Positions 1-42,176 of a stretch of 42,176 bases of DNA are shown one piece after another. Origin of the DNA: a virus (lineage: Duplodnaviria > Caudoviricetes). Both the position numbers and the translations under genes were made by a program. The DNA lies in IMG/VR virus record IMGVR_UViG_3300017747_002841, positions 1 through 42,176 of that record; one strand, written 5' to 3'. Within the stretch, counting starts at the first letter, position 1. Each line of letters starts with the position of its first letter. The notes beneath the pieces were generated by a model. It did not search any database. It was not told the DNA's origin and saw nothing but the letters and a program-made list of their open reading frames with translations.

Positions 1-123
1 CGCTTTGAACTGCGCTGGACCGATCACCACGGACGCCGCCGCCGCCTCAAGCGCAGCCAGCGCGCCGCCGCCCTTGCCGAAGCCAGGCGCCTCGCCGACG
101 ACCTCGCCCGCGGACACCACCAC
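1..123. repeat. Terminal direct repeat (circular assembly overlap), copy 1
   Basis: 1-123 is identical to 42054-42176, and the integrase reading frame runs uninterrupted across the junction. Confidence 0.97.
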
Positions 124-1176
124 GCCGAACTATCCCTTGCCGACCTCGCCAGCTTCCGCGCCGGCGTGATCAACCTCTTCGGCACCGGCAAGACGCTGGA
201 GCTTGCTACCGCCGAATACGCCGAGGCTCAGCGGCTCCTGTGCGACCTGACTCCCGCCGCCCACCCCTCCCTCAAAGATCTCGCCCGCTTCTGGCTGGAC
301 AACCAACGGCAAGCCACTGGCCCGATCACCGTCGCCGACGCCGTGACAAAACTCCTCGAAGCCAAAACGCAACAAGGCGTTTCCGAGCGGTGGCAAGGTG
401 CGCTCAAGTCCCAGCTCAAACGCTTCACAGCCGACCACCCGTGCGACATCCAGCGCATTACCGCGGCCGACGTGCGTAAATGGTCCTACTCACTCCCCCT
501 TGGCGCGCGCGCACGGAACAACCACCTTGCCGCCGTCAAACTCCTCTTCAACCTTGGCGAACTGCGCGGACACCGGGAGCGTCAAGCTATTCAGGACATC
601 GCCGCCGTCACCGTTGCCGAGACTACCAACGCGCTTTGGAGCCCGGCAGAATTCCGCCGCCTGCTCCACGCCGCGCCCCTCCACCTGCTGCCCGTGCTCG
701 TCCTCGGAGGATTCGCCAAGATGCGATCAAGCGAGATCATGCGCATCGAAGCCGCGAACCTCAAACTCAAGGAATCCCGCCTCATGCTCCGCGCCGGCCA
801 GACCAAAACGCGACGGTGGCGAATTGTCCCGTTGCCCGACTGCGCCGTTGCCTGGTTGCGCGCCTGCGAACTCGCGGAGGACGGCAAGCTCTGGCCCTGG
901 GGCAGCCAGAAATTCAACGCAGACCTGCGCAAGCTCGCCGTCTCCTGCTGTCTGAAATGGCGTAGCAACGCCCTGCGCAATTCCGCCATCACCTACGACC
1001 AGATCAACAACCCCGACGTGGCGCGCGTCGCCCGCGAATCCGGCAACAGCGTCGGCGTCGTGGAAACCGAATACTTTGCTCTGAATGGCGTCACCAAGGC
1101 GACCGCGGAAGAATGGTTCAACTTGTTTCCGCCACCGACAACGCGCGTGATCGTTCCGCTGCCCGCTCAAAAATGA
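1..1176 (+). CDS. int: Phage tyrosine integrase, C-terminal part (full gene 41982-42053 joined to 1-1176, about 415 aa)
   Basis: Frame 1 is open from position 1. Motifs: GGFAKMRSSEI (catalytic R), QTKT (K), NALRNSAITY (HxxR variant), ESGNS...ETEYF (Tyr). Lies next to a tRNA-like attP. Confidence 0.9.
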   Translation, partial: RFELRWTDHHGRRRRLKRSQRAAALAEARRLADDLARGHHHAELSLADLASFRAGVINLFGTGKTLELATAEYAEAQRLLCDLTPAAHPSLKDLARFWLDNQRQATGPITVADAVTKLLEAKTQQGVSERWQGALKSQLKRFTADHPCDIQRITAADVRKWSYSLPLGARARNNHLAAVKLLFNLGELRGHRERQAIQDIAAVTVAETTNALWSPAEFRRLLHAAPLHLLPVLVLGGFAKMRSSEIMRIEAANLKLKESRLMLRAGQTKTRRWRIVPLPDCAVAWLRACELAEDGKLWPWGSQKFNADLRKLAVSCCLKWRSNALRNSAITYDQINNPDVARVARESGNSVGVVETEYFALNGVTKATAEEWFNLFPPPTTRVIVPLPAQK

Positions 1177-1367
1177 GTCCCCAACCCGTCCCCAGAATGG
1201 CCCACGAATCGAAAACATCGCCAGAATCCGAAAAGGCGACAGCTTCGAACCCTGTCGCTCCGACCACCTCTTTCCCGCCAATCCTTGAGAATCAGTCTGT
1301 TTCACAAAACGAACTGTTCCCAAGTCCTTCAGTCTTTTCTGAAAACAGTCCCCAACCGTCCCCAAAA
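1177..1367 (+). mobile_element. attP: tRNA-Pro 3'-end core (1244-1266) flanked by putative arm-type repeats
   Basis: TTCGAACCCTGTCGCTCCGACCA corresponds to T-loop, T-stem, acceptor 3' strand and CCA. GTCCCCAAC(C)CGTCCCCA tandem repeats occur at 1177-1194 and 1348-1364, immediately downstream of int. Confidence 0.8.
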
Positions 1368-1521
1368 GGCGGACGGCTTTCCAAGCTCGACCTCCGCGAT
1401 CTCATGCGGTTTTGCGACCGGGAAGTAGGTTACTGCGGAGTATCAGATCCCGCCGGCCAGCGCGCCGTAGAGCTACGCGCCAAACTCGTCGCCATTCACG
1501 CCCACGGCTTTCAATGACTTT

Positions 1522-1719
1522 ATGACACACGCTGCGCTGTTGGAACAAATGAAACGCCTTGGATTGACCGAGGCGGAGGCGATGAATTGGCTGATGGATA
1601 AAAACCTGATCTCGGATCATTGCGTCCGGATTTGGGACATCGCCGGCCCGGACCTCGCCCGCGCCGTCCAGGCCCTTGCCTCCAGACAGACCGCGCTGGA
1701 CAACCCACAAATACAGTGA
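1522..1719 (+). CDS. Hypothetical protein (65 aa)
   Basis: ATG-started ORF with natural composition in an otherwise unoccupied gap. Confidence 0.6.
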   Translation: MTHAALLEQMKRLGLTEAEAMNWLMDKNLISDHCVRIWDIAGPDLARAVQALASRQTALDNPQIQ

Positions 1720-1726
1720 GGCAGCT

Positions 1727-1903
1727 ATGATCACCCGAACACGGCGCATCTGTCCGAATTGTAAATCCCGCCGCGTGATCAAAGGCAAGCGACTATGCGA
1801 CGATTGCCGCATCAGTCGTGTTATCGCGCGACAGGAAAAGCTTTTGCCTTCAACATCTCCGCCGCCTTCTTCGCCGTCGCCTTGCGCGCCTCCCGCGCCT
1901 TGA
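1727..1903 (+). CDS. Small Cys-rich (CxxC...CxxC) hypothetical protein
   Basis: ATG at 1727 just after the preceding gene; CPNC and CDDC motifs. Its 3' end overlaps the convergent giant gene. Confidence 0.4.
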   Translation: MITRTRRICPNCKSRRVIKGKRLCDDCRISRVIARQEKLLPSTSPPPSSPSPCAPPAP

Positions 1904-4900
1904 CGTATTGGCCGCGCTGTTCCTCCGTCAGACCGCGCCAAAACTCCTTCTCGCGCGCCTGCTGGCCCGTGAACGGTGCCGCCGCCACGCGCTTGTAATG
2001 GTCGAACACCTGCCGCGGCGTCTTCTTCAAAAGCAATTCATCGAGCGCCTTGCGCGCCTCCGTGTTATTCCCGATGCGAAGCGCCTTGTTCAGCTCGTCA
2101 AAGTCGCCCGTGAAGAATTCCGCACTCGGCACGATGCCCTTTTCCCGGTTGAACTCCCGCGCCAGATTCCGGATCCGCTGCTCCGCCGTCGGCGCCTGAT
2201 CCGTCTTCACGCCGAAACTGGCCATCATCTGCTTTTGATACTGCCCCGGAAACCGTTCGCTAGGCTCGCCGCTGATCAGTTGCTTCGCCGCCGTCGCTGG
2301 CGACACCGCGCCGATCGGAATCGGAATCAACGCCTTGGCCATCGCCGGCAACACCTCGCCATCGCGCAGCTTTGCCCCGAGCGCATCCTTGCGCGTCAGG
2401 AACATCTCCGCCGGCCGCGCCGCCGCGTGAAGCCTGCTCACCGCCACGCGCCGCAACGCCTCGCTCAAGTCCCCGCCACTGCGATGCAAATTGCCCTCGA
2501 TCAAGTGCGTGTATTCCATCGGCAACGCCAGCGGATTCAGGAAGAACCCCGGCCCGCCGCTCACTGCGTCCGGAATGTAGGCGCTGATCTTCTTGTCCCA
2601 GCCCTCCTCCTCGTTCTCCCACGTCGGTTTGCCGCGAAATGCGTAGTTGAGAATCTGATTGGCCAGGAACGTCCCCAGCGCCATCGCGCCCGTCGCCCTC
2701 ATCAGCGTGCCGACCACCAAGCGCCGTTGCTGAATGCTTTCCATCGGCGTCTTGAGCGTCTGCACGATCGCGCCCAGCTCCGCGCGGATCAACGATTCAT
2801 TCCACTGCGGCGCGAGGAAGACGAACCGCGCCAGGTCCTGCGCCGTGCGACTCTTGAACAGTCCTTGCCGGTTCAGATTGCCGAAGCGCGCATTGAGATC
2901 CTTGCTGACGCGCCGCGCCACCTGTTCCTCGCTCGCGTTTGGAAGGGCCCGGCTCATGCGCTCGAACTCGATCAGCCACGCCTCCGTCATCGCGCCGCGT
3001 TGATACTGCCCAAACAGCCAGTGATTGAACGTGCCGACCACCGGCAGATTGTGCAGCGCATCGCCCCAGGCATTGTCCAGCACGTTGCCGACGTTGAACC
3101 CCGTGCGCAGCGCCAGATCCAGCCGACGCTTGTTCTCCTGCAAACCATCCGCCCACGCCTCCGGAATTTCCCCGCGCGCCGCCATCTCGCGAATGTCCGC
3201 CGCGGAGAAGTCCAGGAGCGTCTGCCCTTTCTGATACCCGCCGCCCAGCCCGAACATCTGCCGCCAAGCCACCATGCGCCCGAGGTGAAACGTGTCGAAC
3301 ATCAGCAAGCTCGACTTAATGAACCCGAAGACTTTCTTGGCCGATGACCCTTTGAAGAAGCTCGCCGCCGTCAGTTTGTTGAGCAACCCCACGAAATTCT
3401 CCTGCACCGCCACCTCCAGTTCGCCGAAGCGCCAGACCGTGTAACCTTCCGGCGCGATAGTCACCCAATCCGGCTTGTAGGTAATGCCCGCCTCGTCTTG
3501 AGCCTGCGCGCGCTCGCTGTCCTCCGCCGGAAGATTCGCCGGCTTGCGCGGTTTCTTGATCACGTCCACCACCACCGGCATGTCAGTCGCCGGATCCATC
3601 AGATTGCGCAGCCCATGCACCCACGCCAGTTCGTTCAGCTTCCGTTGACCGCCCGCCACGCGATCCGCCAACAGCTCGAGCGCGTTCAACGTCGTCGGTT
3701 TGCGCCCTTGCGCGATACCTTCCGCATACGTCGCCACGGAACGCGGCTTGCGGAATGGCGTCCCTGCCGCCGCCGGCTTGGTCGGATCCGCGCCTGCGCC
3801 CACGTCATCGCGCGCCCAGGAGTGTTTCACATAGCCGCCCTTCCACTCCGGAGAATTCACGCCCTCGTTCAATTCCGCCTCGCGCTCCGTCTCCGTCAGC
3901 GTCTTGTATTCCGCCGCCGCCGGCTGGAGTTTGTCCCAATTCGCCGCCGCGTACTCGAGTGCCGCCAGCGCCTGCCGCCCGGCCTTGGTGTCCGCGTGTT
4001 CGCTTGCGCTGATCTGATCGTAAAAGTCGGACAACCTCGACCGTTCGCCGTCCGCCTCGACCACGAACGTCAACGCCGCCTCGCGCCCCTCATGCTTGAC
4101 GCGCACCTGACCCGGCTTCGTGTCAAAGGCACGATTGAGAATCAACCGCACGCGCAAGCTAGCCGCGTTCGCCGCCTGATTGGCGCGATTATCCGCCACG
4201 TCCCGGTTGACGACCGTAGTTTCCCGCGCGCCACGGCGCGCCAGCCAGTTGCCGGACTTCACGCGCCACGCGCCCAAGCCCGTGAACAAGTCCTTGAGCC
4301 GCCCGCCCGGCAACCGCTCCGCGCCATTCCATTGCGGAATTCCCCGGAGCTCCCTTCCTGACTCCTGACTTCTGGCTCCTGACTCCTCAAGGTTGTCATC
4401 AACCTTGACGCGCCCCGCGCCGCTGTTGGCGCGCCCGCTACGGATTTCATCGCCAAGCGTGTCCACCAGCTCCTTGTATTCGTCCAGCATCGCCGCCGGG
4501 ATTTCCTCCCCGCGTTCCTTGAAAGCGTCCATTTCCGCGCCCAGAGCGTTGATCTGCCGGCGTAGTGACGTCGCCACGTCATCCACCGCCTGTCCGTCCA
4601 GCCATTCCTTTGCCTCCGTCTCATCGAAGCCGGGAATGTTTTGACCGCGAAGCCACTCGATACCGTCTTGCACTGCGTTGGCGATGCTCTTGCCGGCGCG
4701 ATACGCCGCGCGCACGACTTGCAGGACGCCACGCGCCGCCGCCCGCGTCAGCCAGACCGGCGCGCCCGTCACGCCCTCATACAACGCGCCCGGCTTCAAT
4801 CCAAGCTTCTCGATCCACTCCGTCAATTGCGCATCCACCGGATCGCGGCCCACCACCTTCACCGCCTTAAACAGCTTGTCGAACGCCTCCGCCACCGGCT

Positions 4901-7900
4901 TCATTTCAGAATCCAACAGGTACGGGTAACGCCCCTCGTCCCGTGCGAAATCCTCCACGCCCACCACGTTTGCCAGGTAATCATTGTGATACCCGGCATC
5001 CTTCATTTTCGTGATCAGATAGTTTTCAAAGGACCGCGCCGCCCGCTCGATGATTCTCGACCAGTAGCCACCGGATTTCCCGGCGTCAATCAACTGCGCC
5101 CGCTTGGCCATTGGCGAGGCGTCCAGCGCCCGCACCAATTCAGCAAACGCGCTCGCCACCTCCGGCCGCACCCCTTCGACGCGTTTCCAGTCGCCAGGCG
5201 TGCGGATGCCCCGCCGCGTGCTCAGTTCGTTGAACCGTGTTTCCGACAATTTGAAGCCCTGACTGTTCTCGTAATACGTTTCCGGCTGATACGTGATGAA
5301 TCGCCCTTCCCGATCCCCGGACGCGCCTCGATGACGTTGGAAATAATTATCCAGCGCGTGAAACCATTCATGACCGAGACTGCCCGCGCCCCGCGTCTTC
5401 GTCAGGTTGATCACGAATGTTCCCGGCTCAAAGTGCGCCGATGCCCACCCATGCCCGCGGGAGCCAAGCCCCAGGCCAAGCTCGCCATTGAGCGAAATGG
5501 AATTCGACGGCACACCCACGATCGCCGCCAGATCCATCAAGCCGTCATACGCCGCGTTCAGCATCCCCTGCCGCTCTTTGAGGTTCTTGCCCTGCGATAC
5601 CCAATTGCCAAACTCCACCCCACGGAAGCCAAACGTCTCCATGAACATTTCCGGCGTAGCGTCGCGCCCTTGTCGATGGTCGGCGCCGGCCCGTTCCCGG
5701 TTCGCTTCCCGGCGCACGTCCGTTTCCTTGACGTTATCCGTCTCCTTGACGCCCTCCCACGCCTGCAAAAGCTCGCCGTAATTATCCGGATTTCGGGCAA
5801 AATCGAGCGCCTCCTTGGCCGTCGGAAACGTCTTCAACTTGCGCACCAGCGGATCACCCTCCTTGTTGATGAAATACCCACGTTCATCGCTTCCCCTCAC
5901 TTGAAAGCGCATTCGTTGCTCCGGCTCCGCGCTGGCCAGCAACGCCTTTACCTTCTCCGTGATTCCTTCCAGGCTCGAATCGCGAATGGTTTTGCCATCG
6001 ACCACCGCCACCGCCGAAGGACTTGGAATCTTCGCGTCGCCGGAATATCGGTAAGCGTCCGGAAACACTTCCACCTTCTCCACCCTGCCCCACTCGCTCC
6101 GCGGCACCTCGCGCAGCACCCGGATCTTGTTCACCAGTTGCTCCAGCTTGTAGCCATCCATCCGGCGCATCACCTCATCTGGCCCCTTCTCTTTCGTGAT
6201 CCGCATCAATTCCCGCACCAGCTTCACCCGTTCCACCCAGCGCGCCACCTTATAGCGTTGCCGCGGCTTGCTTGGAATCTCCTCGCGAACCGCGTGAGCA
6301 ATGGACGCCACCGCAATATCTTCGATCTCGTCCACCTCAGACTTTGGCCAGATTTCCGAAAACGATTTGGTTGCCAGCTCTTCGTCGGTAAAATCGCGGT
6401 TCAACGACGGCTGTAAATCTTTCCGCGCGCCCCCCAATTTCTGCCCGAAATCCTGCAAACCAGAAACCGGCGCCGCCACGGGCTCCGTCTTGGCCGCGCT
6501 GACGGTCGGCAAATCCTGTTGATGCTTGTCCAAAGCGGATTCCATTTGATCGCGCCGCAATGCTGCCTTCGCGGCGGAGACAGTTTCAAAATAACTGCGA
6601 CCACTCTTTGAACCAATGACTTGAAAGACATGCTTTCCTTGTCCTTTCGCCCGCTCGACGACTTTGAAGGATTCATCGCCCAATTCTCTGGCGTTATTAA
6701 GCGCGCCGGGATTCTGCTTCTCGAAGTCCAGTTGGGCGCGCGTTTTTGTCTGCGGCAGCTCCTGCTGATTCTTCTCCTTGAATTCCTTGGCCGCGCGTTC
6801 GGTTTCCTCGCGTTGACGCCGTTCCGCCTCGATGCGTTCGCCGCTCTGCGTCTGTTCGGAAAACAGGTTGAACGCGACATCTCCGCTCCCCAGCAAGTCG
6901 CCTTGCTTCTGCCCACTCTTGAGCGTCGGCGCCGCCGGCTTTGTTCCACCTTGTTCCACCGCCGTTTGGTCCGTTTCTGGCTTCTTTAGGCTATCACTGA
7001 TAGCCTCAAGCGTCGGGAAACTGTCCGCGCCCTCCTCCGCCACGCTCTGCCATTCCTCCGCGTAAATCGTGGTTCCGTCCTGGAGCACCTGCCGTCCGAA
7101 CCGCGTCCCGTCCTGCAACGTCACCTCGCCATCCGGCGACACCTCGACCACACGCACCGGCTCGCCATCGATGTTCAGCGTGTCGCCCACCTTCATCTCC
7201 GACACTGGCACACCCACCGCGCCCTTCTCGATGGACTGGCTGAAATCCGCGCTTTGTCGTTGCGACCCCGTCACGTTGGCCTCCACCCATTCCTTGAGTC
7301 TCGCCGCCAGCGCGCCGCGTTTGGCCGTATCGCTCAAGTCCACGTCCTTTGCGCCAATGGCCGCCGCCGCCTGCTTGCGCGCTTTGGCCAGCTCTTTCGA
7401 GCGCAGAATCTTGGCCTTGATGCTTCCCGTGCCGTGTCCCGTCTTCACGTTCACCGCGTCGTCATACAAGTGTTCCGGCGACGTCACCCAACCCGCCTGC
7501 ATGGCGTTTTCCAACACCAGCCGATCAAACTCCCGCGCGCCTTCCCGCGCCACCGCTGCCGCCGTCGGAGGTTTTGGCGGTTTAGCTGGCTTGACAGGCT
7601 GGACGGGAGGAACAGGTTCGACCGGCTTGGCCTGCGCCTGCATCGCCGCCTCTAAATCCACCACCGGCTTCACCTCCGGCACTTCCACATTTGCGACGGG
7701 ACTCCCCACATTTGCGGCCGGAATTTCCACCTTTGCGCTTTCCACCTCCACATTTGCGTTCCGGCGCGCCCGCATCCGGCGCAATGCCGCCGTAGCCCGT
7801 GCGTCGCCCATGCCTTCGAGCAATTCCAGTTCAAGGCGGCTCATCCCCTCGTAATTCTTGTCCGGATTCTGGACGGCCGCCTTCACCGCCTCATCGGTCT

Positions 7901-9176
7901 TGCGCTGGAATTCCACCGCGGCCCGCTGTTCCTCCGTCAACGCCGCCGGCACTTCCACCCGTTTCTCGACCACTACCGGATCACCCGCCACCGCGCCCGC
8001 CGGTTCCGGCTGCACCTTCGGCAACGCGCCCTTGAGCCGTTGACTCCCCGGCGCCTCCCCGCGCAGCACCGCCTGCAGCTCCGCCAAAGCATCCGCCGAC
8101 GTATCGGCCGGCGGTGCCGCCGGCTGACTCCTGACTTCTGGCTCCTGACTCCTTTCCTGCCCCTCCTCCGGCAACACCTCATAACCCCGCGATTCCCCGC
8201 GCAGATTGCTGAACACCTCACCCGGAGCCGTCGCCAGCTCGCCGATCGCTTCCGCCGCGATGTCCTTTGCGCTGATGTCCTGTCCGCTGGCCAGTTGCGC
8301 CGTCGCCTCACCCGCCGCGCCGCCCGCCATCTGCGCGCCCAGCTCCTTGCCCGTCGCCACCGCTACGCGCCCGACACCCTTACCCAGCGCCGGCTTGAGG
8401 AACTTGCCCGCCAAGCCCGCCGTCAAACCGTCAAAGAGCGCAATGGGAAAGCCCCGTTGCATGGCGAACGCCTTGGCCTGCTTCACCTTGGCCTCGTCCG
8501 AGAAGAACGCGCGCACCTGCTCCGGATCGGCCAGGTTGACGCCCTGCTCGTTGGCCGCTTCCAGGAAGGCATTCGCCGCCTCCACCGTAAACGATCCCGC
8601 GCCCGCACCCACCGCCGCGCCACCGGGACCAGCCGCCGCGCCGGCTGCCATGCCCGCCGCCATGCCGGTCGCCGCCTGTGGCAAGGATTCCGCGAAGATG
8701 TTCGCCGTGATCTCGACCGGATTGCGCGCGAACACCTGCCACCAATTGGAATTGTCCGCCTTGCTCCATTCCTGCATGGCCGCGCTTTGCGGGATCTGGT
8801 TTGCCCGCTGCGTCAGATCTCCGATGTTCTGAGCCGTGGCGATGTTCTGTTCCTTGGCCGGGCCCATCGCCGCCTTGAGCCGCGCCGCTGGCCCGAAGAG
8901 GCTTTCCACCTTGGCCGGATCCTCCGCGCTCATCAGTCCCTCCATGTAACGCGGATCCTCCATCGCGCCCACAAAGGCGCGCCGGCCCTGTCGGATGGTT
9001 GGCTTGTCGTCCTTGAATTGCAGCGCCTCAATCGACCGTTGCCCGGCCAGATTCCCGCGCTTGAAGCTGTTGGCGATGCCCTCCAGCGTCCCCGGCGTCT
9101 CTGCCGGTTCGTCGCCTAGAATCTCATACCCGCCCGGCGTGGCCGGCGCTTCGTCCTCCAGAATGTCGTAAGGCAT
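1821..9176 (-). CDS. Giant internal virion/ejection protein with large-polyvalent-protein (LPD1-like) and zincin-like HExxH region
   Basis: 2451 aa, last gene of the virion operon. Motifs DFGQKLGGARKD, FGFRGVEFGNW, INLTKTRGAGSLGHEWFHALD and YWSRIIERAARSFENY are typical of phage/plasmid large polyvalent proteins. Confidence 0.8.
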   Translation of the reverse strand: MPYDILEDEAPATPGGYEILGDEPAETPGTLEGIANSFKRGNLAGQRSIEALQFKDDKPTIRQGRRAFVGAMEDPRYMEGLMSAEDPAKVESLFGPAARLKAAMGPAKEQNIATAQNIGDLTQRANQIPQSAAMQEWSKADNSNWWQVFARNPVEITANIFAESLPQAATGMAAGMAAGAAAGPGGAAVGAGAGSFTVEAANAFLEAANEQGVNLADPEQVRAFFSDEAKVKQAKAFAMQRGFPIALFDGLTAGLAGKFLKPALGKGVGRVAVATGKELGAQMAGGAAGEATAQLASGQDISAKDIAAEAIGELATAPGEVFSNLRGESRGYEVLPEEGQERSQEPEVRSQPAAPPADTSADALAELQAVLRGEAPGSQRLKGALPKVQPEPAGAVAGDPVVVEKRVEVPAALTEEQRAAVEFQRKTDEAVKAAVQNPDKNYEGMSRLELELLEGMGDARATAALRRMRARRNANVEVESAKVEIPAANVGSPVANVEVPEVKPVVDLEAAMQAQAKPVEPVPPVQPVKPAKPPKPPTAAAVAREGAREFDRLVLENAMQAGWVTSPEHLYDDAVNVKTGHGTGSIKAKILRSKELAKARKQAAAAIGAKDVDLSDTAKRGALAARLKEWVEANVTGSQRQSADFSQSIEKGAVGVPVSEMKVGDTLNIDGEPVRVVEVSPDGEVTLQDGTRFGRQVLQDGTTIYAEEWQSVAEEGADSFPTLEAISDSLKKPETDQTAVEQGGTKPAAPTLKSGQKQGDLLGSGDVAFNLFSEQTQSGERIEAERRQREETERAAKEFKEKNQQELPQTKTRAQLDFEKQNPGALNNARELGDESFKVVERAKGQGKHVFQVIGSKSGRSYFETVSAAKAALRRDQMESALDKHQQDLPTVSAAKTEPVAAPVSGLQDFGQKLGGARKDLQPSLNRDFTDEELATKSFSEIWPKSEVDEIEDIAVASIAHAVREEIPSKPRQRYKVARWVERVKLVRELMRITKEKGPDEVMRRMDGYKLEQLVNKIRVLREVPRSEWGRVEKVEVFPDAYRYSGDAKIPSPSAVAVVDGKTIRDSSLEGITEKVKALLASAEPEQRMRFQVRGSDERGYFINKEGDPLVRKLKTFPTAKEALDFARNPDNYGELLQAWEGVKETDNVKETDVRREANRERAGADHRQGRDATPEMFMETFGFRGVEFGNWVSQGKNLKERQGMLNAAYDGLMDLAAIVGVPSNSISLNGELGLGLGSRGHGWASAHFEPGTFVINLTKTRGAGSLGHEWFHALDNYFQRHRGASGDREGRFITYQPETYYENSQGFKLSETRFNELSTRRGIRTPGDWKRVEGVRPEVASAFAELVRALDASPMAKRAQLIDAGKSGGYWSRIIERAARSFENYLITKMKDAGYHNDYLANVVGVEDFARDEGRYPYLLDSEMKPVAEAFDKLFKAVKVVGRDPVDAQLTEWIEKLGLKPGALYEGVTGAPVWLTRAAARGVLQVVRAAYRAGKSIANAVQDGIEWLRGQNIPGFDETEAKEWLDGQAVDDVATSLRRQINALGAEMDAFKERGEEIPAAMLDEYKELVDTLGDEIRSGRANSGAGRVKVDDNLEESGARSQESGRELRGIPQWNGAERLPGGRLKDLFTGLGAWRVKSGNWLARRGARETTVVNRDVADNRANQAANAASLRVRLILNRAFDTKPGQVRVKHEGREAALTFVVEADGERSRLSDFYDQISASEHADTKAGRQALAALEYAAANWDKLQPAAAEYKTLTETEREAELNEGVNSPEWKGGYVKHSWARDDVGAGADPTKPAAAGTPFRKPRSVATYAEGIAQGRKPTTLNALELLADRVAGGQRKLNELAWVHGLRNLMDPATDMPVVVDVIKKPRKPANLPAEDSERAQAQDEAGITYKPDWVTIAPEGYTVWRFGELEVAVQENFVGLLNKLTAASFFKGSSAKKVFGFIKSSLLMFDTFHLGRMVAWRQMFGLGGGYQKGQTLLDFSAADIREMAARGEIPEAWADGLQENKRRLDLALRTGFNVGNVLDNAWGDALHNLPVVGTFNHWLFGQYQRGAMTEAWLIEFERMSRALPNASEEQVARRVSKDLNARFGNLNRQGLFKSRTAQDLARFVFLAPQWNESLIRAELGAIVQTLKTPMESIQQRRLVVGTLMRATGAMALGTFLANQILNYAFRGKPTWENEEEGWDKKISAYIPDAVSGGPGFFLNPLALPMEYTHLIEGNLHRSGGDLSEALRRVAVSRLHAAARPAEMFLTRKDALGAKLRDGEVLPAMAKALIPIPIGAVSPATAAKQLISGEPSERFPGQYQKQMMASFGVKTDQAPTAEQRIRNLAREFNREKGIVPSAEFFTGDFDELNKALRIGNNTEARKALDELLLKKTPRQVFDHYKRVAAAPFTGQQAREKEFWRGLTEEQRGQYVKAREARKATAKKAAEMLKAKAFPVAR
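4358..4387. repeat. 30-bp heptamer-based repeat, copy 1
   Basis: CTGACTCCTGACTTCTGGCTCCTGACTCCT, identical to 8124-8153. Confidence 0.85.
8124..8153. repeat. 30-bp heptamer-based repeat, copy 2
   Basis: Identical to 4358-4387 but translated in a different frame of the same gene. Confidence 0.85.
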
Positions 9177-9180
9177 AAAG

Positions 9181-10128
9181 TCACTTCAAACGCACCCGCT
9201 TGGCTTCGCCGTTGATGTAGAGCCTCACGACATCGGGTGCCTTATGGCCCGCCGCCCGCGCCGCCTCTTCCGTGGCAAAGACGCCCGGCCCGATGACGTT
9301 GCCTCCCGGCTGCACTGCCGCCGGCGCGCCTTCGAGCCCCGCCTTGCGCTGCGGTTTACCACCCGCGGGAATGCCTGGACGCTGCAAAATCTCCTCAATT
9401 TCGCCCTGCTGCTGGAGTGTCGGTCCCGCCGCCGCTGCCGCCTCCTCATCCGCCGCCGCCTTCGCCGCCGCCTCCGCCGCCATCGCCTTTTCCAAGTCAG
9501 CCGGCGACATCTTCCGCGTGATCTTCCGCTTCGGCTCACCGCTTACGTCGTCGATCTCTTCTGACATCGTGACCGAGTTCGGATTCTCAGACTTCTCAAA
9601 GTTGCCCGTGCGCCGGTTGTAAACGAACGGCGCGCCCGTTTCCGGATCCTTCCAAGACCGCGGCGCGTTATCCTCCGGCGTCGGCAGCTTGAACATTTTC
9701 ACCCCGATCCCCACCTTGCCGAGCTTCTCGGAAAACGCCTGATTCATCTGCTCGATCCCGTCCTCCGTCAGCATCCCCTCCTTGCCCATGCTCTCGAGCA
9801 CGCGCCATTTGCCCTCCTCATCCTTGGCCGCGGCGAGTTGCGCCTGGTATTGCTCGATCTTCTTTTGGTGCGCGATCTGACTGTCCAGCGCCAGCTTGCG
9901 ATTCTCCCGCGCGTCACTGCGATCCGCGGTCTGCCCGGCCAGTTCATCGCGACGCAATCCAAGCGTGTCTTCGTGCTCCCGCTTGCGCAGCCCCATCATC
10001 TCCTCATTCAACCGCTGTTGCGCCGCCCTTTCCTTCTCGGCCTGCGTCAGCGCGCGATTGCGTTGGAACGTGTCCCCCAGGTCCCTCATCGACCTGTTCA
10101 AGATCTCTATTTCAGCAACAGTAGGCAT
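9181..10128 (-). CDS. Putative internal virion (ejection) protein
   Basis: 315 aa, coiled-coil-like N-terminal half, directly upstream of the giant gene. Confidence 0.6.
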   Translation of the reverse strand: MPTVAEIEILNRSMRDLGDTFQRNRALTQAEKERAAQQRLNEEMMGLRKREHEDTLGLRRDELAGQTADRSDARENRKLALDSQIAHQKKIEQYQAQLAAAKDEEGKWRVLESMGKEGMLTEDGIEQMNQAFSEKLGKVGIGVKMFKLPTPEDNAPRSWKDPETGAPFVYNRRTGNFEKSENPNSVTMSEEIDDVSGEPKRKITRKMSPADLEKAMAAEAAAKAAADEEAAAAAGPTLQQQGEIEEILQRPGIPAGGKPQRKAGLEGAPAAVQPGGNVIGPGVFATEEAARAAGHKAPDVVRLYINGEAKRVRLK

Positions 10129-10151
10129 AAATCAAAGAATAGACACGGATT

Positions 10152-10331
10152 TCACGAATTAACACGGATGGGAGAAGGTTCCGCGGGAACACTGTCTTGG
10201 GGCTTTGCATTGTACTGCTTTGGATCATAGACATGCCCGCAATTGTGGCACTGCACTACTCCATTAAATTCGTTCCAAAACACAGGAGGATTCTTGTTGT
10301 CGATCTCGTAGCTGCAACATGCCGTTTTCAT
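10152..10331 (-). CDS. 59-aa Cys-rich protein (absent from the ORF track), flanked by inverted repeats
   Basis: Manual translation: MKTACCSYEIDNKNPPVFWNEFNGVVQCHNCGHVYDPK...RVNS*. It fills an AT-richer gap in the operon direction. Confidence 0.6.
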   Translation of the reverse strand: MKTACCSYEIDNKNPPVFWNEFNGVVQCHNCGHVYDPKQYNAKPQDSVPAEPSPIRVNS

Positions 10332-10360
10332 AATCCGTGTCTATCCGTGCAATCCGTGTC

Positions 10361-11572
10361 TCACCCCGTCGCCGGCTGCCAGCCCGCTTTTCCCGCCGTA
10401 CTCAAGCCCTGCGTGATCAGGCTCAGTCCGGCGTACCACGGACTTACCGTGTTCGCCGTCTGGCGCACGCCGGCCGCGTAGGTATTCGCGCCCGCCTGGT
10501 CGCCAAGCTGCATCATGTTCGCGTTCTGCCCGACCAATGGCGCGCCCTGCGGCTGTGGCGCCGCGCCCGTCTGCGCGCCGCTCAAGCTGGCAAATTGACT
10601 CTGTGGCGTGCGCCCGCCCAGAAAGCTCGCCATGTTCGCCAGGCTGTTCTGCTTCTCGCGGTAATCCGCATCCGTCGGACTCGCACCGCTACTCAACCAC
10701 GCGGTCATTTTCCGGAGCCGATCGTTCTTGCGCGCCTCGCCGGTTGGACCCGTCTCCAGCTCGTTCAAAATATCCTCCGTGCCGAGCGTCGTCCCTTCGC
10801 GCTCCGCCAGCACGCGGGAAATATCCGCCTCCGCCCCGGATCCCGGCGCCGCACCCACGCCATCGGCGAGCAATTGAGAATCCACCAGGCCCGCCACCGG
10901 ACGCTCCCGCGTTTTCCGCGCCTCTTCCATTCTCCCGATTTCGGACGCCAACAGCCGGCGCGCCGCCACACCCTCCGGATCCGCCAGTTCCTGCTGTCGC
11001 TTGGCTTCCGCGATGAATTCCGGCCCGTACTTCTTTTGCAGCTCCAGCATGTTCGCTGCGCTCTCGCGGGCAATCCGGCCCTGCACCTCCGCATCGCCCA
11101 TCCCTGTAAAGTCCGCCGTCGCCTTCTTGGTCCCAACTTTGATCTGCATGTGCCCGCCCTTCACCCGGACATCATGCCCGCGATGCGTGCCCGTGCGTTG
11201 GTCCTGATTCTGCCCCGCATTCGGCCCCGTCGTCAGCGGCTCCGTCCCCGGCATCAGATTCCCGAAAACGCCCAGCCCCTTCTTGTCGTTGAGCCGCTGA
11301 TAATACTCCCATTCCGCCTTGGTAATCAGCCCCTGCTTGTAGGCCTCGCGCGGACGCAGCCAGTTGTTTGTCCCCGTGTCATACTCGACCTTCTGGCCGA
11401 GCTTCGCCGCCATGTCCACCTGTCGCTGGCCTGGATACGCCTTGAGCCCGGCCAGCACCACCTTGCGCGAAGATGCCTGCGGGTTCGCGTAATCTGGCGC
11501 GCTCGCCGCCGCCACGCCCACGCTTGCCGCCGTCCCGACCAGCATCAGCGCCAAAGAAGAAAAAATGGCCAT
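10361..11572 (-). CDS. Putative DNA ejection/pilot protein, paralog A
   Basis: Gly/Ala/Gln-rich with hydrophobic termini. Shares DFTGxG, LQKxxGP, DPEGxAxRR, SGxSPxDxxYRE and FLxGxTPxxQFxxLSGA with 12599-13597. Confidence 0.65.
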   Translation of the reverse strand: MAIFSSLALMLVGTAASVGVAAASAPDYANPQASSRKVVLAGLKAYPGQRQVDMAAKLGQKVEYDTGTNNWLRPREAYKQGLITKAEWEYYQRLNDKKGLGVFGNLMPGTEPLTTGPNAGQNQDQRTGTHRGHDVRVKGGHMQIKVGTKKATADFTGMGDAEVQGRIARESAANMLELQKKYGPEFIAEAKRQQELADPEGVAARRLLASEIGRMEEARKTRERPVAGLVDSQLLADGVGAAPGSGAEADISRVLAEREGTTLGTEDILNELETGPTGEARKNDRLRKMTAWLSSGASPTDADYREKQNSLANMASFLGGRTPQSQFASLSGAQTGAAPQPQGAPLVGQNANMMQLGDQAGANTYAAGVRQTANTVSPWYAGLSLITQGLSTAGKAGWQPATG

Positions 11573-11573
11573 A

Positions 11574-12164
11574 TCAAACCTGTGGGTAAAGTTCTCGGAT
11601 CAAACTCAGTTTCGGCTTCATCGGACTCTTTTCCTGAAACGGTCGCACACTCAGGGTTTGCAGCATTTGCGCCCGGCGCGCGTCCCACTTCACGCCAGGC
11701 ACGCAATGCTTCCAAATGCGCTCAAGAGTATCAGTGCGCTCCAGCGACTCGTATGGAACTTCCATGCAACGCGTCCACTGGATGATCTCCAAGCGGGCGC
11801 GTTCCCACCGAGCGAGCATTTCCTGTCTCAGTTCCCATGTGCAAGACACCGCCTCTTTCCACGGTCCTTCGCTTACAAACTGACAAAGGCTATGCCAAGC
11901 CTCATCGAAATCCCGCGTGATCAACACCCACGGCGCATCGGGAAACTCGCGCTTTACGATGGAGTAATACGCGAGCAACCCGCTGTCTGAATCGCCTACC
12001 CGTCCCGTCTTCATTCCGTCACGCAACTGCGCGCAAAGTGCTGCCGTGCTTTCCACCAAGCCTAACAAATCGTGATGACAAAACACGTTCCCAGTAGTGA
12101 ACAGGTTCGCCAGCCACGTTGTCCGGCTTTGAGGCAGCCCGGTAATGAAGAACGGTTGCACCAT
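11574..12164 (-). CDS. Sulfotransferase-like P-loop-fold protein
   Basis: N-terminal FFITGLPQSRTTWLANLF resembles the 5'-PSB loop; WVLITRD...S resembles the 3'-PB motif; VPYESL. Confidence 0.6.
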   Translation of the reverse strand: MVQPFFITGLPQSRTTWLANLFTTGNVFCHHDLLGLVESTAALCAQLRDGMKTGRVGDSDSGLLAYYSIVKREFPDAPWVLITRDFDEAWHSLCQFVSEGPWKEAVSCTWELRQEMLARWERARLEIIQWTRCMEVPYESLERTDTLERIWKHCVPGVKWDARRAQMLQTLSVRPFQEKSPMKPKLSLIRELYPQV

Positions 12165-12578
12165 TTACTTCTCCGCCTTCCTGCCCTTCGCCGCTTCCTT
12201 CTCGCGCGTCGGCACCCGCCCGCCGGCCAGCTTGGTAATATCCACGCCCGCCGCCTTCAAGTGTTTAGTGGCCTGCTCGCGGTCATTGAACCGCGCCAGC
12301 AATTCGCCTTCCTTCGTCTGAATCAGCACTTTGCCGGAAGGTTTGAACGTCGCGATCGCCGCCGTGGCCCGCAACGTCGCCGCCGGCAGCGCAAAGATCG
12401 CCGACTTGTCCACCTGCCGCAGCGTGCGGATCAGTTTGCCCACCGAATTGCGCACCTCCAGCTCCCGCGTCGGAATGCGATTCGCGATCACCACATCCAC
12501 ATTGATTGGCGCGCCTTCCACGTCCGCCTGTTGTTCGTCGTCTGTCACCCGTTCCACTGCCATTGTGCTCAAGTCCAT
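12165..12578 (-). CDS. Hypothetical protein
   Basis: ORF in the operon direction; ATG at 12578 avoids overlap with the upstream gene. Confidence 0.6.
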   Translation of the reverse strand: MDLSTMAVERVTDDEQQADVEGAPINVDVVIANRIPTRELEVRNSVGKLIRTLRQVDKSAIFALPAATLRATAAIATFKPSGKVLIQTKEGELLARFNDREQATKHLKAAGVDITKLAGGRVPTREKEAAKGRKAEK

Positions 12579-12598
12579 GTTGTTCTTTCGTTTTGTTG

Positions 12599-13597
12599 TT
12601 ACGTCTGGCCGGCCCATTGGCTGCCAAACCCGCTATTCCATCCGCCCGTTACCGCGCCGGTATTTGCCGCCGCGCCACCGCCAAGACTGCCACCCAATGC
12701 GCCCCAGATGTTAAGCCCTTGGAACGCGCCGCTCAAGCCTGCCACCCACGGATTCACCTGATTCTGCTGCGCCTGCTGTTGGATGCCGTAAAGGTTCTGC
12801 TGATTCTGCACGCCCTGCCACCCGGCGTTTGCATTTACGCCCGTCGTGTTCGGCGCCGCACTGAACGGCACCGCGCCGCTTGACGCGCCAGACAGTTGCG
12901 AGAATTGCGCCGTCGGCGTCTCCCCGCTCAGGAACGCGCCTAGGTTGCTCAAGTTCTGCGATTCCTCCCGGTACGCCGCATCGTCCGGACTCACGCCCGA
13001 CGTTAGGAACGTCAGCGCCCGCTGTTGCGCGTCCGTGTTCTGCTGCTCGCTCGCCGTCGTCAAAGCCGTGGCCTCCTCCGTCGCAGCCGCGTTGCCCAGC
13101 CAGTTGCCGCGCCCCACCTGCCCGCCAAGCACACCTTGCGTCACCCGTGAGCGTGCGTCTTCATCGAGCGTCCCGCCGCGTTCGAGATCCGCCAGAATCT
13201 GCGCCTGCAACGCCTCCGCGCCCGGCCGCGCCGTGGGTCCGTCTGTGACGCCCTGCTGAATCACCGCCCACAGGTTGCGCCGCATCGCCGCGCCTTCGGG
13301 ATCGGACTGCTCCAGCTCCGCCAGCCGTTGCTGGACGTATTGCGGCCCGAACTCCTTTTGCAGCGCCAGCATCTGCTCTGTGAGTTGATCGCCATACTGC
13401 TTTTGGTAATCCGCCTCCCCGAGCCCCGTGAAGTCGTAGAACTGCCGGCCGCTGCCCGGAATGTCCACCCAACCGGATTGCCCGAGCCGCGCCATCGCCT
13501 CAAGCTGACGCCGCGCCGGCGTCGTTTCGAGATCGGCATTGATGCCCGCCACGTAACCAGTCGCCGGATCCGGCGGATCACTCCCGAGACATCCCAT
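12599..13597 (-). CDS. Putative DNA ejection/pilot protein, paralog B
   Basis: MG-start, Gln/Gly/Ala-rich, Gly-rich hydrophobic C-terminus; clear motif paralogy with 10361-11572. Confidence 0.65.
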   Translation of the reverse strand: MGCLGSDPPDPATGYVAGINADLETTPARRQLEAMARLGQSGWVDIPGSGRQFYDFTGLGEADYQKQYGDQLTEQMLALQKEFGPQYVQQRLAELEQSDPEGAAMRRNLWAVIQQGVTDGPTARPGAEALQAQILADLERGGTLDEDARSRVTQGVLGGQVGRGNWLGNAAATEEATALTTASEQQNTDAQQRALTFLTSGVSPDDAAYREESQNLSNLGAFLSGETPTAQFSQLSGASSGAVPFSAAPNTTGVNANAGWQGVQNQQNLYGIQQQAQQNQVNPWVAGLSGAFQGLNIWGALGGSLGGGAAANTGAVTGGWNSGFGSQWAGQT

Positions 13598-14081
13598 TTG
13601 GTTCCTTTCTGCGCATCGAGGAGCACAAATTGCCGATATTCAACATATCCTCTACCACCTTCGGCGTTACAATTCTCTCGTTCTGCTTCACCGGCTCAAA
13701 GTCATATCCGCGGAACTTCCTTGTGACATCCTGCAAATGTTCTGTCCCGCCAACCAAAAACGCCACCAGCCACACCACCTCATGCCACTGGCCTTTTACC
13801 ACGTCACACGTTGGCGACGGCATTCGCTCGCTGTCCGCCCAGGCGTTCAGTGCCAGAATCATCGCCGGCACCAACTGCGCCCGATGCGCCAGGAAGAACG
13901 CGTTACCCGACAAAGTGAGCAACCATTCACTTTCAGAACGCGCCGCTTCCCCTGCGTCAACTGGTCCCGGCTCGTCGCAACAGTCGTCCACCCAATGCGC
14001 CCGGCGCGCGAACACTCGGAGGAATTCCAGCGCGCTCGCGTTCCCCTTCGCTGCCGCCTGTAAAATGTCGTCGCGATTCAT
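13578..14081 (-). CDS. Hypothetical phage protein (tail/ejection module)
   Basis: 167-aa helical ORF with an HWVDDCCD acidic motif, tightly packed in the operon. Confidence 0.65.
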   Translation of the reverse strand: MNRDDILQAAAKGNASALEFLRVFARRAHWVDDCCDEPGPVDAGEAARSESEWLLTLSGNAFFLAHRAQLVPAMILALNAWADSERMPSPTCDVVKGQWHEVVWLVAFLVGGTEHLQDVTRKFRGYDFEPVKQNERIVTPKVVEDMLNIGNLCSSMRRKEPNGMSRE

Positions 14082-14083
14082 GT

Positions 14084-15700
14084 TTACTCGTTTTCCTGCG
14101 TGTTCACAAACGCGCTGGCCGCCATGCTTTTCAGCTCCAGACGGCCCGCCGTCAATTGTTCGATCTGTAAATACATCTCGCGGAACTCGATCAGCTCGTC
14201 CGCGTTCTTCGTCGCCCGCGTCGGCCCCTCCACCGCCAGGTCAAACGGCAGCGTCAACGGCAGTTGATTCTGCACCTCCACCGTGCTTACCGTCCAGCGT
14301 CGTTGCTCCTCCGTGTCCATCACCGCCACCACGTCCACCGACGGCGTTGAATCCACGAAATGCAGCTCCACGCTCTCCGCGTCCTTGCCGTTGCGTTGCG
14401 TGCCGAAATCCCACGAACGGCTCCGCATCACCGCCAGCACCGCCGCATCGTTATCCTCGTAAGTCGCTTCCAGCGTCTGATCGTCCGCATCCTTCCACTC
14501 GTTCACGAGTCCCGCACTGTCCCCGATGATCAACCGCTCCGCGCCGGCAAACCGGGAAGTCATTATCGCCGTCGGCGTCCAGCCCGACCAAACCCCGATG
14601 AACGCCGGAATAGTCGCGCCCGGCACATTGCTCGGCACCCGGAGGCGGAGGTTCCAGACACACACATGACTTGGCTCCGTCGCTCCGTCCAGGGGCAGCG
14701 CCGCCATCAGGTAACGCCCGTAAACGTGCAGCACGATCTTGCTCAACGCGCCCTCGTTGATCCGGTCGAAATACGGCTTTGCCGGTTCACTCGCCGCCGG
14801 CAGCAATTGGAACGGAGCATCGCCGCTTTGCACCGCCGCCGCCGTCAGAACAATCTCGCGCAACGCCAGATCCGGCCCGATGCACCACAGCGAATCGCCG
14901 CCGTAAACCATCGCCTTGCTCCCCACCACGCCCACCGATCCCGCCAACCGCGGAATCAACCATTGACTCGCGCTCACCGCCGACGGATCGGCGTAAATCA
15001 TGTAAATCGAACCTTCCTTGCCCACTGCAAGCCAGAACCCTTTCGCCGGACACAGCGCCTTGATGGCCTCGCCCTCGCCCCGGCCCACCCGCACCGACCA
15101 ATTCGCCGCGCTCCACTTGCCCGCGCCTGCGGACGCATTGTCCAGCAGACTCGCATACACCGCATCGTAAACCCCGCCGATCGTCCCGCTGGCAAACATC
15201 CGGTTCAGCGCCGAATGCCAGGCGAGGATTGTCGCGCCGACCGGCGGATCGTCCGCCGTTGTGCCTTCGCCCGCGCTCCACGCCGCGCCGTCGTAACTGT
15301 ACCACTGGCCGACGCCCGAGGAGCAATACAGCTTCGAATGCCCCTGCGCCATCGCCGCGATCGAGTTTGCCCCGAACGGATAAGCCGCCGCCGTCGCCCA
15401 GGTCGCGCCGTCCCACTGCCGGAGACTCGCCGCCACGCTCGCGAAGATATATTCGAGCGTCGGCGTGTCGAAATAAGCCAGTGCCTGAATGCGCGCGCCT
15501 CCCACCAGATCGCCCAGGGCATCCGCGCCCGGACGTGTCCGCGGCCGGCCATTGTCCTCCACGATGCAGTTGACCAACTGCCCGCCCGTATTCGGGGAAA
15601 GGTTCGTCGGCGTCGCGAATTCATCCGCCCCGCCGCGCCAATCGTTCTGCGCCGCATCCAGCGTTTGATCATCGAGCCCGTCATTGAAGGTATAGCCCAC
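14084..15700 (-). CDS. Podovirus tail nozzle/hub protein (P22 gp10 / T7 tail tubular B-like)
   Basis: 538 aa, beta-propeller-like Trp/Gly pattern, N-terminal GG...P..LSPN...LVN...GRPRTRPG motif; follows the adaptor gene. Confidence 0.7.
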   Translation of the reverse strand: MGYTFNDGLDDQTLDAAQNDWRGGADEFATPTNLSPNTGGQLVNCIVEDNGRPRTRPGADALGDLVGGARIQALAYFDTPTLEYIFASVAASLRQWDGATWATAAAYPFGANSIAAMAQGHSKLYCSSGVGQWYSYDGAAWSAGEGTTADDPPVGATILAWHSALNRMFASGTIGGVYDAVYASLLDNASAGAGKWSAANWSVRVGRGEGEAIKALCPAKGFWLAVGKEGSIYMIYADPSAVSASQWLIPRLAGSVGVVGSKAMVYGGDSLWCIGPDLALREIVLTAAAVQSGDAPFQLLPAASEPAKPYFDRINEGALSKIVLHVYGRYLMAALPLDGATEPSHVCVWNLRLRVPSNVPGATIPAFIGVWSGWTPTAIMTSRFAGAERLIIGDSAGLVNEWKDADDQTLEATYEDNDAAVLAVMRSRSWDFGTQRNGKDAESVELHFVDSTPSVDVVAVMDTEEQRRWTVSTVEVQNQLPLTLPFDLAVEGPTRATKNADELIEFREMYLQIEQLTAGRLELKSMAASAFVNTQENE

Positions 15701-15703
15701 GGC

Positions 15704-16693
15704 TTAAATATATCCCTTCGTGTGATAGTAACCGATCAGCCCGGACGGCTCCGAGACATCCGGCACGATCTGGCAGTTGTTCGCCTCCTGCGCCACCTCG
15801 ATCTTTTTCAACTGCGCCAGGAGCTTGTCCGCGTCCGCCCGTTTCAGCGCCGCCTTGCCGAGTTGCCGGCCCCGCTCGTACATGTCCGCCTGCGCGTATT
15901 CCATCAGGCAATTCGCCACCCCACGGATCGCCGGTTCGTCGTTGTCATCCGTCAAGGCCAGCGGCTTGCGCTTCACCAGCGCCTTGAATTCCGTCGTTGT
16001 CGTCGGCAACGGCAGCAATTGGATCCGCGGATAACGCTTCGCCACCGTCAACGTGCTGGCGAAATTGATGATCGTGTCCCCATCCAGCACCACGCCCACC
16101 GCCGCGGTTGTCGTCGGCTTGGAAACACTCTGAATAACTTGAGGATAAAACGTGTTCGAGTAACCCGTTTCCAGCGTCGCAGAAAGCGTTTGCTCCTCGC
16201 CGTCGAAGTCCAGGTAAACCACCCGCACCACCGCGCCAGCGTCGGCAGCCGAGGCGCTCAACACCACGCCCTCCGCCTCCACCGATACCAGCTTGCCGCG
16301 CAGATCCGCCGCCACCGCGCCGTCAACCGTGAACGCCACCGCCGCGCCGGTTTGCGCGAACGCGTCCAACGTGTCCCGGTAGAACCGGAAATTGTCCGCC
16401 ACACCCACACCCTGATCCGTCCGGCGCAAGGCCAGGATGCGGTCCACCGTCGGAGGCAGATGCCAGATGCCCACGTCCCGGCTGAAAAAGTTCGGGAATG
16501 GCAATGACGTCGCCGTGGCCGATGGCGACATGTCGAAGCTGAATTCAAGCCGGAACAAGGAATCGTTCCACAGCTCATCATTCCAGATCATCTCATACCG
16601 TTGCCGGAGGAATTGCTTGCAGCGCGTCAACGCCGTTGCATCGCTTTGCCGCACCTTCGCGCAAACCAGCGCCGCCATGTCCGAGAGTGTCAT
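15704..16693 (-). CDS. Head-tail adaptor-like protein
   Basis: Probable start ATG 16693 (MTLSDMAALVCAKVR...FLRQRYEMIW..W), an adaptor-like helical N-terminus; precedes the nozzle gene. Confidence 0.6.
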   Translation of the reverse strand: MTLSDMAALVCAKVRQSDATALTRCKQFLRQRYEMIWNDELWNDSLFRLEFSFDMSPSATATSLPFPNFFSRDVGIWHLPPTVDRILALRRTDQGVGVADNFRFYRDTLDAFAQTGAAVAFTVDGAVAADLRGKLVSVEAEGVVLSASAADAGAVVRVVYLDFDGEEQTLSATLETGYSNTFYPQVIQSVSKPTTTAAVGVVLDGDTIINFASTLTVAKRYPRIQLLPLPTTTTEFKALVKRKPLALTDDNDEPAIRGVANCLMEYAQADMYERGRQLGKAALKRADADKLLAQLKKIEVAQEANNCQIVPDVSEPSGLIGYYHTKGYI

Positions 16694-16694
16694 G

Positions 16695-17978
16695 TTAATC
16701 CCCGATCTCCTTCCAGATTTCCACCACCGTATAAATTTCGCCCAGCCCGTGACTTCCCGGCGTTCCACCCGTTCCATTGTCGGAAACATTGTGCTCCACC
16801 TGGAACGTCTGCGAACCCACCACCGCGATCCGGCCCACAATCCGGCTCTCCGTCGTGACGCTACCGCTGGCCGATGACGTCGCACTGGAGCCAATCAACC
16901 ACGTTGCCCCGCCCGTCACGTTGTAAAGCCGCGCCTGATGGTTGTCACAGTTGAACGCCGGCGCCGTGATCGAAATGCGATAAGTGCCCGTCCCGAGCGT
17001 GAACTGGTTCGCGCTCAAGGTCACGATGCCGCCCGTGTCCACCGCCTCCAGGTTCAGCGTCCGCACCTCCCAGCCGCTCGCCGCGGTCAACGTCTGCGCC
17101 GCCGTCGTGTTCGCGTTGCTCTCCATGATCACCGCGTAATGCCGAGGAATCACGTCCCCTCCGATGAAGTCCTTCAGCTCGTTCATGAACAGCTTTTTCA
17201 GCGCCCCGCCTTGCAGCACCACAAACGCGTCATTCGTCGCCGGCGCCGTGTTCGTGCTCGTCAGCCCGTCGATCTTGTTCGTCTCGTAGGCCGAGCGCAG
17301 GCGCGTCCCGTCCCACACCACGCTTTGATAATTACCCCAATTCGTCGCCGCCGTCTGATCCTTCACGATGCTCTCCAGCGCCATCTGCTTCACCGCGCGC
17401 CCGTTCGCCGTCAGCACCGCCAGCGCATCGCCGTTCGTCGGCAGCGCATGCGACGTCAACCCGCCCAAAAGATTCGAAAGCGTCAGGCTCGACGGCACCC
17501 CGCCATGAAGCACCGGAAACCGCGTGTCATTCGTCGGCGAGCTTGTCGCCGTCCCGCCAAAAAGCCAGTTGCTCCAGGTCATCGACCGATATGCGCTGGC
17601 GCTCGCGTCATAGACCAGCACCAGGTCATCCACCGCCGGCGCCGTCGCTGCCGTCCGGCTGGACAGCAAGGACGCATGATCAAGCAACGCACTGATTGGC
17701 ATCTTCTGGTAGCTGTCCAGCGTCGTATTGTGCAGCAAGAGCGTGAACGCCGTATTCGGATCCGTGCCGGCCGAGCCTTTCCCGCTAAAAAACGTCGTGT
17801 TGATCGTGCCCGCCGCCGAATTGTTCAGCTTCGTATGCGTGACATTCGCTTCGCCACTGCTGAACGTATAGCCCGGCGTAATGTCCGCACCATAGGACAA
17901 CGCTTGTCCTACCATCAAAACCACCGCCCACCGCAGAAAGATATTCATTTTGAGTTTATGAGTTTCGGCTTGATTCAT
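16695..17978 (-). CDS. Putative tail fiber/structural protein with signal-peptide-like N-terminus
   Basis: Start 17978 (TGATG overlap) or 17948. FLRWAVVLMVGQALSYGA signal-like segment; Thr/Asn-rich; repeated PxxxD-hydrophobic units; C-terminal beta-sandwich-like region. Confidence 0.6.
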   Translation of the reverse strand: MNQAETHKLKMNIFLRWAVVLMVGQALSYGADITPGYTFSSGEANVTHTKLNNSAAGTINTTFFSGKGSAGTDPNTAFTLLLHNTTLDSYQKMPISALLDHASLLSSRTAATAPAVDDLVLVYDASASAYRSMTWSNWLFGGTATSSPTNDTRFPVLHGGVPSSLTLSNLLGGLTSHALPTNGDALAVLTANGRAVKQMALESIVKDQTAATNWGNYQSVVWDGTRLRSAYETNKIDGLTSTNTAPATNDAFVVLQGGALKKLFMNELKDFIGGDVIPRHYAVIMESNANTTAAQTLTAASGWEVRTLNLEAVDTGGIVTLSANQFTLGTGTYRISITAPAFNCDNHQARLYNVTGGATWLIGSSATSSASGSVTTESRIVGRIAVVGSQTFQVEHNVSDNGTGGTPGSHGLGEIYTVVEIWKEIGD

Positions 17979-18280
17979 CACGCCGCCACGCCGTTCAGCC
18001 GCGCCATCGGATCCACCGGATCCGGCGCCAGCCACGCCTGTTTCACCTGCTCGCGACTCAGCCCCAGGCTTGCCGCCGTTTGCCGCACCGCCTCAGTGCC
18101 GTCCCGCTCCTCGCAATCCTTCCAGCCGGCCAGCGTCGTCTCCGCCTGCGTTGGCTCGCCCTTGTGGCAGACCGAGACGCGCCGCGGAATCGTGATGCGA
18201 CCGGGAAACGAGTCCCGCGCCGCCACGGGCAGGACTCGCTCCACGATTCGATCCCCTTCGCGATATTCGTAAAGAGGCAT
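17978..18280 (-). CDS. FmdB-like small protein (lacking the Cys ligands)
   Basis: Starts MPLYEYRE, as in FmdB-family phage proteins. Confidence 0.5.
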   Translation of the reverse strand: MPLYEYREGDRIVERVLPVAARDSFPGRITIPRRVSVCHKGEPTQAETTLAGWKDCEERDGTEAVRQTAASLGLSREQVKQAWLAPDPVDPMARLNGVAA

Positions 18281-18284
18281 CGGC

Positions 18285-18776
18285 TTAGAACTTCCAGTTC
18301 AGCAACGCCCGCACCTGTCCGTCCTTCTCGCGGTCATCGAACCACGCGCGGATCGTGTAATCCCCGGCCAGGCTCACGCGCTTGCTCAGACGCAGCTCCA
18401 CGCCGGCGCCCACGCCGAAGCCCCAGAGAGATTCACCCCAATCGCGCACCACGCCGCCCTTGCCGTAGAGCGTGAACGTCTCCTTGGCGAACTTCGCGAA
18501 CGTCGCCTTGCCATACAGCTCGGACTCGTCGATCACGCTGCCGCCCCAATCCTCCGCCTCGCTCGCCATTGCCGTGGCGTGAATGCTGACGAACTTGTTG
18601 ATGCCCACGCCGAGGTCCACGCCCGTGGAGAACGTCGGCGAGCCCGTGAGGTCGGGATACGTCAGCGCCGCCACCGGAGCCGCCGTGATGCTGTCGAGGA
18701 TGGACGCCGCGCGCGTCGAGACTTTGATAATCGCCAGCGTGACGAGCACGAGGCAGAGAGTTCGGAATGTTTTCAT
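18285..18776 (-). CDS. Outer-membrane beta-barrel protein
   Basis: ATG 18776; signal peptide MKTFRTLCLVLVTLAII...RA; amphipathic strands (GVDLGVGINKFVSI, WGFGVGAGVELRL); C-terminal LLNWKF aromatic beta-signal. Confidence 0.75.
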   Translation of the reverse strand: MKTFRTLCLVLVTLAIIKVSTRAASILDSITAAPVAALTYPDLTGSPTFSTGVDLGVGINKFVSIHATAMASEAEDWGGSVIDESELYGKATFAKFAKETFTLYGKGGVVRDWGESLWGFGVGAGVELRLSKRVSLAGDYTIRAWFDDREKDGQVRALLNWKF

Positions 18777-18802
18777 TGGTCTGTTTGGTTGTTTGGTTGT
18801 TC

Positions 18803-19048
18803 TTACTTTTTCATGGACTGCCCGAAATACATGCCCAGCACCATCGTGAACGCCGAGTAAAGCGGCTCGGGAATGACGATGTTCACCGACGTGACGCCGA
18901 GGCTGGCCATCACCATATTCGCGGTCCAATTGCCGCAAATCGTGAACGTGATCAACACTGCCAGCCACGCGCGCACCGACACGGTGCCGATGGTCGAAGG
19001 TTCGTTCGCCGGCTTGGGAGCCTCTATGATTTCAGTCTGTTCGCTCAT
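18803..19048 (-). CDS. Holin-like small membrane protein
   Basis: 81 aa, two hydrophobic segments, C-terminal MVLGMYFG followed by a basic tail. Confidence 0.55.
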   Translation of the reverse strand: MSEQTEIIEAPKPANEPSTIGTVSVRAWLAVLITFTICGNWTANMVMASLGVTSVNIVIPEPLYSAFTMVLGMYFGQSMKK

Positions 19049-19329
19049 GGTATTTTCGTAAGTGCCGACGCGATTTTGCTGCCAAAGAACGAGGCCACCG
19101 TGGCAACGATGCCGACCACCAGCACCAGCTTTGCCTTGAACGCCGCCATTTCCTCGCGATGCTTTTGCAGCGTCGCCAGCTCCTCGGTCGTTTCATCTTT
19201 AAACTCGCGGTGTTCGCGCAGCAAACCGCCCTGTCCCTGCGCGCCGAAAATGGTCGTGTGCATCTCGCCCACCTTCTGGTTCGTTTCGCGAATCGTTTGC
19301 AGTATCTCCCCCACTTGCTGCTCGTTCAT
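19045..19329 (-). CDS. Small coiled-coil protein with C-terminal TM helix (lysis-cluster-like)
   Basis: LVLVVGIVATVASFFG TM segment after a coiled coil; ATGA overlaps with both neighbours. Confidence 0.6.
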   Translation of the reverse strand: MNEQQVGEILQTIRETNQKVGEMHTTIFGAQGQGGLLREHREFKDETTEELATLQKHREEMAAFKAKLVLVVGIVATVASFFGSKIASALTKIP

Positions 19330-19520
19330 GTCTTGATCCCCCTGGTGTTACGTTTCACCGCCAGCGCCGCCGGCGTCATCGCCGTGGCCGCAATCTCCTT
19401 AGTCGTGCGCACCGCGCCGTTGCGCTGCGCCAACCGCGCCGCGAAATCCAGCTCCGCCTCCTCCCGGTTGTGCGCCGTGATCGTCATGCTCAACCCGTCG
19501 CGCTGGATTCGGTATTTCAT
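19326..19520 (-). CDS. Hypothetical protein (64 aa)
   Basis: ATG 19520 overlaps the upstream stop codon. Confidence 0.55.
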   Translation of the reverse strand: MKYRIQRDGLSMTITAHNREEAELDFAARLAQRNGAVRTTKEIAATAMTPAALAVKRNTRGIKT

Positions 19521-19921
19521 CGGATAGCGCCCTCCAATCTCACCCGAATCATCGCGTTGGATTTCACCTCGCGCATCACCTGCGCCGTCTCCACCACAGC
19601 CCATCCGCTGCCGGTATTCTCTTCAAAGTTCGCAATCACATTGAAGATGCGAATCTCCACCGGCTCAGAGTTGGTGCCGTTGCCCAGCGTGCGCACTGTG
19701 ACTGGCTGCGAGAAACCAAGCGGGAAATTCTCAACCGCATATTCCGTGATGTGGATCGGTAGCTGTGCGGTCTGTTGCGGTCCCCATTGCAGCTCGTAGC
19801 CAATCGCATCCGTGAGGCTCTGTGGCGCATCCCAGCGAAAGGTTGCAGCGCGAGGCATTGGTTGCGCCCAACCTGCAACCTGCAACACGCACCCTGCAAC
19901 GATTGCCAGCGCAACTCTCAT
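19517..19921 (-). CDS. Exported fibronectin-III-like protein
   Basis: Signal peptide ending ...VAGWA; FRWDAP...IGYELQWG is an FN3-like signature. Confidence 0.6.
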   Translation of the reverse strand: MRVALAIVAGCVLQVAGWAQPMPRAATFRWDAPQSLTDAIGYELQWGPQQTAQLPIHITEYAVENFPLGFSQPVTVRTLGNGTNSEPVEIRIFNVIANFEENTGSGWAVVETAQVMREVKSNAMIRVRLEGAIR

Positions 19922-21426
19922 CGGATGATTACTCCTCCGCGCAACTCAACGCGGTTCAAGGTTGCGGAGATGCGGGAGGAAGCAGATTCAGCCCCATACT
20001 CAAACGCTCCGATGTCCCACGCCGCGCCCCGCGTTGAACCGACTTTATCAACCGTAAAACGATCATTCATCACAACGCCCGCGCCGATCAGAGAAGAAGA
20101 CGATGACAGCTCCCACGTATTGACCAGCGACGGATCGCCAAAGAAGGAGCTGGCGTCTTTTCCGAGTGCCTGCCACTCGTTCGTCAGCTTAGCCCCCACA
20201 TGCCAGTAAAACGGATAACCTCCACCGGCCCCTCCATAAAAGCTATTAAAGTCGCTGTCTATTCCTCCAGCCTCTGCGCCAACGTAGATATAGACGTTGC
20301 ACGTCGATATGATGTTGTTCGTGACAAATACGTTCGTCGTGTTATAGGCCAGCTCAATTCCATTCCCCACCGCTGTCGATTGCCCGACGATGGTGTTGTT
20401 GAAAATCTTTGTGCCTCGGCAGTCGCGCAAGTAGATGTGACCACTGGCCAGGTAGTTTGTGGACCCAGCCCCCAGCGTCATCACGTTGTTGTAAATCGTC
20501 GCGTAGTCATTGGTCCCAGAGATGAAGATGCACGAGTTGAGATGCCCGACATTTCCGTGAATGTAATTCCCGTGAATGACGAGGTTGGTATTCACTCCCC
20601 CACCATAGTGTGCCCACGTTTGAATTCCGTCGGAGTGATAAGCCTCCGTCCCCATGTTCCAACTGCCGGTTGGCCACGGGTAGTTGCTGCCAATGTCGTT
20701 GTTTCGCACGACGGTATCAACGATGTATCCTGTAGCGCTTCCCGTTCCGACTTGAATCGAGTCAGAGCAGTAATGCACGTAGTTGCTGGAGATAACGATG
20801 TTGGTCCCGTATTCGGGATAGTTTCCTATTCCTGCATCGCACCATGTCACAATGCAGTTGCTCACCGTGTAGTTGACCACACTGCCCTCTGCCATTATCC
20901 CAACGAACGCCACCGTGTCGTCATCAGATGATCCTGAATCGCGAACGTAAAGGTTCGTCACCGAGCATCCAGTAATCAGCACATTAGTCGTGTCATTGAT
21001 CCACATGCCATAGGTCGCCACCTTGTTGCCAAGCGATGTTCCGTTTGCCGTGCTGTTGATCACTGCGTTGCTGATGGTGATCCAGCCCTTGTTTTGCACG
21101 ACTATTGGTGACGAAGCGTTATTTCCCCAAGTCGCCTTGGAAAACTTCGCTCCCGTATCAAAGGCCAGCGTGATAGGGCTTCCATCGGAGCCACTGAGTT
21201 GAACCGTTGCTGTGCTGGTGATGGTTCCTGAGAACATCACTGTGTCTCCGGGGTCAATTTCTCCCGCTCCGCCGCCCCAGTTCCCAGCGGTATTAAACCA
21301 CGTCATCGCGTGAGCATTGGCCGCGTCTGCTCCAGTGTCTCCACCCGCTGCTGTTTGCGCGATCCAGATTGTTTCGGCGCGAACAGAAACAGTCAGCAAA
21401 AGGAAGATGAACGCGGCGATCCTCAT
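19918..21426 (-). CDS. Exported right-handed parallel beta-helix protein
   Basis: ATG 21426 (ATGA overlap); signal peptide MRIAAFIFLLLTVSVRA; repeated IxNNxI motifs, HSDGIQ, C-terminal GAAWDIGAFEY. Confidence 0.75.
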   Translation of the reverse strand: MRIAAFIFLLLTVSVRAETIWIAQTAAGGDTGADAANAHAMTWFNTAGNWGGGAGEIDPGDTVMFSGTITSTATVQLSGSDGSPITLAFDTGAKFSKATWGNNASSPIVVQNKGWITISNAVINSTANGTSLGNKVATYGMWINDTTNVLITGCSVTNLYVRDSGSSDDDTVAFVGIMAEGSVVNYTVSNCIVTWCDAGIGNYPEYGTNIVISSNYVHYCSDSIQVGTGSATGYIVDTVVRNNDIGSNYPWPTGSWNMGTEAYHSDGIQTWAHYGGGVNTNLVIHGNYIHGNVGHLNSCIFISGTNDYATIYNNVMTLGAGSTNYLASGHIYLRDCRGTKIFNNTIVGQSTAVGNGIELAYNTTNVFVTNNIISTCNVYIYVGAEAGGIDSDFNSFYGGAGGGYPFYWHVGAKLTNEWQALGKDASSFFGDPSLVNTWELSSSSSLIGAGVVMNDRFTVDKVGSTRGAAWDIGAFEYGAESASSRISATLNRVELRGGVIIR

Positions 21427-24400
21427 TGACCTGCAATCTTGACGTTGTTTGTCGTCGCCCCGCCCGCCGTCCACGTCAGCCAGACGGAGTTATTTGAACT
21501 CCACATGACCGCGCTGTTGGTGCCGCTCACACCGGGAGGCGATGGAACATTGTCCGCGTGGAAGGCGAAGTTTGTTCCGAGCTGCATCCGGTTCGTCGTC
21601 CATGTGTAGCCTGCAAAGTTTGTTCCGGTCGTGCGAATGCTGCCACGCATTGCGAGATTGATGGGGGTGACAAGCCCGTATCCGCCCGGTGTGTAGTAAG
21701 GGTTGCCAGTGTCATCCACTAGCACGCCCGCCGTGTTACGGTTGTTCCAGTGCAGGAGCGTTACGGGCGACGTGTAGTCAAGGATTCCGTAAGTCTCCGT
21801 GTTGTTATCAAACATGTTCACGCCGCTGTTCGCGTCCATGTCCACTCCGACCCCCTTGTTGTAGCTGATTTGGATGTTGTCGCAGTTATAGAGCTTCACC
21901 GTGCCAGATGGCATCATTCGGTTTCCAAAGAATCGTCCACCAGTAGTCACGTTGCTGATCGTGATCGAGTTGTTGCCGTCGTTGATATGGTTGAACTCAT
22001 TTCGGATGAAGTCAGTATGGCCTCGTCCGCTGCTGCTTGGATTCCAAACCGCGCCACGGTAGGAGTAGGTCACCATGTTATCATGCACGTGCATGTTCGC
22101 CGACTGAACGATGATCGGAATGGTATTGCTCCAAAGCTTGTTTGCCGAGATCGTCGTATATTCCGCCGTCCCTACCAGATTTGATATGCCGAATGCGCAG
22201 TTGTTGATCCAGTTCTGAGTGTAGAGAGAGTCCTTGGTGTCCGTGTTTGCGGTGCCGGTGATTTGGAGTCCGGTTAAATTGAACCCAAGAATCCTCAGCC
22301 CTTTCACATACGCTGGCCCGTTCGCCAGATGCGAAATGCCGATGCGGTTCCCTGCCGCAAAGGTTCCGCCATACCAGTTTGTAAACGCGTGATCGCCGCC
22401 GTGAACAGTGAAATCTCGCAACGACGTATTCACCGTGTCCGCTTTTAGGAATGTGCCGGTCGCGTCGCTCTTGAATTTGAGCGTTGAATTTGAGCCAAAA
22501 CCAAACGTGGAAGCCGTCACGAAAAGGTTCGATGCGATGAATGTTCCCGGCGGAATCATCACCCACAAGTTCGATGTGGTCGCGTTGGTGTAGGCTCGGT
22601 TGATCGCGTAAGTATTCTCGGTTGTTCCATCGCCAACTGCACCGTAGTCACGAATATCAACCCATGTCAGCGGGAGAGAGCCGCCAGAAGACGGCGTCGC
22701 ATTCGTCCATACATGCTGCCCGCTTGCCGTGGAATGCAGCGTCAACACCTGCCCGGCCGCTGCGCTTGACCGTGAAATTTGCAGATCATTCGTGCTGCCC
22801 GTTGCCGCTGGTGAATCCGTGGCGCGAGTGAAGGCCATCATGTCGCCTTGAAAGGATGAAATGCCAATCATCGAAGCGGCGGTTGAGCCTGTTCCAACTG
22901 TCAGCGTATTCGTCACGGTCAGGTTGCCATGCGCAGAGACAACGAAGTTGCTTCCGCCTGTCGCCGTTTGCCATGTTCCCGCTCCTGCTCCGTCACTGGT
23001 AAGCACCTTTCCAGAACCGGCCCCCGTCGAGAGCACAAACTCGCCATTTACAATCACGTCTTGAAGCGTTGTCGCTCCGGTAATGTTCGCATCTGCCGCC
23101 ACCAGATCCCCCGCTGTCACTGCGTTAGCCGTGGTGAATGCATCAGCTATTACCTTACCAGACGCTGAAATGCTGGTGGTGTAGTTGGTGGAGTTAACGA
23201 CTGTGATGTTCGCGTGATTCGGCTTGTCCAGCGTGTTCAGGCCCGCCATTTCAATTCGGCTGCCCGTTGCCCCGGCTCGAATCGCATTCGTGGCGTTCGC
23301 CCCTGAAATCACCCTCGTATTTTCCAGAGAGAACTTGCCTGCCGCCGTCGAGTATTCAATCGCGTCCACTCCGGTCGGCCCGTAGATGGTGCAGTTCACC
23401 AGCCGGAATTCGGTTCCATAGCTCGCGTCGTATCGGCCAATGGTGGAGAACGTGGACGCCGGAAGAGAGTAGATCGTGCAGTTGCGCAGGATGCCGCTTC
23501 CCGTCATCGCCTTGTTGGTCAATCCGCCAGAGATGGTCGCCGAACTGCGTTTGAAGTTGAGCACGCCAATATCCATGATCGCCCTGTCCGCGATGGACAC
23601 CGCCACGTTTCCGAAGCTGCCACCCCCCGCCAACGCCTCGCCGTAGCCGATGGTAAACACGGCGTCGCCCCAGTTGGTAAACGCTGTTGCAGTTTCGACG
23701 ATGGAATCACCCGCATACGCTCGCGATGCGCGAAAGATAATCTTTCTGGGCGCAGCCGTGCCGCCTTCGTAAACGTCGTAGTCTTCAGCGCGAACAAAGT
23801 CGTGCGCTGTGAAATCGAGCGAACCGGCATCATGCAGAATGGCCGAAGTCGGCCCATGCACCCACGCCGATTTGCATTCGATATAGAAATCCGAATCGCC
23901 CTCCTGCATGATCACGATTCCGCCCAACGCATTGCTCGAATGGAACTCGCCAAACCCCATGATCCGGTTCGTCGTCGCTCCCGTTCCAGCCAGCGCATCA
24001 TCGAAAATGGCGCTCGTCGTCGTCAGGTCAGAAGATCGCCCCACCGAAACAATCGCTCCCGGCTGGAAATACATGTCCACTCCACGCCCCGCCAAGCTTT
24101 GGTTATTGGTAGGAATGTTGTAAGCTCCCGGCCCAACGACAACCAGAGAACCAGCGGGAGCCTTGGTGGAAATGTTCGTCAGGTTCAGCCCCGACGACAG
24201 CGCATCATTCGAGTAGCCAACATGAATCACGTTGGTATAAGCGCGAAGCAGTGACTGATAGTTCGTGGCGTATTCTTTTATCGGAGCCACAGCCAGATTC
24301 GAGACGCTCGCGTTGAGATACCAGTTCGTCCCGCTCACCGTGAACGGCCCCGGAAACCACACGCTGCCGGTCAGCGAACCGCCCGAGCCGCCGCCCGTAA

Positions 24401-24485
24401 TCGGCGCCGTGCCGCTCGCTGCCCTGGACGCCACCGGCAACCACGCCAGCAGCAACGCCACCGCTAAAAGTAATCGTGTCTTCAT
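21423..24485 (-). CDS. Tailspike/depolymerase-like pectin-lyase-fold protein with signal peptide
   Basis: 1020 aa; VDIRDYGAVGDGTTENTYAINRA...IPPGTF beta-helix cap; GKVLTSDGAGAGTWQT fiber repeat; N-terminal MKTRLLLAVALLLAWLPVASRA. Confidence 0.75.
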   Translation of the reverse strand: MKTRLLLAVALLLAWLPVASRAASGTAPITGGGSGGSLTGSVWFPGPFTVSGTNWYLNASVSNLAVAPIKEYATNYQSLLRAYTNVIHVGYSNDALSSGLNLTNISTKAPAGSLVVVGPGAYNIPTNNQSLAGRGVDMYFQPGAIVSVGRSSDLTTTSAIFDDALAGTGATTNRIMGFGEFHSSNALGGIVIMQEGDSDFYIECKSAWVHGPTSAILHDAGSLDFTAHDFVRAEDYDVYEGGTAAPRKIIFRASRAYAGDSIVETATAFTNWGDAVFTIGYGEALAGGGSFGNVAVSIADRAIMDIGVLNFKRSSATISGGLTNKAMTGSGILRNCTIYSLPASTFSTIGRYDASYGTEFRLVNCTIYGPTGVDAIEYSTAAGKFSLENTRVISGANATNAIRAGATGSRIEMAGLNTLDKPNHANITVVNSTNYTTSISASGKVIADAFTTANAVTAGDLVAADANITGATTLQDVIVNGEFVLSTGAGSGKVLTSDGAGAGTWQTATGGSNFVVSAHGNLTVTNTLTVGTGSTAASMIGISSFQGDMMAFTRATDSPAATGSTNDLQISRSSAAAGQVLTLHSTASGQHVWTNATPSSGGSLPLTWVDIRDYGAVGDGTTENTYAINRAYTNATTSNLWVMIPPGTFIASNLFVTASTFGFGSNSTLKFKSDATGTFLKADTVNTSLRDFTVHGGDHAFTNWYGGTFAAGNRIGISHLANGPAYVKGLRILGFNLTGLQITGTANTDTKDSLYTQNWINNCAFGISNLVGTAEYTTISANKLWSNTIPIIVQSANMHVHDNMVTYSYRGAVWNPSSSGRGHTDFIRNEFNHINDGNNSITISNVTTGGRFFGNRMMPSGTVKLYNCDNIQISYNKGVGVDMDANSGVNMFDNNTETYGILDYTSPVTLLHWNNRNTAGVLVDDTGNPYYTPGGYGLVTPINLAMRGSIRTTGTNFAGYTWTTNRMQLGTNFAFHADNVPSPPGVSGTNSAVMWSSNNSVWLTWTAGGATTNNVKIAGQ

Positions 24486-25144
24486 TTCATTCGACTCCAG
24501 ACCGCGCTTGCGATTCCGCCACTCGTCGCGTTCGTCAGTGAGAACGGCGTTTGTGAAAGGCAGATGTTAATCCCGTATTGGAACGGCGCGCCGCCCGCGC
24601 CGAAATCCTTGAACCCAACGCTCCCCGTCGGAATTGGCACGCTGGAAAAGTGCGGCACTCGTCCCGCCAGGCTGTTTGTCGCCGAGTCGAATACCATCAG
24701 GTAGAGCGTCGCCCCGCTGTAATTGTCGATCTCGACAAACCCGGCCTGCGCCGCCCGCGTCACCGCCACGTAATTCGATACCACCGTTCCCGAGCACGTC
24801 CGATTGCCCCAGAACTCGACATCCGCCGCTCCGGCATCGAACCCGAGCAGACACAGCACCAGCGCCAGGAGCATCCCACCCATCGCACCCGCGCCGCCCT
24901 GCATCCCCTGCACCTCCGCATCGAGCGCCACGTCTTCCGCGCTGGTTTCGTTGCCCTCTTCCGCGCCCATCACTGGCTGTCCGTTGATCTCGCTGGCGGT
25001 GAAATACACCTCGCCGCCCTCCGAGCGTGTCACCGTGCCCTTTCCTGAAAATTCCACTTCATCACCGACTGCCGGACCCACTGCGCCGCCGGTTTCGCCG
25101 GCCAGGTTCAGCGCCTCCGCACCTACACAAATTTCGTTTTTCAT
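24482..25144 (-). CDS. Hypothetical structural-module protein with an internal signal/TM segment
   Basis: Acidic N-terminal ~85 aa, then MLLALVLCLLGFDAGA, then a beta-rich domain. Confidence 0.6.
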   Translation of the reverse strand: MKNEICVGAEALNLAGETGGAVGPAVGDEVEFSGKGTVTRSEGGEVYFTASEINGQPVMGAEEGNETSAEDVALDAEVQGMQGGAGAMGGMLLALVLCLLGFDAGAADVEFWGNRTCSGTVVSNYVAVTRAAQAGFVEIDNYSGATLYLMVFDSATNSLAGRVPHFSSVPIPTGSVGFKDFGAGGAPFQYGINICLSQTPFSLTNATSGGIASAVWSRMK

Positions 25145-25161
25145 AATGTCATTGAGGAGGA

Positions 25162-25185
25162 CCGGGCGGATTCCAGCCCGCCCGG
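25162..25185 (-). terminator. GC-rich hairpin downstream of the capsid gene
   Basis: CCGGGCGG-N8-CCGCCCGG; no strong U tail, so possibly an mRNA stability or partial termination element. Confidence 0.4.
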
Positions 25186-25209
25186 CCCGTGGGTTACCGT
25201 GAGGTTATT

Positions 25210-26325
25210 TTACGCGAAGGTGGACTTGCTGCGGCCGATCACCAGATTGCGCGAGTCCAGACCCATGCTCATCAGGAAGCATTTCCATGCCGCCACGATG
25301 AACTGATTAGCCGGATCGCTCTTCTCCGGCTTGTCATTGATGAACACCTGTGGCTTGAGCGGACTCTTGGTGCCGGCCAGCTTCGGAACGCCGTAGGCAT
25401 TCGCGCCCAGGAAGATCGTCGAATAGACCAACCCATCCGCGTCACCGTCGGCGCTGTCGTAAGTGCCGTACGTCTCATCCTCAATGAAGGGATTCGTGTG
25501 CTCGACGAAGCGGAAACCGTCCATCTCGCCGATCTGCCCCTTGTAAACGCCATCCGAGCCCCGGCCCTGAAACGCGTTCTCATACTTCGAATCCTCGCAG
25601 AGATCCTGCATGACCTGCGGAGGAAGTAGACAGAGGTATTTGCCCTTGAGCTTCGGCGCCTTGTTCACACGCAAGCGTGTGCCGGCCGCCAGGATGAACC
25701 GGCGGAACGCTTTGCCGTTGGCCTGCGTCAAGCCGGACAACGTGGAGAAGTTCGTGGCCGATGTCCCGCCATTGATCGCCGTGCCCGCGCCGCTCACAAA
25801 CAGCTCGCAACCGTTGGTGCCATCGCTGCCGTGCGTCAACGGAGTCGTGGACCCGTCGGGATGCGTGCTGCCCACCAGCGCGTTGCGTACGAGTGAATCA
25901 TAGAACAACGCCGCATCGCGTCCCATCAAGTCGATGTTCTGCTTGAGCGGCTGATAGGCGTCGATCATCGAAATCACGTCGCTGATCTTCGTCGCCTGCA
26001 CATACTGCTCCAGGCTGACGTCCACCTTCGTGAAGTCGTTTTCCCGGAACGTGCTGATTGCCGAGCCTTCGTCCGCCGTGCCCACGTCGAACTTGCCGAT
26101 CACGCCGGTCGTAGCCGTCGGACTTGCGCCGTAAAGCGTGGAGTCCGCCAGAGCCGGTTTGAAGAACCGAATGGAACGCGAATGCGCGTTCATCGGAAGA
26201 TCCGCCTGCATACCGAATTGATCCATGATCAACTCGTCCACCTGCACCTCCAGCAGCTTCTTGCTGAAATGAATTTGAATGCGATCCGCCACGCTGGCCG
26301 GATTCCCCGTTGATGTCATAGCCAT
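25210..26325 (-). CDS. Major capsid protein (N4-gp56/HK97-fold-like)
   Basis: 371 aa after the scaffold gene; LPMNAHSRSIRFFK, YKGQIGEMDGFRFVE, TIFLGANAYG, KSDPANQ motifs. Confidence 0.85.
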   Translation of the reverse strand: MAMTSTGNPASVADRIQIHFSKKLLEVQVDELIMDQFGMQADLPMNAHSRSIRFFKPALADSTLYGASPTATTGVIGKFDVGTADEGSAISTFRENDFTKVDVSLEQYVQATKISDVISMIDAYQPLKQNIDLMGRDAALFYDSLVRNALVGSTHPDGSTTPLTHGSDGTNGCELFVSGAGTAINGGTSATNFSTLSGLTQANGKAFRRFILAAGTRLRVNKAPKLKGKYLCLLPPQVMQDLCEDSKYENAFQGRGSDGVYKGQIGEMDGFRFVEHTNPFIEDETYGTYDSADGDADGLVYSTIFLGANAYGVPKLAGTKSPLKPQVFINDKPEKSDPANQFIVAAWKCFLMSMGLDSRNLVIGRSKSTFA

Positions 26326-26342
26326 AACTGTTCACTCCCGAG

Positions 26343-27449
26343 CTACAGCGCGCCGGCCAGCTCCCGATTCAGTGCGTCCTCCTGCTCCGCGGTGGTCATG
26401 CTCGCGAAGTTCCTTCGCTCGCTGCCCATGCCACGATTCAGGCTGCCGCCACCGCCCGGTATGCTCACCCGCTGCTCCAGCTCCCGATTCTGTGCCGTCA
26501 ACGCTTCCACCTGCTTCAACAGTTCCGGAACCTTCGCCGCTTCACCGCGCAGCTTGGCCGTCTCGCCTTCGAGTTGAGCCACCAGCTTGCGCCCCGCCAG
26601 CACTGCCACCCGATACGGCCCCGCGTCGTCCCCCAGCAGATCCGGACGTGACTGAATCAACGCCCGCAACTCCCGGTTGAGCGGACTGGCCACGTTCAAC
26701 GCCTCCGGCAAGTCGCCTTTCAGCTTCTGCCAGGCTTGCGTCACGCTGTCGCCCGCTGGATTCCTCGATCGCAACTGCCCCGCCGCCTCCCGTGCCTTCA
26801 CCGCCAGCTCGCGCTGTTGGTCTGCCCGGTCGAACTCGCCGGCCTGCTCAAAGGCCAGTGCCTGCGCTTCGAACTTTGGCGCCGCTGCATCGTAATCCTC
26901 CGCCGTGTAGCCGTTCAGCTTGGCCGATGTCGCCTTCGTGGCCAGGTGTCGCTCCCGCGCTTCCAGCGTTTTCCGTTGCAACTCGAATTCATCGCGTTGC
27001 GCCTGAAATTCCGCCTTCTGCTTGTTCAACGATTCCCAGCTCCGTTCCCGACGGTCGATTTCCTTGCGATACGCGCTCTTGTGCGCATCGAGTGGATCCT
27101 CCGCCTTGGCTTCTTCGGCTGCCGTCTCTTCTGCCGTGCTGTCGTCTGGCTTGGTTTCCGTCTCTGTCTCGGCCGGCTTCTTCGCCGCCGTGTCCGCAGT
27201 CGCCTTGGCCTTCGCCTCCGGTTTTCGGAAGTCGCTGGCCTTGATTTCCTCCGGCGTCAGTCGCTCGCCCGCGCGCTGGGCGTCCTTCGCGCTCGGACTT
27301 TTGAACCTGCCCGCCTCATCTCGGCCCGTGTCGCCCGATTGCTGCCGCGTTTCCGCCGCCTCATCCGCCGCGATCATGTCCTCAAGAGTGCGCAAGTCCT
27401 CCGGCCCGTCTGCCCTGATGCCTGATTCGATCTGTTCTTCTGCGTCCAT
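26343..27449 (-). CDS. Capsid scaffolding protein
   Basis: Charged coiled-coil protein with an RDEAGRF motif, located between portal and capsid. Confidence 0.7.
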   Translation of the reverse strand: MDAEEQIESGIRADGPEDLRTLEDMIAADEAAETRQQSGDTGRDEAGRFKSPSAKDAQRAGERLTPEEIKASDFRKPEAKAKATADTAAKKPAETETETKPDDSTAEETAAEEAKAEDPLDAHKSAYRKEIDRRERSWESLNKQKAEFQAQRDEFELQRKTLEARERHLATKATSAKLNGYTAEDYDAAAPKFEAQALAFEQAGEFDRADQQRELAVKAREAAGQLRSRNPAGDSVTQAWQKLKGDLPEALNVASPLNRELRALIQSRPDLLGDDAGPYRVAVLAGRKLVAQLEGETAKLRGEAAKVPELLKQVEALTAQNRELEQRVSIPGGGGSLNRGMGSERRNFASMTTAEQEDALNRELAGAL

Positions 27450-27452
27450 ATC

Positions 27453-27782
27453 TTACGGAGCAATACGTTCACGCAAACCGGCTGCCCCATTGCCCTGCTG
27501 CGTGTCCTCGTCCTGTTGCGGTCGGACGTCCACCGAAAGCGTGTTGAGCATGAAGTTCATCGCCACGTAAAAGCCCGCGGCCTCGCCACAGGCGTATTCG
27601 TGCTTGTCCAGGCGCGTCACCGCCTGCCGGTCCTTCATTCCTGCCCACCAATTCACCAGCTCGCGCAACCGCGTTCCCCGCGGCCCGGATAACACCTCGC
27701 GCAACCATGCCGAATCATCCGGTCCCCAGACCGGCGGAACCGCACCCTCGCGCGGAACAAATGGTTGTAATGCTGCACTCAT
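27453..27782 (-). CDS. Small head-module protein
   Basis: 109-aa ORF between portal and scaffold, a position commonly occupied by a small gene in this head layout. Confidence 0.6.
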   Translation of the reverse strand: MSAALQPFVPREGAVPPVWGPDDSAWLREVLSGPRGTRLRELVNWWAGMKDRQAVTRLDKHEYACGEAAGFYVAMNFMLNTLSVDVRPQQDEDTQQGNGAAGLRERIAP

Positions 27783-27785
27783 GCG

Positions 27786-29780
27786 TTAAACCGCCAGCGC
27801 ATCGGGAACGGACTGGCCGGTTTGAAGTCCAGCCAGCCCGCCACTCATGCGACCGTTCATGCGACCAGAAACCTCCGGCAGCTCCCCGCCGGAAGAAAGT
27901 GTCTCCGTGCCTCCACCAAGCGCCGCGGCCGGCGGCGCGCCGGCCATGCCCGCATCGAGCGTTTTCATCGCCGCCACGATCTGCTTCGCCAGCGCCGGAT
28001 TCTCCTGCTGGAGCATTTGCAGATGTTGCCCGATATGTTCGTGCATCCGTTGCCGGCCCACCGTGGCGCGCATCAGCTCCTCCTGCGTGTTCGGCGGAGG
28101 CATCAGCGCCAACTGCTGGAGCTTGCCGAACAGAATCTTGAGCCGCGTGGCATGGTCTTCGCCCGGGAGAACTGCCGCCGGATAACCTTCCAGCAACAAC
28201 GCCGAAATCTCGATCGCCTCGTCCTCGCTCTCCGTCGCCGCCTTGTTGCCGCTGGAGATGAACAGCTTTTTGACCAAACGCGCGTCGTCGTCCTCTAGGA
28301 GCGTCTTCACCAGCTCCTCCTGATTCACGTTCGGATGCCCCTTGAGCATCTGGAAACGCGCAACGCTCCGCTGCATCCGCTGCTGTTTGTTCCACGCGTC
28401 CGGCTGCGCGTCCGGCTCGATCAAATACATGTCGTGCTTGGCCTGCTCCGGCAGCACCTTGCGCGTTCCCGACTGGAAATAAGCCAGATCCTCCTTGCTG
28501 AACTGGCAGTACAGCGCCCACGCCTTGCGATACACCTGCCCTTCGCTCTGCGCCGTGATCCACGCCTTCAGTTGAATGCCCTGACTGGCAAAGCTCCCCA
28601 GGTAATTCCACTCCGTCGCCGTGCGATTCCCGCCCGACTTCCCGCCTTCGTTCTGCTGCTGAATGCCAAAATCCGGCGTGCCCGCGGATTCCTCCGCCAG
28701 TTGACGCGTGTTTTGGATTTCCTCGCTGATCGCAAACGGAGGCTCCGGCATCGCTGCCGGCGCCACTCCCGGAGGCAGCATCTCGCCCGGCTTGAGCGTG
28801 ATGTTCGCCGTGTTCGCCATCGCCGCGTCTGCCGTCCGCGTAAACAGCGGCTTCATGGAATACTCAAGCCAATCGGCTTTCGCGTTCCACAGCTTCGTCC
28901 CGTAAGTCTCGTAAGGCGCCACCTGCTCGATCACCCCGCGCGGCGCGTAAAATCCCTTTTCCGTAATTTCCACGCGCCACTTCGTGAACGGCTGCATGGG
29001 TTGCCCGCGCCACTTGTAGCCCAGCAAAAAGTCCTCTCGCACCGGATCATTCGGCGCGCTCGGCGAAATCGTCCGCACCTTCCACCCCTTGCTTACCCGC
29101 TCGTAACACTCAAACAGCACGATTTCATCCTCGTCCTGCGAATACGTCAGCCCCTCGCGCCCCTGCTTCTCCTGTTCCTTCCAATGTTCCACCTGCTTGT
29201 CACCGCCGCGAATGCGCGCCACCAGGTCCGCGCTGCGGTCGTAACGGTCATCCCGGAGGTACTTCGCCACCGTGGTTTGCCGGATGTGACAAAACCAGTC
29301 CATCTCATCGATCTCATCGCCCGAGGACGGCACCACGAAAAACAGCGGATCCACGCATTCGAACACCACGCCCCCGAGCCCGTCCGCCGCCGTCGGATCC
29401 CAGCGCAATTTCAGCACCGGATTGCCACAGACCAGCATCGCATCGATCACATACGCCATTTCGAGCGCGAAGTTCGTTTCGTTCCGGAGCTTCCAATCGA
29501 GAAAATCCGCCGCGCCGGCGGTAGCGTCCGCCAACTGTGTTCGCAACGGAGTAAACGACGCCAACCGTTGACGTCCGAAGATGCTGTTGATGTAATACGG
29601 CTTGAGCTTGGAAACCGCATTGTCGCCGATCGGTAGGTGAAGATCCGCCGCGCCCCGAAACGGCTTGTTCCGCCGCCGGAGCCCCTCGTGCCGCATCTGA
29701 TAAAACAACTGCTGCCGCTCCTCCCACACGCTGCGACCGTCCAGCGCGTTCAGGATCTTTTCATGCAGTTGCTTGGCCAT
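27786..29780 (-). CDS. Portal protein (P22-like podovirus type)
   Basis: 664 aa; PFRGAADLHLP, VDPLFFVVP, GFY.PRG, RTATE motifs; Gln-rich helical C-terminus; lies upstream of scaffold and capsid. Confidence 0.8.
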   Translation of the reverse strand: MAKQLHEKILNALDGRSVWEERQQLFYQMRHEGLRRRNKPFRGAADLHLPIGDNAVSKLKPYYINSIFGRQRLASFTPLRTQLADATAGAADFLDWKLRNETNFALEMAYVIDAMLVCGNPVLKLRWDPTAADGLGGVVFECVDPLFFVVPSSGDEIDEMDWFCHIRQTTVAKYLRDDRYDRSADLVARIRGGDKQVEHWKEQEKQGREGLTYSQDEDEIVLFECYERVSKGWKVRTISPSAPNDPVREDFLLGYKWRGQPMQPFTKWRVEITEKGFYAPRGVIEQVAPYETYGTKLWNAKADWLEYSMKPLFTRTADAAMANTANITLKPGEMLPPGVAPAAMPEPPFAISEEIQNTRQLAEESAGTPDFGIQQQNEGGKSGGNRTATEWNYLGSFASQGIQLKAWITAQSEGQVYRKAWALYCQFSKEDLAYFQSGTRKVLPEQAKHDMYLIEPDAQPDAWNKQQRMQRSVARFQMLKGHPNVNQEELVKTLLEDDDARLVKKLFISSGNKAATESEDEAIEISALLLEGYPAAVLPGEDHATRLKILFGKLQQLALMPPPNTQEELMRATVGRQRMHEHIGQHLQMLQQENPALAKQIVAAMKTLDAGMAGAPPAAALGGGTETLSSGGELPEVSGRMNGRMSGGLAGLQTGQSVPDALAV

Positions 29781-29784
29781 GATG

Positions 29785-30066
29785 TCAGCTCGCCGGCGCC
29801 GGATCCGTCACGTCCGCCGGCACCACTTCCACCGGCTCGGGAACCTCTGCCACCAGCGCGAGATCCACCGTCCAGCAGTTGCCCTTGATATGCGCGCCAG
29901 CCCGTTCCGGCGCGCCGTAGGTCAACGCGCCCGACTTCACGACACCGGACGGCACCGCCGCCAACGCCTGCCGCCCTGCCGCCTCGATGCGCTGGATGAT
30001 TTCCACCGCCTGCTCCTCTGTCTCCGGCTGAAACGTGCCGGAAATGACAATGGTGAAAGTCTTCAC
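29785..30066 (-). CDS. Hypothetical protein
   Basis: GTGA overlap with the upstream gene; ends 4 nt before the portal start. Confidence 0.6.
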   Translation of the reverse strand: MKTFTIVISGTFQPETEEQAVEIIQRIEAAGRQALAAVPSGVVKSGALTYGAPERAGAHIKGNCWTVDLALVAEVPEPVEVVPADVTDPAPAS

Positions 30067-30689
30067 GGCGCCTCCGATTCAAAAGTCCCGCCCACGTTGA
30101 TGCTTCCGGCGCTCGTTGCGCCAACCGTCACGACCAACGGTCTCCCCTTTTCGCCAACGGCCACAAATGAATTTCGCGGACTGGTCGCGCCATTGGTGAT
30201 TCCGTACGCCCAGGTATTAGTCCCGATCCTCCACAACCTCGACCCGGCAGCGATGGAAACAGTGTTGGACGTAAGAAACGTCAAGTTCGTGCCGATCAGG
30301 TGAACGGACGCCAACACATATGCATCGTTCGGCGTGTTTCCGGTTTGGATCACCACCTTGTCACCCGTCACCAACCCGTTTGTTCCACTTTGAGCAACCT
30401 GCACGTTGGTCAATCCGGCCACCATTCCGTAAGGGATGTCCACTGAAGCGCCATTGGTATAAAACGTAACGCGGGCGTTGCCGAGATCAGTCAGCACCTC
30501 CACCGTCCGCACCACGGCAATCCTATCCCCAACTGCCGGGACAATGCAGTAGAAGTTAGTCGTGCCAAGTGCGTTGTTTGGAGCCGCGAAGAAACGCGTA
30601 TTCGTCGCCGCCTGGACAACCGTGATGACAGGGAGGAGCAGCATGGACACCACCACCACCATGCGCGCCGTGATTCGAGGGATTTTCAT
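30063..30689 (-). CDS. Exported Thr/Asn-rich beta protein
   Basis: Signal peptide MKIPRITARMVVVVSMLLLPVITVVQA; many TN dipeptides. Confidence 0.7.
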   Translation of the reverse strand: MKIPRITARMVVVVSMLLLPVITVVQAATNTRFFAAPNNALGTTNFYCIVPAVGDRIAVVRTVEVLTDLGNARVTFYTNGASVDIPYGMVAGLTNVQVAQSGTNGLVTGDKVVIQTGNTPNDAYVLASVHLIGTNLTFLTSNTVSIAAGSRLWRIGTNTWAYGITNGATSPRNSFVAVGEKGRPLVVTVGATSAGSINVGGTFESEAP

Positions 30690-30727
30690 AGATGTTGAGT
30701 CAGTTGAATGTTTGAAGTCTTACCATA

Positions 30728-30770
30728 GGACAATCCATGTCTAACCACCTTGGACATTCCATGTCAAACC
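30728..30770. promoter_or_regulatory. Tandem 19-bp direct repeat upstream of the head operon
   Basis: GGACAATCCATGTCTAACC and GGACATTCCATGTCAAACC (17/19 identical, 24-bp period) in an AT-richer intergenic region. Confidence 0.5.
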
Positions 30771-30905
30771 CTATTTGCAAAAGCGGCGCGAACGCCCTCG
30801 CGCCCGCGCCTTTTTATACGCCTTGCAAAACCCCCGTCGTCGCTGAACTATTCCGCCTCGTATTCAAGCCCGCTTTCAGGCTGGGGGATTTCCACCACCG
30901 AAAGC

Positions 30906-30941
30906 AAAGCCCGATGGTGTTAGTGCGCCATCGGGCTTTTT
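30906..30941. terminator. Intrinsic terminator, probably bidirectional
   Basis: AAAGCCCGATGG-N10-CCATCGGGCTTT 12-bp stem with T tract, immediately after the ORF ending at 30945. Confidence 0.7.
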
Positions 30942-30944
30942 CGT

Positions 30945-31181
30945 TTAACCCGGAGGTTTGTTGCTGCGATCGTCCAAGGAAATCGTAATGCGCATCTCCT
31001 GCCCGCACGTCTCAACCGAAAATCGTTTTTGGATGCCAACGAGAATTTGCGGAATCTGCTCCTTGCACCGCCGGCGAACACGTTCCGCTGCGGTAACCGT
31101 TTCCTCCTCCACGATTTCCTCCAATCGCCTTTGAATCGCTTCCTTCAACACCTTTTCAAATCCGCCCTGAATATCTGCCAT
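30945..31181 (-). CDS. Hypothetical protein (78 aa)
   Basis: ATG preceded by purine-rich AAAAAGGAACAGAA; follows terL. Confidence 0.6.
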   Translation of the reverse strand: MADIQGGFEKVLKEAIQRRLEEIVEEETVTAAERVRRRCKEQIPQILVGIQKRFSVETCGQEMRITISLDDRSNKPPG

Positions 31182-31225
31182 TTCTGTTCCTTTTTCTGAG
31201 TTTTTGAGTTCCGGCTAAAATCAGT

Positions 31226-32740
31226 TCACCCCGCATCAAACCCCCGCAACACATCCTCACTCACCGTCGGCTCCGCCCCCTGGTCCTCGCCAATGTAAGG
31301 CCCGAACGTGCTATAAGGATTCACCGCCCGCTCCTCGCCCCCGATGTTGATCGAATGCATCACAGGTAGGTTGCCCATCGCCCCCAGAATCACCTCCGCC
31401 CGGTCTGGCGACCGCTGCGGCCGTTGGTCCCGAGCCTGCCGCGCGAACAGATCGCGCTTCGACTCCACCCAGCGCAACCCGCTCGAATCATATTTGCCAA
31501 TCCGATCCACCAGTTGCCCCTTGAAATCCGTATCATCCGGAATGATGACGCGCCGCTGCTTGATCGCCTCCGTCCCGTTAAACCAGTTTTCGCTCTCCCG
31601 ATTCCGGAACTTGTCCGGCTCAAACGCCCGCGCGTTCGCGTGATACTCGAGGATCGGCCAGCCCGCCTCCTGGATGCGTTGCACCATCGGCTTGCCCATC
31701 CCGTCCGCGTCGCCTTCCACCTCTTCCGGACGCAGCCCTATCGAGCGCCGCAATCCCTCCAGCTTCGTAATGAACCGTCCCACCGCGCTCATGGTGTTCT
31801 TGTCCCGCCAAACGTCCTCGAACCAAGTCTTGTTCCCGCGCCGCACGCCGATGCTGTTCTCGTCCCCGCCCGCCGCGAAATCGAGCCGCACATGCCGATC
31901 CGTCCCCTTCTGCCCCGGCGGTTCATTCACGCAATCCGCGATCTCCGTCAGCCCGATCAGCGAATCCTGCACGAACGGCATGAACTTCGCGAAAAATGCC
32001 GATTGAATAAACGGATCCTGCAACCCCCGATCGTAATCCCCACCCCCGGCGCGCGTGATCACCCGCTTCATCTCCTCGCGGTCAATCCACGGGCAATCCT
32101 CCACCGTCATTTGAAACGTGTTCCAGAACTTCGCCTCCGTGCTTTGAGACTCGTAGAATTTGCCCATCGCAAACCCCGGCGAACTCAGCAACCCCATCCG
32201 CTGCGGCCGGCAACGATCCTCACCCGCCCGGATGATTCCATCCGCCACTGACTTGCATTCGTCGAAAAGCATCATCAGCGGCGTCTCTGGCGACCCGTGG
32301 AAACCCTCCGCCCGCCCCGCCTGACTCGCCGAGTAAGCCATGAAGTTCGGCACCCCGCCAATCTTGATCTCCGTGTCCTGGAATTCCCAACTCGCCGGGA
32401 ACTTGTGCGAATAACTCCGGAGCGCCGGCATTAGTTGATTCTTAATCTGCGCCCAGCTTCCACTGGTTGCCGTCACGCCCCCGTTCTCACCCCGCCGCGG
32501 GAACACCGTCAGGTGCCACAGAATCACCGCCGGCATGATCTTCGTCGTCTTGCCCGCCTCATTACAGCACACGAACGACACATGCGACCGCGTGGGCCCG
32601 AATGCGTTCACGATCGCCTCCTGCTTCACCGTCAGCGGAATCCCGAGCTTGAACCGCGCAAACCCCGCCGGCGTCGCCAGCGCCATCCGCACCTTCTCCG
32701 GCAAGCTCGACACCGCCACCCGTTTATCATCCTTAGCCAT
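31226..32740 (-). CDS. terL: Terminase large subunit
   Basis: Walker A NEAGKTT, Walker B LMMLFDE, coupling motif LSSP, RNase H-like LDFAAGGDE / DADGMG / SPDRAE. Confidence 0.9.
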   Translation of the reverse strand: MAKDDKRVAVSSLPEKVRMALATPAGFARFKLGIPLTVKQEAIVNAFGPTRSHVSFVCCNEAGKTTKIMPAVILWHLTVFPRRGENGGVTATSGSWAQIKNQLMPALRSYSHKFPASWEFQDTEIKIGGVPNFMAYSASQAGRAEGFHGSPETPLMMLFDECKSVADGIIRAGEDRCRPQRMGLLSSPGFAMGKFYESQSTEAKFWNTFQMTVEDCPWIDREEMKRVITRAGGGDYDRGLQDPFIQSAFFAKFMPFVQDSLIGLTEIADCVNEPPGQKGTDRHVRLDFAAGGDENSIGVRRGNKTWFEDVWRDKNTMSAVGRFITKLEGLRRSIGLRPEEVEGDADGMGKPMVQRIQEAGWPILEYHANARAFEPDKFRNRESENWFNGTEAIKQRRVIIPDDTDFKGQLVDRIGKYDSSGLRWVESKRDLFARQARDQRPQRSPDRAEVILGAMGNLPVMHSINIGGEERAVNPYSTFGPYIGEDQGAEPTVSEDVLRGFDAG

Positions 32741-33687
32741 CAGGCCATGACCTCCAGCGGACTCCGCACGCTCATGGCCTCTGCGTGCAAGTAACCCATC
32801 GTCGTCTCCAGCGACTTGTGCCCCATCGCCTGCTGAATCGCCCGCGGGTTCGTGCCTTGATTCAAGCAGTGCGTGGCGTAAGCGTGCCGCAACTCATGCG
32901 GCTTGATGTTCCCGCCGCTGGCCTGGCGAATCGCAAGCTGCACGTTCGCCTCGTGCAACCGATACCGCACCAACTCACCCGTGCGCGGATGTTCACACGC
33001 CGCCTTCTGCGGAAACACCCACGCCCATTTCCACGCGAACCGGCTTTGCGGATACTTCTTGCCCAGCAAGCCCGGCAATTGCAGCGGCAGTCCGTTGGCC
33101 ACGTCCCGCTTCCAAGTCACCTTCGCCGCTTCCATCGCATCGCGCAGACCAGCGTGCAGCGAGCACGGCAACGGAACGACGCGATCCTTGCCGCCCTTCG
33201 CCCCACGAATGACGAGGCGCTGATTCTGCAACTCCACATCCTTCACGCGCAGATTGCACGGCTCCGTCACGCGGAGACCGCACCCGTAAATCAGATGCGT
33301 GATCAGTCGCGTAGGATAGCCATGCACATCTTTAACCGCGGCCAGCAACGCACGCACCTCTTCCCGGCTGGGAGCCTCGCGCAACGTCACCGGCTTGTTG
33401 GCCCGCAACGCATCAATCCGCGCCAGTGGTTGTCCCACGATCTCGCGATAAAACATCACCAGCGCATTGAACGCCTGATTCTGCGTCGAAGCCGAAACAT
33501 CCTGCCGCGCCAACTGCGACAAGAACGCCTCCACCTTTTGCTCGCCCGTCATCCCCGCCACAGGCTCGCCGGCCAGAAAGCGCATGTACCGCGCCAGCCA
33601 CGCCAGATAACTCTGCTCCGTGGACAGCGCAAAATGCTTTAACCGCATGTAACCACGGAACTTGTCGAATGCTTGGCTTGGTTTCAT
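32740..33687 (-). CDS. intI: Integron integrase (IntI-type tyrosine recombinase)
   Basis: N-terminal MRLKHFALSTEQSYLAW...VSASTQNQAFNAL; YGCGLR, KGGKDR, HELRH, MGH...TTMGY; the integron-specific insertion LPGLLGKKYP...WKWAWVFP...HPRTG is present. Confidence 0.92.
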   Translation of the reverse strand: MKPSQAFDKFRGYMRLKHFALSTEQSYLAWLARYMRFLAGEPVAGMTGEQKVEAFLSQLARQDVSASTQNQAFNALVMFYREIVGQPLARIDALRANKPVTLREAPSREEVRALLAAVKDVHGYPTRLITHLIYGCGLRVTEPCNLRVKDVELQNQRLVIRGAKGGKDRVVPLPCSLHAGLRDAMEAAKVTWKRDVANGLPLQLPGLLGKKYPQSRFAWKWAWVFPQKAACEHPRTGELVRYRLHEANVQLAIRQASGGNIKPHELRHAYATHCLNQGTNPRAIQQAMGHKSLETTMGYLHAEAMSVRSPLEVMA

Positions 33688-33703
33688 ATAGCAATGAGCG
33701 GTT

Positions 33704-33722
33704 GTCTAATCACTTGTTAGAC
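33704..33722 (+). mobile_element. attI-like simple site (L box GTCTAAT, 5-bp spacer, R box GTTAGAC)
   Basis: Lies 16 bp upstream of the intI start; GTTAGAC is the exact complement of the R'' box (GTCTAAC) of the next attC. Confidence 0.7.
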
Positions 33723-33923
33723 ATTTTGGCCCACGAGTGCGGTTTCGAGCCTGTCCACTTGCTTTTCAAGGTCTTTGATTTTTGCCAGTAGTGCATCGGC
33801 TGGCTTTTCGAGCGCGGAGGCCATCACGACGACTTTTGTGGCCTGTTCGGATGCTGGGAGTTTTTCGATCTCTTGGCAGAGGTCGTAGATGTCTTTGTAT
33901 ATCGGATGAGCGAGTATGTTCAT
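33717..33923 (-). CDS. Cassette 1 ORF, 68-aa helical/coiled-coil hypothetical protein
   Basis: Fills the cassette exactly; its TAA stop lies inside the attI R box. Confidence 0.7.
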   Translation of the reverse strand: MNILAHPIYKDIYDLCQEIEKLPASEQATKVVVMASALEKPADALLAKIKDLEKQVDRLETALVGQNV

Positions 33924-34010
33924 AAATGTCTAACCATTCAGTGCAGGCAACGGCGGGTTGCGCTGCGGGTTTATTTCGAGCCGTCAGGTCCGCCGTGCCT
34001 GACTTCACCG
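33717..34010 (+). mobile_element. Integron gene cassette 1 (294 bp)
   Basis: Runs from G/TTAGAC to G/TTCGGC; the end boxes GTTAGACATTT and AAATGTCTAAC are perfect 11-bp complements. Confidence 0.8.
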
Positions 34011-34016
34011 TTCGGC
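33928..34016 (+). mobile_element. attC site 1 (89 bp)
   Basis: R'' GTCTAAC; left arm AGT(G)CAGGCA(A)CGGCGG pairs with right arm CCGCCGTGCCTGACT leaving two extrahelical bases; R' GTTCGGC. Confidence 0.88.
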
Positions 34017-34579
34017 TTCAAGAACGCGCACCAGTGCGTTTTCGCCTGCTTGCCGGTGCGGTGGCCGTAAAGCGGTTGCACTGGCGTCAGTGCCAGTATT
34101 TCGCGCAGCGGCACTTCGATTTCGTTCCACTTGAAGATGAGTGTGCCTTCGGGTTTCAGGACGCGGAAGCACTCCGCGAATCCGAGGCGCAGCATCTCGC
34201 GCCAGTCACCGCGCAGGACGCCATACTTTTTGAGCAGCCAGCTCGTATCCCCGTTCCGTTGGATGTGCGGCGGGTCGAAGATGACGTGCGCGAATGTGTT
34301 GTCATCGAACGGCAGGTCTGTGAAGTCGGCTACGATGTCAGGGTCTATCACGATTTCTCGCTCGCCATTCTTCACTGAGCAGTCAGCGGCCAGATGTTTC
34401 TCACGGCGCTTGTCGAGGTAGATTGCCTGCGGATTCTTGCGGTCGAACCAGAACATCCGAGACCCGCAGCACACGTCCAGCACTGAAGCCGAACCATGCG
34501 CTGCACGCGAACAGCCGCCCCGCTTCTCCGTTTCGGGAGTCGCGAGCGGCAGGACGGTTTGCGTGTCGGCGTGAGTCAT
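33971..34579 (-). CDS. Cassette 2 ORF, class I SAM-dependent (probably DNA amino-) methyltransferase
   Basis: VLDVCCGSRMFWFD (SAM binding), VIFDPPH (catalytic-like), ECFRVLKPEGTLIFKWNE; a family common in phages. Confidence 0.85.
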   Translation of the reverse strand: MTHADTQTVLPLATPETEKRGGCSRAAHGSASVLDVCCGSRMFWFDRKNPQAIYLDKRREKHLAADCSVKNGEREIVIDPDIVADFTDLPFDDNTFAHVIFDPPHIQRNGDTSWLLKKYGVLRGDWREMLRLGFAECFRVLKPEGTLIFKWNEIEVPLREILALTPVQPLYGHRTGKQAKTHWCAFLKPNGEVRHGGPDGSK

Positions 34580-34606
34580 TGTCGGCGGCTGTCGGTGAGC
34601 TTGTCG
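34011..34606 (+). mobile_element. Integron gene cassette 2 (596 bp)
   Basis: Starts GTTCGGCTTCA (34010), whose exact complement TGAAGCCGAAC (34484-34494) opens attC2. Confidence 0.8.
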
Positions 34607-34612
34607 TTCTCT
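34488..34612 (+). mobile_element. attC site 2 (125 bp)
   Basis: R'' GCCGAAC; left arm GCT(G)CAC(G)CGA(A)CAGCCGCC pairs with GGCGGCTGTCGGTGAGC leaving three extrahelical bases; R' GTTCTCT. Confidence 0.85.
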
Positions 34613-34613
34613 C

Positions 34614-34633
34614 TGAGTTTATGAGTTTCGGCT
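34614..34633. repeat. Dispersed 20-bp repeat TGAGTTTWTGAGTTYCGGCT (also at 17951, 31197 and 38904)
   Basis: Four same-strand copies, all at gene boundaries. Confidence 0.8.
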
Positions 34634-34637
34634 AAAA

Positions 34638-35120
34638 TCATTTCTTTTCCCCCACGTACATCGCCTTTGCCATCTTCTCCAACTCCGCCGCCTCCGCCAT
34701 CGTCAGCCCGCCGCTTTCCCCGTGGCTCTCCGCCGGCTTATGCACCTCCGTCTTGTTGAAATGCGGCTTGTAACGCCGCTCCAGCACCCAGGCGAACCCC
34801 GTCCACGGACGGATCCGCGTCTTCGTTACCCCATCCTTGTCCATCTCCGTCGCGCCCGCGGCATCGCGGTAAATAATCTCCTCACCGCCCTCCTTGATCG
34901 CCTTCAACGCCCGCGCCATATACCGCGCGTGTTTCAACAGCATGATCTCGCGGAAATCCTCGCGCCGACTCACCACCGGCCCAAACGTCGAAGCATTCAC
35001 ACCGACGAGCGCACACGCGTAATCCTGCGGAATCCCGTCCGCCATATACTCGCCCACCTCCTCGACAATCTGCCGCGTGATCTTCCGCGGACGCCCGCCC
35101 TTGGATTTCTTTTTGGTCAT
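34638..35120 (-). CDS. terS: Putative terminase small subunit
   Basis: GGRPRKIT start, HTH-like YACALVGVNASTF, WTGFAWVLERRY motif; would directly precede terL if the integron were removed. Confidence 0.65.
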   Translation of the reverse strand: MTKKKSKGGRPRKITRQIVEEVGEYMADGIPQDYACALVGVNASTFGPVVSRREDFREIMLLKHARYMARALKAIKEGGEEIIYRDAAGATEMDKDGVTKTRIRPWTGFAWVLERRYKPHFNKTEVHKPAESHGESGGLTMAEAAELEKMAKAMYVGEKK

Positions 35121-35923
35121 CGCGCCACCCTTCCCGCCGCACCCGTCCGGATCCGGCTCAAATAAACCTGGTTCGCATACCCCGGCAGATTCCGCACAAA
35201 CGGCCGGCGCGCCGCCGCCTCCTCAATCGCGAACACCACCAAGTCCGCGTTTTCCTTCACGCGCCGCTCCCACAACTCCGCCGCCCCTGGACGCAGCTCC
35301 GTCAGATACTGCGCGATCATCGCCCGCGCCTGCGCTCCGTCCCCGGTCCCCTTCCGGATTCCGGAACTCACATGATCATGATTAAGGCATGTTCTTTCAG
35401 TGGCATGTTTCGGAACATGATCATGATCAGAACCATGATCGCGAGCCGTCCGGATTCCGGATGGGACTCGTCCGGATTCCGGATGCCCCTTTCCCGAATC
35501 CGGTAATGCCTCTCCCGATTCGGGAGAACCATCCACCGCCGCCCTCATGCGCCCGACCATGCTGCCCACCGCCGGCACCGCCAACGCCTCGCTCATGCTC
35601 ATGCTCTCCGTCGCCAGCGCCAGCCGCGCCGCCACAGATTTGCCCCGCCATGCTTCCAACCATGCTGCGCGCTCCATGCACTCCGTCACGCGCCAAAACT
35701 CCACCGGCTGCACCCGCACCACCATTCCCTCCACCGCCCGAGCCTCCAGCGTCACCCCGCCCAGGCGCTCACACTCCCGCATCGTCTCCAGCACATGATT
35801 GCGCGGAATGCCCGTGCGCGCCGACCACTCCGCCACCGACACCGGCCCGCCGTCTCGCAACGCCGCCACCAGCAACCGCAACGCCTGCGGACGCCACTTA
35901 AAGCGCAACAGCTCCGTAGTCAT
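35117..35923 (-). CDS. Putative replication initiator (N-terminal HTH, internal iterons)
   Basis: Probable ATG at 35923; wHTH-like SVAEWSARTGIPRNHVLETMRE; linker built on DNA repeats; C-terminal VRNLPGY motif. Confidence 0.6.
   Translation of the reverse strand: MTTELLRFKWRPQALRLLVAALRDGGPVSVAEWSARTGIPRNHVLETMRECERLGGVTLEARAVEGMVVRVQPVEFWRVTECMERAAWLEAWRGKSVAARLALATESMSMSEALAVPAVGSMVGRMRAAVDGSPESGEALPDSGKGHPESGRVPSGIRTARDHGSDHDHVPKHATERTCLNHDHVSSGIRKGTGDGAQARAMIAQYLTELRPGAAELWERRVKENADLVVFAIEEAAARRPFVRNLPGYANQVYLSRIRTGAAGRVAR
35353..35525. promoter_or_regulatory. Putative replication origin (iterons)
   Basis: TCCGGATTCCGGA-like palindromes at 35353, 35449, 35471, 35492 and 35513 (21-22 bp spacing); CATGATCATGAT at 35371 and 35416. 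Confidence 0.6.
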
Positions 35924-36269
35924 GCGATCCTTTCTCCCGTTCCAGCCACACCACCACCGGCTCAATATGCACCGTCGGCTTGGCCACCATCGAATTCGTA
36001 AACCGGAACACCCGCCACCCCAGGCGCGCCGCGGCATTATATTTCTCGCAATCCGCCGCAAACCCGAGCCCGCGCGTATGCCGCCCGCCCGTCCATTGTC
36101 CTCCCTCGATCTCGATCGCCACCCGGCGCGCCGGCAGCGCGAAGTCAAAGCGCCACTTCCGCGCCGGATCAAACCTCACCTCCGCCGTCAACTTCGGCCC
36201 GCCCAGCGCGCGCCAATAGTGCGCGAACGTCGCCGATAGCCTGCTATCGTTGGATTTCACGCGCCTCAT
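35898..36269 (-). CDS. PD-(D/E)XK endonuclease (Vsr/DUF559-like)
   Basis: EVRF...RKWRFDFA...VAIEIEGG...GRHTRG...DCEKYNAA..LGWRVFRFT. Confidence 0.85.
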   Translation of the reverse strand: MRRVKSNDSRLSATFAHYWRALGGPKLTAEVRFDPARKWRFDFALPARRVAIEIEGGQWTGGRHTRGLGFAADCEKYNAAARLGWRVFRFTNSMVAKPTVHIEPVVVWLEREKGSHDYGAVAL

Positions 36270-36499
36270 CGTTTCTGAATCGGTTCAATCGCTGGTGCCT
36301 GCTGCGCCCTCGGCTCGGGAGCGGACTTTGCCAGATACTCCTCCCAGAACTTCAAACGCTCCAGTTGCTCCTCCGTCGGAGCGCGCAACGAGCGCCACAC
36401 CTTGATCCGCCACAGGATCGTTTCGCGAAAGGGAGAACTGACCGGAGCCGCGCCATCCGTTGGCGTCTCATCGCTTCCATGCGTCTCGGCTCCGGCCAT
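36266..36499 (-). CDS. Hypothetical protein
   Basis: Packed in the operon with an ATGA overlap. Confidence 0.55.
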   Translation of the reverse strand: MAGAETHGSDETPTDGAAPVSSPFRETILWRIKVWRSLRAPTEEQLERLKFWEEYLAKSAPEPRAQQAPAIEPIQKR

Positions 36500-36506
36500 A
36501 AACTCT

Positions 36507-37349
36507 CTACGCGCCGATCAACACCGGCACCTTCGTTTCATCCGCCACGGTCAACAGCACCGCCTTTGCTGCGTCACGGATGACCAGGTGAGGCGTTACC
36601 GTCTCATACCAAAACACCAGCGCCTTGCTCACGATGCGATAACGCAGCCGCGCCTGTACCCGGTAATGCGGCACCCCACTAAACGGCTGAATCAGCAACA
36701 GCAGCTTCGCCGGCACTTCCATCGAGCCAGCAACCACCCCGCCGCGCAGCTCCACGTCCTCCTCGAAATCCAGCTTGTTCTTGCCGCTGTTCAATCGGAT
36801 AGCCGTGTTGAATCTCACATTGCTCTTGCCTTCCAGCGTGGACACCAGCTCCAGTAAATCCGCGCCAGACGGCGATTCAAACACCCGCTCATTATCCTCC
36901 AGGAACAGCGCAAATTCTGTCTGAGTGAACGGCTTTTCCCCGCCGTTCCGCTTCATCCACGTCGCCCATTCCTGCGTCACTTCGAGCGTCAAATGCGCCT
37001 GATGCGTGCTCCAGGCACGAGCGTTTAACGCCGTTTCCAGCGTCGTCTCGTTGTGATAATCCAGATGCGCCACCAGCTTGCAGCCGGTATCGGACACCGA
37101 CGCAAAGATCAGCGTGCCCGCCGTCGTGAACCGCTTCACGTACGCCGCGAAGCTCTCCGGCTCCGTAAACGTCACCGACCGCGGCACCTTCGCCGCCTCG
37201 TGTTTCAGTGTTTCCAGCTTGTAACCCTGCGGAATCACCACCGTCGGCACGGAGCCAAACGATGACACCACCGCACCCATTGAACGCCCTGCATCCAGCA
37301 ACGCCTGCACGTTGTCAGGAATCTTCACCGCGATATTTTGATCAGCCAT
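36507..37349 (-). CDS. DUF2303/YfdQ family protein
   Basis: ESFAAYVKR...AHLDYH...W..H...QTEFALFLEDN...IQPF...ARLRYR pattern. Confidence 0.85.
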   Translation of the reverse strand: MADQNIAVKIPDNVQALLDAGRSMGAVVSSFGSVPTVVIPQGYKLETLKHEAAKVPRSVTFTEPESFAAYVKRFTTAGTLIFASVSDTGCKLVAHLDYHNETTLETALNARAWSTHQAHLTLEVTQEWATWMKRNGGEKPFTQTEFALFLEDNERVFESPSGADLLELVSTLEGKSNVRFNTAIRLNSGKNKLDFEEDVELRGGVVAGSMEVPAKLLLLIQPFSGVPHYRVQARLRYRIVSKALVFWYETVTPHLVIRDAAKAVLLTVADETKVPVLIGA

Positions 37350-37382
37350 AAGTTTTGTTCTCTTGAATGTTCGTCTCTTGAA

Positions 37383-37775
37383 TTAACCCACCTGCCGCAC
37401 TTCCTTCACCGCGGGCATTTCCGCCACCGCCACCACCTTCGGCACCTCCGCGACCGTGCGCAAAGGAAGCTCCTTTTGCCGCGGATCGTTCCGCATCAGA
37501 TTGCCCTGCTCATCACTGAACCAGATGCTCGATCCGCGTTCCGGTTCCGACTTCCGCACCTTCGGCTTGCTGAACACCACGCCAAAGGCACCCTTGGCCG
37601 CTGGCGTAAACTTCACCTTCAGCTCGATCGTGCTGGCCTTGCCGCTCAACACCACCGCCGCCGTCGCCTCCCGCATGGCATCCGCCAGCTCGTTACATAC
37701 ATCCCCGCCGTCATGCGTCTGGAGCACCTGCATGAATGCATTGCTCGGCGCCGGCCCCTGTTCTTCGTTCTTCAT
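37383..37775 (-). CDS. Partner protein usually found upstream of DUF2303
   Basis: F..VL....GG...EL..A........GK...I.L...IWFSDEQGNLMRNDPRQKEL pattern; ATG at 37775. Confidence 0.7.
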   Translation of the reverse strand: MKNEEQGPAPSNAFMQVLQTHDGGDVCNELADAMREATAAVVLSGKASTIELKVKFTPAAKGAFGVVFSKPKVRKSEPERGSSIWFSDEQGNLMRNDPRQKELPLRTVAEVPKVVAVAEMPAVKEVRQVG

Positions 37776-37904
37776 GTCGTTCGCTTTCGTTGGTTGTTTC
37801 AGTGGACTGTCAAACTCCAGTTGCCGGCGTTCGCCCAAAGCGGGCACCGCGCCGTTAATAATTTAAGGTTCGACCGAATCGCAGCGCGGCCGCCGGCAAC
37901 AAAT

Positions 37905-38195
37905 TCATAGCATCCTCACTTCAATTTTTCCCGCCCGCGCGAGGTTCCCCACCATCTCGATCACCTTGTTCATCATAAAGGAATCGAGCGGGTCCAAGGC
38001 CGCGTTCTTGTCGATCCAGCTCTGTTGAGGAATGGACTTCGCCGCCAGCCATTCCGCCAGCCATTCCTCCGTAGTGAACGGATCGCGACCCGGCACATGT
38101 CGCATCCGGCGCATCAGCTTCGCCGCCCAGCGCGTCGTCTTGCCGAAACGCTTGGCCAACACCGGCACCGTGATCGGCTTCACCTCCGCGCTCAT
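37905..38195 (-). CDS. Small DNA-binding (HTH/excisionase-like) protein
   Basis: ITVPVLAKRFGKTTRWAAKLM is HTH-like; ATG at 38195. Confidence 0.5.
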   Translation of the reverse strand: MSAEVKPITVPVLAKRFGKTTRWAAKLMRRMRHVPGRDPFTTEEWLAEWLAAKSIPQQSWIDKNAALDPLDSFMMNKVIEMVGNLARAGKIEVRML

Positions 38196-38413
38196 CGCAA
38201 CACCTTGTTGACGCGCACCCAGCGCGAAAGCCTGTTCGTGCGCCGATTCCGGCACATCATCCGCGACCACGCGCCGCGCTGCTCATGCGGCTGCGTTTCC
38301 ACCTCAGGCAGATTCTCCCGCCGCGCCGCCGCCGCCGATTGCGCTAGGATGGACAACAACAACCCCGCCGACACCGCGAACATCCCCGCAAAAACCCAGA
38401 ATAAAATGATCAT
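38192..38413 (-). CDS. Small membrane protein
   Basis: N-terminal TM MIILFWVFAGMFAVSAGLLLSILA; ATGA overlaps on both sides. Confidence 0.55.
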   Translation of the reverse strand: MIILFWVFAGMFAVSAGLLLSILAQSAAAARRENLPEVETQPHEQRGAWSRMMCRNRRTNRLSRWVRVNKVLR

Positions 38414-38712
38414 GCTTTCTCCTTTTTGAAGGTGACACTGCGCACTGGAACAACCCGGCAATGCTTGGCACACGGTAGCGCGTTGAACCCCTCATATCGC
38501 CCAAAAGCCCGTGCGTAATGCGTCGTTCGCTCTATTGCCTCACGCGCCTCCTTTCGACTCCGGAAAACCGTCCTTATATCCCGATCGTCCGGAAACTCCA
38601 AAATGCCATCCTCGGGATAACCCGGCTTTACCACCAAGCTCAACACCTGCTCGTAATCTTCACAGGCTTCCAACACCAGAAAACCATCGTTCGAGAATGT
38701 CGCCGCGCTCAC
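38410..38712 (-). CDS. Hypothetical protein
   Basis: 100 aa, overlapping start/stop with neighbours. Confidence 0.6.
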   Translation of the reverse strand: MSAATFSNDGFLVLEACEDYEQVLSLVVKPGYPEDGILEFPDDRDIRTVFRSRKEAREAIERTTHYARAFGRYEGFNALPCAKHCRVVPVRSVTFKKEKA

Positions 38713-38894
38713 ACCGTTCCTTTCTTCTTTGGTTTGTAAGGCCGCATCGTCAGCCCACGTTTCGCCAGATACGCGTCCAGCCCACGCTTGAACTCGCCCA
38801 CCGCGCCCATCTTCGCCATCGCGCCTGCCTCTGCCGTGTCCCCGTGCGCGATCTCCGAATGCCTACGCAACTTCATGCTCGTTGTTCGTGTCAT
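38709..38894 (-). CDS. Hypothetical basic protein
   Basis: 61 aa, in operon. Confidence 0.5.
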   Translation of the reverse strand: MTRTTSMKLRRHSEIAHGDTAEAGAMAKMGAVGEFKRGLDAYLAKRGLTMRPYKPKKKGTV

Positions 38895-38900
38895 TGCCGT

Positions 38901-39359
38901 TTATGAGTTTTTGAGTTTCGGCTCTACCTCCTCGAAATGCCCCGCATTGAACCAGAGCGGGATCCCCTTCAACGTGATCATCACGCTCCCGGCTCCGTTC
39001 GACATCACACTGGCCACCGTGTAAACCTTCCCGTGCGTCAACGTCTCCGCCGCCGTCACCTGATGCCCGATCGCGCCCGCCGTCGGGTTCTCGTAGCGCA
39101 CCATCATCCCAACCACCGGCACAAACTTCCCCGCGCGCAACCGCTCGATCTCCGCCACCTGCGGACGCCGCGCCGCACACGCCGGACACCACACCTCATC
39201 CCCGATTTGCAGCCAACCGCGCACCGTGGCATCGCCCAACGCCTCCTTGCGCCCCTCTTCCGGCGTAGTCATCGGCATGGCCGTTGCGATCCCGCTGCAT
39301 TCCTCATTGCCTTCCAACCACCCACTGCACAACAGATTGACCTCGTAAGTGAATTTCAT
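38901..39359 (-). CDS. Hypothetical protein with Cys motifs
   Basis: C..C and GW....WCPAC Zn-ribbon-like N-terminus plus a small beta domain. Confidence 0.6.
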   Translation of the reverse strand: MKFTYEVNLLCSGWLEGNEECSGIATAMPMTTPEEGRKEALGDATVRGWLQIGDEVWCPACAARRPQVAEIERLRAGKFVPVVGMMVRYENPTAGAIGHQVTAAETLTHGKVYTVASVMSNGAGSVMITLKGIPLWFNAGHFEEVEPKLKNS

Positions 39360-39362
39360 GGC

Positions 39363-40253
39363 TCAGTGAAGAAACGGCAGTTTGTCCACCTTGAACCCGC
39401 ACGCCTGCTTGTGCCCGCCGCCGCCGTATTTCGTGGCGATTACGGACAGGTCCACATCCGGCTTGCCCGGCACGCCGTAGAGGCTGATGGACCACTTGCC
39501 ATCCTTGCGCAGACAGAACCCTAAAAGCCCGTCATGCTCCGGCTTGATGCCCGCCGTGAATAAATGGCTGTTGTAACTGCCCGCGTTGCAGCACAGGAAC
39601 CAGAGCCCCTCCCATTGCCGAGTAAACCCGTTGTTGCCGATAATCAGCTCGTTTTTCCGCGTCTCGGCGTAGGCCACAGCCTTGCCGCTTTCCAGTAACG
39701 CCAACACCGGGAACGCCCCCGACGGACCATCAAAAAGCATTTGGGCCCACCACCCCGCATCTAATTCCCTGGACCGTAAACCGTGCTGAAACAATTCTGC
39801 ATCCGGATCGCGCTTGTCCCAAATGTCGTATTCCCCCGCAAGACGCACCGCCAGCGGTTCAGCAACTTGACGATCCACGAATTGCCCCTTACCCGGCAAA
39901 TTCGGATCCAGTTGATTACGGTGGGGATCAAGCCCTTGCTGTAAAAACGTGAACCACTGCCACGCCAGCCGGCACGCCGCCACGCCGTCGATGCGATAGC
40001 CTGGAATCGTCGCCGGATACTTCTCGATCGCCGTCTTGTGATGGTCGATCCAGATCAGACCGCCATGATCCATCAATTCATCCACGGACAGATCCAGAAT
40101 GTAGAGAACACAGACCGGCGGAACGTTGGGCGTCGGCTCGCCGTATTCCCAACCAATCAATTCGGCATCGGGCAGGAACTTGCGCGCAATCTCCCGGCAG
40201 AAAATTCCGTCAAAATCGGACTTGTGATAGATGACCACTGTTTTGTTTTTCAT
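39363..40253 (-). CDS. DHH/DHHA1 family phosphoesterase
   Basis: IYHKSDFDG, ILDLS, WIDHH and C-terminal YGGGGHKQACGF; ATG at 40253 (or GTG slightly upstream). Confidence 0.88.
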   Translation of the reverse strand: MKNKTVVIYHKSDFDGIFCREIARKFLPDAELIGWEYGEPTPNVPPVCVLYILDLSVDELMDHGGLIWIDHHKTAIEKYPATIPGYRIDGVAACRLAWQWFTFLQQGLDPHRNQLDPNLPGKGQFVDRQVAEPLAVRLAGEYDIWDKRDPDAELFQHGLRSRELDAGWWAQMLFDGPSGAFPVLALLESGKAVAYAETRKNELIIGNNGFTRQWEGLWFLCCNAGSYNSHLFTAGIKPEHDGLLGFCLRKDGKWSISLYGVPGKPDVDLSVIATKYGGGGHKQACGFKVDKLPFLH

Positions 40254-40264
40254 AGTTTCAGCCT

Positions 40265-40861
40265 TCACGCCGCCACCTCCGCCTTCAGCTTCATCGCGCA
40301 CGGCGGACAAATGCCGTGACTCACCGCGCCCGTCGCGCCCGGCATCGGCAGATCCGCCCAAAGCCCGTCAACGCGCCACTGCTTGCACCAAGCGCACTGC
40401 ACTTGCAGCCCCACCTTTGCCGCCAGCCACTTCTCCGCATCCACGCCGAACACCACATCCCCGATCGGCACCTGCGACACATGCCCCGTCTCGGGATGCC
40501 GCACGGAAACCATCACCACGCGCGTCCGCTCATCGAGCCACGAGACAAGCGCCTCGTGCCACTCGCCCGGATGCTCCCCCGTTGTCTTCGGGATGCACCG
40601 GCTCGCAAGAGGAATGTTGAACGGCTCCGCGTTCATGCCGCCTCCACATCCCGCCGAATCAACCGGCGCACATACTTCGAGAAATCCAGATCCGGCTCGG
40701 ACTGAACCCGCGCCTCGACCTTCGGCCACATCGCCTTCAGCCAGCAACTTCGCCCGCTGGCAGCTTTGGCACACACGTTCCGAGTGTTTGCCGGGAAGCT
40801 CGAACTGCTTCCAACACACCTGGCACAGCGCCTCGTATCGGAATGTTTCAGTCCTGTTCAT
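40265..40861 (-). CDS. Hypothetical Cys-rich protein (alternative internal start at 40636)
   Basis: Both possible starts overlap the TGA of a repeat copy; CAWC...SHGICPPC C-terminal motif and CQVC/CQSC N-terminal motif. Confidence 0.55.
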   Translation of the reverse strand: MNRTETFRYEALCQVCWKQFELPGKHSERVCQSCQRAKLLAEGDVAEGRGAGSVRAGSGFLEVCAPVDSAGCGGGMNAEPFNIPLASRCIPKTTGEHPGEWHEALVSWLDERTRVVMVSVRHPETGHVSQVPIGDVVFGVDAEKWLAAKVGLQVQCAWCKQWRVDGLWADLPMPGATGAVSHGICPPCAMKLKAEVAA

Positions 40862-40960
40862 GCCGCCTCCACATCCCGCCGGATCAACCGGCGCACATAC
40901 TTGGAAAAATCCAGATCCGGCTCGGATAACACCCGCGCCTCGACCTTCGGCCACATCGCC
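40631..40960. repeat. 105-bp direct repeat (40631-40735 and 40856-40960), 225-bp period
   Basis: 98/105 identical by manual comparison. Confidence 0.9.
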
Positions 40961-41052
40961 GCCGGCATTGAAATCGACTTGGTAATGTTCGCCGGTTTCG
41001 CGGCTTTTTCTTCGGCTGGCTTCCGTGCGTTCTTCATTTCGCTCCGCATCAT
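40858..41052 (-). CDS. Ribbon-helix-helix (Arc/CopG-like) regulator, Cro-analogue
   Basis: TKSISMPAAMWPKVEARV...DFSKYVRRLIRRD beta-alpha-alpha pattern; first gene of the leftward operon. Confidence 0.75.
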   Translation of the reverse strand: MMRSEMKNARKPAEEKAAKPANITKSISMPAAMWPKVEARVLSEPDLDFSKYVRRLIRRDVEAA

Positions 41053-41065
41053 TTGTTATCCCGTC

Positions 41066-41123
41066 GGAAGATTCAAGAACTTTCTTTAGGAATTTTTCAC
41101 AAGGAATCTTCTTGAATACTTCC
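41066..41123. promoter_or_regulatory. Divergent promoter/operator region
   Basis: AT-rich 96-bp gap containing the inverted repeat GGAAGATTCAAGAA ... TTCTTGAAT(A)CTTCC and two AGGAAT copies. Confidence 0.6.
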
Positions 41124-41148
41124 TATCGTTTGCGAAGATGGCCGCACT

Positions 41149-41379
41149 ATGGCCACCAATCCCAAAGGCGAGAACGAAACTAAGAGCGTCTCCATGCCTC
41201 CCGAACTCCTTGCCGCCGCTACCGAGCGCGCCAGCAAGCTCCGCATCTCCAACTTCTCCGCCTACGTCCGCAAGCTCATCGAGCAAGACCTGGCCACGCG
41301 AGGACACCTCATCTATGAGGAATCAGATCCCGCGCCAATGCCTCCCGCCAAGCCCGTCAACTACCGCAAACGCAAATGA
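41149..41379 (+). CDS. Ribbon-helix-helix regulator, repressor-analogue
   Basis: TKSVSMPPELLAAATERA...NFSAYVRKLIEQD; first gene of the integrase-containing operon. Confidence 0.78.
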   Translation: MATNPKGENETKSVSMPPELLAAATERASKLRISNFSAYVRKLIEQDLATRGHLIYEESDPAPMPPAKPVNYRKRK

Positions 41380-41663
41380 AACTGACCACCGCTCTTCTTG
41401 TTCTTAGCTTGCTGCTTTGCTTTGCGGCCTTCTCGGAATCGCTGATTGTCTCCACCAATCAAACCAGATCCGAGACGTTCACGGTTCAGAATTGGTGCCG
41501 CCGTTTTCCCGGTGTGCATAAGCATCAGCAATTAGAAGTCTTCGCGCGCCAAGGAAAGCTGTTTGCGATCTGCGGTTCTTGCGGTGATGAAATTCCGCTG
41601 GTGCGCTACTTCGGAACGAACAGCATTCAAGCCACTCTTGATAATATTTCAAAACTTCCATGA
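41376..41663 (+). CDS. Small exported protein
   Basis: Signal peptide MKLTTALLVLSLLLCFAAFS; ATGA overlaps on both sides. Confidence 0.65.
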   Translation: MKLTTALLVLSLLLCFAAFSESLIVSTNQTRSETFTVQNWCRRFPGVHKHQQLEVFARQGKLFAICGSCGDEIPLVRYFGTNSIQATLDNISKLP

Positions 41664-41941
41664 AACCATTCTTTGCCCTTCTCGCCGTCCTGCTCGTCGG
41701 CTGTCGCAGCTCTGGCGTGCTTCAAGTGTCGGCCGATACCTACCTCATCACCAAGCGCAGCGGCGCCGGCATGTTCGCCAACGTCCCCGGCATGAAGGCG
41801 GAAGTCATTCAGCAAGCCAACGCCTACGCCGCCGGCAAACAGATGAAGCTGGAACCCATCGACCTCACGGAATCCACGCCCGCCCACGGCTTCCCCAGCG
41901 TCACCTATCAATTCCGCCTCGTCGCCACCAACGCCCCATGA
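41660..41941 (+). CDS. Lipoprotein
   Basis: MKPFFALLAVLLVG-C lipobox followed by SSGVLQVSADTYLIT. Confidence 0.75.
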   Translation: MKPFFALLAVLLVGCRSSGVLQVSADTYLITKRSGAGMFANVPGMKAEVIQQANAYAAGKQMKLEPIDLTESTPAHGFPSVTYQFRLVATNAP

Positions 41942-41981
41942 ATCCGTGCCCATCCGTGCCATCCGTGTCTGTCTGCATGAA

Positions 41982-42176
41982 ATGAAAGCCATCCGCGTCA
42001 AATCCGGTTCATCTGTCGTGCGCGTGTTCGCCTCGCGCTCCGGCAAATACACCCGCTTTGAACTGCGCTGGACCGATCACCACGGACGCCGCCGCCGCCT
42101 CAAGCGCAGCCAGCGCGCCGCCGCCCTTGCCGAAGCCAGGCGCCTCGCCGACGACCTCGCCCGCGGACACCACCAC
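41982..42176 (+). CDS. int: Phage integrase, N-terminal part (continues across the circular junction)
   Basis: ATG at 41982, MKAIRVKSGSSVVRVF...RFELRWTDHHGRRRR, is in frame with 1-1176 and resembles an arm-binding three-stranded domain. Confidence 0.85.
   Translation, partial: MKAIRVKSGSSVVRVFASRSGKYTRFELRWTDHHGRRRRLKRSQRAAALAEARRLADDLARGHHH
42054..42176. repeat. Terminal direct repeat, copy 2
   Basis: Identical to 1-123. Confidence 0.97.

What the first reader, a model, noticed from the sequence alone, without database searches (positions are those of the whole stretch)
32740..34637. A complete integron carried by a phage, inserted between terS and terL
Seen: an intact IntI-type integrase (full R-K-H-R-H-Y set plus the integron-specific insertion), an attI-like site at 33704-33722, and two cassettes closed by well-formed attC sites (33928-34016, 34488-34612) with extrahelical bases and matching R boxes. 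The phage already has a separate integrase and tRNA attP, so IntI is not needed for lysogeny. Established: integrons are known mainly as chromosomal or transposon/plasmid platforms. Inference: the phage runs its own cassette capture and shuffling system inside the packaging operon, and may exchange cassettes with host integrons.
Basis: partly seen in the sequence, partly recalled or inferred. Interest (0 to 1): 0.93.

Follow-up and report, generated by a model that had tools for sequence, protein, structure and literature searches.

The report
Phage-run integron with reversed gene cassettes
This phage genome carries a complete integron (a gene-capture device known mainly from bacteria) between its two DNA-packaging genes, with the captured genes facing backwards so that the phage's own operon would read them; related phages show the same layout with swapped cassettes, so phages likely run their own gene-swapping system, rich in predicted DNA-protecting methylases.

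Summary
Confirmed. The 42-kb circular temperate-phage contig holds an intact IntI (TIGR02249 above cut-off), an attI at 33704-33722 and two true cassettes. Each attC's first core box (R'') matches the previous crossover box (R') 7/7. This is a family trait. Of 42 viral loci with enough upstream DNA, 40 have attC arrays. Reversed ORFs hit PHROGs in 26 of 85 cases (14 DNA-modification enzymes), forward ORFs in 1 of 82. Bacterial arrays run forward. Phages 99.9% identical downstream carry different arrays that diverge at the attI crossover, so exchange is ongoing. The terS-terL position is incidental. Exchange with hosts is unsupported: no shared cassette proteins in a small sample. The integrase clade also contains chromosomal Verrucomicrobiota integrases. 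Published phage integrons (Qi 2023) were host-derived, and I found no paper on this layout. This scan has found the same family before on other DNA. No recombination assay exists.

The parts
32740..33687 (-). intI, integron integrase, 315 aa; its stop codon overlaps the terL start by one base
   Evidence: TIGR02249 above cut-off; 2A3V alignment; catalytic residues; dN/dS 0.05-0.09 against L001 and L002
33704..33722 (+). attI simple site (left box 33704-33710, 5-nt spacer, core 33716-33722, crossover after 33716); the core lies only 28 nt from the intI start codon
   Evidence: sequence; the same motif at a similar distance in other phage loci; arrays of near-identical phages diverge at this point
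33717..34010 (+). cassette 1 (294 nt): reversed ORF plus attC1
   Evidence: R''/R' 7/7 complementarity
33717..33923 (-). cassette 1 ORF, 68 aa, conserved protein of unknown function; its stop codon lies in the core box
   Evidence: 31 database hits at E<=0.001, one being itself, with variable C-terminal tails; no Pfam, PHROG or PADLOC hit
33928..34016 (+). attC1, 89 nt; extrahelical bases at 33943 and 33949 on the top strand
   Evidence: a 95% identical site closes a different first cassette in phage locus L384
34011..34606 (+). cassette 2 (596 nt): reversed ORF plus attC2
   Evidence: R''/R' 7/7 complementarity
33971..34579 (-). cassette 2 ORF, 202 aa, predicted orphan DNA methyltransferase; starts inside attC2 and ends inside attC1, so its last residues come from the neighbouring cassette
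   Evidence: PHROG 954 E 2.3e-71; PADLOC MTase_II and oMTase; 58% identical cassette protein in L022
34488..34612 (+). attC2, 125 nt; three extrahelical bases on the top strand
   Evidence: first 40 nt 97.5% identical in phage locus L383
34576..34641 (-). 21-codon bridging ORF: starts overlapping the terS stop, ends overlapping the methyltransferase start (possible translational coupling through attC2)
   Evidence: function inferred
33920..33937 (-). 5-codon ORF whose stop overlaps the cassette 1 start
   Evidence: could be chance
34638..35120 (-). terS, upstream flank
   Evidence: PHROG 4102 E 1.7e-11
31226..32740 (-). terL, downstream flank
   Evidence: homologues named phage terminase large subunit; lies upstream of portal and capsid genes

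Best explanation
This is a complete integron of a widespread phage-borne family whose cassette genes are reversed; it likely works as the phage's own gene-swapping device, read by the phage operon rather than by an integron promoter. SHOWN: intact IntI, attI and two cassettes with canonical sites; genes on the strand opposite to bacterial cassettes; the same layout in dozens of phages; arrays that change exactly at attI among near-identical phages; a cassette that travels with the attC at its gene's 5' end. INFERRED: (1) one transcript runs terS, cassette 2, cassette 1, intI, terL, so IntI is made whenever the packaging operon is on, with no SOS control. (2) During phage replication the attC bottom strand folds and IntI excises cassettes (attC x attC) and inserts circles at attI, as in class 1 and Vibrio integrons. 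The bottom strand is here the coding strand and, by GC skew, probably the lagging-strand template. (3) Circles pass between co-infecting phages or prophages. (4) Every cassette is expressed, so the array is an always-on accessory slot rather than a silent reserve. (5) The frequent methyltransferase, Mom-like and PAPS-reductase-like cargo protects phage DNA from host restriction. (6) Reversal makes host and phage cassettes antisense in each other's arrays, which keeps the two pools apart.
For: IntI; attC; 92 of 120 chained cassettes have 4/4 complementarity in the variable R-box bases, chance 1/256 each (6 of the 120 are duplicate loci); 40 of 42 viral loci with at least 700 nt upstream have an attC within 2 kb. 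Orientation: PHROG hits 26/85 reversed against 1/82 forward; longest ORF reversed in 45 of 60 phage cassettes (9 forward, 6 ties), forward in 24 of 27 Verrucomicrobiota and 17 of 19 control cassettes. Exchange: L043/L044/L045, L040/L041 and L017/L018 are 99.9% identical downstream and diverge at attI; the first cassette of L018 is a distal cassette of L017; L003 has one cassette twice, 99.6% identical from crossover to crossover. Operon embedding: attI core 29-53 nt from the intI start in 33 of 38 loci, intI stop overlapping an ATG or GTG in 27 of 46; no sigma-70-type promoter in 30500-36600. dN/dS 0.05-0.09.
Against: No recombination or expression data for this element. No excised circle or reordered array in the contigs of run X1, though contigs drop rare variants. 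A relative in runs X2 and X3 (one study) has a 749-nt deletion inside intI, so the enzyme is dispensable and a host IntI could act in trans. The integrase clade is not phage-only: 42 viral, 17 genome and 16 metagenome rows, and the viral label needs 15 changes (quick tree). attC2 does not fold better than shuffles. Family-wide translational coupling is only slightly above the null (41 of 59 against 34.7 +/- 3.0; 15 of 500 shuffles reach it). 59 of 85 reversed ORFs have no PHROG match, so anti-restriction explains only part of the cargo. The promoter scan may not cover Verrucomicrobiota promoters.
Confidence: 0.82

Rival explanations
1. The platform and cassettes are real, but the shuffling is done mostly by the host's chromosomal IntI. 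The phage copy is a passenger that was repeatedly picked up from Verrucomicrobiota chromosomes.
For: Chromosomal integrases 49-60% identical, with similar attI sequences, lie inside the same clade. A relative has a deleted intI with attI kept. IntI1 recombines phage attC sites (PMC9892861).
Against: dN/dS 0.05-0.09 among three phage copies at dS 0.6-0.8. The deepest branch of the clade and several supported subclades are all or mostly viral. intI is fitted into phage operons by stop/start overlaps.
Confidence: 0.09
2. A piece of a host chromosomal integron was captured by accident, as in the Vibrio anguillarum and Shewanella phages.
For: Such captures are documented (PMC9892861). attC sites are 70-87% alike between phage and host arrays in 7 of 60 comparisons.
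Against: No host genes flank it. The cargo is phage-type and reversed, while host arrays are forward. Near-identical integrases occur in unrelated phages at other loci.
Confidence: 0.04
3. The genes are in normal orientation and the system recombines the other strand (an inverted-integrase or top-strand integron).
For: R-box complementarity alone cannot tell which attC travels with a gene. Inverted-integrase integrons exist (PMC4889954, passage).
Against: The duplicated L003 cassette carries the attC distal to intI and starts at the G|TT crossover. Arrays diverge right after the attI GTT. The extrahelical bases lie on the same arm as in Vibrio, Shewanella and class 1 controls, where annotated genes run with the sites.
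Confidence: 0.03
4. Chimeric assembly of a host integron into a phage contig.
For: The contig is a metagenomic assembly, and no raw or long reads were available.
Against: Contigs of run X1 with 0 differences span terL-intI (31528-33177) and intI-array-terS (33236-34999) at depths 39.8 and 33.3 (X1 may be the source sample). An independent relative has the same terL-intI junction (X2, X3). The overlapping reading frames fit exactly.
Confidence: 0.02

Closest known systems
Integrons and CALINs in phage genomes (Qi, Rajabal, Ghaly, Tetu, Gillings 2023, PMC9892861; main text read, supplement searched)
   Same: intI, attI and attC in phages; methyltransferase cassettes proposed as anti-restriction. 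One listed cassette protein from MW202573 belongs to the same methyltransferase family as cassette 2.
   Different: Their 3 complete integrons among 10,705 phages were a captured Vibrio chromosomal piece, a class 1 mosaic and a cryptic Shewanella prophage. The main text describes no reversed-gene layout, phage-resident IntI lineage or array turnover among phages. The TJE1 array they tested is forward by my detector.
Sedentary chromosomal integrons (Vibrio VchIntIA, PDB 2A3V; Verrucomicrobiota chromosomal integrons fetched here)
   Same: Same enzyme family, attI and attC anatomy, site polarity relative to intI, and cassette size (median 425 nt in phage, 482 nt in Verrucomicrobiota).
   Different: Genes reversed; little room for Pc or PintI between attI and intI; intI sits at the 3' end of the array's transcript; ORFs run through attC sites; the platform occurs at many different phage loci.
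Class 1 mobile integrons, including those on P1-like phage-plasmids
   Same: A mobile element carrying a full integron.
   Different: IntI is about 34% identical; no transposon and no resistance cargo; reversed genes.
Inverted integron-integrase group (Treponema; PMC4889954, passage)
   Same: intI and the cassette genes point the same way.
   Different: There intI is inverted relative to the attC sites. Here intI and the sites are canonical and the genes are inverted inside the cassettes.

Membership tests
Integron | IntI-family tyrosine recombinase with full catalytic set and integron-specific insertion | tested here: met
   TIGR02249 266.6 > 265; residues; 2A3V alignment; groups with IntI-like rows apart from 4 distant recombinases that I labelled Xer-like by low identity only (support 90). 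IntegronFinder's own HMM was not available.
Integron | attI site next to the 5' end of intI acting as insertion point | tested here: met
   33704-33722; arrays of near-identical phages diverge at the equivalent site
Integron | attC sites with R''/L''/L'/R' boxes and extrahelical bases | tested here: met
   detector polarity checked on Vibrio, Shewanella and class 1 arrays; minimum-energy folding is not significant for attC2
Integron | Cassettes are mobile units bounded by G|TT crossovers | tested here: met
   7/7 R boxes in the window; 92 of 120 family-wide; duplicated and relocated cassettes
Integron | IntI-catalysed attC x attI recombination on the folded bottom strand | not testable with these tools
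   needs a recombination assay
Canonical (Pc-driven) integron | Cassette genes co-oriented with attC and transcribed away from intI | tested here: not met
   genes are reversed
Canonical (Pc-driven) integron | Pc and PintI promoters, often a LexA box, in the intI-attI region | tested here: inconclusive
   only 28 nt between the intI start and the attI core; no sigma-70 consensus hit in 30500-36600; a Pc inside intI or a non-consensus promoter cannot be excluded
Inverted integron-integrase group | [quoted passage not shown] | tested here: not met
   intI on the minus strand, attC sites on the plus strand pointing away from it
Host-captured chromosomal integron fragment | Array is a subset of a host array, with host genes nearby | tested here: not met
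   flanked by terS and terL; no shared cassette protein with 60 bacterial cassettes; the actual host genome is not in hand

The most novel reading that the evidence does not exclude
Phages of Verrucomicrobiota-type hosts run a mirror-image integron system of their own. A mobile intI-attI module drops into phage operons and draws on a phage-only pool of reversed cassettes enriched in DNA-modifying counter-defence genes. Reversal keeps this pool silent in host integrons, which stock anti-phage cassettes, and places the recombinogenic strand where replication unwinds it most. Cassettes also borrow their protein tails from whichever cassette lies next. Some chromosomal Verrucomicrobiota integrases may descend from the phage lineage.
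Probability: 0.55. Interest if true: 0.92.

Novelty: new variant of a known kind. Interest (0 to 1): 0.82.

Why it matters
Integrons are treated as bacterial devices, recently shown to stock anti-phage defences (10.1101/2024.07.02.601686, abstract). A phage-resident version with reversed, operon-read cassettes and methylase-rich cargo would put the same engine on both sides of the arms race. It would offer a site-specific mechanism for part of phage accessory-gene mosaicism and mark hundreds of small unknown phage genes as candidate counter-defence factors that can be harvested by attC. It also bears on how cassettes are made: the rule that a gene lies upstream of its attC is evidently not a mechanistic need. 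The element is under 2 kb and testable in standard E. coli assays.

Tried and rejected
A terL search of viral contigs with the single protein found nothing; the alignment search found 489 relatives, of which 80 were kept. Rfam gave 0 hits. ARAGORN found no tRNA gene in the window. RNAalifold gave no pairs on my attC alignment, so model R1 is sequence-only and not a covariance test. The careful tree did not finish in two runs, so only the quick SH-aLRT tree is used; I left out 10 duplicate loci and rows below identity or coverage cut-offs, and ran no AU test. No RNA holder was listed; nothing is concluded on expression. The other 23 runs had small word shares; six were laid and showed short pieces only. 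Cassette 1's protein has no family. Cultured and GenBank phages gave 9 records, all under 35% identical; Virus Rctr41k has a co-oriented integrase-like gene but one attC by my detector. My detector found no array-like sites in P12002L and one site in the MW202573 stretch, so their orientation was not settled. Translational coupling as a family rule is weak. Literature: eight searches found no paper on reversed-cassette or phage-native integrons; the library lacks most subscription journals, and bioRxiv supplements were closed.
Full report
CONTEXT. The window is a whole circular contig (123-nt terminal overlap) of a tailed temperate phage: capsid, portal, terS, terL and a separate tyrosine integrase across the origin. 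There is no tRNA gene. Positions 1244-1266, just after that integrase, match the 3' end of tRNA-Pro(TGG) with at most one mismatch in 88 of 121 genomes of the order holding a Limisphaerales MAG. I ran no control outside that order, so the Verrucomicrobiota host is likely, not shown.

The 315-aa ORF at 32740-33687 passes the integron-integrase cut-off narrowly (266.6 against 265), has all six catalytic residues and aligns to VchIntIA through the integron-specific insertion. It is under strong purifying selection against its two closest phage relatives (dN/dS 0.05-0.09). A rule-based attC detector found exactly 33928-34016 and 34488-34612 and nothing in shuffles. A profile built only from bacterial attC sites found the same two, on the same strand, at E about 1e-7. 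Each R'' box is the exact complement of the previous R' box, as expected for inserted circles. Folding energy alone is unremarkable, especially for attC2. Contigs of run X1 bridge all junctions with no differences, although X1 may be the source sample.

attI and the attC sites point away from intI as usual, but both cassette genes lie on the minus strand with terS, intI and terL. Cassette 2 encodes a predicted DNA methyltransferase that starts inside its own attC and ends inside attC1. Cassette 1 encodes a conserved 68-aa protein. Stop/start overlaps link terS to a 21-codon bridge and the bridge to the methyltransferase; a 5-codon ORF overlaps the start of ORF1; intI overlaps terL. The attI core is 28 nt from the intI start.

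IT IS A FAMILY. An IntI alignment returned 66 viral loci, 51 with a full-length IntI at least 36% identical. After removing 5 duplicates and adding the window, 42 of 47 have at least 700 nt upstream, and 40 of those have an attC within 2 kb. Of 120 cassettes chained from attI, 92 have perfect R-box complementarity. Among cassettes with perfect boxes, reversed ORFs hit PHROGs in 26 of 85 cases: 10 DNA methyltransferases, 2 Mom-like, 2 PAPS-reductase-like, 2 HNH or homing nucleases, 1 other, 9 unknown. Forward ORFs hit in 1 of 82. By longest ORF, phage cassettes are reversed in 45 of 60, while Verrucomicrobiota chromosomal cassettes are forward in 24 of 27 and Vibrio, Shewanella, class 1 and Gemmatirosa controls in 17 of 19. 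Three of the five Verrucomicrobiota arrays belong to integrases outside the window's clade; in-clade chromosomal loci mostly show forward first genes by ORF listing. The platform sits before helicase or primase, terminase, portal or exonuclease genes in different phages. The 94% and 89% identical copies are in phages that share almost no other DNA with the window in the loci fetched. Two terL relatives (57%) that also share terS carry only small genes between them, and 2 of 80 terL loci hold an intI. The terS-terL position is therefore one of many.

IT IS ACTIVE IN NATURE. L043, L044 and L045 are 99.9% identical from attI downstream but share nothing upstream of the crossover; L040/L041 and L017/L018 behave likewise, and the first cassette of L018 is a distal cassette of L017. 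Four other near-identical pairs of loci showed no array difference in the stretch they share. L003 holds one cassette twice, identical from crossover to crossover and including the attC distal to intI. This shows the travelling unit is canonical and the gene inside it is reversed. Near-identical attC1 and attC2 segments close different genes in other phage integrons. A relative in runs X2 and X3 keeps the terL-intI junction and attI but has lost 749 nt of intI.

ORIGIN. In a quick maximum-likelihood tree the window's IntI lies in a 75-row clade (SH-aLRT 97) apart from IntI1, Vibrio and Shewanella enzymes. The clade has 42 viral rows, an all-viral deepest branch and nested chromosomal Verrucomicrobiota groups flanked by host genes. 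It is not phage-only. Sampling began from viral sequences, so the direction of transfer is open.

MECHANISM (inferred). Bottom-strand attC recognition fixes cassette polarity at attI (PMC8946536, passages). With the gene reversed, an inserted cassette is co-oriented with intI and read by whichever phage promoter drives the operon, so no Pc is needed and all cassettes are on. The same review states that a bottom strand on the lagging-strand template folds and recombines more. Here the bottom strand is the G-rich coding strand, which suggests that arrangement, though coding bias could cause the skew. Methyltransferase-rich cargo suggests anti-restriction. Host exchange is chemically possible (attC sites 70-87% alike in 7 of 60 comparisons), but no cassette protein was shared, and swapped cassettes would be antisense.

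WHAT IS KNOWN. Qi et al. 2023 (PMC9892861; main text read, supplement searched) found 3 complete integrons and 17 CALINs in 10,705 phage genomes and showed that IntI1 recombines phage attC sites. Their complete integrons are host-derived or class 1. A 2026 review cites only that work on this point (PMC13492144, passages). Cury 2016 (passages) describes inverted integrases, a different inversion. Darracq 2024 (abstract) shows anti-phage cassettes in chromosomal integrons. Passages of PMC13323075, PMC11023631, PMC8618304, PMC11054128 and PMC11370490 added nothing on phage-native integrons. Eight searches found no description of this layout. The scan's own notes report the same reversed phage integrons in other genomes; I had reached that reading before opening them.

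VERDICT. A real integron, a member of the family by every sequence test, but not a canonical Pc-driven one. New variant of a known kind; interest 0.82.

Noticed in passing
window 34612-34644 and 31195-31227; L002 at four places: A ~33-nt intergenic repeat follows attC2 and also follows terL. In L002 the same repeat flanks both ends of the integron and occurs elsewhere. It may help the intI module move between phages by homologous recombination.
   Followed up: partly
window 1244-1266: tRNA-Pro(TGG) 3'-end match after the phage integrase, probable attP core; matched in 88 of 121 genomes of one Verrucomicrobiota order.
   Followed up: partly
L001:2463-3770: The gene overlapped by the intI stop begins at what looks like the end of a primase domain (motif recalled) and continues as a helicase; the integron may have split a primase-helicase gene.
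   Followed up: no
run X1 laid on window 31000-35600: The same run holds sequence matching the L002 phage (89% identical IntI, different cassette), so two phages with this platform co-occur.
   Followed up: partly
L148, L075, L076, L365, L366 upstream of intI: Chromosomal relatives carry a palindrome about 30 nt upstream of intI that the phage copies lack; L365 lies next to lexA and a DNA polymerase III alpha/IMS gene. Possibly an SOS operator.
   Followed up: no
L022, L013, L021 arrays: Cassettes that begin with nearly the same attC-encoded leader peptide; in L022 and L013 the genes belong to different methyltransferase families. One attC scaffold may be re-used with new cargo.
   Followed up: no
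L369 (G013:C18): A Mu-like phage contig in a bacterial MAG carries the same reversed-cassette layout.
   Followed up: partly
L006/L007, L014, L022, L024, L033, L046, L056: Isolated attC sites downstream of intI with the same polarity; L043 and L044 also differ at a second downstream spot. Cassettes may insert at secondary sites.
   Followed up: no
window 40631-40735 and 40856-40960: 105-nt direct repeat, 93% identical.
   Followed up: no
window 1821-9176 and 11574-12164: 2451-aa large polyvalent protein (LPD1, LPD5) and a sulfotransferase-family gene among the virion genes.
   Followed up: no

Follow-up and report, generated by a model that had tools for sequence, protein, structure and literature searches.

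Integrons are commonly regarded as bacterial devices with cassettes that are functional in one orientation only. In a typical cassette, the ORF lies on the attC site's top strand and is read from Pc near attI; recent work casts the integrons themselves as stores of anti-phage genes. In the accessible text of the papers compared here, only the canonical and the Treponema layouts are described (Ghaly 2022, PMC9668308; PMC4909258; PMC8876359; Nivina 2016, PMC5027507), and the opposite orientation of a cassette is treated as blocking expression (Nivina 2016, PMC5027507). In the reverse integrons of Treponema, as presented in the accessible text of PMC4909258 and PMC9668308, intI and the cassette genes are co-directional, with the integrase gene turned relative to the array. 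Phage integrons have been published as well: according to the accessible text of Qi 2023 (PMC9892861), integrons and CALINs are present in 21 phages, with attC arrays, orphan DNA methyltransferase cassettes and a proposed anti-restriction role that are all shared with the case described here, whereas the complete integrons of that study are host-derived or pieces of class 1 integrons. That text, compared without the figures, does not mention ORF inversion, and no description of inverted phage cassettes was found in a search of mainly open-access literature. The present case is a true integron by every feature that was tested, with a non-canonical expression layout.

The locus analyzed here resembles the Treponema integrons in that intI and the cassette genes are co-directional but is not a reverse integron of that type: attI is located at the 5' end of intI, intI and the attC sites have normal polarity, and it is the ORFs that are turned within the cassettes. 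With canonical integrons (mobile class 1 integrons and the sedentary chromosomal integrons of Vibrio, with IntI4, PDB 2A3V), it shares the IntI-specific insert, attI 5' of intI, attC hairpins with extrahelical bases, the attC polarity and insertion at attI. Unlike in canonical integrons, the ORFs are on the bottom strand and directed towards intI, instead of on the top strand pointing away from it; they start and stop inside attC sites, there is apparently no space between attI and intI for the integrase promoter (Pint), the crossover is frame-locked, and the newest cassette would be the last one in the transcript, adjoining intI. The window, that is, the entire record of 42,176 nt, carries a complete integron within a phage gene row; its junctions obey frame rules, and phages have exchanged entire cassettes at the crossover. 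It appears probable that the bottom-strand cassette genes belong to this gene row functionally, likely being expressed on one leftward phage transcript together with intI, and that IntI swaps genes of the anti-restriction type during phage replication.

The integron platform and its phage genome

The features considered below are as follows (survey loci are denoted L with a number).

31226..32740, - strand: terminase large subunit-like gene (terL), flank of the array; sole match phrog_5902 (function unknown), E 9e-6
32740..33687, - strand: intI, integron integrase of 315 aa; its stop overlaps the terL-like start by one base
33690..33722, + strand: attI-like site with the crossover 33716/33717; its core box (33716-33722) is separated by 5 nt from an inverted box (33704-33710)
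33717..34010, + strand: cassette 1, 294 bp, with complementary R boxes at both ends
33717..33923, - strand: 68-aa protein, function unknown; TAA stop within the R box at attI
33928..34016, top strand +: attC1; crossover 34010/34011, two extrahelical bases, left arm
33971..34579, - strand: SAM-dependent methyltransferase; start inside attC2, crossover read as Asn, stop inside attC1
34011..34606, + strand: cassette 2, 596 bp, with complementary R boxes at both ends
34488..34612, top strand +: attC2; crossover 34606/34607, three extrahelical bases, left arm
34576..34641, - strand: 21-codon mini-ORF; ATGA overlaps with the terS stop and the methyltransferase start, Asn frame over the distal crossover
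34638..35120, - strand: terminase small subunit (terS), flank of the array; phrog_4102, E 2e-11
41946-42176 joined to 1-1176, + strand: second tyrosine recombinase, spanning the terminal repeat and the genome ends; phrog_1, E 1e-14

The 123-nt terminal repeat at the ends of the window implies that the genome was circularly assembled and represents a complete phage. The capsid, portal-like, tail and terS genes are on the - strand, which is also favoured by the G-over-C skew over the entire genome. Homologs of the terL-like gene precede the portal gene in four loci (L018, L037, L042 and L043); from this position and from ATPase and nuclease motifs, we take this gene to be terL. The second tyrosine recombinase, likely the lysogeny integrase, suggests that the phage is temperate and makes IntI dispensable for lysogeny. 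The nearest cellular IntIs are found mostly in Verrucomicrobiota bins. Elsewhere in the genome, two small divergent ORFs (40858-41052, - strand, and 41149-41379, + strand), which by eye look like ribbon-helix-helix regulators and have no family match, mark the sole switch in gene direction and are a possible lysis-lysogeny switch. The gene at 1821-9176 (- strand) encodes 2451 aa, including the large-polyvalent-protein domains LPD5 and LPD1, and the ORF at 40265-40954 involves a duplicated stretch of ~50-60 nt (40383-40985). An Rfam scan yielded no match.

IntI narrowly passes the TIGR02249 cut-off (266.6 bits against 265), its residues 8-310 align with IntI4 (PDB 2A3V, E 8e-44), including the IntI-specific insert, and the catalytic residues R139, K164, R267, H290 and Y299 are invariant across 51 homologs. 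Combined with an attI site 5' of intI and with attC boxes that have extrahelical bases, these features identify the locus as an integron; the intact intI next to the array sets it apart from CALINs, which are attC clusters without an adjoining IntI. The action of IntI on attI and attC via the folded bottom strand is predicted, and the ends of the cassette duplications discussed below fit this prediction. Among 50,697 GenBank phage records, only 3 contain IntI matches at E 1e-40, all with less than 35% identity. The candidate arrangement in which intI itself would be a cassette bounded by a second crossover was rejected: 36 of 90 close loci have an AAC directly behind intI, compared with a background of 39%. 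A relative detected in a public run (X2, record 11, corresponding to window positions 32580-33718) combines an identical terL-intI junction with a 749-nt internal deletion in intI.

The attI crossover is located 31 nt from the intI start codon. In relatives, attI is conserved upstream of intI, identity stops at the crossover, and the array content changes there. Across 33 loci of the IntI group, which were picked by pattern and by eye with near-duplicates and one doubtful site excluded, the distance between attI and intI is 29-71 nt (median 35), so that there is apparently no space for Pint between them. A sigma-70 scan of positions 32500-36000 detected no promoter, and none of four LexA box patterns occurs in the genome; host promoters may differ from those searched for.

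Polarity of the attC sites and cassette exchange

The original prediction placed both attC sites in the canonical + orientation, pointing away from intI, and this placement agrees both with the extrahelical bases and with the scores of a rule-based detector (16.0 for attC1 and 14.5 for attC2 with the top strand +, compared to at most 9.5 and 8.5 with the top strand -). Over the whole 42 kb, the detector found one further site (13.0); when 20 Markov-shuffled genomes were scanned, a single site scoring 13.0 turned up in each of two of them. For TJE1_attC2, the detector polarity coincides with the top strand tested by Qi et al. Folding energy provided no discrimination, the z-scores being -1.8/-2.4 at attC1 and close to 0 at attC2. 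Of the two grounds originally given for the polarity, the extrahelical bases hold, whereas the order of R'' and R' does not, being symmetric. The complementarity of R boxes (pairing with the following site in 79 of 97 cases, but with their own site in just 7) indicates that the cassettes are real but was dropped as a proof of polarity owing to the same symmetry.

This symmetric test would be compatible with a misread polarity, whereby this IntI family recombines the other strand and, judged by the strand in use, the cassettes have the normal orientation. Such a reading appears very unlikely. The polarity is fixed by the extrahelical bases, the attI geometry and the ends of two duplications. 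In L003 and L037, an internal cassette is duplicated at attI (254 bp with 99.6% identity and 368 bp with 100% identity, respectively), and both duplicates, read on the coding strand, begin and end at an AAC and have the attC body on their 5' side. This suggests that the coding strand is the one that recombines; no sign of the opposite recombinogenic strand, which would have refuted the original prediction, was seen. Furthermore, the interval that separates attI from the first ORF lacks an attC body in all of 30 loci, as do the 136 nt nearest to attI, and non-phage loci of the same IntI clade combine the same attC polarity with normally oriented ORFs. A cross-locus comparison asking which attC accompanies cassette bodies that loci have in common gave a weak signal, 11 versus 4 of 15 non-independent pairs with identities near background.

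With the polarity read as canonical, the exchange of cassettes can be followed at the crossover points. Cassette 2 and its copy in L241 cease to be identical precisely at the attC1 crossover AAC, and the downstream integrase-like gene of L241 differs. Among the contigs of four public DNA runs, partners switch at or near 33718, 34009 and 34613, with the match of one contig, from run X5, starting at 34009. These breakpoints, too, are consistent with the coding strand being recombined. Judging by such breakpoints, cassettes are exchanged among phages as units bounded by AAC/GTT, and the duplications at attI show, as far as sequence comparison goes, that the recombinase has been active. In addition, attC1 is 95% identical over 87 bp (33926-34012) to an attC in L035 (7424-7510) that precedes an unrelated ORF. 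This copy bears on how cassettes acquire attC sites, and because one attC sits on unrelated ORFs, the way in which cassettes are made becomes testable.

Cassette genes and their junctions

Both cassette ORFs lie on the - strand, as had been predicted. The product of cassette 2 matches phrog_954 (DNA methyltransferase) with an E value of 2e-71, and the 68-aa protein of cassette 1 has 30 homologs besides itself among 32 candidates, with no family in Pfam, PHROG or NCBIfam and no Atlas match at 0.9 or above. The enzyme of cassette 2 is probably a DNA amino-methyltransferase, in view of its DPPH motif. Its structural model (pLDDT 83) has a class I methyltransferase fold; in a fold search, the best matches are RNA methyltransferases, followed by M.TaqI at E 9e-5, so the substrate is not fixed by the fold. 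The profile match and the predicted SAM-binding fold place this protein in phrog_954, with DNA methylation and protection from restriction as its predicted functions. The homologs of this methyltransferase are mostly found without attC: a site was detected in only 6 of 25 loci, one of them distant.

The long + strand frames, interpreted from the start as shadows of these genes, do not behave as conserved products. The frame at 33926-34378 has no family match in Pfam, PHROG and NCBIfam scans and is interrupted by stops in 6 of 9 close homologs. In the comparison with L241, it shows 3 synonymous and 36 non-synonymous changes against 33 and 6 in the - frame; change in the methyltransferase frame is at third positions and mostly synonymous.

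The junctions between cassettes follow frame rules. Each would either combine the AA of the cassette with the C of its neighbour into an Asn codon or have the cassette end with TAA; in the former case, the stop would be supplied by the attC arm of the neighbour or by attI, often overlapping the next start. Among 123 junctions across the surveyed loci, 75 read through, 67 of these with the crossover AAC in the Asn frame (the background of in-frame AAC in long ORFs is 43%); of the remaining ones, 28 end at the crossover (TAA/C), 14 stop earlier and 6 lack an ORF. The read-through stops lie inside the attC of the neighbour in 71 of 75 cases, and stop and start overlap as ATGA in 25 of 69 pairs. 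In the window, attI provides an in-frame stop two codons past the crossover on the - strand; an attI stop in the Asn frame is present in 31 of 33 loci, compared with 11 and 12 for the other frames. The Asn frame is likewise closed by a stop in most viral attC arms, 95 of 116 (62 and 60 for the other frames), whereas for bacterial arms, the corresponding count is 12 of 30 (17 and 13). Because the crossover is at the 3' end of each gene, the junctions seem to be built to work with any neighbour.

At the distal end of the array, the 21-codon mini-ORF is predicted to be a translation relay from terS to the methyltransferase. L002 has a similar mini-ORF of 16 codons, in which the frame is held despite a 3-nt length difference ahead of the crossover; this element is found only in the window and L002, two related loci. 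Its role would be like that of ORF-11 of attI1 in class 1 integrons, presumably a short platform-encoded ORF that brings ribosomes over the crossover into the cassette; the mini-ORF of the window differs in its distal location, in its placement on the bottom strand and in its coupling to terS. An intergenic motif of 30-40 nt is found after terL and after terS (31182-31222 and 34601-34653), with the distal crossover at the motif end. The L002 contig has several copies of this motif and an integron that is bordered by it on both sides; most of the others among the 28 matches look like chance.

Cassette orientation across loci and its possible causes

The comparison of phage and host arrays that was called for by the original prediction covered 240 intI loci, with ORF direction taken crudely as that of the longest ATG ORF and attC sites identified by a home-made detector. 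Upstream of intI, 204 of 207 attC sites have normal polarity. Among 131 viral cassettes (a site was found in 46 of 80 viral loci, with three duplicate loci retained), 108 are inverted, 21 normal and 2 undecided, as opposed to 3 inverted and 24 normal among 27 cassettes of cellular genomes with IntIs of less than 45% identity. Inverted cassettes account for 8 of 14 in cellular genomes with close IntIs and for 12 of 32 in metagenome loci. The idea of a distinct phage-type cassette architecture is thus supported by the survey as well as by the frame rules of the junctions and the short gap between attI and intI.

The cargo is distributed in the same manner. Matches to PHROGs, a collection that favours phage genes, were obtained for 34 of 117 ORFs on the intI strand and for 3 of 91 on the opposite strand; the latter three are all in L062 and L065, bacterial-looking integrons, to which the 2 of 91 Pfam matches also belong in a search restricted to the opposite-strand set. 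Among the 34 annotated cargo genes, 21 are DNA-modification genes, namely 17 DNA methyltransferases, 2 Mom-like and 2 PAPS-reductase genes. This cargo fits an anti-restriction role, and related phages likely trade DNA-methylation genes through cassettes.

The 21 viral cassettes called normal are counter-evidence to a phage rule. L062 and L065 are viral contigs with QacE-type and Mrr cassettes in ordinary bacterial-type integrons of normal orientation, whereas L027 has mixed orientation with a family match on neither strand. The published array of phage TJE1 is normal, so inversion is not universal in phages. In P12002L, attC2 and the gene upstream of it share one strand. The enzyme of MW202573 (sequence from Table S4 of Qi 2023) belongs to the same family as the methyltransferase of the window, and the MW202573 array (L306, 2050-3760) looks inverted at two sites (detector scores 13.5 and 11.5); a figure in Qi 2023 may therefore show this layout without comment.

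In a quick IntI tree of 78 rows, in which one outgroup fell inside the ingroup, a 49-row clade (SH-aLRT 99) contains the window and most of the inverted arrays; further inverted arrays are found in other branches (L048/L051/L114, L069/L072/L074, L050 and L061). Within this clade, ordinary bacterial genes in the normal orientation make up the cassettes of the non-phage-looking loci L164, L189, L210 and L220; the same holds for L095 and L224, which have close IntIs and are outside the tree. Given that one IntI clade has ordinary cassettes at non-phage loci, orientation is tied to the replicon to a greater extent than to the enzyme. The presence of the same clade in cellular contigs with ordinary cassettes could also be taken to mean that the phage passively took up a fragment of a host integron, with bacterial cargo inverted by chance and unused by the phage, all the more so as captured pieces of chromosomal integrons are described in the accessible text of Qi 2023 (PMC9892861) and the position of the platform differs between related phages. 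Indeed, in L018, terS and terL are adjacent with the integron upstream of them, and in L001-L003, the platform is in replication-gene regions; an exact-pattern search for an empty terS-terL site in a close relative found no terL locus, and only the distant L018 has terS beside terL. Passive capture is nevertheless already largely refuted and seems highly improbable, considering the phage-type cargo, the different arrays of phages with 89-94% identical IntIs, the duplications at attI, the normal orientation of cellular arrays and the coupling of intI to its neighbours.

The preferred explanation is that the layout reconciles the integron with phage transcription. In a normal integron, intI and the cassettes would diverge, and a one-way phage operon would express both only with one of them flipped; the flipped part here is the ORFs relative to attC. 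One leftward transcript would then serve terS, the cassettes, intI and terL, and translation would be handed on via overlaps that may prevent ribosomes from stalling at the hairpins. Synthesis of IntI would depend on the lytic transcript rather than on an SOS-type promoter and would take place in lytic growth, when replicating single strands would be plentiful. Recombination would involve the non-template strand, which, if the genes run with the fork, would also be the lagging-strand template, so that folding could be favoured.

This last point could itself be the main driver: the architecture would be real, with the recombination rate selecting for a recombining strand on the lagging-strand template or the non-template strand, and co-expression would be secondary. 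The accessible text of Loot 2017 (PMC5371416) reports that the bottom strand recombines more often when it is the lagging-strand template; the uniform skew of the window genome fits leftward replication, the direction of the fork being assumed. We consider this an unlikely primary cause because the frame lock, the ATGA overlaps, the attI stop and the relay mini-ORF are translation features; the two explanations are mutually compatible.

Extending the co-expression explanation, which we consider likely, to phages in general gives a picture to which we would assign somewhat less than an even chance. Phages might keep an integron economy of their own, a mirror-image, frame-locked cassette pool that phage IntI shuffles while the phage grows lytically, the progeny of a single burst thus differing in their DNA-modification genes. 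Several IntI lineages would have adopted this pool, which might be exchangeable with bacterial integrons although the cassettes of each side would be silent on the other, and the IntI clade would switch pools between phage and chromosome. The phage version, with the recombination chemistry kept, the gene logic reversed and mostly DNA-modification cargo, would then be the same machine on the other side of the arms race. It can now be tested whether the expression context, and not IntI, dictates the orientation of cassette genes; surveys that assume top-strand ORFs may misread a part of the environmental cassette pool.

Six loci (L005, L006, L017, L040, L174 and L189) additionally have attC sites of the same polarity downstream of intI, suggesting that intI can sit within a larger array. 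In Virus Rctr41k (L304, KX853513, 4680-10639), an IntI-like gene is accompanied by two downstream attC-like sites with the top strand opposite to the annotated genes.

What the first reader, a model, noticed from the sequence alone, without database searches (positions are those of the whole stretch)
33971..34579. Methyltransferase borrows its start and stop codons from attC sites
Seen: the ATG (34579) lies in the loop of attC2, so the first ~31 residues (MTHADT...AHGSA) are attC-encoded. The recognisable domain starts at the R'' box (SVLDVCCG) and ends at the left cassette boundary (HWCAFLK). The tail PNGEVRHGGPDGSK and the stop (33971) come from attC1, which belongs to the neighbouring cassette. 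The cassette 1 ORF likewise stops inside the attI R box. Inference: attC sites double as translation signals, and reordering cassettes would change C-termini or create fusions.
Basis: partly seen in the sequence, partly recalled or inferred. Interest (0 to 1): 0.8.

Follow-up and report, generated by a model that had tools for sequence, protein, structure and literature searches.

The report
Frame-locked backwards cassettes in phage integron
This phage carries a complete gene-swapping integron between its two DNA-packaging genes, with the swappable genes written backwards, so the methyltransferase's reading frame opens inside one recombination hairpin and stops inside the neighbour's; a shared reading-frame rule at the swap point would let genes be reshuffled without fusing, changing only a short, likely inert tail.

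Summary
Observation confirmed. The window is a 42-kb phage. Between terS and terL lie intI (TIGR02249 above cutoff), attI and two cassettes whose genes are antisense to their attC sites. The methyltransferase ORF opens in the attC2 loop and stops in the attC1 loop. Conservation in 94 homologs runs from V33 to K188; among 43 ending in xN, 42 tails differ after the Asn. The C-terminus does change with the neighbour, but fusions are not supported. The crossover AAC is mostly read as Asn, and 83 of 83 attC sites from 20 related phage integrons stop that frame inside the site (other frames 45 and 48; bacterial sites 30 of 52). Simulated excision or swapping left both genes whole. Loop ATGs opened the next gene at 56 of 83 sites (permuted mean 38.5), and 27 overlapped that stop. 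New here: a 21-aa leader links the terS stop to the methyltransferase ATG through two ATGA overlaps, and a relative has the same leader. The true start (loop ATG or GTG at V33), IntI activity and the enzyme's target are untested. The scan noted this design before on other DNA; I did not find it in print.

The parts
34638..35120 (-). terminase small subunit; its TGA overlaps the leader ATG (ATGA)
   Evidence: phrog_4102, E 1.7e-11
34576..34641 (-). 21-aa leader ORF; runs through the 5' arm of attC2 with AAC as Asn; its TGA overlaps the methyltransferase ATG
   Evidence: same leader start, same frame and same double ATGA overlap in L091 5602-5652 with another cassette
34612..34644 (.). 33-nt phage repeat at the outer end of the array; other copies at 31195, 38902 and about 17951 lack the ATG
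34488..34612 (+). attC2 (R'' 34488-34494, R' 34606-34612); belongs to the methyltransferase cassette; loop holds leader stop and ATG
   Evidence: 77% identical sites head close methyltransferase relatives L027 and L028
33971..34579 (-). predicted SAM-dependent methyltransferase, 202 aa; core V33-K188; motifs LDxCCG and DPPH
   Evidence: phrog_954, E 2.3e-71; PF08241
34011..34606 (+). cassette 2 (596 bp), gene antisense to the cassette
   Evidence: core GTTCGGC at 34010 and GCCGAAC at 34488 are exact complements; related contigs break off at 34009-34010
33928..34016 (+). attC1 (R'' 33928-33934, R' 34010-34016); belongs to cassette 1; codes methyltransferase residues 191-202 and its stop
   Evidence: 95% identical site in L119 5424-5510 between two unrelated genes
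33717..33923 (-). cassette 1 gene, 68 aa, no family; ATG 4 nt past R''; stop in its own core site
33704..33722 (+). attI: L box 33704-33710, 5-nt spacer, R box 33716-33722; crossover 33716|33717; in-frame TGA two codons after the crossover on the minus strand
   Evidence: DNA similarity to L090 and L091 begins at 33718
32740..33687 (-). integron integrase IntI, 315 aa, intact; starts 29 nt from the attI crossover; its stop overlaps the terL start by one base
   Evidence: TIGR02249 266.6 bits, cutoff 265; R139, K164, H264, R267, H290, Y299 invariant in 4 of 4 (catalytic roles recalled)
31226..32740 (-). probable terminase large subunit (by position between terS and portal and by motifs; no named family hit)
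   Evidence: only phrog_5902 of unknown function, E 9.4e-6

Best explanation
This is a phage-resident integron whose cassette genes lie antisense to their attC sites and in line with the phage's terS-terL genes, so it is likely read as part of the packaging transcript, with each hairpin likely serving as a stop-and-restart point for ribosomes. Shown: intI, attI and two attC cassettes; the orientation; the overlaps terS stop/leader start and leader stop/methyltransferase ATG; a core that ends at the crossover; neighbour-dependent tails in relatives. Inferred: IntI recombines the folded bottom strand at G|TT as in other integrons. Because the mRNA is the bottom strand, each hairpin precedes its gene. 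The ribosome from the upstream gene (or the 21-aa leader) crosses the crossover reading AAC as Asn, melts the 5' arm, stops in the loop and restarts at the overlapping ATG. Each attC and attI carries a stop in that frame, so any cassette can be placed before any other; only a tail of about 11 residues changes. The attC-coded head and tail are probably unstructured by-products. The cargo is a predicted orphan amino-methyltransferase, most likely protecting phage DNA from restriction (inferred from family annotation and PMC9892861).
For: Stop in the Asn frame inside the site: 83 of 83 attC from 20 phage loci; other frames 45 and 48; bacterial 30 of 52; all sites stopped in 20 of 20 loci against 2 and 4 of 20; also 16 of 16 where the upstream gene does not use that frame. 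Asn frame open for 40 codons upstream at 64 of 80 sites against 32 and 21. Loop ATG open into the next gene at 56 of 83; 500 permutations gave mean 38.5, maximum 50; frame-shifted 32 and 28; bacterial 4 of 52; 27 of the 56 overlap the stop as ATGA. These ATGs have the A-rich context of the phage's own starts (0.34 against 0.31; unproductive loop ATGs 0.20, p 2e-7). Genes inverted at 78 of 83 sites against 18 of 52 bacterial. Core sites across a gene are complementary at 3.57 of 4 bases, null 1.67 (58 pairs). ATGA overlap in 5 of 11 attC-headed methyltransferases; L056 has no ATG, GTG or TTG between R'' and the motif. Loop AUG unpaired and V33 GUG paired in the predicted fold. pLDDT below 50 for residues 1-27, first strand 33-37, last strand 181-187.
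Against: No expression, proteomic or recombination data. V33 is GTG in 7 of 11 attC-headed relatives, including the closest, so an internal start is possible. This ATG's own upstream context has neither a Shine-Dalgarno-like nor an A-rich stretch. 27 of 83 sites have no productive loop ATG, and cassette 1 itself starts after R''. In more distant viral integrons 4 of 28 sites leave the Asn frame open, and in Rctr41k 2 of 4, so the rule is not universal. The raw longest-open-frame measure gave only 49 of 83 inverted; the 78 of 83 rests on an amino-acid model trained on this window's genes and on IntI proteins. Sites are not phylogenetically independent. As RNA, attC2 folds no better than shuffles (z -0.84). 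No cassette-1 excision joint was seen in the 4 runs laid, which were contigs only.
Confidence: 0.75

Rival explanations
1. The integron and the read-through tail are real, but translation starts at the GTG of V33 just past R''; the 32-residue head is an annotation artefact of choosing the first ATG.
For: GTG at V33 in 7 of 11 attC-headed relatives; the fold begins at V33; the head is unconserved.
Against: L056 has ATT there and no start codon past R''; L049 and L054 have GTT or ATT. None of the 120 best homologs is called as starting at this position, and the shortest head is 3 residues (gene callers' choices). The leader stop overlaps the loop ATG here and in L091. The GUG is predicted paired.
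Confidence: 0.15
2. Shuffling is a way to vary proteins: the borrowed tails (or occasional fusions) are functional modules, for example stability tags.
For: 42 distinct tails among 43 homologs ending in xN; the same attC1 tail is lent to an unrelated gene in L119; 4 of 28 distant viral sites allow read-through; a cassette fusion with a phenotype is known in a class 1 integron (PMC3375312, passages).
Against: Tails share no sequence (identity 0.05), range from 1 to 47 residues and lie outside the fold; the close clade stops the frame at 83 of 83 sites; the arm-coded part is constrained as DNA.
Confidence: 0.07
3. The array is a frozen relic: cassettes landed backwards once and starts and stops were fitted locally afterwards, with no reusable format.
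For: Selection for expression in the phage transcript would keep only inverted, expressible insertions; no live excision was seen.
Against: IntI is intact and 89-94% identical in phages with different cassettes at the same attI; stops in the Asn frame are present at 16 of 16 sites where the current neighbour does not need them; a 95% identical attC sits between other genes with the same stop.
Confidence: 0.08

Closest known systems
Canonical integrons (class 1; sedentary chromosomal integrons): IntI, attI, attC cassettes
   Same: IntI with the integron-integrase profile; attI upstream of intI; attC polarity relative to intI as in bacterial loci; G|TT crossover; complementary core sites.
   Different: Cassette genes point toward attI and intI instead of away; attC precedes its gene in the mRNA; intI starts 29 nt from the crossover, in line with the array; no sigma-70-type promoter found in 32500-36000.
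Phage-borne integrons and CALINs (Qi et al. 2023, PMC9892861)
   Same: attC arrays in phage genomes, several carrying DNA methyltransferases; phage attC sites shown there to recombine with IntI1.
   Different: The complete integrons there are host- or plasmid-derived. The parts I read do not describe antisense genes, starts in attC or frame-locking ('start codon' and 'antisense' 0 occurrences). Their IntI proteins are 30-35% identical to this one.
ORF-11 in attI1 and short ORFs inside attC that couple translation (reviewed in PMC8876359)
   Same: A short ORF crosses the crossover, needs a stop from the partner site and hands ribosomes on; translation through attC relieves the hairpin.
   Different: There it acts on the top strand and on some cassettes. 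Here it acts on the bottom strand, the genes' own termini are inside attC, and the leader lies at the far end of the array, fed by terS.
Inverted-integrase integrons of Treponema and others (PMC4889954, passage)
   Same: intI co-oriented with the cassette genes.
   Different: [quoted passage not shown]
PHROG 954 phage DNA methyltransferases
   Same: Core of about 155 residues with LDxCCG and DPPH; 252 of 50,697 phage records hold a relative.
   Different: Most relatives are ordinary phage genes with short ends: 43 of 54 distinct cores had no upstream attC call.

Membership tests
Integron | IntI-type tyrosine recombinase | tested here: met
   TIGR02249 266.6 bits against cutoff 265; narrow margin
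Integron | attI next to intI, with crossover at G|TT | tested here: met
   inverted L and R boxes, 5-nt spacer; similarity to L090 and L091 starts at 33718
Integron | attC sites R''-L''...L'-R' with an extrahelical base and a bottom-strand hairpin | tested here: met
   layout recalled, strand convention checked on a class 1 integron (L229: 4 strong calls follow genes on their own strand)
Integron | cassettes bounded by complementary core sites | tested here: met
   7 of 7 bases for both cassettes; 3.57 of 4 against 1.67 in relatives
Integron | IntI-mediated excision and integration | not testable with these tools
   indirect only: different cassettes at the same attI in L090 and L091
Canonical integron expression layout | cassette genes on the attC top strand, read from a Pc promoter at attI | tested here: not met
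   both genes antisense; no promoter-like site
CALIN | attC cluster without an integrase | tested here: not met
   intact intI adjacent
PHROG 954 methyltransferase | profile match over the core | tested here: met
   E 2.3e-71, residues 28-190
DNA amino-methyltransferase (N6-A or N4-C) | SAM-binding motif I, DPPY-like motif IV and Rossmann-type fold | tested here: inconclusive
   D102-P103-P104 invariant; fold matches are weak and shared between M.TaqI and tRNA or small-molecule methyltransferases, E about 5e-4, TM about 0.45
DNA amino-methyltransferase (N6-A or N4-C) | methylates DNA | not testable with these tools
   no assay; substrate inferred from family annotation

The most novel reading that the evidence does not exclude
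Phages of this group run their own integron standard: an active IntI in the phage transcript shuffles back-to-front cassettes whose crossover is a fixed Asn codon and whose hairpin loops carry stop and start, and shuffling also tunes output, through swappable C-terminal tags on cassette proteins and through the coupling chain that leads to IntI and the essential large terminase.
Probability: 0.15. Interest if true: 0.9.

Novelty: new variant of a known kind. Interest (0 to 1): 0.72.

Why it matters
Integrons are understood as bacterial devices with promoterless genes read away from attI. A phage-side format with reversed genes and a frame convention at the crossover implies a separate cassette pool built for polycistronic phage transcripts, and a route for trading methyltransferases and other accessory genes between phages. 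It gives testable rules (Asn frame, stop in loop, ATGA restart), and it warns that many predicted proteins carry attC-coded ends that are not part of their domains.

Tried and rejected
Rfam: no match in the window at gathering thresholds. Longest open frame as an orientation test: uninformative in GC-rich DNA, 49 of 83. Start at M42, chosen by gene callers for many relatives: rejected, it removes invariant C38, G39 and R41. A joint skipping 33718-34613 in run X1 looked like an empty site; it is the related phage L091, whose own cassette lies between the same boundaries (a contig matches L091 5200-6041 with no differences). No RNA holder listed. Exact DNA patterns for attI and for the leader found only L090 and L091, or L091 alone. 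Cassette 1's gene has no family and no match in the fetched loci. My detector misses some sites, including the L091 site (L box 7/7 but a short stem, and its predicted DNA fold is not the canonical hairpin), so counts are of detected sites only. The tree is the quick one; the careful search did not finish. Rows left out: L112 and L117 (duplicates of L101 and L114), L107 (no upstream DNA); L091 and L113 gave no usable site, so 20 of 22 loci contributed; L136 was counted with the distant group; 93 of the 120 listed homologs went into alignment A2.

Full report
Setting. The window is a whole virus record of 42,176 bases with direct terminal repeats. It has capsid, portal-like, tail fibre and terminase small subunit genes on the minus strand and a phage integrase at the start. 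Between terS (35120-34638) and the probable terL (32740-31226) lie, in reading order, a 21-aa leader, the methyltransferase, a 68-aa gene and an integron integrase. In a quick tree of 89 IntI proteins it falls in a 33-row clade (SH-aLRT 100): the window, 24 viral contigs and 8 genome contigs, 6 of them labelled Verrucomicrobiota. That phylum is the likely host (inference). Four genome members (L151, L152, L156, L157) have upstream genes mostly on the opposite strand to intI, and L156 has an attC after such a gene, the ordinary layout.

The sites are real. A detector written from the recalled attC layout called only attC1 (33928-34016) and attC2 (34488-34612) in the window at the stricter setting; shuffles gave 0.2 per 42 kb. 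The extra base of the L box places the top strand on + (7/7 and 6/7 pairs against at most 3.5 and 4.5). On a class 1 integron the same detector put its 4 strong calls after genes on their own strand. attI is marked by inverted boxes at 33704 and 33716, and similarity to two related phages (IntI 94% and 89% identical) starts at 33718, the expected crossover; each carries other cassettes there. Both cassettes are bounded by exactly complementary cores.

Termini. In 94 aligned proteins (the query and 93 of the 120 best of 7,939 hits), identity to the query is 0.09 over residues 1-29, 0.74 over 33-188 and 0.05 over 191-202; of 90 with a readable end, 43 continue as xN and 42 of these differ after the Asn. 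P0001, 98% identical, shares the attC2-coded head but has another tail, and members of the 90% clusters show the same (82 listed). attC1 recurs at 95% identity in L119, lending nearly the same tail to an unrelated gene and heading another. The model has pLDDT below 50 for residues 1-27, a first strand at 33-37 and a last at 181-187. So attC2 travels with the enzyme and attC1 does not. Only residues 191-202 are borrowed, and cassette 1's stop is its own.

No fusions. Simulated excision of cassette 1, swapped order, circles and the empty site all ended each gene within 13 residues of the crossover. In 83 attC sites from 20 related phage integrons the frame that reads the crossover AAC as Asn stops inside the site every time; the other frames do so at 45 and 48, and bacterial sites at 30 of 52. 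That frame is the one open upstream at 64 of 80 sites, against 32 and 21. At the 16 sites where it is not, the stop is still there (16 of 16), and 11 of these have a TAA in the core, as cassette 1 does. Tails have a median of 11 codons. All 22 inferred attI sites stop the frame at or before the intI start (the attI pattern was fitted to these loci). Against generality: 4 of 28 sites in more distant viral integrons and 2 of 4 in Rctr41k leave it open.

Start. A loop ATG is open into the next gene at 56 of 83 sites, against a mean of 38.5 (maximum 50) in 500 permutations and 4 of 52 bacterial sites; 27 of the 56 overlap the Asn-frame stop as ATGA, and they have the A-rich context of the phage's own starts. 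In the window the terS stop overlaps the ATG of a 21-aa leader that crosses the arm in the Asn frame and stops on the methyltransferase ATG. L091 has the same leader, one codon shorter before the crossover, coupled in the same way to an unrelated gene. Five of 11 attC-headed methyltransferases show the ATGA overlap, and L056 has no other start before the motif. The loop AUG is predicted unpaired and the V33 GUG paired. Against: V33 is GTG in 7 of those 11, and this ATG has no A-rich or Shine-Dalgarno-like context, so it would depend on coupling. I put the loop start at about 0.8.

Mechanism (inferred). The mRNA is the attC bottom strand, so each hairpin lies before its gene. A ribosome arriving from upstream opens the arm, stops in the loop and restarts. 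A common frame at the crossover, with a stop in every site, makes cassettes interchangeable. No promoter-like site lies in 32500-36000, intI starts 29 nt from the crossover and its stop overlaps the terL start, so the module is probably read with the packaging genes. The enzyme matches phrog_954; fold matches are weak and do not fix a substrate.

Known work. Qi et al. 2023 (PMC9892861; parts 2-4 of 7, passages, and a term search of the one supplement held) report phage integrons and CALINs with methyltransferases, but not this layout in what I read. Coupling by ORF-11 and by short ORFs in attC is reviewed in PMC8876359 (passages; the primary papers were not seen). A cassette fusion is described in PMC3375312 (passages). 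Inverted-integrase integrons are a different arrangement (PMC4889954, passage). PMC5737381 (passages) notes the DUF1874 motif, in 5' UTRs of consecutive genes, as a possible unusual attC; I did not test any link, and Rfam gave no match here. PMC13366799 (passages) was not relevant. Nine searches listed no paper whose title or abstract start describes inverted, frame-locked phage cassettes; the library lacks most subscription journals. The scan's own notes describe the design on other DNA (27 notes; 8 shown); they are not independent support.

Verdict. Observation confirmed, interpretation partly supported. New variant of a known kind; interest 0.72. The termini are best read as a by-product of a fusion-proof cassette format, not as a means of making new proteins.

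Noticed in passing
L228 (KX853513.1, Virus Rctr41k) 8415-10101: A GenBank phage with an IntI-like gene has four attC-like sites on the strand opposite to its annotated genes, between two methyltransferase-like genes, downstream of the integrase. No paper in the library names it.
   Followed up: partly
window 31195-31227, 34612-34644, 38902-38934, about 17951-17978; L091 5603, 6957, 9182, 9968: A roughly 33-nt repeat recurs between genes in both phages; only the copy at the outer end of the array has the ATG of the leader. It may be the original landing site of the first cassette.
   Followed up: partly
L091 and window, run X1: Both phages occur in one run with the same leader and attI but different cassettes and different flanking genes. 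The run may be the source of both assemblies.
   Followed up: partly
window 33921-34006: Contigs in runs X2 and X5 match from the attC1 side up to the cassette 1 ATG and then continue as different sequences, suggesting that attC plus start codon is a module reused by unrelated genes.
   Followed up: no
L102, L105, L108, L109, L119, L151, L152: 5-40 nt before intI: A TGTTCG-like motif precedes many intI starts, and forms an inverted repeat in two chromosomal members; it resembles a LexA box (recalled). It is absent in the window.
   Followed up: no
window 33717-34606: Cassette sense strands are C- and A-rich (G 0.23-0.29) while terS, intI and terL are G-rich (0.37-0.41), so the cassettes look compositionally foreign and intI does not.
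   Followed up: no
window 40631-40735 and 40856-40960: 105-nt direct repeat, 93% identical, in the early region.
   Followed up: no
L090, L091, L092: The intI-attI module sits in different places in related phages (before a primase-like gene, before a large gene that may be a terminase, before a replicative helicase-like gene; identities judged by eye), so the module itself seems to move.
   Followed up: no
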